Shown: positions 1 through 59,412, numbered from the stretch's first letter. The stretch: 59,412 bases of DNA from an uncultured Actinomycetes bacterium (GCA_903844115.1 CAIMSI010000007.1:1-59412); one strand, 5' to 3'. Made by a program: numbers and translations. The notes: generated by a model from the letters alone, not told the origin.

Positions 1-109
1 AAACCCAAATTCCGATTGCGATTGCTGTTAAAGAAATAGCCCAGCTGCGGGCACTCGCCGATTGCTTCTGTTTCTTATCCTTCTTACGCTTCAAAATTGA
101 CATGGCCAT
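1..109 (-). CDS. Branched-chain amino acid ABC transporter permease (LivM-like), 5' fragment running off the window
   Basis: ATG at 109-107 lies 4 nt after the livH stop (116-114). Translation is MAMSILKRKKDKKQKQSASARSWAISLTAIAIGIWV, a basic N-terminus followed by a hydrophobic segment. Position after livH fits liv operon synteny. Confidence 0.45.
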   Translation of the reverse strand, partial: MAMSILKRKKDKKQKQSASARSWAISLTAIAIGIWV

Positions 110-113
110 CAGA

Positions 114-1148
114 TCACACCTTTTCCGTTACTTGCTTGCCAAGAAGGCCAGCAGGTTTAAAGACCATCAAGAGAATCAAAATGGAGAAAACCACTGTTTG
201 AGACCACTGTTGGCCCAAGCCAATTGGTAATCCGTCGTTAAGACCTTGAATTAATCCGATGAGAATCGCACCGAGAACAGCTCCTTGGAGATTGCCGATT
301 CCACCAAGTACGGCTGATGTAAATGCAATTAGGCCTAGTTGGTATCCAAGGTTGTATGAAGTAAGTCCACGAGTCTGCTGGAAAAGAAGACCAGCCACGC
401 CGGCTAGCGCGCCACCGAGTGCAAAGGTAAAGGCAATGGTGCGATTGACGTTAATTCCCATCAAACGTGAAGCATCTTGATCTTGCGCCGTTGCGCGCAT
501 CGCACGCCCCTGACGAGTCTTGCTCACGATGAATGAGAGCGCGATGAGAATAGGAATGGTTACGGCAAATGAAATCAAAGTTGTATATGGAAGTTTTACG
601 CTTCCTAACATCGCAAATCCTGATGGTAGAACGCTATTCCAAGTCTTCTGACCAGATCCGTTCCAACGAAGACCAATAAACTGAATGATGAAAGAAACAC
701 CGACTGCAGTGATCAGAGGGGCAAGCTTTGGAGCCCGACGAAGGCGACGATAAGCAAACCGTTCGATAATTACGTTTATCGCCCCGCAAAAAACCATCAC
801 AGAGATGAGTGCAAGAGCAAAAATTAACCAACCCATCGGGCTGGACTTTGTTTGATGAAACCACAGGGCAATAAAGTGAGCCGAGAAAAGGCCACCCAGC
901 ATAAATAGATCTCCGTGTGCAAAATTAATGAGCTCGATGATTCCGTACACAAGTGTGTATCCGAGGGCAATCAGAGCGTAAAGAATTCCGTTTGAAAGTC
1001 CGATCAATGAGACTTCGGCAAATTGGGATGGAGCCTTTATAAAATTGATGACGAGCCAGAACGACAACATTCCGAGAATCGCAAAACCAAAGGTTCTTTC
1101 GATGATGACGCGGCGAGCTTGTCTGGCTTTGTAACTGGTGTTAGCCAC
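114..1148 (-). CDS. livH: Branched-chain amino acid ABC transporter permease (LivH family)
   Basis: 344-aa polytopic membrane ORF with the LivH-type NFAHGDLFMLG motif. GTG start is preceded by GAAGAGG. Confidence 0.9.
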   Translation of the reverse strand: MANTSYKARQARRVIIERTFGFAILGMLSFWLVINFIKAPSQFAEVSLIGLSNGILYALIALGYTLVYGIIELINFAHGDLFMLGGLFSAHFIALWFHQTKSSPMGWLIFALALISVMVFCGAINVIIERFAYRRLRRAPKLAPLITAVGVSFIIQFIGLRWNGSGQKTWNSVLPSGFAMLGSVKLPYTTLISFAVTIPILIALSFIVSKTRQGRAMRATAQDQDASRLMGINVNRTIAFTFALGGALAGVAGLLFQQTRGLTSYNLGYQLGLIAFTSAVLGGIGNLQGAVLGAILIGLIQGLNDGLPIGLGQQWSQTVVFSILILLMVFKPAGLLGKQVTEKV

Positions 1149-1159
1149 TAGGACCTCTT

Positions 1160-1203
1160 CTATAAGTTTTCTCTAAGTTTTATTTAGGTTTTCTTTAGGT
1201 TTT
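1160..1203. repeat. 4 tandem copies of an 11-bp unit (ctataagtttt/ctctaagtttt/atttaggtttt/ctttaggtttt)
   Basis: Read directly from the sequence. On the transcribed minus strand the unit is AAAACYTAnAG x4. The array ends about 12 nt upstream of the livH GTG. Confidence 0.9.
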
Positions 1204-1240
1204 TTTTAGCAAGAAGTGAATATCTTCAAAATAGATGAAT

Positions 1241-1262
1241 GGGGCCTGCGTTTGCAAGCCCC
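1241..1262 (-). terminator. Hairpin after the solute-binding protein gene (possible partial intrinsic terminator or attenuator)
   Basis: GGGGCCTGCGTTTGCAAGCCCC forms a 9-bp stem (one C.A mismatch) with a GTTT loop, about 40 nt after the TAA at 1304-1306. On the minus strand it is followed by ATTCATCTATTTTG. Confidence 0.5.
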
Positions 1263-1303
1263 ACCCACCATATATTTACTTGAGATTGCTCTCAATCAAG
1301 TGA

Positions 1304-2578
1304 TTACTTAACGGTCCAAGCCTTCAGGGTTGTCTCGTCGTTGTCCTTGATTACTTCGATTGTGATGTCCTTAGCAAGTGTGTCTCCAGAAAGGGTGCTG
1401 ATGCGCAATTCCTTACCGAGTACTGACTGCTTAGCTGGAATCGAGATTCCTGCGCCAGAGAAGACAGCGTTGTTAACACTCTTACGTGTTCCATCAGACT
1501 TAGCAATAGCAGCCAAGATAACTTGAACTGCAGCTACGCCGTAAATTGGGTAAGAACCGATTGGATCCTTGCCGTATGCCTTCTTGTAAGCCTTAACGAA
1601 GGTTGCGCCTGCACCCTTTGGATCGTTAGCAAGAAGAAGGTCTGTTGAAAGACCAGCGAAGCTGAGGTACATACCTTGTGCTTCAGGCATCTTGTTGAGA
1701 TCTGGGTAGCCAGTGAATCCGTCTGGACCCATGAACTTAACCTTTGTGTTATCGCCAAGAACCTTGACCTTATCCTTTACAAGCTGTCCACCGTTGTTGT
1801 CGAAAATTCCGCCAACGTAGACCATGTCAGGGTTAAGAGCAGCGATCTTTGTGAAAAGAGCTGTGTAGTCAGACTGCTTAGCATCCCAACCTTCACCAAA
1901 TGCGCCTGAAGAAAGAACGTTTAGACCGATCTTGTTTGCTTCTGTTGTGAAAGCCTGAGCAACACCTTGACCGTAAGTCTGTGTGTCATTCAAGACGTAA
2001 ACACTCTTGATGCCAATTGACTTAGCGAACTGTGCAGCTGCTGAGCCTTGGTTGTCATCTGTTGTACATACACGAGCATAGTTACGTACGCCATTTGGGT
2101 AGTAAACATCTGGCTCGCCTGGGTTCCATGACTTTGTAAGTCCTGGGTTTGTGTTTGCATCAGAAACCATGAGCATTGGGCCCTTTGGATCCTGGTTCAA
2201 AACTGGAACGATGATCTTTGCGCAACCAGAGTTGTAAGTTCCCATTACGGCAACTTCATTCTTGTTTGCTACGTGAGCTTGTGCGTTTGCTGCGCATTTA
2301 GCAGCATCCCATGAGCCAGCAGCAGCTGTCGCATCGTCATACTTCTTAAATGAAACGGTGTACTTGCCAGCCTTGTATCCAACTGACTTCAAGTACAACT
2401 CGATTGCCTTATTAGTTGAGTCATTTGAGTCAAAAGCTGAACCTTGTAGAGGCAAGTCACTTGAGATAACAAGTGTCTTTGTAGCTGCATCAGCTTGTGT
2501 GATGGTTCCAGCTACGAGAGCTGTTGCTGCAAGACCTGCTGCGGCAACTACGCCCACAAAACGATTGAGTTTTGTCAT
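1304..2578 (-). CDS. ABC transporter substrate-binding protein, Leu/Ile/Val-binding (type I PBP) family, with signal peptide
   Basis: 424 aa. N-terminal signal sequence MTKLNRFVGVVAAAGLAATALVAG..ADA. Overall resemblance to LivJ/LivK-like binding proteins and position next to livH/livM. AGGAAGG RBS. Confidence 0.85.
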   Translation of the reverse strand: MTKLNRFVGVVAAAGLAATALVAGTITQADAATKTLVISSDLPLQGSAFDSNDSTNKAIELYLKSVGYKAGKYTVSFKKYDDATAAAGSWDAAKCAANAQAHVANKNEVAVMGTYNSGCAKIIVPVLNQDPKGPMLMVSDANTNPGLTKSWNPGEPDVYYPNGVRNYARVCTTDDNQGSAAAQFAKSIGIKSVYVLNDTQTYGQGVAQAFTTEANKIGLNVLSSGAFGEGWDAKQSDYTALFTKIAALNPDMVYVGGIFDNNGGQLVKDKVKVLGDNTKVKFMGPDGFTGYPDLNKMPEAQGMYLSFAGLSTDLLLANDPKGAGATFVKAYKKAYGKDPIGSYPIYGVAAVQVILAAIAKSDGTRKSVNNAVFSGAGISIPAKQSVLGKELRISTLSGDTLAKDITIEVIKDNDETTLKAWTVK

Positions 2579-2700
2579 AGTCGTTATTTATACCTTCCTG
2601 TTTTTCATCCCGGGACAGGGAGAACGAAAGGGTATACGGGTGAGGGGAATTTCTCAACGGGAAGGAGCCCTAAATGAGCCTGCGCAGTATTAAGTTTTTG

Positions 2701-3315
2701 TTACTTCTCGGGGACTGCGTCTGGGGAAATGACCGCCTGAGCCACTTCCTTCATTGAAATTCTTCGATCCATGGCAGCCCTCTGAATCCAGCTGAAAGCA
2801 TCGGGTTCTGAGAGATTGAGGGCGGCCATAAGAATTCCCTTTGCTCGGTCAATCAATTTGCGAGTCTCCAAACGTTCATGAAGATCAGCGACTTCCGATG
2901 CCAGGCTTTTCATTTGGGCATGACGGCTGATTGCAATTTCGATTGCTGGAACCAGATCTGAAATACTAAACGGTTTAACAACATATGCCATTGCTCCGGC
3001 ATCTCGTGCTCGTTCGACCAGTTCACGCTGGCTAAATGCTGTCAACATAAGACATGGCGCAATTTCAATGATTTGTTCTGCAGCAGAAATTCCATCGAGC
3101 TCTGGCATTTTTACATCCAAGATTGCAAGATCTGGCTTATGTTCTTTTGCTAGCGCAATTGCTTCCACACCATTTGTTGCTTCTGCCACCACTGTGTACC
3201 CGGCTTCAGTCAACATCTCAACAAGGTCTAGTCGGATAATTGCTTCATCTTCGGCTACAAGAATGCGCGCTGAAACTCGCGGGCTCTCATCTTGGACTGG
3301 CTTTGCATTACTCAC
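2701..3315 (-). CDS. pdtaR: ANTAR-domain response regulator (PdtaR-like)
   Basis: CheY-like receiver (ILVAEDE...DLAILDVKMP...) plus a C-terminal ANTAR domain (ERLETRKLIDRAKGILM...AFSWIQRAAMDRR). Close resemblance to M. tuberculosis PdtaR. The only in-frame start upstream of the receiver domain is the GTG at 3315. Confidence 0.9.
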   Translation of the reverse strand: MSNAKPVQDESPRVSARILVAEDEAIIRLDLVEMLTEAGYTVVAEATNGVEAIALAKEHKPDLAILDVKMPELDGISAAEQIIEIAPCLMLTAFSQRELVERARDAGAMAYVVKPFSISDLVPAIEIAISRHAQMKSLASEVADLHERLETRKLIDRAKGILMAALNLSEPDAFSWIQRAAMDRRISMKEVAQAVISPDAVPEK

Positions 3316-3316
3316 G

Positions 3317-3389
3317 TGCCTCGAGTCGGATTTGAACCGACACTGTGCGGATTTTGAGTCCGCCCTCTCTACCGTTGGAGTACCGAGGC
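3317..3389 (-). tRNA. 73-nt class-I tRNA with anticodon CAA (Leu codon UUG); no encoded CCA; isotype uncertain
   Basis: Manual fold. Acceptor GCCTCGG/TCGAGGC, U8, D-arm CTCC-AACGGTAG-AGAG (contains GG). Anticodon stem GCGGA/TCCGC with loop CTCAAAA. Variable loop ACAGT (5 nt). T-arm GTCGG-TTCAAAT-CCGAC. Discriminator A. Confidence 0.8.
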
Positions 3390-3439
3390 ATCAATCTGGT
3401 GTGTCCCAAGTTTATAGCGAAGAAGAGATATGGGCGAAT

Positions 3440-3464
3440 TAAATAGTTAAATAGTTAAATAGTT
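3440..3464. repeat. 3 tandem copies of an 8-bp unit (taaatagt)
   Basis: Read directly from the sequence. Lies between the pyk stop (3476) and the tRNA 5' end (3389). Confidence 0.9.
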
Positions 3465-3475
3465 GAAAGGATTGA

Positions 3476-4918
3476 CTACTTGCGATAGGCAGGGGCTATG
3501 CCATCTACGGCATTACCCACCACGTGCACACGCATTGCATTTGTCGAACCAGGGATTCCCGGAGGCGCTCCAGCAATAATCATGACCGATTCACCCTTTT
3601 CCGCTCGACCCGAATCAATTAACAACGCGTCAACTTGTTTCACCATCTCATCGGTGTGATCAACAGCGAGAACGATCATCGGTTCAACTCCCCACGAGAG
3701 AGCGAGTTGGTTGTATACAGGCGTTTCAGGCGTCAGTGCCAAAATCGGAATGGGAGAACGCAATCGGGACATTCGGCGGGCCGAGTCCCCACTTTGAGTG
3801 AATGCAACTAGGTATTTCGCTCCAACAATCGCGCCTACTTCCGTAGCAGCTTTTGTAATCGCACCACCTTTTGTATGAGGTTGGTGTTGAAGCGGGGCAA
3901 TGCGATCAAGCATCGCTTCTTCAGTACGCTCAATAATGCGTCCCATAACAGTTACAGCTTCAATCGGAAATGCACCAATGCTAGTCTCACCCGAAAGCAT
4001 CAAGGCATCAGCCCCGTCGAGCACGGCATTTGCACAGTCTGTGGCTTCAGCTCGCGTTGGGGTTGAATTCACAATCATCGAGTCAAGCATTTGAGTGGCA
4101 ACAATTACTGGCTTGGCTAGTTCTCGGGCCAGAGTTATGCAACGCTTTTGAACAAGTGGTACTTCTTCGATAGGCATTTCCACCCCGAGATCACCACGGG
4201 CCACCATGATTCCGTCAAATGCGCGGACAATTTCTTCCAGGTTTTCAACGGCTTGTGGCTTTTCAATTTTTGCAATTACAGGGCGACGAATTCCTACTTC
4301 ATCCATGATGCGATGAACATCAACAATATCTGCGGCGCTGCGGACAAATGAAAGTGCGATGAAATCAGCGCCAGCCTTAAGGCCCCAGCGAAGATCTTCT
4401 TTATCTTTTTCAGAAAGCGCCGGCACAGAGACCGCTACACCTGGAAGGTTGATACCTTTGCTGTTACTCACAAATCCTGGCTGGGTCACTTTTGTGATTA
4501 CATCATTTCCTTTTACTTGGATAACTTCCACTTCAACTTTGCCATCATCAATGAGAATACGATCCCCTGTCTTGCAATCCCCTGGCAGCCCTTTGAAAGT
4601 AGTACCACATCGTTCCTTCGTGCCCTCAATATCATCTGTTGTTATTGTGAAAATATCTCCGCGAGAAAGTTCGTGTGGTCCATCCTTGAAACGCGCAAGA
4701 CGTATTTTCGGACCTTGCAAATCAACAAGAATTGCAACTGCCTTTCCCGATCGCGCTGCTGCTTCTCGTACTTGGTCTAGACGTGTTTGATGTTCGCCAT
4801 ACCCACCATGAGAAAGATTCAGACGAGCCATATTCATTCCGGCAGCAATTAATTGCTCGACCATCTCCGGCGTTTCAACTGCCGGGCCCATTGTGCAAAC
4901 TATCTTCGCTCTACGCAT
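3476..4918 (-). CDS. pyk: Pyruvate kinase
   Basis: 480 aa. N-terminus MRRAKIVCTMGPA and full-length resemblance to bacterial Pyk. TAG stop. Confidence 0.95.
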   Translation of the reverse strand: MRRAKIVCTMGPAVETPEMVEQLIAAGMNMARLNLSHGGYGEHQTRLDQVREAAARSGKAVAILVDLQGPKIRLARFKDGPHELSRGDIFTITTDDIEGTKERCGTTFKGLPGDCKTGDRILIDDGKVEVEVIQVKGNDVITKVTQPGFVSNSKGINLPGVAVSVPALSEKDKEDLRWGLKAGADFIALSFVRSAADIVDVHRIMDEVGIRRPVIAKIEKPQAVENLEEIVRAFDGIMVARGDLGVEMPIEEVPLVQKRCITLARELAKPVIVATQMLDSMIVNSTPTRAEATDCANAVLDGADALMLSGETSIGAFPIEAVTVMGRIIERTEEAMLDRIAPLQHQPHTKGGAITKAATEVGAIVGAKYLVAFTQSGDSARRMSRLRSPIPILALTPETPVYNQLALSWGVEPMIVLAVDHTDEMVKQVDALLIDSGRAEKGESVMIIAGAPPGIPGSTNAMRVHVVGNAVDGIAPAYRK

Positions 4919-4927
4919 GAGTGCAGC

Positions 4928-6385
4928 CTAAACCATCAAAGGTCGAGCTGTTGGTTCAATGGGTGAAGGTAGTTGCGTCTCGCCTACAAGGAATTTATCC
5001 ACTGATGAGGCGGCGCTTCTTCCTTCTGCAATTGCCCACACAATCAAAGATTGCCCACGACCTGCGTCACCAGCAACAAATACACCCTCAATATTGGTCG
5101 AATATTCATCATCTCGTTTAATATTTCCGCGATCGTCGAACTCAACTTCTAATTGTTGAAGTAGCTCACTCTTCTCAGGTCCGACGAATCCCATTGCAAG
5201 AAAAACAAAATCCGCTGGGATTTCTTTCTCGCTACCTGGAACTTTTTCAAATTTTCCATTTTCAAACTTACTTTCAACAATTTTAATAGCGCGTAGATTT
5301 CCTTCTGAATCTCCAAGGAATTCTTCGGTAGAGACTGCGTAAACGCGCTCTCCACCCTCTTCATGCGCGCTACTCACTCGATAAACCATTGGATATGTCG
5401 GCCAAGGTTGAGTTCCTGGTCGCTCATCAGTTGGTCGCGGCATAATCTCAAGTTGAGTAATACTCGCTGCTCCTTGACGGATAGCCGTTCCAAGGCAGTC
5501 AGCTCCGGTATCTCCGCCACCGAGAATTACCACGTGCTTTCCATGAGTATTGATTGGAGATTCCCCGTTTAGTTCTCCCAGCCCTTGCTTATTTCCCCAA
5601 GGCAAGAATTCCATTGCTTGATAAATACCATGGAGCTCGCGTCCGGGAACATTTAAATCACGCCAATTTGTTGCGCCGACAGACAGGACAATTGCGTCGT
5701 ATTTTGCCCGCAGCTGTTGCCCGGTGATGTCCACTCCTACATTTACGCCGGTGCGGAAACGAGTACCTTCACCTTCCATCTGCGTGATCCGACGATCGAC
5801 AATACTTTTTTCCATTTTGAATTCTGGAATTCCATAGCGAAGTAGACCACCTACTTTTTCAGCTCTCTCATACACAGCAACAGTGTGGCCAGCGCGAGTC
5901 AGTTGTTGAGCGGTAGCAAGTCCAGCAGGACCCGAACCAATGACTGCAACAGTCTTACCCGAAAGGCGATCAGGTGGAAGTGGATTCACATCACCGTATT
6001 CAAAAGCTTCTTCAATTGTTCGCAATTCAATCTGTTTAATAGTGACCGGGCTGTCATTAATTCCAACCACGCAAGCGGTTTCACACGGAGCTGGACACAA
6101 ACGTCCTGTGAACTCTGGGAAATTGTTTGTTGCATGCAAACGAGCAACTGCTTCTTTCTTCTCTCCGCGCCAAATGAGATCGTTCCATTCAGGAATAAGA
6201 TTTCCAAGCGGGCAACCTTGGTGACAAAATGGAATACCGCAGTCCATGCACCGGCTTGCCTGTTTTTGAAGGTGAGTAAACTCTTGAGGTTCATAGACCT
6301 CTTTCCAATCTTGGATACGCACATCGACGGGGCGCCTCGTAGGAGTTTCTCGTTTCACCGTCATGAAGCCCTTGGGATCAGTCAT
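4928..6385 (-). CDS. gltD: Glutamate synthase small subunit (NADPH)
   Basis: 485 aa. Fe-S cysteine clusters (CMDCGIPFC, CPAPCE) and the dinucleotide fold VIGSGPAG. Its ATG overlaps the gltB TAA by 1 nt. Confidence 0.95.
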   Translation of the reverse strand: MTDPKGFMTVKRETPTRRPVDVRIQDWKEVYEPQEFTHLQKQASRCMDCGIPFCHQGCPLGNLIPEWNDLIWRGEKKEAVARLHATNNFPEFTGRLCPAPCETACVVGINDSPVTIKQIELRTIEEAFEYGDVNPLPPDRLSGKTVAVIGSGPAGLATAQQLTRAGHTVAVYERAEKVGGLLRYGIPEFKMEKSIVDRRITQMEGEGTRFRTGVNVGVDITGQQLRAKYDAIVLSVGATNWRDLNVPGRELHGIYQAMEFLPWGNKQGLGELNGESPINTHGKHVVILGGGDTGADCLGTAIRQGAASITQLEIMPRPTDERPGTQPWPTYPMVYRVSSAHEEGGERVYAVSTEEFLGDSEGNLRAIKIVESKFENGKFEKVPGSEKEIPADFVFLAMGFVGPEKSELLQQLEVEFDDRGNIKRDDEYSTNIEGVFVAGDAGRGQSLIVWAIAEGRSAASSVDKFLVGETQLPSPIEPTARPLMV

Positions 6386-9300
6386 TAGATCGCCTCCATA
6401 ACTACTTTATCAACATCAAGTCCATCACGTTGTGCTCGTTCCATCGCAGCAATCACTCGGGCATAATCGCGAGGCATGACGAGTGAAATCCGATTCTTTG
6501 CTTCTTGCCAGTCATCCAATATTGCTTTTGCGATAACCGAGCCTGTTTCTGTAAAGAATACAGTGAGCATTTGCAGAACATTTTCTTCTTGATCTGCAGG
6601 CAGAGCCAGAACATCAACCATATCCGGATTAACAAGACGTTCATCTAAATCCAAAACAAAGGCCCTGCCACCAGACATTCCCGCTGCAAAATTGCGGCCG
6701 GTGCGTCCAAGTACAAGAACCTGTCCCCCGGTCATGTATTCACAACCATGATCACCAATTCCTTCAACAATTGCCGTTGCTCCAGAATTACGGACGCAGA
6801 AACGTTCGCCAACAATTCCTCTAATTAATATTTCACCACTCGTGGCACCATATCCGATTACGTTTCCAGCGATAATATTTTCTTCAGATTTGAATGTTGC
6901 TTTCTCATCTGGTCGAACAATTACGCGCCCGCCCGAAAGTCCCTTAGCCACATAGTCATTTGAATCACCGTATAAACGAAGTAGCAACCCACGTGGGATA
7001 AAGGCACCTAGTGACTGACCTGCTGATCCGTGAAGAGTGATATCAATAGTTCCGGCTGGTAATCCTTCTTCGCCATAGCGACGGGTAACTTCGGCGCCTA
7101 ACATCGTTCCAATTGTGCGATTAACATTTCGAACTTCCTTAGCGATACGAACTGGTTCACCCTTTGTGAGCGCTGAATCAGCTAAAACAATCAGCTCGTT
7201 ATCAAGAGCAGCAGCCAGTCCATGATCCTGGATTGTCGTATTTTTGCGCTCACCGGTAACAGTTGGAGCTAAAAGCAATGGCGCGAGATCAAGCCCGCTT
7301 GCCTTCCAATGATTTACCGCCTGCTTGGTATCCAATACTTCGACCTGACCAATTGCTTCTGCAAGAGTTTTAAAGCCAAGCTTTGCTAGCCATTCACGAA
7401 CTTCCTCCGCGATATATTCGAAGAATGTTTCTACGAATTCAGGCTTACCGGAGAACTTTGCCCGGAGCTCTGGATTTTGCGTAGCAACTCCAACTGGACA
7501 AGTATCGAGGTGACATACGCGCATCATTATGCAGCCCGACACAACAAGTGGCGCAGTTGCAAAACCAAATTCTTCTGCCCCGAGAAGAGCAGCGATAACG
7601 ACATCTCGACCAGTTTTCATTTGGCCATCAACTTGGACAACGATGCGATCGCGCAAACCGTTGAGCATCAACGTTTGCTGTGTCTCTGCAAGCCCGAGCT
7701 CCCACGGAGCTCCCGCATGTTTGAGGGAAGTAAGAGGAGAAGCGCCAGTTCCGCCATCATGTCCAGAAATCAAAACAACATCTGCGTGTGCCTTTGATAC
7801 ACCAGCCGCAACTGTTCCAACACCAACTTCAGCAACAAGTTTTACATGGACGCGGGCATTCTTATTGGCGTTCTTAAGGTCGTGAATGAGTTGAGCAAGA
7901 TCTTCAATGGAATAAATATCGTGATGTGGTGGTGGTGAAATCAAACCTACTCCGGGAGTGGAATAGCGAACTTTCGCTACCCACGGATACACCTTGTTTC
8001 CAGGCAGTTGACCGCCTTCACCCGGCTTGGCTCCTTGTGCCATCTTGATTTGAATATCATCAGCATTAACAAGGTAATTACTTGTGACGCCAAAACGCCC
8101 ACTAGCTACCTGTTTAATTGCAGAACGGCGCCAGTCTCCATTTGCATCCTTCTCATAACGGTCTGGGTTTTCTCCACCTTCACCACTATTTGATTTTCCA
8201 CCAATGCGGTTCATAGCAATTGCAAGATTCTCATGCGCTTCTTGAGAAATAGACCCAAAGGACATTGCTCCAGTAGCAAAGCGCTTCACAATCGCGCTGA
8301 TTGGTTCAACTTCATCTATAGAAATTGGAGGGCGAAGACCTTCTTTGAAAGTGAAAAGCCCACGAAGTGTCATCAGCTCTTTTGATTGATTATCTATTCG
8401 GCTCGTGTATCTCTTGAAAACGTCATAACGCTTAGCGCGAGTTGAATGCTGGAGAGTAAATACTGTTTCTGGATCGAAAAGATGCGGTTCACCTTCACGT
8501 CGCCATTGATATTCCCCGCCAATTTGCAACTTCTTGGAACCAGGAACTTCTCCGCCCGGAGGATAGGCAATGTGATGGCGTTTGATAGTTTCTTCGGCAA
8601 TCACATCGAGTGAGACACCGCCAAGGCGAGAAGTCAGTCCTACAAAATATTCATCAACAACTTCTTTGGATAGTCCTATAGCCTCAAAAACTTGGGCACC
8701 CGTGTAAGAAGCGATGGTTGAGATTCCCATCTTCGACATCACTTTGAGAACACCTTTGCCAAGTGATTTAATCAAATTTGCGACAGCTTTTTCAGGTGTG
8801 ATCCCTTTGATAACGCCCTGGCGAACCAAATCTTCCGCACTTTCCATGGCCAGATATGGATTTACTGCTGCGGCGCCAAAACCAATAAGCAGTGCGATGT
8901 GATGCACTTCGCGAACTTCACCCGTTTCTACAACTAGACCAACTTGGGTGCGAGTTTTTTCACGAATGAGGTGGTGATGTACAGCAGATGTCAGCAACAA
9001 CGATGGGATTGGTGCATCTTCTGAATCACCATCGCGGTCAGATAGAACAATAATGTGAGCCCCGTCTTTGATGGCTTGGGATACTTCTGCCCGAATTTCT
9101 TCAATTCGTGCACGCAACGCTTCTCCCCCACCAGCAACTGGGAAAAGTCCGCGAACAACGTGCGAGTGGAATCCTTCACGATCTCCCTCGGCATTTACGT
9201 GAATAATCTTTGCAAGTTCATCGTTATCTATCACTGGGAAATCAAGTGCGATTTGTTGGCACGATTGTGGACCGGGATCGAGCAAGTTATGTTCTGGGCC

Positions 9301-10893
9301 AATACTTCCACCCAAACTTGTTACAAGTTCTTCTCTGATCGCATCTAATGGAGGATTTGTTACTTGAGCAAATAGCTGAGCAAAGTAATCGAAAAGCAAT
9401 CGCGACTTATTTGAGAGCGCAGCAATTGGAGTATCTGTTCCCATTGAACCAAGTGGTTCAAGCCCAGATTTTGCCATCGGGGCGACAATGATTCGCAATT
9501 CTTCTTCTGTGTATCCAAATGCACGTTGGCGACGGACAACCGAAGAGTGCGGATAAATAATATGTTCGCGAGCTGGCAAATCAGCAAGGCGTACAAGGCC
9601 ATCATTGAGCCACTCGCCATAAGGAGCGGCATTTGCAAGCTCATCCTTTATCTCGCCATCTTCAATGATTCGACCCTCTTCAATATCAACGAGGAACATG
9701 CGACCAGGTTGTAGTCGACCCTTTCGCTCAATATTTGCGGGATCAAAATCAAGTACTCCAACCTCGGAAGCCAAGACAACTAGTCCATCTTTTGTTACCC
9801 AATAACGCGAAGGACGCAATCCATTGCGATCAAGAACAGCGCCAAGTTGGAGACCGTCGGTGAATGTCACGCAGGCCGGGCCATCCCAAGCTTCCATAAG
9901 GGATGCGTGGAACTGATAAAAATCTTTACGGTTCTTTGGCATGGTTGTGTGGTTTTCCCAAGCTTCTGGGATCATCATCAAAATTGAGTGAGGAAGAGAA
10001 CGACCACCTAGATAAAGCAGCTCAAGAACTTCATCAAAGGAAGCAGAGTCGCTTCCGGATTGCTCAACAATTGGAAAGAGTCGATTCAGGTCGCCCGGTA
10101 TGAGATCACTTTGAAGTAACGCTTCACGTGCGCGCATCCAATTGCGATTACCTTTAACGGTATTAATTTCACCATTGTGGGCAATGAAACGATACGGGTG
10201 GGCAAGTGGCCATGATGGGAAAGTATTAGTAGAAAAGCGAGAGTGAACAATGGCAAGTGGGGAAACTACACGTTCATCGGAGAGATCTGGGAAGAATTCT
10301 TCTAGCTGCCCAGTTGTAAGCATTCCTTTGTAAACGATTGTGCGAGTAGATAGTGAAGGGAAATAAATCGGATGTGCGTGTTCGGCCCGCTTGCGGAAGC
10401 AAAATGCAAGGCGATCAAGATTGAGGTCCTCTTCGTTGTTCTTTCCAGCCATAAAGAGTTGCACAAACTTTGGCATCACAGATAGAGCAGTCTTGCCAAG
10501 TGTCGATGAATTTGTAGGAAGCTCGCGCCATCCAACAATTACAAGTCCTTCCTCATCGGCTATGTGAGCGAGCGCATCTAACTCGGAAAAAGATTCGTCA
10601 ATGAATGCGATACCGGCGGCGTATTTTCCGGCAGCAGGAAGATCAAAAGTAAGGACTTCGCGATAGAACTGATCGGGAATTCGAATAAGAATTCCTGCGC
10701 CATCACCACTGTCTGGTTCAGCTCCCGAGGCGCCGCGATGTTCTAGATTTCGAAGTGCAGTAAGGGCTTGCGAAACAATTTCATGCGTTGCTTTTTTATT
10801 CAGAGTTGCGACCATTGCAACGCCACAAGAATCTTTTTCGTTTGCAGGATCATAAAGACCTTGTGCTGATGGAACCGTGCTGAATTGGCTCAT
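6385..10893 (-). CDS. gltB: Glutamate synthase large subunit
   Basis: About 1500 aa. Ntn-amidotransferase Cys (KDSCGV), FMN/Fe-S central domain and C-terminal GXGXG beta-helix. I chose the ATG at 10893 (MSQFSTVP...), preceded by GACAGGAG, over the TTG at 10929 used in the ORF track. Confidence 0.93.
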
Positions 10894-11012
10894 GCGCGCA
10901 AACTCCTGTCTCAAACCGATGACTTGCAATCGGGACGACAGTGGCCCTAACCCGCTAGCGGGATTTAAACCTATTCTGAGGAGTGCTCAGAACCGGTGGG
11001 AAAGGGTAGCAA

Positions 11013-11720
11013 CTAGATGCCAGAAAGGTGAACTAAAGATCCGATTCCAGCGGTGATGGCCATGCCCAATGAGCCGCCAATAACCACACGAAGAATCGTA
11101 GGGAGTAAGGATGAGCCAGCTAATCGTGAGCTGATGAAGCCTGTCCCTGCTAAGCCAAATACCGTGAAGACCACAATGCTTGTGACCTTAGCCCCCATAG
11201 ATGGAGCCAGCGCGCCAAGAAGTGGAACTAATCCTCCGGTTGTGTAGGCAATGGCTGAAGCTACAGCAGCCTGCACAGGGCGAGCTTTTGTATGTTCAAA
11301 TTGCCCAAGCTCATCACGCAGGTGCGCTTCCAGTGCGTCTTTCTCATGCATTGCTTTGGCGACTTGCTCCGCCAAATCACGGGTCAATCCGCGTTGTATA
11401 TAGATATGTGTAAGTTCTTCTAATTCACCCTCTGGATCTATTTCAAGATGCTTGGCTTCAATGCGTCGATCCGCTAATTCGATATCCGTTTGAGAGCGAA
11501 CCGAAATGTATTCACCAACAGCCATCGACATTGCTCCCGCGGCAATTCCCGCACAGCCACCCGTAAAGATGAAATCACTTTTGCCAGCAGCCGATATACC
11601 AATCATCAACGAAGCAGTTGCCACGAGGCCATCATTTGCGCCCAAGACTGCAGCACGCAACCAGCCAGCTTTGTGGACCTTGTGATCAAGATTGCGTTGA
11701 AAGACATCATCCAGACTCAT
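11013..11720 (-). CDS. VIT1/CCC1-family iron/manganese transporter
   Basis: 235 aa. The AAVLGANDGLVATASLMIG motif and a C-terminal set of TM helices are typical of the VIT family. Confidence 0.8.
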   Translation of the reverse strand: MSLDDVFQRNLDHKVHKAGWLRAAVLGANDGLVATASLMIGISAAGKSDFIFTGGCAGIAAGAMSMAVGEYISVRSQTDIELADRRIEAKHLEIDPEGELEELTHIYIQRGLTRDLAEQVAKAMHEKDALEAHLRDELGQFEHTKARPVQAAVASAIAYTTGGLVPLLGALAPSMGAKVTSIVVFTVFGLAGTGFISSRLAGSSLLPTILRVVIGGSLGMAITAGIGSLVHLSGI

Positions 11721-11729
11721 GAGAGAACC

Positions 11730-12530
11730 TTAGCGCGAGGCCTTCATCTTGCGATACAAGAAGTAGCTTGCGACACAAAACCCAATCCCACTCACCCATA
11801 TATTAATTCGCAAACCCAGCAGCAGATGAGCCGAATCGATGCGTAAAGATTCAATTCCAAGCCTGCCAAGACAATAGAAGGCTATATAGCCTAGAAAAAG
11901 AGAGCCGGGCTTGAGTGATCTGTTACGTGAAAGGAAAAGCAAGAGAGCGGCTCCCAACACACACCACAGCGACTCATAAAGAAACGCAGGGTGAAACGTT
12001 TGGAAATTTTCATAACCCACTGGTCGCTCATTTATAGGCACGGAGAGCGCCCAGGGAAGGCGCGAAGGAGTGCCGAAAAGTTCTATGTTGAAATAATTTC
12101 CCCATCGCCCAATGCCTTGAGCAATAAGTAATCCGGGGGCCAGTGCGTCAGCAAAATGCAGAAAAGAAAGAGAGCGTTTCTGACGAATAAAAACTTTGTA
12201 TGAAACAAGTGTTCCAAGTGCTATTGCTCCCCATATTCCCATTCCACCTTCCCAAATCTTGAAAGCATCCAGAGGGTGACCATTGCTACCGAAATATGCA
12301 TCGGGTGAAGTAACAACGTGATAAAGACGACCGCCAATGATGCCACTTGGGATGGCATAAAAAGCCACATCCATAATCTCTTCTGGGTTTCCACCTTTGC
12401 GGGCATAAAAATAGCGCCCGATAAAAATAGCACTCAATATCCCTAGCAAGATGGTTAACGCATAGAAATGAATTGTTATAAAACCAAAATGCACCGCGCT
12501 TACCGTTGGGGACGGTATAAAGCGGTGCAT
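11730..12530 (-). CDS. lgt: Prolipoprotein diacylglyceryl transferase
   Basis: 266 aa membrane protein with the Lgt signature GRWGNYFNIELFG. Confidence 0.92.
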   Translation of the reverse strand: MHRFIPSPTVSAVHFGFITIHFYALTILLGILSAIFIGRYFYARKGGNPEEIMDVAFYAIPSGIIGGRLYHVVTSPDAYFGSNGHPLDAFKIWEGGMGIWGAIALGTLVSYKVFIRQKRSLSFLHFADALAPGLLIAQGIGRWGNYFNIELFGTPSRLPWALSVPINERPVGYENFQTFHPAFLYESLWCVLGAALLLFLSRNRSLKPGSLFLGYIAFYCLGRLGIESLRIDSAHLLLGLRINIWVSGIGFCVASYFLYRKMKASR

Positions 12531-12541
12531 TAGATTAATTC

Positions 12542-12568
12542 TGATTTACCTGGATTACCTGGATTACT
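12542..12568. repeat. 3 imperfect tandem copies of a 9-bp unit (tgatttacc/tggattacc/tggattact)
   Basis: Read directly from the sequence. Spans the stop codon of the DsbA-like gene (12564-12566) and ends about 12 nt upstream of the lgt start (12530). Confidence 0.85.
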
Positions 12569-13235
12569 TCACCCCATCCGCAGCAAGGTAGGCACTGAAT
12601 TTCTTCACATCAAGGTAGTTTGTAGTAGGCATTAACTTGCCATTAACAAAGACAGTTGGCGTTGAATTAACACCTTGCTTTGTTGCATCTGTTTCAATGT
12701 TCGAAAGCCATCCCTCGTACTTGGATGACTTCACACACTCAGAAAAATTCTTATCCTTGACTCCAACTCCGATCCCAAGGATTGTTAGTACCTGAGCATT
12801 CCAAAGACCTGAATTTTCTGTTTTAGGCTGGTTTGCATAAAGAGCGGTGTGGAATTCCAAAAATTTACCAGCATCCGAAGCGCACCCAGCAGCACTCGCC
12901 GCGAGAATAGATTCTGGCCCAATGAATGACATTGGATGAAATACTGCTTTGATTTTTCCAGCGGTTACAAGAGAATTTATATACGAGCTATTTACAGCTT
13001 CGAAATTGCGGCAATTAGGACATTGGAAGTCTTCCCAAAAATCAACACGTACTTTTGCATTTGGATTAAATGTAATTCCATATCCATCTGCTTTTACTGC
13101 AGCAACAGGCTTTGCAGAAGAATTAGTTGAGTGGGAAGAGAAGAGCGACGCTCCTACTCCGGCAAGTACGACGAGCAAAACCATTCCAATCACAATATTG
13201 CGAGTGATTTTATCTCCGCCTTTTTGCTGAGCCAT
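12564..13235 (-). CDS. Membrane-anchored DsbA-family thiol:disulfide oxidoreductase
   Basis: 223 aa. N-terminal TM anchor, thioredoxin-fold CxxC (FQCPNC) and a DsbA-like C-terminal half (TPTVFVNG). GGAGGA RBS. Confidence 0.8.
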   Translation of the reverse strand: MAQQKGGDKITRNIVIGMVLLVVLAGVGASLFSSHSTNSSAKPVAAVKADGYGITFNPNAKVRVDFWEDFQCPNCRNFEAVNSSYINSLVTAGKIKAVFHPMSFIGPESILAASAAGCASDAGKFLEFHTALYANQPKTENSGLWNAQVLTILGIGVGVKDKNFSECVKSSKYEGWLSNIETDATKQGVNSTPTVFVNGKLMPTTNYLDVKKFSAYLAADGVK

Positions 13236-13303
13236 CTATATCCTCCTGTTGAACCCGAGTGGGGTATGTATCTTAAAAGCCTGCGCTTAATTTACAGTAG
13301 AAA

Positions 13304-14098
13304 TTAGCGCCGTACTCCTTCAGCCAGTGATTTGGCTAGTTCACGCACGCGAATCAGCCCCTCACCCATTGATTGGCTCTCCTGGAGTAGGCGAATAAAA
13401 GCTGAGCCGACAATCACGCCATCGGCGTATTGAGCAACTTCGTGAGCTTGATCGCGAGTGGATACTCCTAAACCAACAGCAACCGGAGTTTGTGAAACCT
13501 GACGTACGCGGCCTACCAAATCACGAGCAGAAGTTGAATCCGAAGTGCGGGTACCAGTAACTCCCATGAGGGAAGCTGCATAAATAAATCCGCTGCACTC
13601 GGCCGTAACTTTGGCCAGACGCTCATCTTTGGTGCTCGGTGCTACAACAAAAATACTATTAATTTCCTCTTTTTGAACTGCTTCTCGCCAAGGCGTTGCC
13701 TCTTCAACAGTTAAATCAGGAGTGATAACTCCAGATCCTCCTGCTTTGGCAATATCTCGAGCAAAATTTTGCGCACCATAACGTTCGATGGGATTCCAAT
13801 ATGTCATTACGACCGCTGGTGTACCAGTGGATGCAACGGCTTCTAAAGTACTAAATACTTCTTTAGCTCCCGTTCCCTGAGATAGAGACAGTTCGGCTGC
13901 GGCTTGAATAATTGGACCATCCATTACGGGATCGCTGTATGGAAAGCCGATTTCAATCGCGTCGACTCCGCCTTCAACCATCGCAGAAATCGCATCAATA
14001 CATTCTTGCTTGGAAGGAAATCCAGCAGGTAAATATCCAATCAATGCAGCGCGGTTCTCAGAACGTGTTTTCTCAAAAAGAGCGGAAAGCGGCGTCAT
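13304..14098 (-). CDS. trpA: Tryptophan synthase alpha chain
   Basis: 264 aa with full-length resemblance to TrpA (IEIGFPYSDPVMDGPIIQ). Immediately follows trpB. Confidence 0.95.
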   Translation of the reverse strand: MTPLSALFEKTRSENRAALIGYLPAGFPSKQECIDAISAMVEGGVDAIEIGFPYSDPVMDGPIIQAAAELSLSQGTGAKEVFSTLEAVASTGTPAVVMTYWNPIERYGAQNFARDIAKAGGSGVITPDLTVEEATPWREAVQKEEINSIFVVAPSTKDERLAKVTAECSGFIYAASLMGVTGTRTSDSTSARDLVGRVRQVSQTPVAVGLGVSTRDQAHEVAQYADGVIVGSAFIRLLQESQSMGEGLIRVRELAKSLAEGVRR

Positions 14099-15307
14099 TT
14101 ATAGAGGCAATCCGAAGTAGCGTGCAGCAGTATCAACATCTTTATCGCCACGTCCGGAAAAATTTATAAGAAGGGTTGCATCAGGACCAAGTTCGCGCCC
14201 AAGCTTCATTGCGCCATACAAAGCGTGTGCCGTTTCAATTGCAGGAATAATGCCCTCTGTTTTGCACATGAGAGAGAATGCTTCCATAGCTTGATCATCA
14301 TTAACTGGCTGATATTCGGCTCTACCAATATCGCTGAGATAGGCATGCTCTGGTCCCACACCGGGATAATCTAAACCAGCGGAAATTGAATGAGATTCAA
14401 CAGTTTGGCCATTTTCATCTTGCAATACATAGGAACGTGTTCCATGTAGAACTCCAGGAGTTCCTCCGGAAATTGTTGCTGCATGCTTTCCAGATGCGAT
14501 ACCACTGCCACCGGCTTCAAGCCCAATGAGTCGAACGCTTAGGTCATCTAAGAATGGATGGAAAATTCCAATTGCATTTGATCCCCCGCCGACACAAGCA
14601 AGGACCGCATCTGGAAGTTTGCCAGTAAGTTCAAGAACCTGAGCGCGCGCTTCAACGCCGATGATTCGATGGAAATCTCGAACCATGGTTGGAAATGGAT
14701 GTGGGCCAGCAACAGTGCCAAGAAGATAATGAGTGGTCTCGACATTTGTTACCCAATCACGCATTGCTTCATTAATTGCATCTTTTAAAGTTTTTGATCC
14801 CTGAGTCACTGGAACAACCTGTGCGCCAAGTAATTTCATCCTAGCAACGTTGAGTGCTTGACGCTTTGTATCTTCCTCGCCCATGTACACAACGCATTCA
14901 AGGCCCATAAGGGCAGCAGCGGTTGCTGAGGCAACACCGTGCTGGCCTGCGCCAGTTTCAGCAATGATTCTTTTCTTACCCATCCGCTTCACAAGGAGAG
15001 CTTGACCAAGAACATTATTAATCTTGTGGCTTCCCGTGTGATTGAGATCTTCGCGCTTCAAGATAATTCTTGCTCCGCCTGCATGCTCTGCAAAGCGAGG
15101 TACCTCAGTAATTATGCTTGGTCGGCCGGTATACGTTTTGTGAAGGTAATCAAGCTCGGCAATAAAAGCTGGATCTACTTTTGCTTCTTCATATGCAAGG
15201 GTCAATGAATCGAGCGCTTCAATCAATGCCTCAGGAACAAATCGTCCGCCATAGGGACCAAAATGCCCGAGAATATCTTCTTGAACTACAGTCGATTTCA
15301 TCGTCAT
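14099..15307 (-). CDS. trpB: Tryptophan synthase beta chain
   Basis: 402 aa with the PLP-lysine motif [11 protein letters not shown]. Confidence 0.96.
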
Positions 15308-16095
15308 AAACTACCAGTTTGCCCGCGGCCAAGAAGTCGAGATATGGCCTCGCCCGGATTACCAGCTTTCACCAATGTTTCACCGACAAGTATTGCGTTG
15401 CCGCCTAACATTTCAATGTGTTCAACCTCATGTCTTGTGGAGATACCTGATTCGGCCACTCGCACGACCTTCGGTGGAATCTCGGGGATTAGCTCGTCAA
15501 AAATCCGAGCATCTAAATCCAAAGTTTTTAGGTTTCTAGAATTCACTCCGACAATCGATGGTTCAATGGCGAAGGCTCTCTCAAGTTCATCGTGGTTATG
15601 AACTTCAACTAATACATCCATACCAAGTTCAGTAGCCATTTGATAATAATCTTCGTATTGAGTCTGACTTAAACCCGCGACGATGAGTAAAAGTAAATCT
15701 GCTCCCAGAATTCGAGATTCGAGAATTTGAAATTCAGTAACTATAAAATCTTTCCGTAGAACTGGAAGATCGATTGCCGATCGCACTTCTTCGAAATCCT
15801 TGATGGAGCCTTTAAACCTTCGTTCTTCGGTAAGCACACTCACTACCGATGCTCCCCCGGCCTGGTACTGCTCGGCTAATTTTCCTGGACTTGCAATATC
15901 AGCAAGTTCACCTTTACTTGGCGAAGAACGTTTTACTTCCGAAATGACATGTGTGCCGGGTTGGCGAAGAGCAGCAAGGGCTCCTCGCAATTTCGGGGCA
16001 CCATCTAATCTTTCGCGAAGTTGTGAGAGTGGAACTTGGCGAGCCTTCACATCTTCAAGCACGCCTTCGATGATTGAATCAAGCACTGTGCTCAC
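15304..16095 (-). CDS. trpC: Indole-3-glycerol phosphate synthase
   Basis: 263 aa with TrpC-like motifs ([15 protein letters not shown]). 4-nt overlap with trpB. Confidence 0.93.
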
Positions 16096-16238
16096 AGGGT
16101 TGGATCTTCGCCTTCATTGAGTGAATTCCACGGTGTGCGAGCTTTGCGTTCATAGCGAGAAGGATTTTTCTTCTTACTCTTGCGCGTCAATAGAAAAATA
16201 GCGGCAGCTAACATTGTAATTGGCAGCAACGCTTTCAT
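16092..16238 (-). CDS. 48-aa single-TM miniprotein translationally coupled between trpE and trpC (below the ORF-track size cutoff)
   Basis: Its ATG (16238-16236) overlaps the trpE TGA (ATGA). Its TGA (16094-16092) overlaps the trpC GTG (GTGA). Translation: [48 protein letters not shown]. It occupies the slot held by the Trp-region membrane protein in other actinobacteria. Confidence 0.6.
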   Translation of the reverse strand: MKALLPITMLAAAIFLLTRKSKKKNPSRYERKARTPWNSLNEGEDPTL

Positions 16239-17728
16239 GATTTTAATGCTTTCATCGAATTGGCCGACGCAATCGCATTGAGTACAGCAGCGGCTTTATT
16301 GCGACATTCAGCTTCTTCACTTTCAGGAATAGAATCCGCGACGATGCCTGCTCCGGCTTGAACGTAAGCTTTTCCATCTTTAATAACAGCGGTTCTAATC
16401 GCTATGCAAGCATCAATATTTCCTCGAAAATCTAAATATCCGATTGTGCCGCCATAAATTCCTCTACGTGTTGGCTCATTTTTTTCGATAATTTCCATTG
16501 CTCGAGGTTTCGGCGCACCCGACAAAGTTCCAGCGGGGAAAACAGCGTATAACGCATCAACTGGTGAATGGTTTTTGCCAAGTTTTCCAACAACTGTAGA
16601 GACAATATGCATTACATGTGAGTAGCGCTCAAGATGCATGAATTCGATAACTTCTACCGAACCCGGCTCGCATACGCGGCCTAGATCATTTCTACCCAGG
16701 TCGACGAGCATCAAATGTTCTGCGCGCTCCTTAGGATCTGCTAAAAGTTCTTCACCGCGCTTGTTGTCTATTTCGGGATTTTCAGAGCGTGCTCTTGTTC
16801 CGGCTATCGGATGGATAAGAACTTCTCCGTCATGAATCTTCACAAGGGCTTCTGGGCTTGAACCCACGATGTCCAAACCATCATGGAAACGAAAGAGATA
16901 CATATAAGGACTTGGGTTTTGTAACCTCAGCGCGCGATAGACGTCATATGGGGCGGCAGTGCAGTCCATTGTGAATCGTTGAGATAGAACGACTTGGAAT
17001 GCCTCTCCTGATCGAATTTCTTCTTTGATGAGATCAACTTTTGCGCAATATTCCTCTGAACTCATGTTACGACTAAATACTGCTTCAGGTTTCTGCGTCG
17101 GCAAAGTTATATGAGCAGGAAGGGAAGTATTAGCTTGCTTCGTCATTTTTTCGAGTCGTCGCATGGCATCTTCATATGCCTCATCGACTCTTTCATCACT
17201 TCCATCCCAATTTATTGCATTCGCAATGAGGGTAAGCGAGCCTTCGAAGTGATCAAATATGGCAAGGTCAGATGTAAGCATGTAAGAAATTTCAGGAATC
17301 TCAACGTCTTTCACTGATAGCTCGGGAAGTTTTTCTAATCTGCGAACAATTTCATAACCCATATAACCGACTAATCCTCCGGTTAAAGGACCAAGTTCTG
17401 GAATACGTGGTGACTTCAAATGCGAAGCGGTAATCCGCACAGCTTCGAGTGGATCAATGCCTTGTGGCGCTCCAGCTGGTGCGTTTCCAATCCAAGCGGC
17501 GACTCCATCGACTTCCGTCAAAGTAGCTACGCTATTAACTCCAATGAATGAGTAACGTGACCACACCCCACCGTGCTCAGCAGATTCCAACAAAAAAGTT
17601 CCAGGCCGGTCATCTGCAAGTTTGCGATAGAGCCCAAGTGGCGTCTCACTATCAGCAATAAATTTTTGCCATACGGGGATTACGTTGAAACTTTTTGCAT
17701 AGTCGCGAAATTGCGTCAAAGTCATCAT
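16235..17728 (-). CDS. trpE: Anthranilate synthase component I
   Basis: Chorismate-binding enzyme with full-length resemblance to TrpE. I chose the ATG at 17728 (MMTLTQF...), which overlaps the hisI TGA (ATGA), over the upstream start in the ORF track. Confidence 0.93.
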
Positions 17729-18054
17729 TTGGTGAGCTCCCGATGAAAGCAAGTGCGCTCTCCCGTGTGGCAGGCAGAACCTTGTTGATGAACTTTCAAC
17801 AGAATTGCATCGCCATCGCAGTCATAGGAAATTGAAATCAAATCCTGCGTATTACCGGAAGTCTCACCTTTGACCCAAAGAGAATTTCGACTTCTGCTCC
17901 AATAGGTAACCCGCTTTGTTTCTAGAGTTTTTTCTAACGCTTCTTTGTTCATCCACGCCAACATAAGGATTTCACCCGTTGAGCTCTCCTGGGCAATTGC
18001 AGCCACAAGCTCATCTTTCAAAAAGCGTTCTTGAATCTCAGGAGGGAAGTTCAC
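17725..18054 (-). CDS. hisI: Phosphoribosyl-AMP cyclohydrolase
   Basis: 109 aa. HisI motifs ([17 protein letters not shown], and [10 protein letters not shown]...[12 protein letters not shown]). Confidence 0.92.
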
Positions 18055-18078
18055 AGGGATATTCTGCCGTATAGGGTG

Positions 18079-18840
18079 CTAACGACGGACCGAATAACCG
18101 CTGGCTGCCAAGAACTCCTTCACTGCAGAGATAGTAAATGTCCCAAAATGAAAGACGCTGGCTGCAAGCAACGCGTCAGCGCCAGCATCAAGTGCGGCTG
18201 CAAAATCCTCGAGCTTGCCTGCTCCTCCGCTAGCGATAATTGGAACCGAAACGACAGATCGCGCAGCCCGAATCATTTCTAGGTCAAAGCCATCACGAGT
18301 TCCATCGGCATCCATTGAATTAAGAAGAATTTCCCCGGCCCCACGATTAACTGCTTCACGCATCCATTCAAGAGCGTCCATTCCCCCACTGTTTCGCCCG
18401 CCATGAGTTGTAACTTCATAGCCAGAGGGTGAATCTGCGCGCCGAGCATCTACAGACAACACGAGAACCTGATTGCCGAATCTGGCCGAAATTTCATCAA
18501 TTAATTCCGGGCGTTTAATCGCGGCAGTATTAATCGAAACCTTATCGGCTCCAGCTCGAAGCAATTGATCAACATCTTTAACTTCTCTAATTCCACCGCC
18601 AACTGTTAATGGAATGAAGACTTGTTCGGCTGTTTTTTGAACCATCTCCAGAGTTGTAGCCCGGTTATCTACGCTGGCAGAAATATCCAAAAAAGTTAGT
18701 TCATCCGCGCCTTCTAAACCCTATCTTTTTGCCAACTCAACGGGATCCCCGGCATCAATCAAATTCTCGAAATTAATACCTTTAACTACCCGCCCTTGAT
18801 CCACATCCAAGCAAGGAATAATTCTTTTCGCTAAAGTCAT
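18079..18840 (-). pseudogene. hisF: Imidazole glycerol phosphate synthase cyclase subunit HisF, interrupted by an in-frame TAG at codon 40
   Basis: The frame from ATG 18840 reads [62 protein letters not shown]... and runs in the same frame into the 203-aa ORF 18079-18690. The TAG (18723-18721) replaces the conserved Tyr of the ELAKxY motif. Confidence 0.85.
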
Positions 18841-18847
18841 TTGTGGA

Positions 18848-19570
18848 TCAACTCGTAGCCGCTAGAGCTTGCTCCAGCGTAAACGCGCCGGCATAGAGTG
18901 CTTTACCTACAATTGCACCTTCAACCCCAATTTGCGTAAGAGCGCGTATAGCCATCAAATCAGCAAGAGTTGATACTCCTCCACTTGCAACCACGGGCTT
19001 TGATGTCACCGCACAAACTTCCTTGAGCAATTCAAGGTTTGGGCCAGTCAATGTTCCATCTCTAGCAACATCAGTGACAATATATCTAGCACAGCCATTT
19101 CGATCTAATCTTTCAATAGCTTCAAAGAGATTTCCTCCCTCACGAGTCCACCCACGCGCAGCAAGTGTGTGGCCACGCACATCAAGTCCAACAGCAATGC
19201 GATCACCAAATTCAGCAATAACTTTCTCTGTCCATTGCGGATCTTCCAGTGCTGCAGTACCCAGATTTATTCGCTTGCACCCCGTTGCCAGCGCTCGGCG
19301 CAGAGTTTGGTCATCACGAATTCCACCCGAAAGTTCTACATTTATATCAACCGATGCAATCACCTGCGCCAAAAGGTCTGCATTACTACCAATTCCAAAC
19401 GCTGCATCTAGATCTACTAAATGAATCCATTCGGCCCCAGCCTGCGCAAACTCTTTTGCCACATCCAGGGGACTTCCATATTGGCTTTCTTGCGACAACT
19501 CACCTTGCACTAATCGCACAGCCAAGCCGCCTTTGACATCGATAGCAGGCAATAATTCAAGTTTTTTCAT
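18848..19570 (-). CDS. priA: ProFAR/PRA isomerase (HisA; PriA-type in actinobacteria)
   Basis: HisA-family barrel ([10 protein letters not shown]...). I chose the ATG at 19570, which overlaps the hisH TGA (ATGA). No trpF is present in the trp cluster, which is consistent with a bifunctional PriA. Confidence 0.88.
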
Positions 19571-20157
19571 ATTCTGGCCGCCCAATTCGATATCAATTTT
19601 GCTCCTGCATCGCCACTTTTTTCTGGATGAAACTGAGTTCCAAAAATGTTATTTCTCTCCACCGCGGCCACAAATCTTTCACCATATGTTGTCCACGTGA
19701 TCTGTGCATCGGCGGGAGCTGTCTTTACCGCATATGAATGAACAAAATAAAACATCTGATCTTTCAATCCCTCAAAGGTCGCGCAATTGGTATCGATGGT
19801 ATTCCAACCAATATGCGGCAAAACAGGAGCGGCAAGTTTGGCGACACTACCTTGGAAAAATCCAATTCCAGAATGGCTTCCTTTTTCTTCTCCTTGTGAA
19901 AACAATATTTGCATTCCGACGCAAATTCCAAAGAGAGGCTTCGTTGTTGCTACCGCTTCCTTAACTAAGCTGGCGCCACCAACGTCTTCCAGTTGTTTCA
20001 TGCATGCGCCAAAAGCTCCAACTCCAGGAACAACAAACGCGTCTGCACCTAGGAATGTTTTCGAATCAGAAGTTATTACAACCTTATGCCCCGTCAGCTC
20101 AAAAGCCCGTTGTGCCGATCGTAAATTTCCCGAGCCATAATCAAGAATTGCAATCAA
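19567..20157 (-). CDS. hisH: Imidazole glycerol phosphate synthase glutamine amidotransferase subunit
   Basis: 196 aa class-I GATase with nucleophile motif GICVGMQ and FHPEKS. Confidence 0.94.
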
Positions 20158-20765
20158 AGAGAGCCCTTAGTGGAAGGAATCCCGGCAACGCGGTTGTCCA
20201 CGGTTACGGCATCGCGAAGTGCACGCGCAACGGCTTTGAATTGTGCTTCAAATACGTGATGCGCATTTCTGCCTTCCAAGACTCGAACATGAAGGGCGAT
20301 ACGCGCTTCGGCAACAATAGATTCCCAAATGTGACGACCCAACGTCGTATCAAAAGTGCCAATGAGTTCCACAATTTCTGGCGCTCGATGAACAAGATAA
20401 GGGCGTCCAGAAAGATCTACTGCTGCTTGGACGAGGACCTCATCAAGTGGAACCATTGCATCACCGAATCTACGAATACCGACTTTGTCTCCTAACGCTT
20501 CACGCAGCGCCTGGCCGAAAGCTAAGGAGGTGTCTTCGACAGTGTGATGGGAATCCACATCAACATCTCCAACGGTTTTAACGGTCAAATCAAAGCCTGC
20601 ATGTTTACCGAGTTGCGAAAGCATGTGGTCAAAGAATGGAACTCCTGTTTGGATATCAATTAATCCAGATCCATCCAGGTTGAGTGAAACACTAACCTTG
20701 GATTCTTTGGTTTCACGCACCACAAGTGCGGTTCTGACATTTTTAGCATTCACTGACTGGGTCAT
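20154..20765 (-). CDS. hisB: Imidazoleglycerol-phosphate dehydratase
   Basis: 203 aa with IGPD motifs ([20 protein letters not shown]). Confidence 0.94.
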
Positions 20766-20794
20766 TTCTTCAACTTTCCGGTGTGAGGGTCATA

Positions 20795-21910
20795 TTATTG
20801 CGCAATTTCTTGTAGCGCTGTTAAAAAGCGTTGATTCTCGGCCTTCGTACCAACTGAAACTCGCAAGTAACCCGCCAGGCCAACATCTCTGATAAGAATG
20901 CCGCGATTAAGGAATTCTTGCCAAATTTCATTTGATGAACGAGTAAAGCCTGAGAAAAGTATGAAGTTAGCGGAACTGTCCAAGGCTTTCCAACCAACCA
21001 ATTCGATTCCCCGTACTAGCAACTCCCTTCCAGAAAGTAGCTCCTGAATTCCACTTTGCATTAGGTTCGCATGATCAACGGCTACTTCTGCTGCGCTCTG
21101 AGTGAGAGCGCTTAAGTGATAAGGCAATCGTGTTACAAGAGCAGCATCAATTACTGATGGATGCGCGATTAGATAGCCAACGCGAACACCGGCAAAAGCA
21201 AAAGCTTTGCTCATTGTGCGAGATGACACTACGTGTGGGAATTTGGCGATAAGAGTGGCAGCTGATTGTTCTGATGAAAATTCAGCGTATGCCTCATCTA
21301 CAACCAAAAGAGCACCGACCTTGCTTGCTGCATCTGCCAATAATTCAAGATCAGATAATGGAGTCGAAGTACCCGACGGGTTGTTGGGAGTTGCAACAAA
21401 TATAAGTGAAGGTTTTTCGGCAAGAATCTGCGCAGTGGCCAACTGTATATCTATTCCAAATGTGCTTGAACGCTTTCCTTCAATCCATTGAGTGCCTGTA
21501 ATTTTTGCTATGAGTGGATGTACCGAATAAGAGGGCGTGAAACCAAGAGCAGATCTCTTTGAACCACCACATGCCAGGAATAGAGTTTGTAATATTTCGT
21601 TACTCCCATTTGCTGCCCAAATATTTTCAACAGAAAATTCCGTATTACTCGCTGAGTTCACATATTGCGCGAGCTTGGATCTCAATCGCACTGCATCGCG
21701 GTCCGGATAACGATTGAGCGAGGCGGCAACTTCCTTTATCTCTTTCACTATTGCAGCCTGAACTTCATCGGGCAGTTTGAATGGATTTTCATTGGAATTG
21801 AGTTGGACGACATCGTGAATTTGAGGAGCTCCGTAAGGAGTGAGCGTTCTTAGCTCATCGCGAAGTGGCAACCAAACGGGCCAAGTTGGTTGATTGGGTT
21901 TAATACTCAT
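20795..21910 (-). CDS. hisC: Histidinol-phosphate aminotransferase
   Basis: 371 aa class-II aminotransferase with the PLP-lysine region SRTMSKAF. Fits his operon context. Confidence 0.92.
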
Positions 21911-23211
21911 TCAAGCCTCGCCTTCATCGCTTCACCGTGCGCTGGCAAATCTTCGCTATTCGCCAGGGTAATTACGTTCTGGGCAATATCTTTGAAAGAT
22001 TTTTCGTCGTATTCGATGAAGTTAACCCCACGCAAGAAAGTTTGGACCGACAATCCACTCGAGTGGCAGGCGCAACCACCTGTAGGAAGAACGTGATTGG
22101 AACCTGCGGAATAATCACCTAAGGAGACTGGTGAAAATTCACCAATAAAAACGGCTCCCGCATTGCGAACCTTGCGAGCAAGATTTCGCGCATCGGACGC
22201 AATTATTTCAAGGTGTTCAGCTCCATAAGCGTTCACAACATCAAGGCCTTGATCGAGGTTATCGACAAGAACCATGCAACTTTGTATGCCACCTAAGGCG
22301 CTACGAATCCGCTGCGAATGCTTAGTGATAGAAACTCTTCGTTCAAGTTCTGCCTCAACCTGGTCCATTAGCTCCAGCGAGTCTGTGACCAATACGGCTG
22401 CCGCGATTGTGTCGTGTTCAGCCTGGCTTATTAAATCTGCTGCAACATCCGTTGCGCGAGCAGTTTTGTCTGCCACGATTGCTATTTCTGTAGGACCGGC
22501 TTCGGAATCAATTCCGACCAAGCCTCGAAGTGCGCGCTTTGCAGCAGCAACATAAATATTTCCGGGCCCAGTAACCATATTCGTGGGTTCACACAATCCT
22601 GAAACGCCGTATGCAAACATGGCAATTCCTTGAGCCCCGCCAACCGCGTAGACCTCATCAATTCCTAGCAACTCACATGTTGCCAAAATTGTTGGATGTG
22701 GCAGACCCCCAAATTCTTTCTGAGGTGGGGATGCGATTGCGATGCTTGGAACTTTTGCAATTTGGGCAGGAATAACATTCATCATCACAGAACTGGGGTA
22801 AACCGCATTACCACCAGGAACATAAAGACCGACACGATCAACTGGAATCCATCGCTGGGTTACAACTCCACCATCAACCACGTGCGTTTCATTTTCAATT
22901 CTCACCTGATCGGAATGCACTTTCTTAATACGTGTTATTGCTTCCAATAAAGCTGCGCGAACCTCGGGGTCCAGTTCAGTGAGGGCATTTTGTAGAGCAG
23001 CCCGTGGAACGCGAATCGCATCGGGAGCAATCCCATCAAAACGAAGCGCCAGTTCTTTCAGCGTATCTTCAGTTCCATTCTTAACAGCTTCAAGTAGCGG
23101 TGCTATAGAAAGGAGAGCGGAATCAATATCTAGAGTAGCTCGCGGAAGTTGCGACTTATATTCACTACTAGACAGTCGTTTTCCGCGAAGATCGAGGCGC
23201 CGGATTATCAC
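21907..23211 (-). CDS. hisD: Histidinol dehydrogenase
   Basis: 434 aa with full-length HisD resemblance ([18 protein letters not shown]). 4-nt overlap with hisC. Confidence 0.94.
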
Positions 23212-23252
23212 CTCGTAATTCTACTTGGCGACGGGCTGATCTCGTTCCCTAA

Positions 23253-26200
23253 TTAAGCTGGCAGACAATCCGGTCCAAGCACCTGTTTTAAATCTGCTGA
23301 GAGGCTGGGCGATGAAGTGACACGTAAGTCATCATCGAGTTTCATGACAATTCCCCCCGTGCTGTTGCCATTTCCATCGTCAAGGCGCAGATGAACTTCA
23401 CGTGAACCAGGGTGTGAGCGGAGAATCTCTTTCATGCGATCCACCAAAGGTGGAGTTACTCGAGAAGAGTCAACCGTTATCAGCAATGGTCCCGATGGAG
23501 CATGGCTCACATCTGGCATTGACATGTCAATCGCCGTAAACCGGAGAGCTTCTTCTCTTTTATCCACACGTCCACGAACTACGACGACTCTGTCTTCAAC
23601 AAGATTGAGAGCGTGATTTGTGTAAGCGCTAGCAAAGAACATAACGTCTTGCGCGCCCTCTAAATCCTCAACAGTAACAATTGCCCACGCATTACCCTGT
23701 TTGGAAACCTTACGTTGTACTTGAGTAATCAATCCACCGATTGAAATAATCTGTTCATGCGCAATTCCATCATCTGAAAGTTGGCCAATGGGAATATCTA
23801 CGGCAGCACTGAGAATATGTTCCACGCCGAGAAGTGGGTGATCTGAAACATATAGCCCAAGCATTTCCCGTTCATATGCAAGAAGTAAAGATTTATCCCA
23901 CTCCCCTTGCGGAACGGTTAGTTCAACATCAGTCAATTGTGAGCCACCAATCGGTGCCGCGCCAAAGAGATCAAATTGCCCAATCGCTTCGGCCCGCTTA
24001 TTTTCATTCACGGCATCAATAGCTTCTAAATACACCATCATCAATCCCTTACGGGTATGGCCAAGAGAATCAAATGCACCAGCTTTGATGAGTGATTCAA
24101 TAGTCTTTTTATTGCAAACATTTTGTTCTGACTTCGCCAGGAAATCCCCAAAAGATTGGTAGCGACCCTTACTTTCGCGCGCCCGCACGATTGATTCCGT
24201 TACGTTTTCTCCTACATTTCGAATGGCTCCCATGCCGAACCGAATGTCTTTTCCAAGAGCTGCATAATCGGTGAAGGATTCATTTACATCCGGGGCCAAA
24301 ACCTTTATACCCATACGCCGGCACTCATTGAGATATTGAGCGCTTTTATCCTTGTCATCACGAACGCTGGTCAGTAGAGCGGCCATATATTCAGTCGAAT
24401 AGTTAGCCTTTAAATATGCCGTCCAGTAGGAAACCATTCCATACCCAGCGGTGTGAGACCGGTTAAATGCGTAGTCAGAGAATGGAATCAAAGTTTCCCA
24501 TAATTTTTTAATTGCACCCTGTGAAAAATTATTCTTTTTCATTCCTTCTTCAAAATTTACATACTCTTTATCCAGAATGTCTTTGTTCTTTTTACCCATC
24601 GCTTTACGTAATAGATCTGCGCGTCCAAGTGAAAACCCAGCAACTTTTTGGGCAATGGCCATTACTTGTTCCTGATAAACGATGAGTCCATAGGTATCAT
24701 CAAGAATTTCTCCAAGAGGCTCTGAAAGTTCAGGGTGAATAGGCTCAACCGGTTTGCGTCGATTCTTGCGATCGGCATAGTCCGTGTGCGCATTAACACC
24801 CATTGGACCTGGGCGATACAGAGCCAGAACAGCTGAAATATCTTCGAATGAATCTGGAGACATCTGCTTAAGAAGTGAGCGCATTGGCCCACCATCTAAT
24901 TGAAAGACGCCCAATGTTTCACCTTTTGATAGTAGATCAAAAGTTTTCTTATCATCGAGAGTTAAAGTGGACAAATCCACCGTGACATTTTGATTCTTCA
25001 CAATATTTTCAAGGCAGATATCAATCACAGAAAGATTGCGAAGGCCAAGGAAGTCCATTTTCAACAGTCCAATTGACTCGCAAGCACCCATATCGAACTG
25101 GGTAATAATTGCTCCATCGCTCTCACGACGATGAATTGGGATGACTTCTAGAAGTGGATCGCGTGAAAGAATCACACCGGCGGCGTGGACTCCCCACTGA
25201 CGCTTGAGCCCCTCTAGGCCACGAGCGGTGTCAACAATCTTCTTTGCATCTGGATCAGTTTCATAGATAGTTCTAAATTCTCCAGCTTCACCATAACGCT
25301 CATCCTTAGCATCAAAAATCCCAGAAAGAGTGATGTCCTTACCCATAATGGTGGGAGGAAGGGCTTTAGTAATTTTGTCGCCTATTGCATATGGATAGCC
25401 AAGTACTCGAGTCGCATCCTTGAGAGCTTGTTTAGATTTTATATTGCTATAGGTGATGATTTGGGCGACGCGATCTTCTCCGTATGTATCAGTTGCATAC
25501 TGAATCATTTCCGAGCGACGACGTTCATCAAAGTCTAAATCGATATCGGGCATTGAGATACGTTCTGGGTTAAGGAAACGTTCAAAGAGAAGTCCGTGAC
25601 GAATTGGATCAAGTTGGGTAATTCCAAGGGCGTAGGAGACAAGAGAACCTGCTGCCGAACCACGACCTGGACCTACGCGAATGCCAACTTCACGAGCATG
25701 TGCACATAAATCTGCCACAACAAGAAAGTAACCCGGAAAGCCCATCGTTATCATGACGTTTAATTCATAATCTAAACGTTCCTGATAGTGCTCCGGGACT
25801 TTTCCGTTACAACGATTTTGTAACCCTTCATTTGATAAACGCGTAAGCCATGAAACTTCGGTTTCTCCCTGTGGCACGGGGAACTGTGGAAGTAAGTTCT
25901 CCCCCTCGCGCATTGTTATGTTGCAGCGCTCGGCGATAAGTAGTGTGTTATCGCAAGCGTCTGGAAAATCAGAGAAAAGTTGACGCATTTGGGAAGCAGT
26001 TTTTACATAGAACTCATCGTTATCAAATTTAAATCGTTTTGGATCTGCAATCGTGGAGCCCGATTGAACGCACAATAAGGCTTCGTGAGCACCTGCATCT
26101 TCGTGCTTTGTGTAATGAAGGTCATTTGTCGCAAGTAGTGGTAAACCTAATTCGCTACCAAGCTTAAGAAGATCCTTTCGAACACGAGTTTCAATATCAA

Positions 26201-26864
26201 TCCCATGATCCATTAATTCTAGATAAAAATTATCTTTACCGAAAATATCTCGCAACTCACTAGCTGATTTAATAGCCTCTTTGTACGCTCCCATACGCAG
26301 GCGAGTTTGAATTTCACCACCTGGGCAACCCGTTGTTGCAATCAACCCTTTGGAATATTGAGAAAGTAGTTCGCGATCCATTCGAGGCTTGTAGTAGAAA
26401 CCTTCGAGAGAAGCTAAAGACGATAATTTGAAAAGATTTCCAAGCCCAGTGTTATTCTCAGCAAGAATTGTCATGTGTGTATAAGCGCCACCACCTGAGA
26501 CATCGTCTTCACCGCCATCAGCCCATTTGACTCTCTTTTTATCAAAGCGACTTTCCGGAGCAACATAAGCTTCAATACCGATGATGGGTTTAACTCCAGC
26601 GCTTACTGCTTGCTTGTTGAATTCATAAGCGCCAAAAACATTGCCATGGTCTGTAATTGCAATTGCCGGCATCTCTAGTCGAGCAACTTCAGCAACAAGC
26701 TCTTTTACCCGAGCGGCGCCGTCCAACATTGAATATTCTGTGTGAACGTGCAAGTGCACGAAATTATCGGAATCAGCCAATTTTTTAGGCGAGCTAGTAG
26801 AGGAGGGAGTAGAAGAAGACACGGTTGGGAGATTACTACCGTAACTACTCCCCTTCTCGGACAT
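23253..26864 (-). CDS. dnaE: DNA polymerase III alpha subunit (replicative)
   Basis: 1203 aa. PHP domain (FVHLHVHTEYSMLDGA), pol III alpha core and OB fold. Has a Ser/Thr-rich N-terminal extension of about 30 aa. Confidence 0.95.
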   Translation of the reverse strand: MSEKGSSYGSNLPTVSSSTPSSTSSPKKLADSDNFVHLHVHTEYSMLDGAARVKELVAEVARLEMPAIAITDHGNVFGAYEFNKQAVSAGVKPIIGIEAYVAPESRFDKKRVKWADGGEDDVSGGGAYTHMTILAENNTGLGNLFKLSSLASLEGFYYKPRMDRELLSQYSKGLIATTGCPGGEIQTRLRMGAYKEAIKSASELRDIFGKDNFYLELMDHGIDIETRVRKDLLKLGSELGLPLLATNDLHYTKHEDAGAHEALLCVQSGSTIADPKRFKFDNDEFYVKTASQMRQLFSDFPDACDNTLLIAERCNITMREGENLLPQFPVPQGETEVSWLTRLSNEGLQNRCNGKVPEHYQERLDYELNVMITMGFPGYFLVVADLCAHAREVGIRVGPGRGSAAGSLVSYALGITQLDPIRHGLLFERFLNPERISMPDIDLDFDERRRSEMIQYATDTYGEDRVAQIITYSNIKSKQALKDATRVLGYPYAIGDKITKALPPTIMGKDITLSGIFDAKDERYGEAGEFRTIYETDPDAKKIVDTARGLEGLKRQWGVHAAGVILSRDPLLEVIPIHRRESDGAIITQFDMGACESIGLLKMDFLGLRNLSVIDICLENIVKNQNVTVDLSTLTLDDKKTFDLLSKGETLGVFQLDGGPMRSLLKQMSPDSFEDISAVLALYRPGPMGVNAHTDYADRKNRRKPVEPIHPELSEPLGEILDDTYGLIVYQEQVMAIAQKVAGFSLGRADLLRKAMGKKNKDILDKEYVNFEEGMKKNNFSQGAIKKLWETLIPFSDYAFNRSHTAGYGMVSYWTAYLKANYSTEYMAALLTSVRDDKDKSAQYLNECRRMGIKVLAPDVNESFTDYAALGKDIRFGMGAIRNVGENVTESIVRARESKGRYQSFGDFLAKSEQNVCNKKTIESLIKAGAFDSLGHTRKGLMMVYLEAIDAVNENKRAEAIGQFDLFGAAPIGGSQLTDVELTVPQGEWDKSLLLAYEREMLGLYVSDHPLLGVEHILSAAVDIPIGQLSDDGIAHEQIISIGGLITQVQRKVSKQGNAWAIVTVEDLEGAQDVMFFASAYTNHALNLVEDRVVVVRGRVDKREEALRFTAIDMSMPDVSHAPSGPLLITVDSSRVTPPLVDRMKEILRSHPGSREVHLRLDDGNGNSTGGIVMKLDDDLRVTSSPSLSADLKQVLGPDCLPA

Positions 26865-27807
26865 GCCCGAGAAGTGTCAAAGTGCGTGTCAGTTCAGGTG
26901 GGTACTGGCTTGTGAAAGCGAGCGGTGAGCCTGTAACTGGATGGTTAAATCGCAACTCCTTGGCGTGAAGCCACGGACGCGTTAACTCAAGACGAGTGGC
27001 AATCGTGTGGTCGGCGCCATAAGTCATATCCCCAACAAGTGGGTGATGAAGCGCTGCAAAGTGAACACGGATTTGATGCGTGCGTCCAGTTTCTAATTCG
27101 ATTTCAAGAAGTGAAACTGCCGGAAAATATTCAAGAGTTTTATAGTGAGTAATGCTTGGTTTCCCATCGAGAACGACAGCAAATCGATAATCCTCTTTTG
27201 GGTGACGATCTATCGGCGCATCAATTGTTCCCTCAGAGGGATCCATATGACCTTGTACGAGAGCGTGATAAACCTTTGTAACCGAGCGGTCTCTGAACTG
27301 ATCCTTGAGATTGCTGTAGGAATTCTCATCTTTTGCTAGAACCATCAGACCCGTTGTACCAACGTCTAGACGATGCACAACACCTTGACGCTCCGCCGCG
27401 CCACTTGTGGTCACTGTGTAGCCAGCGGCTATCACCGCTCCGATAACGGTAGGTCCGTGCCATCCTGGACTCGGATGCGCTGCAACACCTGCGGGCTTAT
27501 TTATAACAATGATATTTTCGTCGTTGTATATGACATCTAACCCCTCAATGGGTGTTGGGGTCAGTTCTAATGGAGATTTAGGCGCTGGCATACGAACTTC
27601 AATTTGTTCATCTTCACTTACTTTGTCAGCTTTACCTAAAACCTTTCCGCTTCGTCTAACATCCCCAGCTTCGATGAGGTCAACTATTGTTGATCGAGAA
27701 ATACCCAATAAGCGCGCTAAAGCACCATCGACTCTTTCATTATGGAGTCCACCAGGTATCGTGACAATCTTCTCTTCCCTGGCGGCGCCTTTTTCAGATG
27801 TGGTCAT
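26845..27807 (-). CDS. rluD: RluA-family 23S rRNA pseudouridine synthase (RluD-like)
   Basis: 320 aa. S4 domain plus the catalytic motif VHRLDVGTTGLMV. Confidence 0.9.
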   Translation of the reverse strand: MTTSEKGAAREEKIVTIPGGLHNERVDGALARLLGISRSTIVDLIEAGDVRRSGKVLGKADKVSEDEQIEVRMPAPKSPLELTPTPIEGLDVIYNDENIIVINKPAGVAAHPSPGWHGPTVIGAVIAAGYTVTTSGAAERQGVVHRLDVGTTGLMVLAKDENSYSNLKDQFRDRSVTKVYHALVQGHMDPSEGTIDAPIDRHPKEDYRFAVVLDGKPSITHYKTLEYFPAVSLLEIELETGRTHQIRVHFAALHHPLVGDMTYGADHTIATRLELTRPWLHAKELRFNHPVTGSPLAFTSQYPPELTRTLTLLGHVREGE

Positions 27808-27819
27808 TGTTATTGGTAT

Positions 27820-28386
27820 CTACTTTTCTCTGCTTTTCGGTTGCTCATTCCCATGAGTTGGATGAGTTGGATGAGTTGGATGAGTCGGATGAATATCTCT
27901 GAAGGTGAGGATACAGGCAAGAAGTGCTGCAATAAATATGGATGAATCAGCAAGATTGAAGATCGGCCAGTGGGGAACTTGAATCCAATCAACGACATCC
28001 CCCCTTAAAAAGGATGGAGCTCGCAGAGCGCGATCTAGGAGATTTCCGACAATTCCACCGAGAACTAGCCCGGAAACATAGGCCCATGGTCTTGATTCAA
28101 TCTTCTTGGACAGGAAGATTGTTAATACTGCTATTGCAATTGAAAAAAGTGAGAACAAGTACGTAGCTGATGGGGCCAGGCTAAATGCTGCCCCCGAATT
28201 GAAAGCCAAGTGCAATTGCAGAAAGGAGCCAACTATCTTCTTTGGGTCAGTTCCCAAGGAAGCCAGAACGATCTTCTTTGAAGCTATATCTAAACCACAA
28301 GAAAGAAAAGCCACCCAGATTATTATCCGGCGAACTCTCAATTTATTGGTGTTATTGATCAGCGACGTTCTTCCTTTTGTTTGCAT
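27820..28386 (-). CDS. lspA: Lipoprotein signal peptidase II, with a C-terminal (HPT)n repeat tail
   Basis: LspA motifs GGIVGNLLDR and IFNLADS. The start is uncertain: ATG 28386 overlaps the upstream gene by 28 nt, TTG 28341 is an alternative, and the ORF track starts at 28449. Confidence 0.85.
   Translation of the reverse strand: MQTKGRTSLINNTNKLRVRRIIIWVAFLSCGLDIASKKIVLASLGTDPKKIVGSFLQLHLAFNSGAAFSLAPSATYLFSLFSIAIAVLTIFLSKKIESRPWAYVSGLVLGGIVGNLLDRALRAPSFLRGDVVDWIQVPHWPIFNLADSSIFIAALLACILTFRDIHPTHPTHPTHPTHGNEQPKSREK
27853..27892. repeat. About 4.4 tandem copies of a 9-bp unit (atgagttgg), in frame within the lspA 3' end
   Basis: Read directly from the sequence. Encodes HPTHPTHPTHPTH on the minus strand. 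Lies 45-85 nt upstream of the rluD start. Confidence 0.92.
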
Positions 28387-29222
28387 GCCATACAAAGGGT
28401 TGCACGTGGGAATACCTGTAAGCGATCTTTGCCAATGAAGCTTCCGCACTCTTCACATTTGCCGTATGTCTTCGTATCAATACGCTCAACTGCGCGCTCC
28501 GTTTGGGCAACCATGTCACGTGCGTTGTAAACGAGAGACATTTCGTGCTCACGTTCGAAAGTTTTAGTTCCAGCATCTGCTTGATCATCACCAGCGCCAA
28601 CACCGGCTGCTGCAATCAGATCTTCCATCTCTTTTTCAGCATCAGCTAGCTCTTGGCGCAAACGCACAAGTTCTTTGAGCAATTGAGTACGCATTGATTT
28701 TAGTTCGGCAGCTGTCCACGCTCCCTCGGTTTCACTCACAACGAGAGGAGTTGGCGCGCCCTTAATTGGTTTTAAAGCAGCAGCCTTTTTGAGAGCTATA
28801 GACGGGCGTACTGGAGGCAGCATTGTGAGGCGGCGTTCTTCGACAACAATTTCAGCGGGGTTAACTTCTTTAGGTGCGACGCTAATAGTGGTCGCGTTTC
28901 CTTTTGTGGTGCTCTGCAATTTTGCAGCAATAGGTTTCGCTGGCGCTTTAGGAGTCTTTAAAACTTGCGGTACCTTCTTAACTGGAGCACTCTTTTTTGC
29001 TGGGGCTTTCTTCGCCACTACTTTCTTTACGGCTGCCTTCTTAGCGGGTGCCTTTTTTACAGGTGATTTTTTTGCAGGGGCTTTTTTTGCAGGGGCTTTT
29101 TTTGCAGGGGCTTTCTTAACGGACTTCACCGGAGCTTTCTTGGATTTTGCTGCTTTTTTGGACGCAGATTTTGACGCAGATTTTGACACTGCCTTCTTTA
29201 TGGCTTTCGCGACCTTACCCAT
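28359..29222 (-). CDS. DksA/TraR C4 zinc-finger protein with a lysine/alanine/proline-rich histone-H1-like N-terminal tail (DdbA-like)
   Basis: 287 aa. The N-terminal ~100 aa consist of (P)AKKA repeats. The C-terminus has a coiled coil plus CEECGSFIGKDRLQVFPRATLCMACK. Synteny ileS / this gene / lspA matches Streptomyces SCO2076-2074. Confidence 0.8.
   Translation of the reverse strand: MGKVAKAIKKAVSKSASKSASKKAAKSKKAPVKSVKKAPAKKAPAKKAPAKKSPVKKAPAKKAAVKKVVAKKAPAKKSAPVKKVPQVLKTPKAPAKPIAAKLQSTTKGNATTISVAPKEVNPAEIVVEERRLTMLPPVRPSIALKKAAALKPIKGAPTPLVVSETEGAWTAAELKSMRTQLLKELVRLRQELADAEKEMEDLIAAAGVGAGDDQADAGTKTFEREHEMSLVYNARDMVAQTERAVERIDTKTYGKCEECGSFIGKDRLQVFPRATLCMACKQKEERR
29067..29111. repeat. 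3 perfect tandem copies of a 15-bp unit (tttttttgcaggggc), coding
   Basis: Read directly from the sequence. Encodes APAKK x3 in the histone-like tail. Confidence 0.92.
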
Positions 29223-29363
29223 CGCTTGCTCCTCTAATTTTTTAAACGAGACTTTTATAAGATTTGACTAGATTTTATAAGTTTAGGCGCAAGGTTAAGA
29301 CTTGTGGCGTCTAAACTCCAACTCAGCCACGCTAGAATCGCGTCTTACGCTCAGCCCAGTTGC

Positions 29364-29395
29364 TAGTCCAGTAGGTAGTCCAGTAGGTAGTCCAA
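29364..29395. repeat. About 2.7 tandem copies of a 12-bp unit (tagtccagtagg) in the ileS leader
   Basis: Read directly from the sequence. Ends 4 nt before the GAGGAG RBS of ileS. Confidence 0.9.
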
Positions 29396-29412
29396 TTTAG
29401 AGGAGTTTATTT

Positions 29413-32400
29413 GTGACGCAGTTTAAAGCGCTCTCTCCTCAGATCGACCTGCCCGCAACCGAGCATGCAGTCCTTTCTTTCTGGGAAACTCAGGAAATTT
29501 TCCAGAAATCAATCTCTGCCGGCAACGGTTCTGATAACTGGACTTTTTTTGAAGGACCTCCCACCGCCAATGGTGTACCGGGGACTCATCACATCGAAGC
29601 TCGAGTATTTAAAGATGCATTTCCTCGTTTTCAAACGATGAAAGGCAAACAAGTTATCCGTAAGGCCGGTTGGGATTGCCATGGCCTACCTGTTGAAATT
29701 GCAGTCGAAAAGGAACTTGGTTTTAATGGCAAGGGCGATATCGAAAAATTTGGAATAGCCGAGTTCAATGAAAAATGCCGTACTTCTGTGCAGCGCCACG
29801 TAGATGAATTTACAAAGATGACGCGACGCATGGGATTCTGGGTAGATTTCGATGAAGCATATTGGACCATGTCACCTGAGTACGTCGAAAGCGTTTGGTG
29901 GTCAATCCAGCAAATTTGGGAAAAAGGTTTGCTTGTTCAAGATCATCGCGTTGCTCCATATTGTCCCCGTTGTGGAACTGGCCTTTCCGATCATGAACTT
30001 GCACAAGGATATGAAACGATTACTGACCCTTCCGTTTACGTACGCTTCCCAGCAACTTCAGGCGCAATCGCCGAACTGGGTGCTTCATTTCTTGTCTGGA
30101 CCACCACACCGTGGACTGTTGTTTCAAACACTGCAATCGCCGTAAACCCTGATGTTGAATACCAGGTCGTCGAAGTTATTCATGAAGAAAAGAGTGAGCG
30201 GCTGGTTATTGCCGCCAACCTCGCACACGTACTCGGTGAAGAACGCACTGTTATCGCTTCCTTCCAAGGAAAAGAGCTCGAGCGAATCACATACACAAGG
30301 CCATTTGATTTTGTCGAGATTCCAGATGCGCATTACATTGTTTTAGCTGATTACGTCACCATTGAAGATGGAACTGGGCTGGTGCACCAATCCCCTGCAT
30401 TTGGAGCCGACGATTTACAAGTCTGCCGCCGATACGGTCTTCCAGTTGTTAATCCCGTAGCTCCTGATGGAACTTTTCTACCTGAAGTCCCACTTGTGGG
30501 TGGTGTTTTCTTCAAAGATGCCGATAAGGCACTCATCAAAGATCTCAAAGCTCGAGGGCTGCTATACAAGCAATTGCAATATGAACACTCGTATCCACAT
30601 TGCTGGCGCTGTCACACCGCACTCCTTTATTACGCACAACCATCGTGGTACATCCGCACCACCGCAATCAAGGATCAGTTGATTCGTGAAAACGAAAAAA
30701 CCGACTGGCACCCTGAAACAATCAAGACTGGTCGATATGGTGATTGGCTCAATAACAACATTGACTGGGCGCTTTCACGAAATCGCTATTGGGGTACACC
30801 GCTTCCTATTTGGCAGTGTGTAGATGGACACCAATATTGCATTGCTTCCCTAGCGCAGCTTTCCGAATTATCTGGAAAGGATGTGCGAAATACTGATCCG
30901 CACCGTCCTTTTGTCGATGACATTACATTCCCATGCACGCAGGCTAACTGTTTAGAAACGATGACTCGCGTTCCTGAGGTAATTGACTGTTGGTATGACT
31001 CCGGAGCGATGCCTTTTGCGCAATGGGGCTACCCGCATAAAGAGGGTTCTGCAGAAAAATTTGCTGCTTCTTATCCTGCTGATTTTATTTGCGAGGCAAT
31101 CGACCAAACGCGAGGTTGGTTCTATACCTTGATGACTATTGGTACTTTGGTTTTCGATGAAAGCTCTTATAAAACTGTTCTCTGCCTAGGGCATATTCTG
31201 GATAAAGATGGACGCAAGATGAGCAAACATCTTGGCAATGTTCTCGAGCCTATTTCATTGATGGATCAACACGGTGCTGATGCAGTTCGTTGGTACATGC
31301 TCGCGGCAGGTTCACCATGGAGTGCTCGTCGCGTAGGACATGATGCACTCTCGGATGTTGTAAGAAAGACTCTTCTAACATATTGGAACACAGTCTCATT
31401 CTTTACGCTCTATGCGAAAGCTTCCGAGTTCACCGTGGACGGTCTGGTCACTAATCCATCAGCAACAATGGACAAATGGATTCTCTCAGAATCGCATGAA
31501 CTCACACGCAAAGTTGAATTAGCCTACGAAAACTTTGATTCACAAGAAGCAGGGCGAATTCTTGCTCAATTCATTGACGATTTATCGAACTGGTATGTTC
31601 GTAGATCTCGCCGTCGATTCTGGGATGGCGATACTTCAGCGCTCTCCACTCTTTACACTTCATTGAAAGTTCTCACTCAGTTGATGGCGCCAATGGTTCC
31701 TTTCATTACCGAACATGTATGGCAAGAATTAATCCGTGTGGCAGAGCCAAACGAAGTTGAATCCGTTCACCTTGCGCAATTTCCGACTGCAGATATGGCA
31801 CGCATCGATGCAAAACTCTCGACTTCCGTTGCCCTTTCACGCAGACTGGTGGAACTTGGTCGAGCAGCCCGTGCTGAGTCAAAGATAAAGATCCGCCAAC
31901 CCCTCGCGCGAGCTCTCATTTCTGCACAAGGTTGGGATTCGATGGATGCTGAGATTCGCTCGCATATAAGTGATGAACTCAATGTTATGAAGATGGATGA
32001 GCTCTCCTCTGCCGGCGGGGATTTGGTGGATATCTCCATTAAAGCCAATTTCCGATCTATCGGAGTTCGATATGGTGCTGATGTGCAAGGAATTGCTGCT
32101 GCAATCAACTCTGCTGATGCAAGTTCACTTGTGAAGTCCTTGCGGGGGCAAGTAGAAACTGCAATTTCTTACGGCAGCAATCAGAGCGCTCTCATCACGA
32201 TTGATGACCTTGTCGTAACCGAAACACCAAAATCCGGTTGGTCAGTCGCTAGTCATTCAGGAGAAAGTGTTGCACTTGATCTAGAGCTCTCCCCAGAGCT
32301 AATCCGGGCAGGTCTTGTGCGTGAAGTAATTCGTGCGATTCAGGAAGAACGTAAAAATTCTGGTTTTGATATTAGTGATCGCATTAGCGTTTCATGGAAT

Positions 32401-32547
32401 GCCCAACCCGATACAGCCGCAGCCATAACTTCAGCTATTGCAGCTATCTCTGAAGAAGTTCTTGCGGTTGCCTTCAATCAAGACTCTTCTCTCCCCGTTG
32501 GAGATAGCGATATTGGACTTGCTCTGAAATTATCTTTAGGGAATTAA
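29413..32547 (+). CDS. ileS: Isoleucine--tRNA ligase (type 2, actinobacterial/eukaryote-like)
   Basis: 1044 aa. Class-I motifs PGTHHIEA (HIGH-like) and KMSKH. GTG start preceded by GAGGAG. Confidence 0.95.
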   Translation: MTQFKALSPQIDLPATEHAVLSFWETQEIFQKSISAGNGSDNWTFFEGPPTANGVPGTHHIEARVFKDAFPRFQTMKGKQVIRKAGWDCHGLPVEIAVEKELGFNGKGDIEKFGIAEFNEKCRTSVQRHVDEFTKMTRRMGFWVDFDEAYWTMSPEYVESVWWSIQQIWEKGLLVQDHRVAPYCPRCGTGLSDHELAQGYETITDPSVYVRFPATSGAIAELGASFLVWTTTPWTVVSNTAIAVNPDVEYQVVEVIHEEKSERLVIAANLAHVLGEERTVIASFQGKELERITYTRPFDFVEIPDAHYIVLADYVTIEDGTGLVHQSPAFGADDLQVCRRYGLPVVNPVAPDGTFLPEVPLVGGVFFKDADKALIKDLKARGLLYKQLQYEHSYPHCWRCHTALLYYAQPSWYIRTTAIKDQLIRENEKTDWHPETIKTGRYGDWLNNNIDWALSRNRYWGTPLPIWQCVDGHQYCIASLAQLSELSGKDVRNTDPHRPFVDDITFPCTQANCLETMTRVPEVIDCWYDSGAMPFAQWGYPHKEGSAEKFAASYPADFICEAIDQTRGWFYTLMTIGTLVFDESSYKTVLCLGHILDKDGRKMSKHLGNVLEPISLMDQHGADAVRWYMLAAGSPWSARRVGHDALSDVVRKTLLTYWNTVSFFTLYAKASEFTVDGLVTNPSATMDKWILSESHELTRKVELAYENFDSQEAGRILAQFIDDLSNWYVRRSRRRFWDGDTSALSTLYTSLKVLTQLMAPMVPFITEHVWQELIRVAEPNEVESVHLAQFPTADMARIDAKLSTSVALSRRLVELGRAARAESKIKIRQPLARALISAQGWDSMDAEIRSHISDELNVMKMDELSSAGGDLVDISIKANFRSIGVRYGADVQGIAAAINSADASSLVKSLRGQVETAISYGSNQSALITIDDLVVTETPKSGWSVASHSGESVALDLELSPELIRAGLVREVIRAIQEERKNSGFDISDRISVSWNAQPDTAAAITSAIAAISEEVLAVAFNQDSSLPVGDSDIGLALKLSLGN

Positions 32548-32823
32548 GTGCGTCAGCTGTGCCAAGATTTGTACAGCAAAGAAGACAATAATGAATGAAA
32601 GATCGATGGCAACTGAGCCCAATCGAAGTGGTGGAATGAACCTACGAGCTACTTTCATAACCGGATCAGTAACGCCGTAAACAAATTCAGCAATGAACAG
32701 AATAACTCCGCGTGGTTTCCACGACTGCGAAAACATTCTCACATAATCAAGAATCAGACGACCAAGTAATGCAAATAAGAAAAGTTGCAGAAGGCTATTG
32801 AGGATTCCCCCAAGACTAAACAT
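32536..32823 (-). CDS. yggT: YggT-family membrane protein
   Basis: 95 aa with two TM segments. Occupies the conserved position after sepF. Convergently overlaps ileS by 12 nt. Confidence 0.85.
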   Translation of the reverse strand: MFSLGGILNSLLQLFLFALLGRLILDYVRMFSQSWKPRGVILFIAEFVYGVTDPVMKVARRFIPPLRLGSVAIDLSFIIVFFAVQILAQLTHLIP

Positions 32824-33329
32824 CAGGATTGGTTGAAGAAACTTGCTTCAGTCGCTGCAACTTTTCCTTCAGTAGAAACACGAACATTTGGTGGAGTCAA
32901 AAGAAATACCTTTGAGGTGACACGTTCAATACTTCCAAAGTGACCAAATACAAGTCCAGAGGCAAAATCAACCAAGCGCTTTCGCTCTGATTCATCCATA
33001 TCACTCAGGTTCATCAGCACTGGCTGACCTTGGCGATACTTTTCTCCAACAGTTCTTGCTTCATTGTAAAAGCGAGGGTGAATTGTAAAAATCTGATCCA
33101 TCACTGGAAGCTCGGCTTGAATCGCACCAGCCTGTTGTGATGCAGCCGGATTTACTTTTGCGCCCGGCGCGGCCCAAGTAGGAGTACCTGATTGTGAGAC
33201 TGCAGAAGGAACAGGTCGAACTGCACGGCTTGGCCGTAGTGGTTGTTCAACTTCTACGACTGGTTGAAGATCCTCTTCGTCATCGACAAGACCGAGGTAA
33301 TTTGCGACGCGCTTAAATGCATTAGCCAT
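32823..33329 (-). CDS. sepF: Cell division protein SepF
   Basis: 168 aa. N-terminal membrane-targeting helix MANAFKRVANYLGLV and a conserved C-terminal SepF domain. Confidence 0.92.
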   Translation of the reverse strand: MANAFKRVANYLGLVDDEEDLQPVVEVEQPLRPSRAVRPVPSAVSQSGTPTWAAPGAKVNPAASQQAGAIQAELPVMDQIFTIHPRFYNEARTVGEKYRQGQPVLMNLSDMDESERKRLVDFASGLVFGHFGSIERVTSKVFLLTPPNVRVSTEGKVAATEASFFNQS

Positions 33330-33338
33330 ACGAGAATT

Positions 33339-34013
33339 TTAAGCGAGTGAAGGTCTTGAACCGAGGATTGAGCTACCTACGCGAATGTGTGTCGCGCCAG
33401 CTTTCAGGGCCTCCTCAAAGTCTCCACTCATTCCCATCGATAGACCCGGCAAACCGTAATGACCCCTCAATACCGAGAGCTCCTTAAAGGCAGCACTGGG
33501 ATTTACAGAAAGCGGTGCCACGACCATTAATCCAAAAATCTTAACTGGACTCTTCTCCAGAAATTGTGGGATCAACTCCTTGGAAATCCCGCCTCTGTGT
33601 TCTGCTTCGGGTTCCAGGTTTATCTGCAAAAAAAATTCCTTACTAGCCGCCGAGGGCGCAGATGCAAACTTGGAGGCATGATCCAATGAATCCAGAGAGT
33701 GAATCACATCCGCCCACTCTGAAATTGAACCAATCTTTCGGCCTTGTACCTGTCCTTGAAAATGCCACCGAGCATCGGCTGGCAACAATGGTTGCTTCTT
33801 GGCACCTTCATCATCTCGATTTTCACCGAAATTTCGAATTCCAAGTTCGTAGAGTAGAACGGCATCCTCGGGTGGAAAAGTTTTTGTAACGACAACCAGT
33901 GTGACCTCCTCGCGCACTCTGTTGGAATCGCTCAGGGTTTTAGCAATCCTATCTTCTACTACTTCAAGGTTGGCTGCTAGCTCTTGCTTACGCATATCTC
34001 TAGATTCACTCAC
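33339..34013 (-). CDS. yggS: YggS-family pyridoxal-phosphate homeostasis protein
   Basis: 224 aa alanine-racemase-N-like fold (LVVVTKT..., FGENR). Fits dcw-distal synteny. Confidence 0.88.
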   Translation of the reverse strand: MSESRDMRKQELAANLEVVEDRIAKTLSDSNRVREEVTLVVVTKTFPPEDAVLLYELGIRNFGENRDDEGAKKQPLLPADARWHFQGQVQGRKIGSISEWADVIHSLDSLDHASKFASAPSAASKEFFLQINLEPEAEHRGGISKELIPQFLEKSPVKIFGLMVVAPLSVNPSAAFKELSVLRGHYGLPGLSMGMSGDFEEALKAGATHIRVGSSILGSRPSLA

Positions 34014-34657
34014 AAGTAAATTACTCCCACTTGCCGGCCTTCCGCCAAATTCTCCGAAAGGGATCGGCGATGAGAATAGAAATCCCCAGATTCTTTCGTG
34101 CAGATTCCCATGTTGAGGACTTCCACTCCTTCGTTGGCTAATTGGCGTGTAACGCCTGCCTGAAGATTTAACTGATGTACTTGCGGATTCGTCGCAGCTG
34201 CTGGGACTGTGGAAACTACCTCTTCATACATCTCGGGGGAAACTTCATAACAATCTGCGCAAATAGATGGACCGATGATTGCATCTATGGCGCTCTCACC
34301 CAAAGATCGAAGCTGGCTTAAAGTGCTTGCAACAATGCCATTGACCATTCCCACGCGGCCCGCGTGAATTGCTGCAACACCATGCGCTGAGCGAAGAAGG
34401 ATAGGCAGGCAGTCACCGACAAGAACCGCCAAACCAACTCCCCTTTGCGAAGTCACAATTGCATCAGAATCAATAGTGGGTATAGAACCATCAACGAGTT
34501 CGGCTCTATTTGAATGCGTTTGCTTCATAAATACTAAACTTTGCAAGGAAAGACTTTTTCGCAAATTCTCGCGCCTTCTCGTCACATCCTCAGGGGCATC
34601 ATTTAAACGCAACCCCAAATTTCCCCAACCAATAGATGTGAAAAGTATTCCAGGCAC
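34010..34657 (-). CDS. pgeF: YfiH/PgeF-family (laccase-domain) peptidoglycan editing factor
   Basis: 215 aa with the conserved H...C...H pattern (MKQTHS, VGDCLPIL, IHAGR). Lies immediately downstream of ftsZ, as in other actinobacteria. Confidence 0.85.
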   Translation of the reverse strand: MPGILFTSIGWGNLGLRLNDAPEDVTRRRENLRKSLSLQSLVFMKQTHSNRAELVDGSIPTIDSDAIVTSQRGVGLAVLVGDCLPILLRSAHGVAAIHAGRVGMVNGIVASTLSQLRSLGESAIDAIIGPSICADCYEVSPEMYEEVVSTVPAAATNPQVHQLNLQAGVTRQLANEGVEVLNMGICTKESGDFYSHRRSLSENLAEGRQVGVIYL

Positions 34658-34663
34658 GAAAAA

Positions 34664-35842
34664 CTACTTCATGAAATCTGGAACGTCTATTTCATCCTCA
34701 GCTACAAGTTCTTCAAATGTGATCCGGCGTCTGGCGGCGGCTGCCGAAGATGAAGTTGAAGAGATGCGAATCGAATCCGTATCTTCATTGATGCCTAGAT
34801 CTAATGCGATAGCTATAGGATCGTTACTAGCTATTGGATTCGCTTCACCTGAGAGAGTAGCTGCATCAATTACAGGCATTGCAACTCTCCTTGGAGCTCC
34901 TCCATCAAAACCAGCGGCAATGACTGTGATGCGTACTTCATCACCCAATGCATCATCAATTACTGTTCCAAAAATAATATTGGCATCTGGGTGTGCAACC
35001 TTGGCTACCATTTCGGCAGCTTCGGAAAGTTCGAAAAGACCTAAATCTGAACCGCCAGCAATAGATAGCAAAACTCCGCGAGCACCATCGATTGACGCTT
35101 CTAATAGCGGGCTTGCAATGGCAAGTTCGGCTGCTCGAGTCGCTCTACCTTCACCGCGAGCTGAACCAATTCCCATAAGTGCTGAACCAGCGCCGGCCAT
35201 GACACTTTTCACATCTGCAAAATCCAAATTAATTAAACCTGGTGTTGTGATCAGATCAGTAATTCCCTGCACACCGGAAAGCAACACTTGGTCTGCGCTT
35301 CTAAAAGCTTCAACAGCAGTGATGGAACGATCGGAAATTGCAAGGAGTCTGTCATTCGGAATAACAATTAGAGTATCAACTTCAACACGAAGGAGTTCAA
35401 TTCCCTCTTCTGCTTGCGTTGTACGATGTTTTGCTTCAAAAGAAAATGGCTTAGTAACTACGCCGACAGTAAGAGCTCCCATATCTTTTGCAATCTTTGC
35501 AATGATTGGTGCACCACCTGTACCGGTTCCGCCACCTTCACCCGCGGTTACGAAAACCATATCTGCGCCACGTAATACTTCTTCAATTTCTTCCAAGTGA
35601 TCGAGCGCTGCTTGGCGACCAACTTCTGGTGCCGCTCCTGCTCCAAGACCACGTGTAGATTTTCTTCCAATATCTAATTTCACATCCGCATCACTCATGA
35701 TGAGTTGTTGTGCATCAGTATTAATTGCAATGAACTCAACACCTTTTAGTCCTGCTTCAATCATGCGATTGACAGCATTAACACCACCACCGCCGATGCC
35801 GACGACTTTGATGACTGCTAAATAATTTTGCGGTGTTGCCAC
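34664..35842 (-). CDS. ftsZ: Cell division GTPase FtsZ
   Basis: 392 aa. Tubulin signature [15 protein letters not shown] start with GGTGAGGAGA RBS. Confidence 0.97.
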
Positions 35843-36016
35843 GGTTTCTCCTCACCCTAAATCTCTACTTGAGACTTAAAGTTCTACTTATTCGGTTGCG
35901 TAAAAGTAAGACCGCATACACGCTCAAGCAAACACCGACACGATTTATTTACAAATAGTTATGACTGACTTAAAGATCGAAATATTCTCATTAAATCTAC
36001 TTCCCTTTATTTGGGA

Positions 36017-36766
36017 TTACTTCACGATAGGAGAAAGTGGTGAGGACAAATCAAAAAGGTGTGCTTTCGAATTTTCAGGAAGCACCAAAAGTGCCCGTAA
36101 AACTTTAACTTTTGTTGCGATTTCACTGTTGTTCCCCCAACGAACAACCACTTCCCCAGAACCCAATCCAGTATGGGTACTTTGAATCGAATCAATGGAA
36201 TTAACGATGAAAGATTGGGCGTTGTCCAATAGATCAGAAGGAAGCTCCTGAATGTATGTGGCCGCCGCATCTATCAAATCCTTACTGCTTGACTTATCGC
36301 TTGACTTATCGCTCGCCTTAAAAGTGATGACCGGGTAACTCCCATTGCCATGAGCTAAGAAGATAACCCCAGATTTATCAATTAACTGGTTCTGGCCGGC
36401 CCCATCTATGAATTGCGCAATTGGTGTGCGCTCTTGAATCACAATGTGAATTTGGCCGTGAATCCAATCTCGTTTAACGCTTAGTTTTTCTACCCAATCT
36501 AGTAATGAAATTCTGCGTGATAGCGAGTGCACGTCAACGCGGGCAAGTGGCTCGCCGAGGTGAAATGTGGAAGAAGCTGCGACTATTTGAGAATTTACTT
36601 CCGCGGTGCGTTCGGTGCCATCTATAACAACCGCTCGCGCTGCGAAAAGTGTTGACCACCCCAATAAATAAGTTGAAAGTGCTAACAAACAGATTGCCAG
36701 AGCTAAACCTGGGAAATGATTAATTCTCTTCAATCGCAACTTTGGTAACTTTCTAATTTTGCGCAA
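36017..36766 (-). CDS. ftsQ: Cell division protein FtsQ (POTRA domain)
   Basis: 249 aa with a basic N-terminus, one TM segment and an extracellular POTRA-like region. Lies between murC and ftsZ. Confidence 0.85.
   Translation of the reverse strand: MRKIRKLPKLRLKRINHFPGLALAICLLALSTYLLGWSTLFAARAVVIDGTERTAEVNSQIVAASSTFHLGEPLARVDVHSLSRRISLLDWVEKLSVKRDWIHGQIHIVIQERTPIAQFIDGAGQNQLIDKSGVIFLAHGNGSYPVITFKASDKSSDKSSSKDLIDAAATYIQELPSDLLDNAQSFIVNSIDSIQSTHTGLGSGEVVVRWGNNSEIATKVKVLRALLVLPENSKAHLFDLSSPLSPIVK
36289..36312. repeat. 2 perfect tandem copies of a 12-bp unit (ttgacttatcgc), in frame within ftsQ
   Basis: Read directly from the sequence. Encodes SDKSSDKS in the FtsQ extracellular part. Confidence 0.9.
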
Positions 36767-38138
36767 AGCGCTCCTCTAGAGCATTAAGCAAAACCGGAGC
36801 GAGCGAGTTGACGTCGCCAGCACCCAATGTCACGATGAGATCTCCTGGCTCAACTGCCCCGCTAACCTGATCAATTACCTCAATCATCGATGGCTGATAA
36901 TGGAATTTATCTTCACTTTGCCCTCGCGCGATGGTGATTGATGAGACACCTGGAATTGGTTCCTCGCTTGCCGCATATACCTCTAACAAATAGATCTGAT
37001 CCGCCAGATTGAGTGCTTCCCCGAATTCATTGGCAAACATTTGCGTACGTGTGTATCTGTGAGGTTGGAAAATCACAAAAACCTTACCGTTACCAACATA
37101 CCTGCGCGCTGTTTCAAGGGTCACGCGTACTTCAGTGGGGTGATGCCCATAGTCATCGATTACGCGGATTTGGTTCACAGTACCTTTAAGTTCAAATCGT
37201 CGACGAGATCCACTGAATTCTGATAGCCCAGTAAATACATCTGCAAGTGGAACACCGAGGGCATAAGCAGACGCAAGTGCTGCAGCAGCATTGAACAAAT
37301 TGTGTTCGCCAGGGATTGAAAGCTCAAGCTCCCCCAGCACCTTCCCTTTGTGGGTTACGCGGGCTACGCCTGAATTCGGTTCTAAATGAATTCGTGAAAG
37401 TTGGAAATCATTGAATGAGTTTTCACGGCCATAGGTTAAAACTCTTAGGTCTTTGCGTCTGACTTTTGCCAGCAAATTGCGAACATTTTCATCATCCGCG
37501 CAAGCAACCAAGAATCCATCAGGGGAAATGGATTCAATAAATGCCAAAAATGCTTCGGTGAGGACCTCTAGTGATGGAAAGTGGTCCACATGATCCAATT
37601 CCAAATTTGTGATTATTGCCCCAAGCGGCTTGTAGGCAAGAAATGAACCATCAGACTCATCAGCTTCGGCAACAAAAATATCTCCCGAACCTAAGTGCGC
37701 ATTCGTCCCAGAATTATTAATCATCCCACCGATTGCAAAAGATGGGTCCATGCCAGATCGCTGGAGTGCAACAGTGAGCATTGAAGTCGTAGTAGTTTTT
37801 CCGTGAGTTCCGGCCACAGCGACTGATCGCTTTCCTTCCATTACTAATGCAAGGGCCATCGCACGAGGTATTACGCGAACTCCCCGAGCATGAGCAGCAA
37901 GCAGTTCAGGATTTTGTGGTGAAATTGCAGATGAGACAACAACGACATCAGCTTCTAATTGATTCTGCGCTGCATGGCCAATAAATATTTTTGCTCCCAA
38001 AGTATGCAACTGAGCCGTCACGGCACTTTCTTTAGCATCTGATCCAGAAACTACGCGGCCTTGCGCAAGCATGATTCGAGCAATGCCGCTCATCCCAGCG
38101 CCACCTATTCCAATAAAGTGAAAATGCTCCTGGCTCAT
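36753..38138 (-). CDS. murC: UDP-N-acetylmuramate--L-alanine ligase
   Basis: 461 aa with N-terminal FIGIGGAGMSG and the Mur ligase P-loop GTHGKTTT. Confidence 0.95.
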   Translation of the reverse strand: MSQEHFHFIGIGGAGMSGIARIMLAQGRVVSGSDAKESAVTAQLHTLGAKIFIGHAAQNQLEADVVVVSSAISPQNPELLAAHARGVRVIPRAMALALVMEGKRSVAVAGTHGKTTTTSMLTVALQRSGMDPSFAIGGMINNSGTNAHLGSGDIFVAEADESDGSFLAYKPLGAIITNLELDHVDHFPSLEVLTEAFLAFIESISPDGFLVACADDENVRNLLAKVRRKDLRVLTYGRENSFNDFQLSRIHLEPNSGVARVTHKGKVLGELELSIPGEHNLFNAAAALASAYALGVPLADVFTGLSEFSGSRRRFELKGTVNQIRVIDDYGHHPTEVRVTLETARRYVGNGKVFVIFQPHRYTRTQMFANEFGEALNLADQIYLLEVYAASEEPIPGVSSITIARGQSEDKFHYQPSMIEVIDQVSGAVEPGDLIVTLGAGDVNSLAPVLLNALEERFAQN

Positions 38139-39256
38139 GGGCGCAACTCCAAACTTTCAGTAATGAGATTTCCAATTCTTTGCGCGGCGTTCAAAGGAAC
38201 AAGCGGTTCGCGCTTTATTGAGCCCCATTTTTTTCCGGCCGCAACTAAACCTAAAATATGATTGGAGAGGTAACGTGAGGTGAATTCAGTATTCGCCACC
38301 ATCGTCGCCGCGCCAGCCACTACTAAAGCTTCACCGTTCATCTTTTGCTCGCCGTTGCCTATATCAAGCGGTACAAGAAGTGCATATTTACCAAGTGCGG
38401 ATATCTCATGGCAAGTCACCGCTCCACTTCGACTGATTACAAGATCAGAACTGATGTACGCCTCTGGTAAGTCATCGAAATAGTGAATGGCCTTATAGCC
38501 GTTACTGGATTGCGGTAAAACATTGTTGCGCCCAATTCCATGAATTACTTGCAAGCCGCTACGAGAAATCAAATCTCTCGACTCCTCGATGACGCGATTA
38601 ATATGTTGCGAACCTTGCGAGCCACCGAAAACTATGACGATAGGACGATTTGGATCAAATCCCCACTCTTTGCACTTTCGCATCTTGATTTCCTCGCGAT
38701 GTGGCAAATCTGCTTGCGCTAGATCAACTATGGCTGACCGCAGTGGGATGCCTACGACTTGCGCATTAGCCCAAGATTTATCAGCGCTTTTACTCTTTTC
38801 AAAAGCAACAATTGGCTGACCGCCAACTTTAACTCCTAGGCGATTTGCCCATCCAGGAAGTGCGTTTGCTTCGTGGACGATAATTGGAATCTTCTGCAAG
38901 CGAGCCGCCAAATAAACGGGAGCGCATACGTAGCCACCAAATCCAACCACCACCGCAGCTCCATTAATGGCTTTACGAGTTTGGTTTACAGATTGAAGAA
39001 AGAAAAATGGCCAGGTGATTAACTTTGGAGAAATTCCTCGAAGAAGTGGGACTTTCCTTATTAGGTGCAATGTAAATCCGGCAGTTGGGACAAGGTTTGT
39101 TTCCAGACCTTGCGCCGTACCAACAAACTCACATGTGATCTCAGGACGATTAGCTTGCAACCACCGCGCAACTGCCAGAGCGGGTTCAACATGTCCGGCC
39201 GTACCACCACCGGCGAGAATCACTTTGTGAACTTTCGCTCCTGTGTTATTTGCCAT
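38135..39256 (-). CDS. murG: Lipid II GlcNAc transferase MurG
   Basis: 373 aa with the motif AGGGTAGHVEPA. Confidence 0.95.
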   Translation of the reverse strand: MANNTGAKVHKVILAGGGTAGHVEPALAVARWLQANRPEITCEFVGTAQGLETNLVPTAGFTLHLIRKVPLLRGISPKLITWPFFFLQSVNQTRKAINGAAVVVGFGGYVCAPVYLAARLQKIPIIVHEANALPGWANRLGVKVGGQPIVAFEKSKSADKSWANAQVVGIPLRSAIVDLAQADLPHREEIKMRKCKEWGFDPNRPIVIVFGGSQGSQHINRVIEESRDLISRSGLQVIHGIGRNNVLPQSSNGYKAIHYFDDLPEAYISSDLVISRSGAVTCHEISALGKYALLVPLDIGNGEQKMNGEALVVAGAATMVANTEFTSRYLSNHILGLVAAGKKWGSIKREPLVPLNAAQRIGNLITESLELRP

Positions 39257-40439
39257 GACGAACCTCTTTACGCGAAGCGATGGATGACTTTACTTCCGGA
39301 TCGCGACGTAAGACATTCAAAACAAGAGCAACACCAAGAAAATTGGCAATGAGAGATGAGCCGCCGTAAGAAATAAATGGCAACGTCACTCCCACTACGG
39401 GAAAAATGCCTATGTCAGATGCAACATTTACGGTAATTTGGAAAAGCAACCAAGCCCCCACACCAGCACATGCATACCGTGAGAAATGATCTTTTGTGTG
39501 AAGTGCTGTACGAAAAATCCCGTAGATGAGGGCAGCAAAAAGTGTGAGGACCAATAAAGTCCCAATGAGACCTAATTCTTCACCAATGACAGAAAATATA
39601 AAATCTGTATTCGCTTCGGAAAGGTTGCCCCATTTTTGTCGGCTTGCGCCAAGACCAACACCGAATAAGCCACCGCTAGCAAGCCCCATTACCGAGTGAG
39701 CAGTTTGCCAACCGGCAAACTTATATACCTGGGGATCAAATGGATGGAGTACTGCCTGAAAACGATGTAGTCGATTTGGTTGGGTAATAATAAAAGCGGC
39801 TGCAAGCGCAATGCCTGTAAATGCAACTGCTGAAAAATGTCGAACAGGAGTCCCGCTAAGGAAAATCATCGCCGCTGCAATAGCCATCACGATAAGAGCG
39901 GTTCCTAAATCTTTTCCTAACATGATCATCACTAAAAGTATGGATGCTCCCGGCATGAGATAGAGAATAAGTTGCCACGGAGTGAAATTCACATTTGGAT
40001 TCTTAGTGACTCTTTCCTCAAAACGCGTGAGCTGCATTGCGCAAAACAGAATTAGCCCTAACTTGGCAAACTCGGCCGGTTGAAGTGTGAAGGGTCCTAG
40101 GCCAATCCATGATCTATTACCGTTGATCTCTCGTCCGATAAAAGGAAGTTGAGGAAGTAGCAGCCCTAAGAATCCCAAAGGTATTGCAACTCGAGCCATT
40201 TTCTTCCAAATATCTATTTTCATTCTCGATGCGAAGTAAGTAAGACCTAGAGCAATTGTAAGGAATAAAAGCTGCTTGAGGAAAATAGAATAAGTTGAGC
40301 CCGTTTGTTCAAAAGATTTCACTGAAGATGCGGAAAGAACCATCACAAGTCCTAATCCAGAAAGCGCAGTTACTGATGTAAGAATAATAAAATAAGGCGC
40401 AGAAGGTCTAGCCAGAAAATGGGCATATCTGCGCATCAT
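39246..40439 (-). CDS. ftsW: SEDS-family peptidoglycan glycosyltransferase FtsW
   Basis: 397 aa polytopic membrane protein of the FtsW/RodA family in its dcw position. Confidence 0.92.
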   Translation of the reverse strand: MMRRYAHFLARPSAPYFIILTSVTALSGLGLVMVLSASSVKSFEQTGSTYSIFLKQLLFLTIALGLTYFASRMKIDIWKKMARVAIPLGFLGLLLPQLPFIGREINGNRSWIGLGPFTLQPAEFAKLGLILFCAMQLTRFEERVTKNPNVNFTPWQLILYLMPGASILLVMIMLGKDLGTALIVMAIAAAMIFLSGTPVRHFSAVAFTGIALAAAFIITQPNRLHRFQAVLHPFDPQVYKFAGWQTAHSVMGLASGGLFGVGLGASRQKWGNLSEANTDFIFSVIGEELGLIGTLLVLTLFAALIYGIFRTALHTKDHFSRYACAGVGAWLLFQITVNVASDIGIFPVVGVTLPFISYGGSSLIANFLGVALVLNVLRRDPEVKSSIASRKEVRHGK

Positions 40440-41803
40440 TTACCAACCTGAGAACGCACCGCATTAGCAAATAGATCTCCTCGGTGTGCATAGGAAGTGA
40501 ACTGATCCATTGAAGCGCATGCAGGGGCTAGCAAGACCGCATCCCCTGTTTTTGCCAATTCCTTTGCTTGCGAGATTATTTGCGACATCAATAATTCCGG
40601 AGTCTCTTGATTTTCAATGATTACGACAGGAATCTCTGGGGCAAATTCTTGTAATGCTTTTTCAATAAGATGACGATCTGTGCCAATAAGAATTGCGGCC
40701 GACAACCGAGGCGCGGCCCGCTGTACTAATCGGTCCATCGAGGCCCCTTTAGCCAATCCCCCCGCTATCCATACAACTTTCTCATGCGAAAGAATCGATG
40801 CAATTGCAGCATGCGGATTTGTAGCCTTTGAATCATTGACCCAACTGACTCCATCTTTAACAAGAACAACTTCAATTCGGTGGTGATCTACAACAAAAGA
40901 ATTAAGGCCATTCTTTATACCTCCATAGGAAATACCTATCGAGCGCGCTAGACCAGCGGCGGCAAGGGCATTAGAGACGTTGTGAGGTACGGTCGGTTTG
41001 ATATCAGCAAGTTCGGCTAGAACTTCAGCCTCAGTTGAATTTGCGATAAAAGCTCTATCAATCAAAAGATTCTCTACAAGTCCCAACTCAGCCGGACCGG
41101 GGGTTTCAAGGGAATAAAAAATCTTCTTTCCATTCCATGACGTGGATCTTGTGACGATCTCTGGATCATCGGCATTGAGTACAGCAATCTTGGAAAAATT
41201 GAGCAACCTCATTTTTGAATTTGCATACTCGTCAAAGGATCCATGCCAATCGATATGATCCTCTGCAATATTGAGAATTGCGCAAGCTTCAAATTGAGCT
41301 TCCTTGCTCCAATCGATTTGAAAGGATGAAAGTTCTAATGCCAAGAAATCATATGCTTTCCCTGAAGTTAACGCGGAAATCACCGTATCCCCAACATTTC
41401 CACACGCAACCCCATGGACTCCAGCAGCTTTGAAAATTGCATCCACCATTTGAATACAAGTAGTTTTTCCATTTGTCCCTGTGAGGGCAATCCATTTTTG
41501 TTGTGGGGCAATTTCATCTTTAACGCGCCATGCAAAGTCTATTTCGCTAATGATTTCAGCACCTGATTTTGAAAGAAATTCGATAATGGGATGGCTTAAT
41601 TTCCATCCAGGCGAAACGATTGCTAGGTCTATGCCATTCGGTGGAGTAGCGATTGTCTTAACTCCAGAAATTTCCCGTTCTTTCTCATCGACTATTACAG
41701 CGCTGACGCCATGGGACTGCAGGAATGTATTTATTCCGGTTCCAGTTACGCCGCCACCAATAATCGCAATAGAGCGTGTATGCAAGGAGGAAATAAATGA
41801 CAT
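40436..41803 (-). CDS. murD: UDP-N-acetylmuramoylalanine--D-glutamate ligase
   Basis: Mur ligase (IIGGGVTGTG, GTNGKTT). I chose the ATG at 41803, 1 nt after the mraY TGA, over the upstream start in the ORF track. Confidence 0.92.
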   Translation of the reverse strand: MSFISSLHTRSIAIIGGGVTGTGINTFLQSHGVSAVIVDEKEREISGVKTIATPPNGIDLAIVSPGWKLSHPIIEFLSKSGAEIISEIDFAWRVKDEIAPQQKWIALTGTNGKTTCIQMVDAIFKAAGVHGVACGNVGDTVISALTSGKAYDFLALELSSFQIDWSKEAQFEACAILNIAEDHIDWHGSFDEYANSKMRLLNFSKIAVLNADDPEIVTRSTSWNGKKIFYSLETPGPAELGLVENLLIDRAFIANSTEAEVLAELADIKPTVPHNVSNALAAAGLARSIGISYGGIKNGLNSFVVDHHRIEVVLVKDGVSWVNDSKATNPHAAIASILSHEKVVWIAGGLAKGASMDRLVQRAAPRLSAAILIGTDRHLIEKALQEFAPEIPVVIIENQETPELLMSQIISQAKELAKTGDAVLLAPACASMDQFTSYAHRGDLFANAVRSQVGK

Positions 41804-41804
41804 G

Positions 41805-42863
41805 TCAAGATACGACCCATTGGGCATAGAACAATCCCAAGCCCGCCGCAACGCTCAAGCCAGCAATAATCCAGAATCGAATAACAATCGTTACTTCAGC
41901 CCATCCAAGAAGCTCGAAGTGATGATGCAGAGGGGCCATCCGAAATACGCGCTTACCACCGGATGCTTTGAAATAAAGTGTCTGGATAATGACTGACATT
42001 GTGATAATCACAAAAAGTCCGCCAATTGCAACCAGCAGAATTTCAGTTCTTAGCGTTATCGCCAATCCTGCTATAGCCCCGCCAAGTGAAAGTGATCCAA
42101 CATCTCCCATAAATATTTTCGCTGGAGAGGTATTCCACCAAAGAAATCCGGCACATGCTCCTGCAAATGCAGCAGCGAGTACGGCCAAGTCCAACGGGTC
42201 GCGAACCTCATAACAACGCCCGACTTGTGTGAATGCGCAGCTCTGCCTAAATTCCCATACGCCAATCATTACAAAGGCAAGGAAAGTCATAATTGATGTT
42301 CCGCTGGCTAGTCCGTCTAAGCCATCAGTCAGATTGACGCCGTTGCTCGTTCCCAAAACCAAAAAGATAACCCAGATAACAACGAGCACTGCCCCAAGTT
42401 TGAGTGACGTATCGCGTACCGTCGAAAGATGAAGAGAAATAGGTGAAAGTCCAAAACTATCTGAGAAATGAATTCCTGCATAACCAAATCCTGCCGCTAC
42501 CAAAGTCTGACCCAAGAGTTTTTCTCGCGAGCGAAGTCCTAGCGAGCGTTGTTTCACAATCTTCAGCCAGTCATCAATAAATCCCACAATACCTAGCCCA
42601 ATAACCAATCCAATAACCAGAACAGCAGAGGTGCTCACTCCAACGCCATCTAGAAGATGACTTGCAAAATAACCAATTGTTGAAGCAAAAATAAGTACTA
42701 CTCCGCCAATGGTTGGCGTACCGCGTTTTGTATGGTGGCTTTGTGGACCGTCGTCGCGAATCATCTGTCCATATCCACGCTTTTCAAGAAATCTAATAAG
42801 TGCAGGAGTAAAAAGAAAACTTAAAAGTGTGGCGATGCTGCCGGCAACGAGTATCCCCTTCAC
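41805..42863 (-). CDS. mraY: Phospho-N-acetylmuramoyl-pentapeptide transferase
   Basis: 352 aa polytopic protein with MraY motifs ([18 protein letters not shown]). Its GTG overlaps the murF TGA (GTGA). Confidence 0.95.
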
Positions 42864-44296
42864 TTTTCACCATCCTCTTCTAATTCTTCTAATTCTTCTA
42901 ATTCATTTACTTGACGAAGCGCCGCAGTTGCAATAATTTTTTCAGCAAGCTCCTCTAAATGCTCTGCTCTCGAAGCCTTAATGAGCACTACATCTCCATC
43001 TGAAAAATATTTAGTAATTCCTAGAGCCTCTTCCTGCGTTAAGAAATAATGAGTAGTCATCTCATCACCAGCATCAAAATCCAACTCCAAGCCGTCTAGG
43101 TACCAATCAGTTCCTACGCAGACGAGCTGATCGATTCCAAGGTCAGAGGCGAGTCTGCCAATCCTTCTGTGATCTTCTCCTTCGGACTCGCCGAGCTCCA
43201 GCATCTTGCCTAAAAACGCCCATGAAACTCCCCCTCGTTCCTGGGCCAGTAACGCCAAGGTCCTAAGAGCAGCTGCCGTACTTTCCGGATTAGCGTTATA
43301 CGAATCATTGACGATCAGAATCCCGCCTTCATCATGTAGTTCCATGCGCCACTTGCTCGCGTTATCGGCGGTAGATAGCGCGGCTGCGATTGAATCAATT
43401 TGAATTCCAAGCTCCGTAGCAACAGCGGCGGCGGCTAACGCGTTTGCAACTTGATGCAATCCAAGAAGGCGCAAACTTACGGGTGCGCGACCAGCCGGTG
43501 TCACTAAATCAAAATGTGCGCGGCCTTCCCGTGTTTCTATGTCCGCTGCGCGAATTTGGCAATCGGATGTTTCACCAAAGAATGTACGTTTAATTTTTTT
43601 CTGTGCACCCATTTGCGGTGTGAAAGTATCGTAGCGCCCAAGAATAGCTACGCCAGATTCCGGCAAAGAGTCAATGAGTTCTGCTTTTGTTTTTGCAATC
43701 GCCTCTTGGGAACCAAACTCTCCCATGTGCGCCGTTCCGACAACCAAAACTAGCCCAATTTGGGGTTTAGCAATTGTGCTTAGGAATTCAATTTCCCCAC
43801 TGTGTCGTGCGCCCATTTCGACGATGCAAAAGGTTGTGTCTTCAAAACAAGAAAGCACCGTAACTGGAACTCCAATTTCATTATTGAATGATCCAACAGG
43901 TGAAACGGTCTTTCCATGTGAACTTAAAATATGGTTAAGCAGATCCTTGGTCGTTGTTTTACCCTGAGATCCAGTGAGGCCAATAAAAGTGGTGTGCTCC
44001 ATCTTCTCACGGGCATACTTTGCCAGTGCAGTAAGCGCTGCCAAAGTATCCTTTACAAGAACTGATGGCACGTTCATGGCTTCTGTACAAAATACAAACT
44101 CTGCTCCAGCCGAAATAGCTTCACTGCAATACATATTTCCATCTACACGTTCGCCGGGTAACGCGACGAAGAATGTCCCCAATCCGGCTTTGCGGGAATC
44201 AATCACTGGAACTGCAGTTGTGATTCTGGTGGGATCCAATTGTGTAAGAGTTCCGCCGGTCACCTTTGAAATCTCCGCGAAAGTAATAGGAATCAT
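42860..44296 (-). CDS. murF: UDP-MurNAc-tripeptide--D-Ala-D-Ala ligase, with an acidic repeat C-terminal tail
   Basis: 478 aa Mur ligase ([11 protein letters not shown]). The C-terminus is ...[15 protein letters not shown]. Confidence 0.93.
42877..42903. repeat. 3 perfect tandem copies of a 9-bp unit (cttctaatt), in frame in the murF 3' end
   Basis: Read directly from the sequence. Encodes ELEELEELE on the minus strand. Lies 14-40 nt upstream of the mraY start. Confidence 0.92.
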
Positions 44297-45774
44297 GAGA
44301 GTTGCTCGATTGCTTTTGCTAATTCGATTCGATCATCGAATGAATATTTAATTCCATCAATCTCTTGCCCAACTTCATGGCCTTTTCCCAAAATGATGAC
44401 TGTATCTCCAGGTGTAGCCTCGGCAATCGCAACTGCGATCGCACCTCGACGATCTTCCTCCACCATCACATTTTCACCGTGTTTAATTTCTGATGACATT
44501 TGTTCGAGAATTTTACCTGGACTCTCACTTCGCGGGTTATCCGATGTAAGAATCGCAAAATCGCAACCAAGAACAAGGGCCTTGCCCATAAGTGGACGTT
44601 TTGAGGAATCTCTATCCCCTCCACAGCCCAGCACTGCAATTACGCGACCGGGGGTAATCTCACGAACAGCTGCTAAAACTCTCTCAACAGCATCCGGTGT
44701 ATGTGCATAATCCACCAGTGCTAAAAACTTCTGGCCTAGATCAACTTTCTCTAAGCGACCAGCTGGACCCTTAAGTTTATGCATATCCATCGAAATCGCT
44801 AATGGATCAATTCCACTTTCAACAGCAAGAGCAATTGCCATCAGCGCGTTGTCGAGATTGTGCTCACCAACTAATGGGAGGTGTCCCTCAATGAGAATTC
44901 CACCTACGCCTCGAATTGAAACGTCATAGCCGCCCGATGAAATCTGATGACTTGAGTAATGCCATGTAGCAAATGTTAAATCACGTGAAATTGTCTGAAC
45001 TGGAATTTGTGCAATCTCGATGAGCTTTTTTCCATAGGAGCTATCTATGTTGATAAAACCTTGTTCGGCATATTCTGGGGTGAATATTTTTGCTTTGACC
45101 TTGAAATATGTATCCATGTCCCCATGAAAGTCCAGGTGATCTTGGCTTAAATTAGTGAAAGCAACATTTGCGAAAAATGTACTCGAAATTCTTTTTGCAG
45201 CAATGGAATGGCTGCTCACCTCCATCACTAAATGATGGGCGTTGCGCTCAACCATACTCGCAACCACTGCCTGCAATTCAGGACTTTCGGGTGTTGTGAA
45301 ATGAGCCGGAAAATCTTCGCGCCCGATAGAAATACCCACAGTCCCAATAAATCCAGATTCTCTATTACTCAATTGCCACAATTGATGTAGAAGAGAGGCT
45401 GTTGTGGTCTTTCCGTTAGTCCCGGTGATGCCAACAGCGTGGAGAGACCTAAATGGCGAGTTATAAAACCACGCAGAAAGATCTCCTAAAATGAAGCGGG
45501 GATTTTCAATAATTACGACTGGTATTTCCTTGCTTACGAGCTCTGCCCCAGCGGGGTCAGTGAGTATCGCTGATGCTCCAGCCTTCATGGCTTGTGCTGC
45601 AAACTCTGCGCCGTGCCTGCGAGCTCCTGGAAGGGCAACGAATAAATCTCCAGCTTGAATATATTGAGTGGAGCTAGTGACTCCATTAAATGAAAAATTT
45701 TCTCGCCCATCATCGACGCCAAGAAAACGCGTGAGCTCTGCAGAGGTTCGCTGTGTTACTTCTAGCGGTCTCAT
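44293..45774 (-). CDS. murE: UDP-MurNAc-L-Ala-D-Glu--diamino acid ligase
   Basis: 493 aa Mur ligase (GITGTNGKTTT) with a C-terminal DNPR motif (TSDNPRSE). Confidence 0.94.
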   Translation of the reverse strand: MRPLEVTQRTSAELTRFLGVDDGRENFSFNGVTSSTQYIQAGDLFVALPGARRHGAEFAAQAMKAGASAILTDPAGAELVSKEIPVVIIENPRFILGDLSAWFYNSPFRSLHAVGITGTNGKTTTASLLHQLWQLSNRESGFIGTVGISIGREDFPAHFTTPESPELQAVVASMVERNAHHLVMEVSSHSIAAKRISSTFFANVAFTNLSQDHLDFHGDMDTYFKVKAKIFTPEYAEQGFINIDSSYGKKLIEIAQIPVQTISRDLTFATWHYSSHQISSGGYDVSIRGVGGILIEGHLPLVGEHNLDNALMAIALAVESGIDPLAISMDMHKLKGPAGRLEKVDLGQKFLALVDYAHTPDAVERVLAAVREITPGRVIAVLGCGGDRDSSKRPLMGKALVLGCDFAILTSDNPRSESPGKILEQMSSEIKHGENVMVEEDRRGAIAVAIAEATPGDTVIILGKGHEVGQEIDGIKYSFDDRIELAKAIEQLS

Positions 45775-45779
45775 TCGCG

Positions 45780-47579
45780 TTATGCCTTCTTTTTCTGCTG
45801 CTGCTTGTTTAATCCTGCCTCATTGAGCGCATACACAACCTTATTTGTATTTGTAGGTGGTACGTGCTTGCTTTGTAACACAAAACTCATAACAGTTTTG
45901 AAGACGGGAGCCGCAATTACACCACCGAAATGTTGGCCTTGTGGATTTTGAATTACTACTGAAACCACATATTTAGGCTGGTCGGCTGGGGCAAATCCAA
46001 TAAAACTTGAGGTATATCCCCGATAGCAATGGCACGTTGCATCAGCTCTTTGAGCAGTTCCTGTTTTACCTGCAATTCGGTAACCTGCAATTGCTGCTGC
46101 TGGAGCTGTTCCTTGTTCAGACACAACACTTTCCATCATCAGACGCATTTCTTGGGCGGTTTCTGCACTCACGACGCGAAGAGTTTGTTGAGGTTTTGAG
46201 GCGGTAAAGCTGCCAGATGAATCCACATAGCCGGCGATAACATTGGGAGTTACACGCACGCCATCATTTGCGATTGTTGCAAAAACACTTGTTGCCTGAA
46301 GTGCAGTCACTGAATAGCCCTGACCAAATGCAATTGTCGGTGCAGTTGTATCCGACCATGAATCTACTCGTGGTAACAGTCCAGCCGACTCTCCAGGAAG
46401 GTGAGATCCAGTGGATTGGCCGATACCAAATTTAGCAAGATAATTATAAAGATTAGAGTGTGAAAGCTGTTGGCCAATTTGAATTGCGCCAACATTGCTC
46501 GATTGAGCAAGCACTCCTGCTGTTGTCAGGCGCTGGGTCGCATGATGCTCTGCATCGTGGAATTTTGCGACTCCAACTTTTAGCGAATATGGAATAGTCC
46601 AAACCGTTTCTGGAGTTGTCTTGCCCTCTTCAATCGCCGACGCAATGGTAATGATTTTTCCTGTAGAGCCTGGTTCATAAACATCTTGTACCGCCGGATT
46701 ACGCAAACTCGTTAAAGATATGGACTTCTTATTTGATGGATCAAAGTTGGGGGCACTTGCTTGCGCCAAAATCTCACCTGTTTTTGGATTCATCACGACA
46801 ACTGTGCCTGAAGCTGCCTTCGCCGACTTCACGGCTTGTGAAATCGCATTCTGAGCAACCCATTGAATGTCTCGGTCGATAGTCAGTTGAATACCTTTGC
46901 CAGGTTTTGCATCAGTGAGGGTCTGCTGTGACCCAGGAATAATCGTTCCAGCTCCATTTGCATAGTCATATCGACCATTTTTTCCAGCAAGAGTGGTTTC
47001 CATACTTGATTCCAAACCGGAAGCTCCAACACCTGCATCATTGATAATTCCGACTAACGAAGCTGCTAATCGACCAGTTGGATAATCTCGAATATAAGAT
47101 CTTTCCGAAAAGAAGCCGACGATTCTCTTAGAGACTCCTCCACGCTGAGCCATGATTTTCTTATTATATGAATCAAGTGTTGTATTGAGATTAGCCCAAA
47201 TGGCAGGCGCTGCTTGTTTAAGAATGATTTGATATCGCTTACTTCCCGTTAATAAAGATGACAATTCAGAAGTACTCAGACCTAACACGGGGGCTGCAAT
47301 TGCCGCTGTGGTCATAGGGTCTGTGATCATGGTCTGATCCACAACAATATTTATAGCTGCAACACTTCGTGCCAATTCAAGTCCATTGACGTCGGTGATG
47401 GTTCCGCGGGGTGCAAGCAAGATTGAAGAATTCCACATTTCATTGCTAGCGCGTTGGGCAAATCCGCTGGCTTGTACTGCTTGTACATCAATGAGTCGGA
47501 TTGAAAAGATTGAAAAGATAAATCCAGCCAGAACAATGAGTGCATAAATCCGTCTTTGGAATGCGGCTCTCTCGCTCAT
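45780..47579 (-). CDS. ftsI: Class B penicillin-binding protein (FtsI / PBP3-like)
   Basis: 599 aa. TM anchor and transpeptidase motifs STGK (PGSTGKI) and KTGT (AGKTGTA). Confidence 0.93.
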   Translation of the reverse strand: MSERAAFQRRIYALIVLAGFIFSIFSIRLIDVQAVQASGFAQRASNEMWNSSILLAPRGTITDVNGLELARSVAAINIVVDQTMITDPMTTAAIAAPVLGLSTSELSSLLTGSKRYQIILKQAAPAIWANLNTTLDSYNKKIMAQRGGVSKRIVGFFSERSYIRDYPTGRLAASLVGIINDAGVGASGLESSMETTLAGKNGRYDYANGAGTIIPGSQQTLTDAKPGKGIQLTIDRDIQWVAQNAISQAVKSAKAASGTVVVMNPKTGEILAQASAPNFDPSNKKSISLTSLRNPAVQDVYEPGSTGKIITIASAIEEGKTTPETVWTIPYSLKVGVAKFHDAEHHATQRLTTAGVLAQSSNVGAIQIGQQLSHSNLYNYLAKFGIGQSTGSHLPGESAGLLPRVDSWSDTTAPTIAFGQGYSVTALQATSVFATIANDGVRVTPNVIAGYVDSSGSFTASKPQQTLRVVSAETAQEMRLMMESVVSEQGTAPAAAIAGYRIAGKTGTAQRADATCHCYRGYTSSFIGFAPADQPKYVVSVVIQNPQGQHFGGVIAAPVFKTVMSFVLQSKHVPPTNTNKVVYALNEAGLNKQQQKKKA

Positions 47580-47965
47580 TTGGCTGGCACCGAAATATCA
47601 ATGAATTGAGGGTTGCTTGCTGGAACCATTCCCATCTTTTTTGCCAACGTAGAGAGATTCTCTGGTGATGAAGAAACCGCCATACTTCGCAGAATTGCGT
47701 CGCGTTGATCATTCGTTACATTCACATTGTGCTTCAGACGTTGAAGCACAAATGCATCTTGCGTGAGTAAGGTGTTGATCAGGAGAAGTGACAATAGACC
47801 AACACCAAAAATACCGCTCAAAACAAAGAAGAATGCACGAGCATGAATCTCCTCGCCTTCCTCCTTTTTGAGCTCAGGGACTAGTTGCAATACGGCTTGA
47901 GTCGAGCGAGAAATAACAAGTTCGCGTGAACGCGCGATTGCCGGAGCTAGAAATGAAGTCGCCAC
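47576..47965 (-). CDS. ftsL: Cell division protein FtsL-like (single-TM septation protein)
   Basis: 129 aa with one central TM segment. Lies between rsmH and ftsI. Its GTG overlaps the rsmH TAG by 1 nt. Confidence 0.7.
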   Translation of the reverse strand: MATSFLAPAIARSRELVISRSTQAVLQLVPELKKEEGEEIHARAFFFVLSGIFGVGLLSLLLINTLLTQDAFVLQRLKHNVNVTNDQRDAILRSMAVSSSPENLSTLAKKMGMVPASNPQFIDISVPAK

Positions 47966-48927
47966 TATGCAGCTACTCTCTCAACAGCGCGAAGTCGCAT
48001 ACTCTGCGCGCGCGGATTTTCAGAAATTTCATTCTCTGTTGCAGACTCGCTGCCAGTAATGACAAAGGAAAATTTTGCAGCAGAATTCGGAAGTTCCACT
48101 GGTAAGTTTCTAGGAGTTGTCGAAGTGCAAGCCTTTGTGAAAAAGCTCTTTACGATTTTGTCTTCTAGACTTTGATACGACATCACGACTATGCGGCCTG
48201 AAATCACAAGTGCATCCATTGCGGCAGGAATAGCGCGTTCTAGAACTTCAAGCTCCTGATTAACTTCAATTCGTAGCGCTTGGAAGGTGCGTTTGGCTGG
48301 GTTTCCACCGGTGCGTCGAGCCGGGGCGGGGATGCTGTCTTTAACAAGCTGCGCCAGATCCAGAGTGCTATTTAAGGAATTGTCTGCGCGTGCGGCAATG
48401 ATGTTATCTGCAATACGCGGGGCAAACTTTTCATCCCCATATGCGCGAAGAATTCGGATAAGAGAATCCCGATCGTAAGTATCGAGTAACTCCTTGGCGC
48501 TCATGCCCTGGCTTTGATCCATACGCATATCAAGAGGGGCATCTTGCGAGTAAGCAAAACCGCGATTAGCTTCATCGAGCTGCATCGAGGAAACACCAAG
48601 GTCAAAAAGTGCACCATCAATATGAGAAAGCTGAAGATCTTCCAAAGTTTTTGCTATCTGATCATAAACCGCGTGAACAATAGTTAGTCGATCTCCATAT
48701 GGAGAAACGTTTTCTCGGGCAATTGCTATTGCAGAGGTGTCGCGATCAAAACCAATCACGTGAAGCGATGGATACTTTTCTAGAAGAGCGCGAGTATGTC
48801 CGCCAAGTCCAAGAGTTGCATCAATAATAAGTGCTGAACCACGAGCACTGATTGCTTTTTCAATTGCAGGAGCAAGAAGATTGACACAACGATCAAGGGC
48901 TACTGGAATATGACGCAGCTCTTGCAT
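47965..48927 (-). CDS. rsmH: 16S rRNA (cytosine1402-N4)-methyltransferase
   Basis: 320 aa with the SAM-binding motif DATLGLGGH. Strong SD GGGGAGGAAGG. Confidence 0.95.
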   Translation of the reverse strand: MQELRHIPVALDRCVNLLAPAIEKAISARGSALIIDATLGLGGHTRALLEKYPSLHVIGFDRDTSAIAIARENVSPYGDRLTIVHAVYDQIAKTLEDLQLSHIDGALFDLGVSSMQLDEANRGFAYSQDAPLDMRMDQSQGMSAKELLDTYDRDSLIRILRAYGDEKFAPRIADNIIAARADNSLNSTLDLAQLVKDSIPAPARRTGGNPAKRTFQALRIEVNQELEVLERAIPAAMDALVISGRIVVMSYQSLEDKIVKSFFTKACTSTTPRNLPVELPNSAAKFSFVITGSESATENEISENPRAQSMRLRAVERVAA

Positions 48928-49136
48928 ATTGCCTTCCTCCCCACTTCTTGTTTCACTCGTTTCTATATTTTGTTTTTCTTTACTTAGGTCACCGTCGACC
49001 GACGGAATTCGCTTCTGCTTATTAGGATGCTGCTGCAGTGCGTTGGGGGAAGCGGCGCCGGGGAAGTGGCGTCGCTTTGCGCTAAAGTCGACGATGGCCT
49101 AAATAAAGAACTTCTTAGATTTAGAACATTTATTTC
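48928..49136 (-). promoter_or_regulatory. 209-nt structured mraZ-rsmH spacer; candidate rsmH (mraW) 5'-leader RNA element
   Basis: On the transcript there is a hairpin GTCGACTTTAGCGCAAAGCGAC and a hairpin CCGTCGGTCGACGG. Two CUUCCCC(C) tracts (from 49066-49060 and 49052-49045) are complementary to the rsmH SD GGGGAGG (48943-48937). An Actinobacteria-specific mraW leader motif has been described. Confidence 0.4.
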
Positions 49137-49568
49137 CTAGAAGAGTCCGGGCAGCACCTCCGTTGATACATCTGCGAAACCTTTCTCGCGATCGGCCAGG
49201 TAGGTATTCCACGAAGCGGAATCCCAAATTTCTAAACGGGTGTTCGCACCAATAACAACGCAATCTTTTTCGAGTGCTGCATATGTGCGTAAACCAGCCG
49301 GGATGGAAATACGTCCTTGCTTGTCCGGGACTTCATCGTGAGCGCCGGCGAACATCACGCGCATGTAATCGCGTGCTGCTTTCTCGGTGACGGGAGCTTG
49401 ACGCAGGCGCTCAGTGATGGAGGTAAATTCTTTTGATGGGAATACGTACAGGCATCGCTCTTGACCCTTAGTAACAACTAGGCCATTGGATAGTTCATCG
49501 CGGAAACGGGCTGGAAGGATGATGCGGCCTTTTTCATCGAGCTTTGGCTCATGAGTGCCCAGAAACAT
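49137..49568 (-). CDS. mraZ: Transcriptional regulator MraZ
   Basis: 143 aa with two SpoVT/AbrB-like halves, each carrying a D-x-x-x-R motif: [10 protein letters not shown] and [10 protein letters not shown]. First gene of the dcw cluster. Confidence 0.95.
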
Positions 49569-49644
49569 CTATCCACCTCCCCCTAGAACGTGTGGGTTTA
49601 TCCTGAAATTTGAAGCTCAAATCCCCCGATTCTTGCTTCATGCA

Positions 49645-49723
49645 CCACTTTACTCCACTTTCCCCCAAAATCAACCACCTTTACCCATTTTTCTCCCAAT
49701 CGACCCCCGCTCGCCCACTTTTT
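49645..49723 (-). promoter_or_regulatory. Array of five helically phased AAAGTGG-type direct repeats (candidate MraZ boxes) upstream of mraZ
   Basis: On the mraZ sense strand: AAAGTGGG, AAAATGGG, AAAGGTGG, AAAGTGGA, AAAGTGGT. Plus-strand CCAC cores start at 49645, 49655, 49675, about 49685 and 49715, so all are in 10-bp register. Confidence 0.6.
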
Positions 49724-49755
49724 CCCCACGCCGCCTAGCCGACTACTCTGACGCC

Positions 49756-50694
49756 GTGCCTACTGAAAAATCGGATGAGTTGATTACGGCCAAGGGCCTG
49801 TCCAAGCTCTATGGCGATTTTGTGGCGGTCAACGGCATTGATTTCAGCGTTCATAAAGGAGAGTCCTTTGGCTTTCTAGGCCCGAACGGCGCCGGAAAAT
49901 CCACAATTATGAGAATCATCGCTGCCACATTGACTCGCACATCCGGTGAAATCACCGTCCTTGGCAAAGACCCAGCCGACCGGGGTCCAGAAATTCGTGC
50001 TCATCTAGGTGTTGTGCCTCAACAAGATAATTTGGATCAGGCGCTGAGCGTCACTGACAATTTATATATATACGGTCGATATTTTGGACTTTCAAGAAAA
50101 TTTATCAACGCAAAAATCGAGGAGCTACTTGATTTTGCGCAACTAACTGAGAAGCGCGATGCAAAAGTTGAAATGCTAAGCGGCGGCATGAAACGTCGTC
50201 TAACTATTGCGCGCGCACTTATCAGCGAACCAGAAATATTGATGCTCGATGAACCAACAACAGGACTTGATCCACAAGCACGTCATATCCTCTGGGATCG
50301 GCTATTTCGTTTAAAAGAACAAGGTGTGACCTTACTTATCACCACTCACTACATGGATGAAGCTGAACAATTGTGTGACCGTTTGATGGTCCTAGATAAA
50401 GGTTCAATCATGGCCGAGGACTCCCCTGCAGGATTAATCAAAAAATATGTTACAAAAGAAGTTTTGGAGGTGCGTTTCGGTTCTGAGCGAAATGCTGAAG
50501 TATCCGAGCAACTGGGTGCACTGTGTGCACGCATCGAAGTACTTCCCGACCGCATTTTAATGTATGCAGATGATGCTGAAAAAGTACTGGAAGAAATTCA
50601 TAAATCCGGACTCCATCCAGTTACGTCACTTGTCCGCAGGAGTTCACTTGAAGATGTATTCCTACGACTAACAGGACGTACTCTCGTTGAGTAA
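49756..50694 (+). CDS. ABC transporter ATP-binding protein (ABC-2 / NodI-DrrA-like exporter ATPase)
   Basis: Walker A GPNGAGKST, signature LSGGMKRR, Walker B LMLDEPT. Start is GTG 49756, or TTG 49780 (MITAKGLSKLYG...). The 49555 start in the ORF track would overlap mraZ and its promoter. Confidence 0.88.
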   Translation: MPTEKSDELITAKGLSKLYGDFVAVNGIDFSVHKGESFGFLGPNGAGKSTIMRIIAATLTRTSGEITVLGKDPADRGPEIRAHLGVVPQQDNLDQALSVTDNLYIYGRYFGLSRKFINAKIEELLDFAQLTEKRDAKVEMLSGGMKRRLTIARALISEPEILMLDEPTTGLDPQARHILWDRLFRLKEQGVTLLITTHYMDEAEQLCDRLMVLDKGSIMAEDSPAGLIKKYVTKEVLEVRFGSERNAEVSEQLGALCARIEVLPDRILMYADDAEKVLEEIHKSGLHPVTSLVRRSSLEDVFLRLTGRTLVE

Positions 50695-50722
50695 CTTGAG
50701 CAATTTGAGCAATTTGAGAAAA
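50687..50722. repeat. 4 tandem copies of a 9-bp unit (ttgagtaac/ttgagcaat/ttgagcaat/ttgagaaaa) across the ATPase stop and permease start
   Basis: Read directly from the sequence. In the permease frame it encodes M-SNL-SNL-SNL. The ATPase TAA (50692-50694) lies inside the first unit. Confidence 0.9.
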
Positions 50723-51565
50723 GGGTCGAATAAAACCCTTACGCGGCAAGGTTCTCTCATTGTCGTAGATGTAGACCGTGCAATCCGCCTAGGCACTTTA
50801 TTTGTTGTGGAAGCACGTTTGCGCACAATGGCAAAATGGATACTTTCCCTTCTCACAAGCTCCTTGCTTAATCCTTTTTTCTACTTAATGTCCCTGGGTA
50901 TCGGCGTTGGTACTTTCATAAACGCACGAGCGGGTACTGCCGGTATCGATGGTGAAAAATACATTGTCTTTCTTGCTCCCGCACTCCTTGCAGCGGTTGC
51001 TATTCAAGATTTCATGAGCGAAGTTACATTCCCAGTCTTGCAAGGATTCAAATGGGATAAGACTTACTTCGCTATGAACGCCACTCCATTAGGTGGGCGC
51101 CAGATTGCACTTGGCACATATTTTTCATCAGCGCTAAGAACGATTGGTTCGATTCTGATCTACTTTGCAGTCCTTGTTGCATTTGGCGCGGTACAGCCTG
51201 GTCGAGCCTGGCCCATGATGCTTACCTCCTTCTATGCCGCGGCTTGTTTTGCAGCCGTCATGCTGGCAGCTGCTGCTGCCTCAGAAAACGATGACCTCTT
51301 TCTCAATCTAATGGGGCGCTTATTGATTATGCCGCTCTTTCTTTTCTCCGGAACCTTTTACCCACTAACTTCTATGCCTATTGTTTTGCAAGCAATTGGG
51401 TGGATTTCCCCGTTGTGGCATTCCACTGAGCTGGGACGTTGGGTCAGTTACGGACACCATATTTCAGGGACAATGATTTTCATTCACTTCGCATATCTGG
51501 CGGCGATGCTCGTAGGTGGGCTCTTATGGGCATTCAACCGATTTGAATACCGGTTATCCAAATGA
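50687..51565 (+). CDS. ABC-2 type transporter permease (first of two)
   Basis: About 290 aa with 6 predicted TM segments, following the ATPase. The start is uncertain: the TTG at 50687 is one of several in-frame TTGs within the repeat. Confidence 0.8.
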   Translation: MSNLSNLSNLRKGSNKTLTRQGSLIVVDVDRAIRLGTLFVVEARLRTMAKWILSLLTSSLLNPFFYLMSLGIGVGTFINARAGTAGIDGEKYIVFLAPALLAAVAIQDFMSEVTFPVLQGFKWDKTYFAMNATPLGGRQIALGTYFSSALRTIGSILIYFAVLVAFGAVQPGRAWPMMLTSFYAAACFAAVMLAAAAASENDDLFLNLMGRLLIMPLFLFSGTFYPLTSMPIVLQAIGWISPLWHSTELGRWVSYGHHISGTMIFIHFAYLAAMLVGGLLWAFNRFEYRLSK

Positions 51566-52392
51566 TTACATCAGCAGCTGTAGCAATCGCAGAAGCGCGC
51601 ATTGGACGCCGAGGTGAATCTGTTTACTCTGGGCGAGCCAGAACAATTATCGAGCGCTCATATCTAGCTTTTAGATCATCGACATGGATAGTTGTTGCTA
51701 CTGGTTTTCTTGAGCCAGTTCTATACCTTGTTTCATTTGGTTTTGGAGTTGGAAAACTTATTGGGAAAATTGAAGTTGCTCCCGGCCACTTTGTTTCATA
51801 CGCGGCTTTCATTGCTCCCGCTTTGCTCGCAACGAGCGCCATGAACGGTGCGATTTATGACGCCACTTGGAATGTCTTCTTCAAATTAAGATTTGATCGG
51901 GTTTACCAAGGAATGCTTGCCACTTCCCTTGGACCATTAGATGTGGCACTTGGTGAAATTGGGTGGGCCCTGCTGCGAGGCATGCTTTACGCAATTGCTT
52001 TCATGTCGATTCTCGGCGGGGTCGGTTTGATCACAACTCCTTGGGCTTTACTCGCCATCCCTTGCGCAGTACTTATTTCTTTTGGATTTGCTGCGGTCGG
52101 AATGGCTGTCACCACATACATGAAATCCTTTGAGCAAATGAATCTCATTAATATTGTATTGCTCCCAATGTTTTTATTTTCTGGATCGTTTTATCCACTA
52201 AGTATTTATCCTGGATGGCTGCAAGCTTTTATCAAGGTGCTCCCACTTTGGCATGGGGTTGCGCTAATTCGCTCAGTTTCATTAGGGATATTTAGTGCAG
52301 CACTCATCCCACATATCCTTTATTTTGTCGTGATGATTATTTTTGGGTTGTACTTCACTACCCGCAGATTAACTCTGCTTTTCATGCGATAA
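51562..52392 (+). CDS. ABC-2 type transporter permease (second of two)
   Basis: 276 aa polytopic protein. ATGA overlap with the preceding permease. Confidence 0.85.
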   Translation: MITSAAVAIAEARIGRRGESVYSGRARTIIERSYLAFRSSTWIVVATGFLEPVLYLVSFGFGVGKLIGKIEVAPGHFVSYAAFIAPALLATSAMNGAIYDATWNVFFKLRFDRVYQGMLATSLGPLDVALGEIGWALLRGMLYAIAFMSILGGVGLITTPWALLAIPCAVLISFGFAAVGMAVTTYMKSFEQMNLINIVLLPMFLFSGSFYPLSIYPGWLQAFIKVLPLWHGVALIRSVSLGIFSAALIPHILYFVVMIIFGLYFTTRRLTLLFMR

Positions 52393-52410
52393 ATTATGCG
52401 TTAATTTTTC

Positions 52411-52779
52411 TTACTTATCGAAGTTGCGACGATCCCAACGCTCTTCAAGTCGATCTCCCCAAGCCTTCTTTTGTTTCTTGCCACCTGATGTTGTGGAGGT
52501 TGCACTCTTTAATTTAGTTGCAGAGAAATTAGAAATAATGAGAAATGTTCCGATAAGAGAAATAATAAATCCAGCAATTCCCAAAGGTGGTAGCTGGGCA
52601 ATTAAGCCAGTAAGGAGAATTGCCATTCCACCAAAGAGAGCAATCACGCCTGAAAGGACTCGACCACTTTGAGGAGTGCGAATTTTTCCACTCAGAGTAG
52701 ATACGAGGCGTGGATCATCCTGCTCGAGAGCGGCTTCCATCTCGGCGAGTAGTTTGCGTTCATGTTCGGAAAGTGGCAC
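52411..52779 (-). CDS. DUF3040-family small membrane protein
   Basis: 122 aa. N-terminal PLSEHERKLLAEMEAALEQDDPRL helix followed by two TM segments. Its GTG start lies 3 nt after the dinB TAG. Confidence 0.8.
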   Translation of the reverse strand: MPLSEHERKLLAEMEAALEQDDPRLVSTLSGKIRTPQSGRVLSGVIALFGGMAILLTGLIAQLPPLGIAGFIISLIGTFLIISNFSATKLKSATSTTSGGKKQKKAWGDRLEERWDRRNFDK

Positions 52780-52782
52780 GGG

Positions 52783-53985
52783 CTAAGAATAGGACAGGTC
52801 TTCGGGGTCTACCAGCCGCGCGGGCCGCACACTGCCCGTTCCAAAGCGCGCCGTGGCCCGATCGATGGCCTCAGTAGCTTCTCGCCACCCCTTTTCACGC
52901 TCGCCAAGCTGTAATTGCTGGGGGGCGCCTGACTGATCGATCAGATTTTCTAAGCCAACGCCCACCAAACGTAATCGTGCTCGGTCTAGTTTCAGAGCAA
53001 GATAAAGCTTCTTCACAACCTCATAACATTCCTGAACTCCTGAAACCGGCAGGTCCACGGTCTTGGAGCGACTGATTGTCTTGAAATCTGCAAAGCGGAC
53101 TTTGATGGAAATAGTTTGGGCAGCCAAATCTCGGGCACGCATTCGCCCAGTGGCCTTTTCAATTAAACGTAAGAACTCGCGCAATATTTCATCCGGGTCA
53201 TCGAGATCTTCGGCAAATGTTTCAGCGGCGCTAATACTTTTATCTGGTTCATCTGGTGTTACATCTCGATAATCCCTTCCCCATGCAAGTTCGTAAAGGG
53301 AAGCTCCCGCTCCTTCACCTAGTGCTCGTATTAAGGTTGAACGAGGAGTATGCGCAATATCAGAAACTGTTCGTAAACCAAGTCGTTGTAGTTCTTCATT
53401 TGTTTTTGGCCCAACTCCCCAAATAGCACTGACGGGAAGTGGATGAAGAAATTCCAAAACTCGGTCGGGTCCAATTTCTAGTAAGCCATCTGGTTTGCAA
53501 TGTTGGGAAGCAAGTTTTGCAATGAACTTGGTTGAAGCAATTCCAACAGAGCATGTTATTCCTTGACTCGAAAAAACTTCCTTGCGAATAAGTTCACCAA
53601 TTTCTCTGCCAGTACCTTTGAGTCGATGCGAACCGGTTACATCGAGAAATGCCTCATCGAGTGAAATCGGCTCAACAAGTGGCGTATAAGAATGAAAAAT
53701 TTCCATCACATGTGAGGAAACTTCACTGTAGCGGGCGTGATCGGGTGCGATAAATATTGCTTGGGGTGCCATTCGTTGTGCTCGGCTCACGGGCATCGCT
53801 GCGCGAATTCCTAATTTGCGGGCTGCATAATTTGCGGAAAGAACCACACCTCGTGCGCCCGCGCCAACGACAACTTGCTTGCCTTTCAAAGTTGGATCAT
53901 CGCGTTCGGCAACGGAAGCGTAGAAAGCATCCATGTCGATGTGAAGGATGGTCGAGAAGATTACTGATGTAGCTTCTTCACTCAC
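52783..53985 (-). CDS. dinB: Y-family DNA polymerase IV (DinB-like) with catalytic acidic residues intact
   Basis: 400 aa. Motifs HIDMDAFYASV and SLDEAFLDVTG, an HhH region (GVGPKT), and a possible clamp-binding motif QQLQLG near the C-terminus. Its GTG start overlaps the dnaE2 stop by 8 nt. Confidence 0.9.
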   Translation of the reverse strand: MSEEATSVIFSTILHIDMDAFYASVAERDDPTLKGKQVVVGAGARGVVLSANYAARKLGIRAAMPVSRAQRMAPQAIFIAPDHARYSEVSSHVMEIFHSYTPLVEPISLDEAFLDVTGSHRLKGTGREIGELIRKEVFSSQGITCSVGIASTKFIAKLASQHCKPDGLLEIGPDRVLEFLHPLPVSAIWGVGPKTNEELQRLGLRTVSDIAHTPRSTLIRALGEGAGASLYELAWGRDYRDVTPDEPDKSISAAETFAEDLDDPDEILREFLRLIEKATGRMRARDLAAQTISIKVRFADFKTISRSKTVDLPVSGVQECYEVVKKLYLALKLDRARLRLVGVGLENLIDQSGAPQQLQLGEREKGWREATEAIDRATARFGTGSVRPARLVDPEDLSYS

Positions 53986-56900
53986 CTGTATCCCCCACTT
54001 TCATTTCGTTCACTTCTGAAAGGCTACGCCACTTGGAATATGACTCACCCAATTCCCACGCGGATAAAGCTCTCAAAGAGATACCTCGTGCGCCAGTTTT
54101 TCGCACAACTCCGCGCACTAAGAAGAGCCATGAGTGATAGAGCAAGTTGGCATGATCACCTTGAACATTTTCAAAAAAAGTCACATCATTGCAGCCATAA
54201 CCATCATCGAGAGTAAGAAACATGACTCGTCTGCCAGAGCGAACGGGTGGAGTTTGAAGAGCAACTTTCACTCCCGCCACAAGAACAGTGGCACCAGAAC
54301 GCTGGTGGATGAGATCTGAAGAACGGATGGCGCCAACGGAATTAAGAAATTCTCCATAAAACTCCATCATGTGATGTGAGATATCCATACCCGTAAGGTC
54401 TACTTCATGTCGTATTCGCTCTGCTGGAGTGAGATCTGGAAGACCGCTTGCTTCTAGAGTGGAAGGAACTAATTGCAGAGCCATCTGCCCACCACCTTTA
54501 TTGCGGCCAAATTTATCTAAATCATGAAAATGCAGAAGAAGATCTCGGCGATTAATTCCTTGACCGACATAGAGTGAATCAAATGCTCCTACAAGTAAGA
54601 GCGCCTTTGTTGTGGGGGCAGATGCCCCAGACCGATGAGTGAAATCAGCAAGATCTACGTAAGGACGATTGGCAAGTATCGAATCAATTTCTTTTTCATT
54701 GGCGCCCTGTATATCTGCAAGTCCCATCCGGATTGCATATCCTCTAGCGTCAGGCAAAGTAAGTATGGCGCCGGTACTCGCGGTATTAGGCGCTTCATAA
54801 GGTGGACGAGCTCCATCAACATTAACTTTCTCAACACAATAACTTTTCTCCGAGCGATTAATATCTATCGGGGCAATCTCAATTCCCCACTGGCGTGCTT
54901 CATCTACGATAACTCGCCGGGGATACATGCCCGGATCATGAGTAAGAACTCCGGCAAGAAACGCAGCTGTGTGATGGCTCTTAAGCCATGCTGATTGATA
55001 TGTAGGAAGAGCAAAAGCTGCAGCATGAGCTTTGCAAAACCCAAAAGATGCAAAAGCTCGAAGAATCTCCCAGACCTGCGTGATCAGTGAAAGCTCATAT
55101 CCTTGTGAAATTGCAGCCGGATAAAACCAGTCACATACTTCTTGCTGGCTTTCGAAAGTTCCTAGTTCCCTTCTCTTCTCGTCAGCCTGTGCAAGTGAAA
55201 TACCAGTCATGAGAGCAATAATGCGTATTACCTGCTCGTGGAAAACAACGACGCCTTCAGTCTCATGCAAAATCTCATCAAGATCTGGGTGGATGACTGG
55301 CTTACTTCTAAAGCCATGGCGCGTATTAATAAATGGCGTAATCATGTCGCTTTTTACTGGGCCAGGGCGAAAAAGTGAGATATCAATAATCAAGTCAGTA
55401 AATGTTTGGGGTGCAAATTTTCCTACAAGCTCGCGCTGACCAGGACTTTCGATTTGGAAAAGACCCAAGGTCCTAGTGGATTTAATAAGATCAAAAGTAA
55501 GTGAATCATCTAAGGCAATCGCATCGATATCGATTTTTGTGCCTTCTACCCTTTCAATTTCTTGAAGAGAGTACGCAATTGCTGATTGCATACGCACACC
55601 CAGCACATCGAGCTTTAGTAAGCCGACCGCTTCCACATCATCTTTATCGTATTGAACCATCTGGTATCCACTGGCGTTAATTTCAGTAGGAGCAATATCT
55701 AAAAGCTTCTTATCTGAAAGAAGAACAGCGCACGGGTGCATAGAAAGATGCCGTGGCAGTCCATCCAACCGACCGGCAAGATGGATGGCGGTCTTCATAA
55801 GCGGTGTATCGAGTTTGAGGTTCTTGAGTTCAGGTAAATTTTCTAAAGCCTTGCCGATATTACGAGCACGGATATGTGGAAGTGATTTTGCAATTAAATC
55901 AATCTCCATGGGTGAAATTCCTAAAGCGGCGCCAACATCGCGAATCGCATGACGCGCACGATACGTCTCGACCATTGAAACAGTGGCTGTGCGCTCTGGC
56001 CCAAAACGTTCAAAAATTGCATCATAAATTTCTAGCCTTCTGGCTGATTCCACATCAATATCAATATCAGGAAGTTCATTGCGAAGAGTTGAGCAGAAAC
56101 GTTCCATCAATAAACCCTGGCTCATGGGTTCAACTCCAGAGATCCCTAAGAGATAACAGATCAAAGAGCCTGCTCCACTGCCACGAGCAGCAACACGAAT
56201 TCCTTTCGACCGTGCAGTATCTGCGATATCCGCAACGGCAAGAAAATATGCTTCATATCCCAAGGTTCGAACTGTTGCGAGTTCTTCTTCTAGTCGCTGC
56301 GCTGCTTGGACCGATAGCGCTCCGCTATAACGATGTAGACCTGATTCACTGCGCCGCCGCAACTGTTCAGCAAGCTCTTCGTGGCGTTGGGCGCCAAACA
56401 TCTGGGGTTCTGGCAAATGAATAGATCCAATTCCTACATCACGACGTGGGGAAAGAATTGCACGCTCTGCCCATTCTGATGTTGTGCGAAGAAGTAGTCG
56501 GCCGTTGCTCTCCCCTGCCGCACGAGATACCTCATCAGCAATCAAAGCCATCTCTGCTTCGTTCTTAAGATAAGCCTCGGAGTTACTCCGTTCAATATGG
56601 CGCTGGTGCAGCGGCACAAGAAGCCTGGCCGAATCAAGGACATCAGCGACAGGTCCATCCGTACGATCGAGCATTCGTACAGCGTTGGAAATCACTGCAG
56701 GGATATCGTGCTTCCGGGCAAATCCTAAGAGCTTTGCTGCATGAGCTATTGAAAAAGGCCCATCCCCTTTTGAGCGGTGTGAAATAACTTCGATAGCTTG
56801 ATCAGCAAAGAGTTCTTTTGCAGAGTGGAAAATAGAGAGCGCCGATTCATCACGCCTGGCAGCGATAGTGGATGCAAGGTATGAATCAGGCCCGTGAAGA

Positions 56901-57262
56901 GCAAGTATCTGAGAAGAATATTGCGAGAACTTTTCTAAAGTTTCGAAAGTAAGAACTTTTTCATTTGCAGTATCTCTATTAACAGCGCTCACTAATCGAT
57001 AGAGCGCCGGCAGTGAACCAGCTTGGGCTAAAAGAGTGATGCGATATTTCTTCTGTAAAAAACTGAGATTGACTCCGAGGATGGGGGCGACCCCATGGGA
57101 TTCGCATTCTTGAACGAAACGAATAGCCCCTGCCATTCCATCCCGATCAGTAAGAGCAAGAGCGCTCATCCCAAATTCAGCAGCACGCTCTACTAATTGT
57201 CCAGCAGAAGCGGTGCCATATTTAAATGAGTAGCCACTTGCTACATGAAGGTGTGTAAACAT
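53978..57262 (-). CDS. dnaE2: Error-prone DNA polymerase III alpha paralog (DnaE2 / ImuC)
   Basis: 1094 aa. PHP N-terminus MFTHLHVASGYSFKYG and a pol III alpha core. It is the second alpha paralog in the window and its length is typical of DnaE2. Sits behind an SOS-box promoter. Confidence 0.9.
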   Translation of the reverse strand: MFTHLHVASGYSFKYGTASAGQLVERAAEFGMSALALTDRDGMAGAIRFVQECESHGVAPILGVNLSFLQKKYRITLLAQAGSLPALYRLVSAVNRDTANEKVLTFETLEKFSQYSSQILALHGPDSYLASTIAARRDESALSIFHSAKELFADQAIEVISHRSKGDGPFSIAHAAKLLGFARKHDIPAVISNAVRMLDRTDGPVADVLDSARLLVPLHQRHIERSNSEAYLKNEAEMALIADEVSRAAGESNGRLLLRTTSEWAERAILSPRRDVGIGSIHLPEPQMFGAQRHEELAEQLRRRSESGLHRYSGALSVQAAQRLEEELATVRTLGYEAYFLAVADIADTARSKGIRVAARGSGAGSLICYLLGISGVEPMSQGLLMERFCSTLRNELPDIDIDVESARRLEIYDAIFERFGPERTATVSMVETYRARHAIRDVGAALGISPMEIDLIAKSLPHIRARNIGKALENLPELKNLKLDTPLMKTAIHLAGRLDGLPRHLSMHPCAVLLSDKKLLDIAPTEINASGYQMVQYDKDDVEAVGLLKLDVLGVRMQSAIAYSLQEIERVEGTKIDIDAIALDDSLTFDLIKSTRTLGLFQIESPGQRELVGKFAPQTFTDLIIDISLFRPGPVKSDMITPFINTRHGFRSKPVIHPDLDEILHETEGVVVFHEQVIRIIALMTGISLAQADEKRRELGTFESQQEVCDWFYPAAISQGYELSLITQVWEILRAFASFGFCKAHAAAFALPTYQSAWLKSHHTAAFLAGVLTHDPGMYPRRVIVDEARQWGIEIAPIDINRSEKSYCVEKVNVDGARPPYEAPNTASTGAILTLPDARGYAIRMGLADIQGANEKEIDSILANRPYVDLADFTHRSGASAPTTKALLLVGAFDSLYVGQGINRRDLLLHFHDLDKFGRNKGGGQMALQLVPSTLEASGLPDLTPAERIRHEVDLTGMDISHHMMEFYGEFLNSVGAIRSSDLIHQRSGATVLVAGVKVALQTPPVRSGRRVMFLTLDDGYGCNDVTFFENVQGDHANLLYHSWLFLVRGVVRKTGARGISLRALSAWELGESYSKWRSLSEVNEMKVGDTGE

Positions 57263-57281
57263 TTTTATTTATTTATTTAGG

Positions 57282-57602
57282 TTATGCAGGCCGAGAGGTG
57301 GGACGAATAATCCATTTGCCGGTGAGCTCATCGAGTTCAATTTCAAAGGTAGCGAGCGCACCCACAGGGGCAGCCTCTACCCGCCAAATGGCCCGGCCCC
57401 CATCATTGAAGATCGATTGTTCAAGATGTGCCGAGTTATGAAGAGCTCCATCGCTAATGCGATTCCACCATCCTCCTGATTCTTGCCAACGCGACAAGAT
57501 GTTATGGATGTGAAAGCGGTGGCCGCGATAGATGAACTCGATGGGTTCACCCTCAGGCGCCAGCACGCGAGGTTCAGGGGCGGAGGCAGGTTGTTCGAAC
57601 AT
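57282..57602 (-). CDS. 106-aa protein resembling the C-terminal domain of ImuB-type proteins (DUF6504-like); first gene of the dnaE2 operon
   Basis: ORF MFEQPAS...PIEFIYRGHRFHIHNILSRWQESGGWWNR...AIWRVEAAP...FEIELDELTGKWIIRP. The F-x-[WY]-R-G...W-x-E-x-G-x-W-W...W-R-V-E pattern matches my recollection of ImuB C-termini, which I have not verified. The ATG lies inside the LexA box. Confidence 0.65.
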   Translation of the reverse strand: MFEQPASAPEPRVLAPEGEPIEFIYRGHRFHIHNILSRWQESGGWWNRISDGALHNSAHLEQSIFNDGGRAIWRVEAAPVGALATFEIELDELTGKWIIRPTSRPA

Positions 57603-57610
57603 ATGTTCGA
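57595..57610. promoter_or_regulatory. LexA (SOS) box TCGAAC-ATAT-GTTCGA
   Basis: Perfect palindromic match to the actinobacterial/Gram-positive consensus TCGAAC-N4-GTTCGA. Overlaps the miniprotein ATG (57602-57600). Confidence 0.85.
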
Positions 57611-57634
57611 AAGATAACTGGGGGTACCGACAAG
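57611..57634 (-). promoter_or_regulatory. RecA-NDp / PafBC-type DNA-damage promoter (TTGTCGGTA-N8-TATCTT)
   Basis: The minus strand reads cTTGCACTTGTCGGTAcccccagtTATCTT, versus the published actinobacterial motif tTGTCRgtg-N8-TAnnnT. The -10 ends 8 nt before the ATG, so the transcript would be leaderless or nearly so. Confidence 0.6.
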
Positions 57635-57655
57635 TGCAAGCTCCGCCCTAATCAA

Positions 57656-57685
57656 CCCGAGTAGGCCCGAGTAGGCCCGAGTAGC
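57656..57685. repeat. 3 tandem copies of a 10-bp unit (cccgagtagg x2, cccgagtagc)
   Basis: Read directly from the sequence. Lies in the divergent region between the dnaE2 operon promoter and the TauE gene, ending 26 nt before the TauE ATG. Confidence 0.92.
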
Positions 57686-57710
57686 TGAGAGCCAGTGAGA
57701 GGATTGAGCC

Positions 57711-58454
57711 ATGATCCTGGCCCTGATGAGCGGTGCTTTCATCGGAGCCGTACTGGGCTTCGTCGGAGCTGGCGGGGCGATGATTTCCGTCCCAATCTTG
57801 CTCTACCTTTTTCATTTCTCAGCAGCCCAAGCAACAACTGCCGCCCTAGCCATCGTTTTCATTGCCGCGTTTGCTGGAGTACTTCCTAAAATAAAATCAG
57901 GAGATGTCTTATTTCGTGAGGCATTTTCGATCTGGGCAATTGGATTTATTTCCAATGTTGGTGGCGCAGCGCTAGCAAAACACCTACCTGATACCAGTAT
58001 TTTGATTGGATTCGCCGGAGTCATGATCGTGGCCGGTGCATCGATGTTGCGCGGGCCAGTAAAGGCTCGTCCAGAAAAACGGATGAGGCCCACCGCCTTG
58101 ATTCTAATTTCACTCACTATCGGCGCCATGACAGGAATTTTTGGTATCGGTGGAGGCTTTCTTGCTATCCCCGTTCTTGTGCTCTTTTATAACACCCCTC
58201 ATAAGAAAGCATCTGGTACTTCACTTCTTATCATTACTCTTAATTGCCTCACCTCATTTGTGGCCCACCAAAGCCAATGGCACACAATTCAATGGCGTAC
58301 TCCTATCACAATAGGCTTAGGGGCCATCGTGGTTTCGACAATCGCCTCTCATAACAGCTCAAAAGTAAACGCACGCGTACTCCAAAAAGTCTTTGCTTGG
58401 CTGCTATTTTCCCTTGCTGCATTTACAATTATCCATACACTCATAGGTACTTAA
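57711..58454 (+). CDS. TauE/SafE-family (DUF81) anion exporter
   Basis: 247 aa polytopic protein with duplicated GxGGG motifs (GFVGAGGAMISVP and GIFGIGGGFLAIP). Confidence 0.85.
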   Translation: MILALMSGAFIGAVLGFVGAGGAMISVPILLYLFHFSAAQATTAALAIVFIAAFAGVLPKIKSGDVLFREAFSIWAIGFISNVGGAALAKHLPDTSILIGFAGVMIVAGASMLRGPVKARPEKRMRPTALILISLTIGAMTGIFGIGGGFLAIPVLVLFYNTPHKKASGTSLLIITLNCLTSFVAHQSQWHTIQWRTPITIGLGAIVVSTIASHNSSKVNARVLQKVFAWLLFSLAAFTIIHTLIGT

Positions 58455-58484
58455 AGCTAAAAAATCCCAACAAATGGAGAAAAA

Positions 58485-59210
58485 ATGAAACTCAAAGCTC
58501 TTGTTATGGAATTTATTGGAACCGCACTGCTCGCAGCGGCTATCATTGGCGCAGGTTTCATGGCCCTTACAAAGACCCAAGATCCCATGCTTTCATTAGT
58601 GGTTAATGGCTTTGCCGCCGCCGCTGTGCTTGCAGTAATTATTCGCCTTGGTTCAAAGGTCAGCGGATCTCATTACAACCCAGCAGTTACCCTTGGGCTC
58701 TTCTTGTCTAAGAAAATTGATGCAGCCACCGCTGGGCTTTACATTATTGCTCAAATTGCAGGTGGCGCCGCCGGAGCAGCTCTTGCGAATACGATGTATC
58801 ACAGTTACGGCACGAAGATTTTCCCTATTTCAACAGTGGCACTCACAAGTGGATATCTTCTTGTTAGCGAAGTTCTCTCAACGGCGGTACTTGTTTGGAT
58901 AGTTCTTCGAAATGCTAAGAATGCCAACAAAGTCGCCACCTTCGTTCCGCTCTGGATTTTTAGTGCATATTTCTTCACATCGTCTTCTACCTTTGCCAAT
59001 CCTGCGGCAACCATCGGTCGTATTTTTACCCAATCCTCCTCAGGTATTGCCCCAGCATCGGCCTTGCGCTTTGTAGCGGCTCAATTCGTTGGAGCGGCAA
59101 TCGGCTGGCTCTTGCACTCTTATCTCACTGAGGAAAAAGTGGAAAGAGAAGAAAAAGAAGTTGTTGAATCAGAAATCTCACAGGAAAGTGCTTCAGATCC
59201 TTCACTTTAA
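58485..59210 (+). CDS. MIP-family channel (aquaporin/glycerol facilitator-like)
   Basis: 241 aa with two NPA motifs (HYNPAVTLG and FANPAATIG), six TM segments and an acidic C-terminal tail. Confidence 0.9.
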   Translation: MKLKALVMEFIGTALLAAAIIGAGFMALTKTQDPMLSLVVNGFAAAAVLAVIIRLGSKVSGSHYNPAVTLGLFLSKKIDAATAGLYIIAQIAGGAAGAALANTMYHSYGTKIFPISTVALTSGYLLVSEVLSTAVLVWIVLRNAKNANKVATFVPLWIFSAYFFTSSSTFANPAATIGRIFTQSSSGIAPASALRFVAAQFVGAAIGWLLHSYLTEEKVEREEKEVVESEISQESASDPSL

Positions 59211-59230
59211 CTGATCTACGCTTGGAGTTA

Positions 59231-59269
59231 GCGGGGAAATCGAAAAGATTTCCTCGCTTCTCTCTTTTT
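59231..59269 (+). terminator. Rho-independent terminator after the MIP channel gene
   Basis: GCGGGGAAATC-GAAAA-GATTTCCTCGC forms an 11-bp stem (one G.U) and is followed by TTCTCTCTTTTT. Confidence 0.8.
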
Positions 59270-59332
59270 AAAGAGCAAACTTCCAGGTTAGTAGGAGACA
59301 ATAACTACCCAACCTGATGATCGGAGAATCTG

Positions 59333-59412
59333 ATGGATTTTCGAATTCTGACGCGCGACCTTACGCCCTTTGAGCATCTCACCGCAGAACACATGTGCGA
59401 TGGTTTATCAAA
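59333..59412 (+). CDS. 5' fragment of an unidentified CDS running off the window
   Basis: ATG preceded by GGAGAA at -11 to -6. Translation MDFRILTRDLTPFEHLTAEHMCDGLS... is too short to assign. Confidence 0.35.
   Translation, partial: MDFRILTRDLTPFEHLTAEHMCDGLS

Follow-up and report, generated by a model that had tools for sequence, protein, structure and literature searches.

The canonical ImuA′–ImuB–DnaE2 mutasome of Mycobacterium tuberculosis (Warner et al. 2010; Gessner et al. 2023, PMC10421592) pairs DnaE2 with a catalytically dead Y-family protein. The locus analyzed here lies in a stretch of 59,412 nt (the window) and raises the question of what a dnaE2 gene is part of when its neighbors are a 106-aa miniprotein, an apparently active DinB, and a membrane protein of the DUF3040 family. 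The original prediction described these four minus-strand genes at 52411–57634 as one damage-inducible unit with a split or rewired ImuB function.

Gene Layout and Conservation

The four open reading frames are present as predicted, and Pfam domains could be assigned to all four products (DUF6504, the C-family polymerase set, the IMS set, and DUF3040).

57282–57602, minus strand: imuB-C-like gene (DUF6504 protein), 106-aa ORF
57263–57281, minus strand: imuB-C/dnaE2 spacer CCTAAATAAATAAATAAAA, 19 nt, A/T at 17 of 19 positions
53978–57262, minus strand: dnaE2, assigned to the DnaE2B group, 1094-aa ORF
52783–53985, minus strand: dinB, PolY-core type, 400-aa ORF
52411–52779, minus strand: DUF3040/SCO2097-family gene, 122-aa ORF

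The dnaE2 stop and the dinB start overlap by 8 nt (GTGAGTGA), and dinB is followed after 3 nt by the DUF3040 gene; both junctions agree with the original prediction. The spacer ahead of dnaE2 has the length first given, 19 nt, but is not composed of A and T only, and no Shine-Dalgarno sequence is present in it. DnaE1 at 23253–26864 is the sole other C-family polymerase in the window, and there is no imuA′ or imuB-like gene among its annotated ORFs, as had been claimed. An overlapping 121-aa ORF at 57377–57742 was considered as a gene and rejected.

A scan of a genome collection relied on very clade-specific peptide patterns, so the survey of dnaE2 neighborhoods covers Nanopelagicaceae only. 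The order ImuB-C–DnaE2–DinB is kept in 64 of the 66 informative species-level relatives, with a median imuB-C/dnaE2 gap of 6 nt and, in nearly all of them, a dnaE2/dinB overlap of 4–23 nt. Neither the window nor any of 80 related loci has an ImuA or ImuA′ gene within the operon or next to it. With this order and the perfect 16-bp operator described below, the arrangement is far from chance.

A LexA Operator on the Start Codon

Three elements lie at the 5′ end of the unit.

57595–57610, no strand assigned: LexA (SOS) box TCGAACATATGTTCGA, a perfect palindrome of the actinobacterial type with the imuB-C ATG at its center
57611–57616, minus strand: −10-like hexamer TATCTT (TANNNT type), 8 nt upstream of the imuB-C ATG
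57634–57639, minus strand: −35-like hexamer TTGCAC of the putative SOS promoter, 17 nt upstream of the −10

The box is a perfect 16-mer of the LexA regulon operator TCGAAC-N4-GTTCGA, overlaps the −10/start region of imuB-C, and also matches the ChIP-derived Streptomyces motif tCGAAC-N4-GNNCGa (PMC9380542). It is the only zero-mismatch LexA box match in the window, where simple arithmetic gives a chance expectation of ∼0.004 perfect 16-bp boxes per 59 kb, and 79 of 80 related Nanopelagicaceae (acI) loci carry the same 16-mer with the ATG at its center. Because the box overlies the start codon, the N-terminus of the miniprotein is an invariant M-F-E. A perfect LexA box in this position makes the operon damage-inducible by sequence, and at that level it supports the damage-inducible unit of the original prediction. 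A LexA-like site with one mismatch at 14678 was considered as a second operator and rejected, as it lies inside the coding region of a PALP enzyme.

The −10 region GTTATCTT is invariant across four aligned loci, and a CTTGCAC/CTTGTGC −35 region is kept in loci L003, L005, and L006 amid divergent flanking sequence. A consensus sigma-70 scan of the window recovered neither this promoter nor the one assigned below to the DUF3040 gene; both were identified by conservation. There is no Shine-Dalgarno sequence between the TATCTT hexamer and the ATG, which suggested to us that the imuB-C transcript is leaderless or carries a leader of ∼2 nt. The SOS transcription start site would then lie near the imuB-C ATG, a position placed from spacing only. 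The single promoter region first proposed is borne out in so far as a conserved −35/−10 pair is present, together with a LexA box that had gone unremarked, but the DUF3040 gene has a −10 of its own.

Two Polymerases with Intact Catalytic Motifs

DnaE2 carries the Pfam set PHP, DNA_pol3_alpha, finger, HHH_6, and OB, and its best NCBIfam match is "error-prone DNA polymerase", at a score below the cut-off of that model. Its catalytic motifs are intact (PDIDID at 398 and KLDVLG at 550). In pairwise comparisons it is 43.4% identical to Streptomyces DnaE2B, 42.7% to Arthrobacter DnaE2B, and 39% to T. lapidicaptus DnaE2B over the N-terminal 400 aa only; identity falls to 28.2% with a canonical DnaE2A that adjoins imuA′-imuB and to 26.7% with the DnaE1 of the window. 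By these identities the enzyme belongs to the DnaE2B group, not to DnaE2A.

DinB matches Pfam IMS, IMS_HHH, and IMS_C as well as the NCBIfam model for DNA polymerase IV (374 bits, above the cut-off), and it is 48% identical over its full length to the T. lapidicaptus PolY VEP41451. The catalytic acids are intact (D17-M-D19 and S108-L-D110-E111), and the DMD..FY and SLDE motifs are present in 65 of 65 DinB orthologues. With D17/D19 and D110/E111 in place and the two genes overlapping, the prediction of a catalytically intact Y-family gene coupled to dnaE2 holds. Two further motifs lie in the tail.

52903–52917, minus strand: beta-clamp-binding-like motif QLQLG, DinB residues 357–361, at a conserved tail position
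52813–52890, minus strand: RecA-N-terminus-like motif GWREATEAIDRATARFGTGSVRPARL, DinB residues 366–391, recognized by HMM and family consensus

The tails of the 65 orthologues share a conserved QL.L pattern with a G after it, and QLQLG occupies the place of QLVLG or QVALD in published examples, which makes it a candidate clamp-binding motif. Downstream, the family consensus reads GWReAt.AiD.A.aRFG.gSVRPARL. An HMM built from 13 RecA N-termini scored the DinB tails at a median of 6.5 bits and the tail in the window at 7.4, whereas none of 390 shuffled or reversed controls exceeded 3.1. The RecA-N-terminus-like motif of the window is nearly identical to the tails of published DnaE2B–PolY–ImuB-C–RecA examples. 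Pfam DUF4113 did not reach E ≤ 1 with the proteins of the window.

The 106-aa Miniprotein

The miniprotein matches Pfam DUF6504 (PF20114, E 3.2e-9), as had been suspected, and so do the published ImuB-C proteins VEP41449 and QBR94233 (1e-13 and 1e-16, respectively); its identity to VEP41449, from T. lapidicaptus, is 28% (E 2e-8). W97 is invariant and R74, R100, R38, and R48 are nearly so. An AF2 model (pLDDT 69) is all-beta with 7–8 strands, and the strand order in AF2 models parallels that of the ImuB C-domain around the W..WW and R-V-E/Q motifs. When the model was compared with the PDB by Foldseek, no match had an E value below 0.4, consistent with the "novel fold" described for the ImuB-C superfamily (Aravind et al. 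2013). The traits of that superfamily, namely a small all-beta protein with a C-terminal Trp, basic residues, and no catalytic pattern, are all seen in the miniprotein. Sequence searches of the PDB with the miniprotein and one canonical ImuB returned nothing useful, and tblastn of the miniprotein against plasmids returned Nonomuraea only.

DUF6504 could instead have no relation to ImuB-C and resemble ImuB C-termini by motif-level convergence; it would then be some other small beta-protein, such as a factor that binds damaged DNA or has a regulatory role, which is the function suggested for ImuB-C-like proteins by Aravind et al. (PMC3765255). Several searches agree with such a separation. Pfam DUF6504 matches no canonical ImuB (120 ImuBs carry PF00817 only), and hhalign comparisons of DUF6504 with ImuB C-termini were weak: narrow and broad profiles gave P ∼0.04–0.09, and a loop-excised comparison was not significant, with 37 of 200 column shuffles equaling or beating it. 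A reciprocal HMM test was scarcely above its controls, and a whole-library search with the acI miniprotein profile gave 137 matches, nearly all standalone proteins of ∼100 aa and none of ImuB length. Against this, the DUF6504 HMM matches 6 of 108 ImuBs at 9.8–13.6 bits, always at the extreme C-terminus, where the maximum in 432 controls was 8.0. The shared strand order in the AF2 models, a gene position directly upstream of dnaE2, where ImuB-C function is expected, and a link between ImuB-C and DUF6504 made in three independent publications point the same way, and we regard the lack of homology as very unlikely. Several top matches of the miniprotein profile are eukaryote-like proteins with many Tudor-like repeats; their scores were treated as repeat-inflated.

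The label ImuB-C-like rests mainly on the classification in the literature. Through this family membership the idea of a split or rewired ImuB is a fair one, but it is not new, as standalone ImuB-C modules were reported earlier (Aravind et al. 2013, PMC3765255; Timinskas & Venclovas 2019, PMC6511836).

Relation to Known Systems

The arrangement had been thought uncharacterized, but the same type has been catalogued computationally. Timinskas, Kazlauskas, Timinskas & Venclovas (NAR 2026, PMC12926913) describe a putative DnaE2B–PolY–ImuB-C–RecA mutasome that is found in Actinobacteria only, with Tessaracoccus lapidicaptus, Janibacter indicus, and Kineococcus radiotolerans as exemplars and Nanopelagicaceae genomes in the tables. 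Because the locus combines a DnaE2 of the B type, a miniprotein of the standalone ImuB-C family, and a DinB whose tail is clamp-like and RecA-N-terminus-like, it is, judged from its sequence, a member of this predicted module, a type known from computation. Both have these three genes side by side in identical order, a B-group DnaE2, a standalone ImuB-C of the DUF6504 type, an intact PolY-core DinB (48% identity), and the tail pattern QL.LG…GW.eA..A.DrA.aRFG.gSVrPA; both are restricted to Actinobacteria, and the genomes of the lineage appear to be without ImuA and ImuB. The lineage of the window is low-GC streamlined freshwater acI (∼1.2–1.4 Mb), whereas the published exemplars are high-GC soil actinomycetes, and the miniprotein, only 28% identical to published ImuB-C, contains a variable loop of 22 residues. 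A further difference is the position of the LexA box, whose centering on the start codon sets MFE as the N-terminus; neither regulation nor the dcw/DUF3040 context is part of PMC12926913. A table in the same paper gives the complete Ca. Planktophila and Ca. Nanopelagicus genomes DnaE1, DnaE2B, and one PolY-core enzyme, with no DnaE2A; since this PolY-core enzyme is their sole Y-family member, complete Nanopelagicaceae genomes are without ImuB.

The M. tuberculosis mutasome is likewise SOS-inducible, with a C-family DnaE2 and a Y-family protein that bears clamp-binding and RecA-N-terminus-like motifs, and for both systems the proposed DnaE2-binding element is a beta domain of the ImuB-C type. 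In M. tuberculosis, however, ImuB is catalytically dead and carries a fused C-domain, whereas here DinB is intact, ends after the RecA-N-terminus-like motif, and has the equivalent of that domain in the separate 106-aa ORF. The present system also lacks ImuA′, for which RecA is the presumed substitute, is contained in one operon, and has a DnaE2 28% identical to DnaE2A.

The closest experimentally studied relative is the Streptomyces dnaE2–dinB2/dinP operon of the DnaE2B–iPolY–RecA type (Tsai et al. 2012, PMC3273824; Stratton et al. 2022, PMC9380542), whose genes overlap by a few bases, whose DnaE2B is 43% identical, and which is LexA-bound and induced by UV, MMS, and MMC (PMC3273824, PMC9380542). 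Its Y-family partner is inactive and truncated and it has no ImuB-C gene, whereas the window has an intact DinB and an ImuB-C; its SOS boxes are found ahead of dnaE2 or inside it, whereas ours lies on the start codon. The role of Streptomyces DnaE2 has been called "a mystery", and no part in error-prone repair was found for DnaE2B there (PMC3273824). For DnaE2B systems, the mutagenesis named in the original prediction is a putative function. In the DnaE2B–ImuB-C module of the Arthrobacter alpinus type, the DUF6504 gene is directly upstream of DnaE2B (42.7% identity), as in the window, but no Y-family polymerase follows; on pYA7-1a the neighboring gene, on the opposite strand, encodes an SOS-response-associated peptidase.

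Proposed Mechanism

We consider it likely that imuB-C, dnaE2, and dinB form a LexA-repressed translesion-synthesis operon of three genes, of the DnaE2B–PolY–ImuB-C–RecA type, in Nanopelagicaceae (acI). DNA damage would activate RecA, LexA would self-cleave, and the box at the transcription start would be freed to allow synthesis of a leaderless or nearly leaderless polycistronic mRNA. The beta-barrel miniprotein is predicted, from published models of other species, to bind the PHP domain of DnaE2, while DinB would provide the clamp tether and recruit RecA via its RecA-N-terminus-like motif, replacing ImuB and ImuA′. The resulting complex, with two active polymerases, would bypass lesions. Complex formation is predicted for this module type from AlphaFold models of other species; the AlphaFold-Multimer models cover five of them and reach ipTM ∼0.84–0.87 with an ImuB-C/PHP interface (PMC12926913).

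The three proteins might instead be co-regulated and act independently, with DinB as an ordinary Pol IV, the miniprotein and DnaE2 as a separate two-subunit enzyme, and no four-part mutasome. ImuB-C–DnaE2B pairs do occur without an adjacent PolY, in two acI loci (L069 and L086), in the published DnaE2B–ImuB-C type, and on plasmid pYA7-1a of Arthrobacter sp. YA7-1 (L002), where the DUF6504 gene is immediately upstream of DnaE2B, so DinB may not be an obligate partner. Complete Nanopelagicaceae genomes have no Y-family polymerase besides DinB, which must therefore see to the generic Pol IV tasks as well, and the RecA-N-terminus motif is widespread in PolY proteins that have no DnaE2 partner, PolY–RecA being the most abundant type. 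We nevertheless judge independent action to be unlikely: dnaE2 and dinB overlap in nearly all relatives, fusion-type coupling of the two recurs in Streptomyces and other phyla, multimer models published for this module type are confident tetramers, and canonical DnaE2–ImuB contacts include the PolY thumb.

A joint translesion-synthesis module of this type, with two active polymerases, a split-off ImuB C-domain, and RecA presumed to stand in for ImuA′, is thought to be an evolutionary relative of the mycobacterial mutasome, which drives drug-resistance mutations. Nanopelagicaceae, which are among the most abundant freshwater bacteria, have kept it almost without exception and with an SOS operator that does not vary; that ∼5 kb should persist in genomes of only ∼1.2–1.4 Mb points to strong selection for lesion bypass after DNA damage in sunlit waters. 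Current views are not overturned by the locus, and the small operon is a compact candidate for reconstitution.

The DUF3040 Gene as a Neighbor

The product of the fourth gene is a small membrane protein with two predicted membrane helices that matches Pfam PF11239 (E 2.9e-19) and scores 103 bits with the NCBIfam equivalog SCO2097_fam, whose cut-off is 110. Its putative promoter contains one feature that is conserved throughout.

52786–52791, minus strand: −10-like hexamer TATTCT of the DUF3040 promoter, abutting the dinB stop codon

In each of 60 loci, the window included, a TANNNT hexamer begins at position −12 or −13 relative to the DUF3040 start codon, and TTGGAC/TTCGAC −35-like boxes are present in loci with a longer spacer. 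Since the gene keeps its own leaderless-type −10 throughout, the SOS unit would comprise three genes, not four. In relatives it always lies between dinB and mraZ, at 3–126 nt from dinB; in the subclade of the window, the genes of an ABC-2 transporter operon stand between it and mraZ. Synteny of the family with the dcw cluster has been reported for Corynebacterium, Mycobacterium, and Streptomyces (PMC12554045). SCO2097, Rv2169c, and Cgl2168 belong to the same Pfam family, have two predicted membrane helices, and lie upstream of mraZ/dcw, whereas here the gene abuts dinB and the ABC-2 operon precedes mraZ. The original prediction had made DUF3040 a co-transcribed part of the mutasome; the conserved −10 and the dcw synteny speak instead for a neighbor that is probably not a component of the polymerase module and that would be transcribed mainly from its own leaderless promoter in a dcw/cell-envelope neighborhood.

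Known actinobacterial SOS division inhibitors, ChiZ and DivS, are themselves small membrane proteins, a point in favor of a true four-gene operon in which DUF3040 would be co-transcribed from the SOS promoter and function in the damage response, for example as an envelope or division modulator. The 3-nt gap to dinB in the window and its closest relatives, a terminator scan that found no convincing terminator between the two genes, and the position of DUF3040 after dinB in every informative acI locus fit such an operon. We hold it to be highly improbable all the same, given a gap of 12–126 nt (median 57) in most relatives, the −10 that with its frequent −35-like boxes implies a separate promoter, the occurrence of the family upstream of mraZ/dcw in actinobacteria that have no polymerase cassette, and its absence from published modules of the DnaE2B–PolY–ImuB-C–RecA type.

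With DUF3040 as a neighbor, SOS read-through into the gene may still occur in the subclade of the window, because the gap has shrunk to 3 nt. A more far-reaching proposal, which we find quite improbable when taken as a whole, is that acI has hard-wired its sole Y-family polymerase into a LexA-controlled DnaE2B/ImuB-C operon, that an operator in the leaderless start codon dictates Met-Phe-Glu, and that in the subclade with DUF3040 within 3 nt, read-through could couple DNA damage to envelope or division control. If true, the DUF3040 read-through would be a new kind of checkpoint wiring.

The Locus as a Known Type of Predicted Mutasome

The original prediction named four consecutive ORFs on the minus strand, and ORF calling together with Pfam places them exactly as it had (window GC, ∼46%):

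57602-57282, minus strand: imuB-C-like gene (miniprotein), 106 aa; Pfam DUF6504, E 3.2e-9
57262-53978, minus strand: dnaE2, 1094 aa; full Pfam Pol III alpha domain set
53985-52783, minus strand: dinB, 400 aa; Pfam IMS, IMS_HHH and IMS_C
52779-52411, minus strand: DUF3040 gene, 122 aa; Pfam DUF3040, E 2.9e-19

A 19-nt spacer separates imuB-C from dnaE2, dnaE2 overlaps dinB by 8 nt, and 3 nt lie between dinB and DUF3040. The spacer (57263-57281) has the predicted length but is not AT-only; CCTAAATAAATAAATAAAA is merely A/T-rich and consists of (A)TAAA repeats with three further TAA triplets. It contains no Shine-Dalgarno sequence for dnaE2, which is presumably translated by coupling or re-initiation, or via A-rich unstructured RNA.

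The proposed split or rewired ImuB agrees with the published classification (PMC12926913), and the locus therefore joins a known, computationally defined kind; the arrangement had thus been described before, by computational definition of the type in that work. ImuB-C and its standalone forms beside DinB or DnaE2 were defined by Aravind et al. 2013 (PMC3765255), and ImuA-less variants were listed by Timinskas & Venclovas 2019 (PMC6511836). One of the 11 module types now distinguished comprises DnaE2B, an active PolY, a standalone ImuB-C, and RecA, and occurs in Actinobacteria only; multimer models of this type attain ipTM values of ∼0.84-0.87, and for the canonical system the authors report an ImuB-C/PHP interface (PMC12926913). 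The same study counts one DnaE1, one DnaE2B, and no DnaE2A in each of Ca. Planktophila dulcis, Ca. Planktophila sulfonica, Ca. Nanopelagicus limnes, and Ca. Nanopelagicus hibericus, with a PolY-core protein as the single Y-family member; complete Nanopelagicaceae genomes thus lack ImuB. What is new here is the predicted LexA operator embedded in the start codon with the resulting invariant MFE N-terminus, the near-universal retention of the operon in streamlined acI genomes, and the separate predicted promoter and dcw affiliation of the DUF3040 gene. We infer the mechanistic steps beyond regulation, including complex formation and mutagenic output.

A Predicted LexA Operator Centred on the Start Codon

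A perfect 16-bp palindrome that the original prediction had missed, TCGAACATATGTTCGA (57595-57610), is centred on the imuB-C ATG. It is the sole zero-mismatch match in the window to the actinobacterial LexA box, which was determined in Streptomyces venezuelae by ChIP-seq as tCGAAC-N4-GNNCGa (PMC9380542). Immediately 5′ of the box stands a promoter-like pair, TTGCAC–17 nt–TATCTT, with 8 nt from the end of TATCTT to the ATG and no Shine-Dalgarno sequence between the two. Promoter pair and box are unchanged in relatives despite diverged flanks. The identical 16-mer with its centred ATG occurs in 79 of 80 species-level relatives (the best 80 of 132), the exception being L027, a locus with an N-masked stretch in its imuB-C gene and an MFE start further upstream. 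The LexA box accounts for the invariance of miniprotein residues 1-3, M-F-E (ATG TTC GAA); the following 10-30 residues are hypervariable. The predicted LexA site and transcription start suggest that the imuB-C transcript would be leaderless or nearly so and SOS-repressed.

Inside the coding sequence of a PLP-dependent enzyme gene (14099-15307) there is a one-mismatch LexA-like site, TCGAACCATGGTTGGA (14678-14693). Being intragenic, this site is most likely a chance match rather than an operator, and the window holds 5 sites with ≤2 mismatches where 2.4 are expected. Between the divergent TauE-family gene (57711-58454, plus strand) and the SOS operon promoter there is a perfect 10-nt tandem repeat, CCCGAGTAGG, in 2.9 copies (57656-57684), which is not kept in the related loci L003 or L006.

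Conservation among acI Relatives

Freshwater metagenomes are the source of the miniprotein homologues. In a genome-collection scan, relatives turned up in 132 species representatives, the top match being 90% identical; MAGs and single-cell genomes of freshwater actinobacteria make up the best 80, and the lower-rank labels given for these are all Nanopelagicaceae/acI, bar a few evident misassignments. The neighbourhood survey proposed in the original prediction shows the order imuB-C, dnaE2, dinB, DUF3040, then mraZ to be kept in 64 of the 66 loci of sufficient extent.

Gene junctions in relatives
imuB-C to dnaE2: median gap 6 nt
dnaE2 to dinB: almost always overlapping, by 4-23 nt
dinB to DUF3040: gap 3-126 nt, median 57
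DUF3040 to mraZ: gap about 200 nt

The locus is real, and selection on it is strong. Two loci within or near the same clade, L069 (4314-5627) and L086 (4784-6151), carry dnaE2 with no dinB following, an ImuB-C–DnaE2-only arrangement; dnaE2 is followed by a glutamine synthetase gene in L069 and by an opposite-strand gene in L086, where the DnaE2 ORF apparently lacks a normal N-terminus. In two others, an AbiEi antitoxin and AbiEii nucleotidyltransferase toxin pair (type IV TA) sits between imuB-C and dnaE2 (L038:7376-8735, L036:7377-8718), inside the SOS operon and 3′ of the LexA box.

The Two Polymerases

The window also encodes a replicative DnaE1 (1203 aa, 23253-26864), so the 1094-aa gene encodes a second, accessory C-family polymerase. 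Its best NCBIfam match is "error-prone DNA polymerase", below the model cut-off, and the motifs PDIDID and KLDVLG are present. By sequence comparison it is assigned to the B group (DnaE2B).

Identity of the window DnaE2 to other C-family polymerases
Streptomyces "dnaE" sharing an operon with an inactive PolY: 43.4%
Arthrobacter plasmid "dnaE" with a DUF6504 gene just 5′: 42.7%
Tessaracoccus lapidicaptus DnaE2B: 39%, first 400 aa
Canonical "error-prone DNA polymerase" adjoining imuA′-imuB: 28.2%
The window's own DnaE1: 26.7%

DinB is called DNA polymerase IV by NCBIfam, above cut-off, and along its whole length shares 48% identity with the T. lapidicaptus PolY of Timinskas et al. 2026. Its catalytic residues D17/D19 and D110/E111 are present, and the catalytic motifs are intact in 65/65 orthologues. 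The tail carries a conserved clamp-like QL.LG followed by GWReAt.AiD.A.aRFG.gSVRPARL, a motif nearly identical in the exemplars of Timinskas et al. 2026. Scored with a small HMM of RecA N-termini, the DinB tails exceed all 390 shuffled or reversed controls.

The Miniprotein and the ImuB C-Terminus

Two ImuB-C proteins of Timinskas et al. 2026, VEP41449 and QBR94233, match Pfam DUF6504 (1e-13 and 1e-16), and the window miniprotein aligns to VEP41449 (E 2e-8). It belongs to the family that those authors label standalone ImuB-C. The putative link between DUF6504 and ImuB-C has been asserted in three papers by PSI-BLAST, HMMs, and modelling (PMC3765255, PMC6511836, PMC12926913). In our searches, the canonical actinobacterial ImuB reference, from the imuA′-imuB-dnaE2 cassette of a Streptomyces plasmid, has no Pfam match to DUF6504, its 120 relatives match PF00817 only and not DUF6504, and a HMMER scan of 1.8 billion representatives with the miniprotein profile returned no ImuB-length match. 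A DUF6504 HMM matches 6 of 108 ImuBs (9.8-13.6 bits), always within the last ∼75 residues, with a maximum of 8.0 among 432 controls. Narrow and broad DUF6504 profiles compared with an ImuB C-terminal alignment by hhalign give P ∼0.04-0.09, pairing P..F.WRGR..V..W.E.g.WW with ..V.GWAGPWPv.E.WW of the ImuB C-terminus; with the loop excised, the comparison is no better than column shuffles.

We found no PDB structure of either domain. The AF2 model of the miniprotein (pLDDT 69) is all-beta, with strands at 22-25, 28-42/45-48, 71-78, 84-91, and 96-101; that of the ImuB C-domain (pLDDT ∼90) has strands at 450-453, 456-471, 480-489, 494-500, and 503-510. Topology and strand order agree between the models, the main difference being the loop after the WW motif (22 residues in the miniprotein vs 8).

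The segment between MFE and the conserved VLAPEGEP core (residues 4-12; 57567-57593) is of low complexity and spans 0 to ∼30 residues among homologues, with tandem DQQVP repeats in one genome (L027:6750-7000). Seven proteins of 600-2100 aa (P0241, P0258, P0264, P0267, P0269, P0273, P0274) with up to 27 Tudor-like repeats (…KFKEGEKVEAQYKGKSKFYPGVISRCRLNGTYDIDYDDGEKE…) match the DUF6504 profile over its N-terminal half, with scores that are probably repeat-inflated; they recall the SH3/Tudor-like barrel suggested for ImuB-C by Aravind et al. (PMC3765255).

The DUF3040 Gene and the dcw Cluster

The DUF3040 gene is the actinobacterial signature membrane protein gene SCO2097/Rv2169c/Cgl2168, which lies 5′ of mraZ/dcw in Corynebacterium, Mycobacterium, and Streptomyces and is tied to envelope synthesis (PMC12554045, PMC4255298). 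The context in the window is the same, with mraZ at 49137-49568 (Pfam) and dcw genes downstream; the cluster (∼34600-49568, minus strand) was assigned by ORF order and sizes, mraZ alone being Pfam-confirmed, and a SepF gene (32823-33329) lies just downstream. An ABC-2-type transporter operon (ATPase and two permeases; 49555-52392, plus strand) stands between DUF3040 and mraZ, convergent with DUF3040. This insertion is shared by the closest relatives, L006-L008; in other acI (L003 type) mraZ directly follows DUF3040. The gene is preceded by a promoter-like element:

52791-52786, minus strand: −10-like TATTCT, abutting the dinB stop, 6 nt 5′ of the GTG start

TATTCT forms the final two sense codons of dinB (TAT TCT) before the stop. 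A TANNNT hexamer starts 12-13 nt 5′ of the DUF3040 start codon in 60/60 loci (the window included, the others from L011-L090), which argues for a predicted leaderless-type promoter of its own; −35-like TTGGAC/TTCGAC boxes are present where the dinB-DUF3040 spacer is longer. This conserved −10 and the dcw affiliation speak against the four-gene unit originally proposed. The SOS unit would instead comprise three genes, any SOS effect on DUF3040 arising by read-through. The window also holds His/Trp biosynthesis genes and IleS, ordinary core-genome genes like DnaE1 and dcw.

Experimentally Studied and Mobile Relatives

Among experimentally studied systems, the Streptomyces dnaE2-dinB2/dinP operon is the closest relative; it is LexA-bound and 6- to 30-fold induced by UV, MMS, or MMC (PMC9380542, PMC3273824); Streptomyces DnaE2 has no demonstrated mutagenesis role (PMC3273824). 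On the conjugative Arthrobacter plasmid pYA7-1a (L002:9292-9993), a DUF6504–dnaE2B pair lies next to a gene for an SOS-response-associated peptidase (SRAP), and the pair's location on such a plasmid indicates that the two-gene module is mobile. SRAP is the other family tied to mutagenic polymerases by Aravind et al. (PMC3765255). On an S. venezuelae plasmid, a LexA-bound, MMC-induced "hypothetical protein" gene precedes one for DNA polymerase IV (pvnz_37140-37135; PMC9380542, Table 1); the two possibly represent a standalone ImuB-C–PolY pair with existing induction data.
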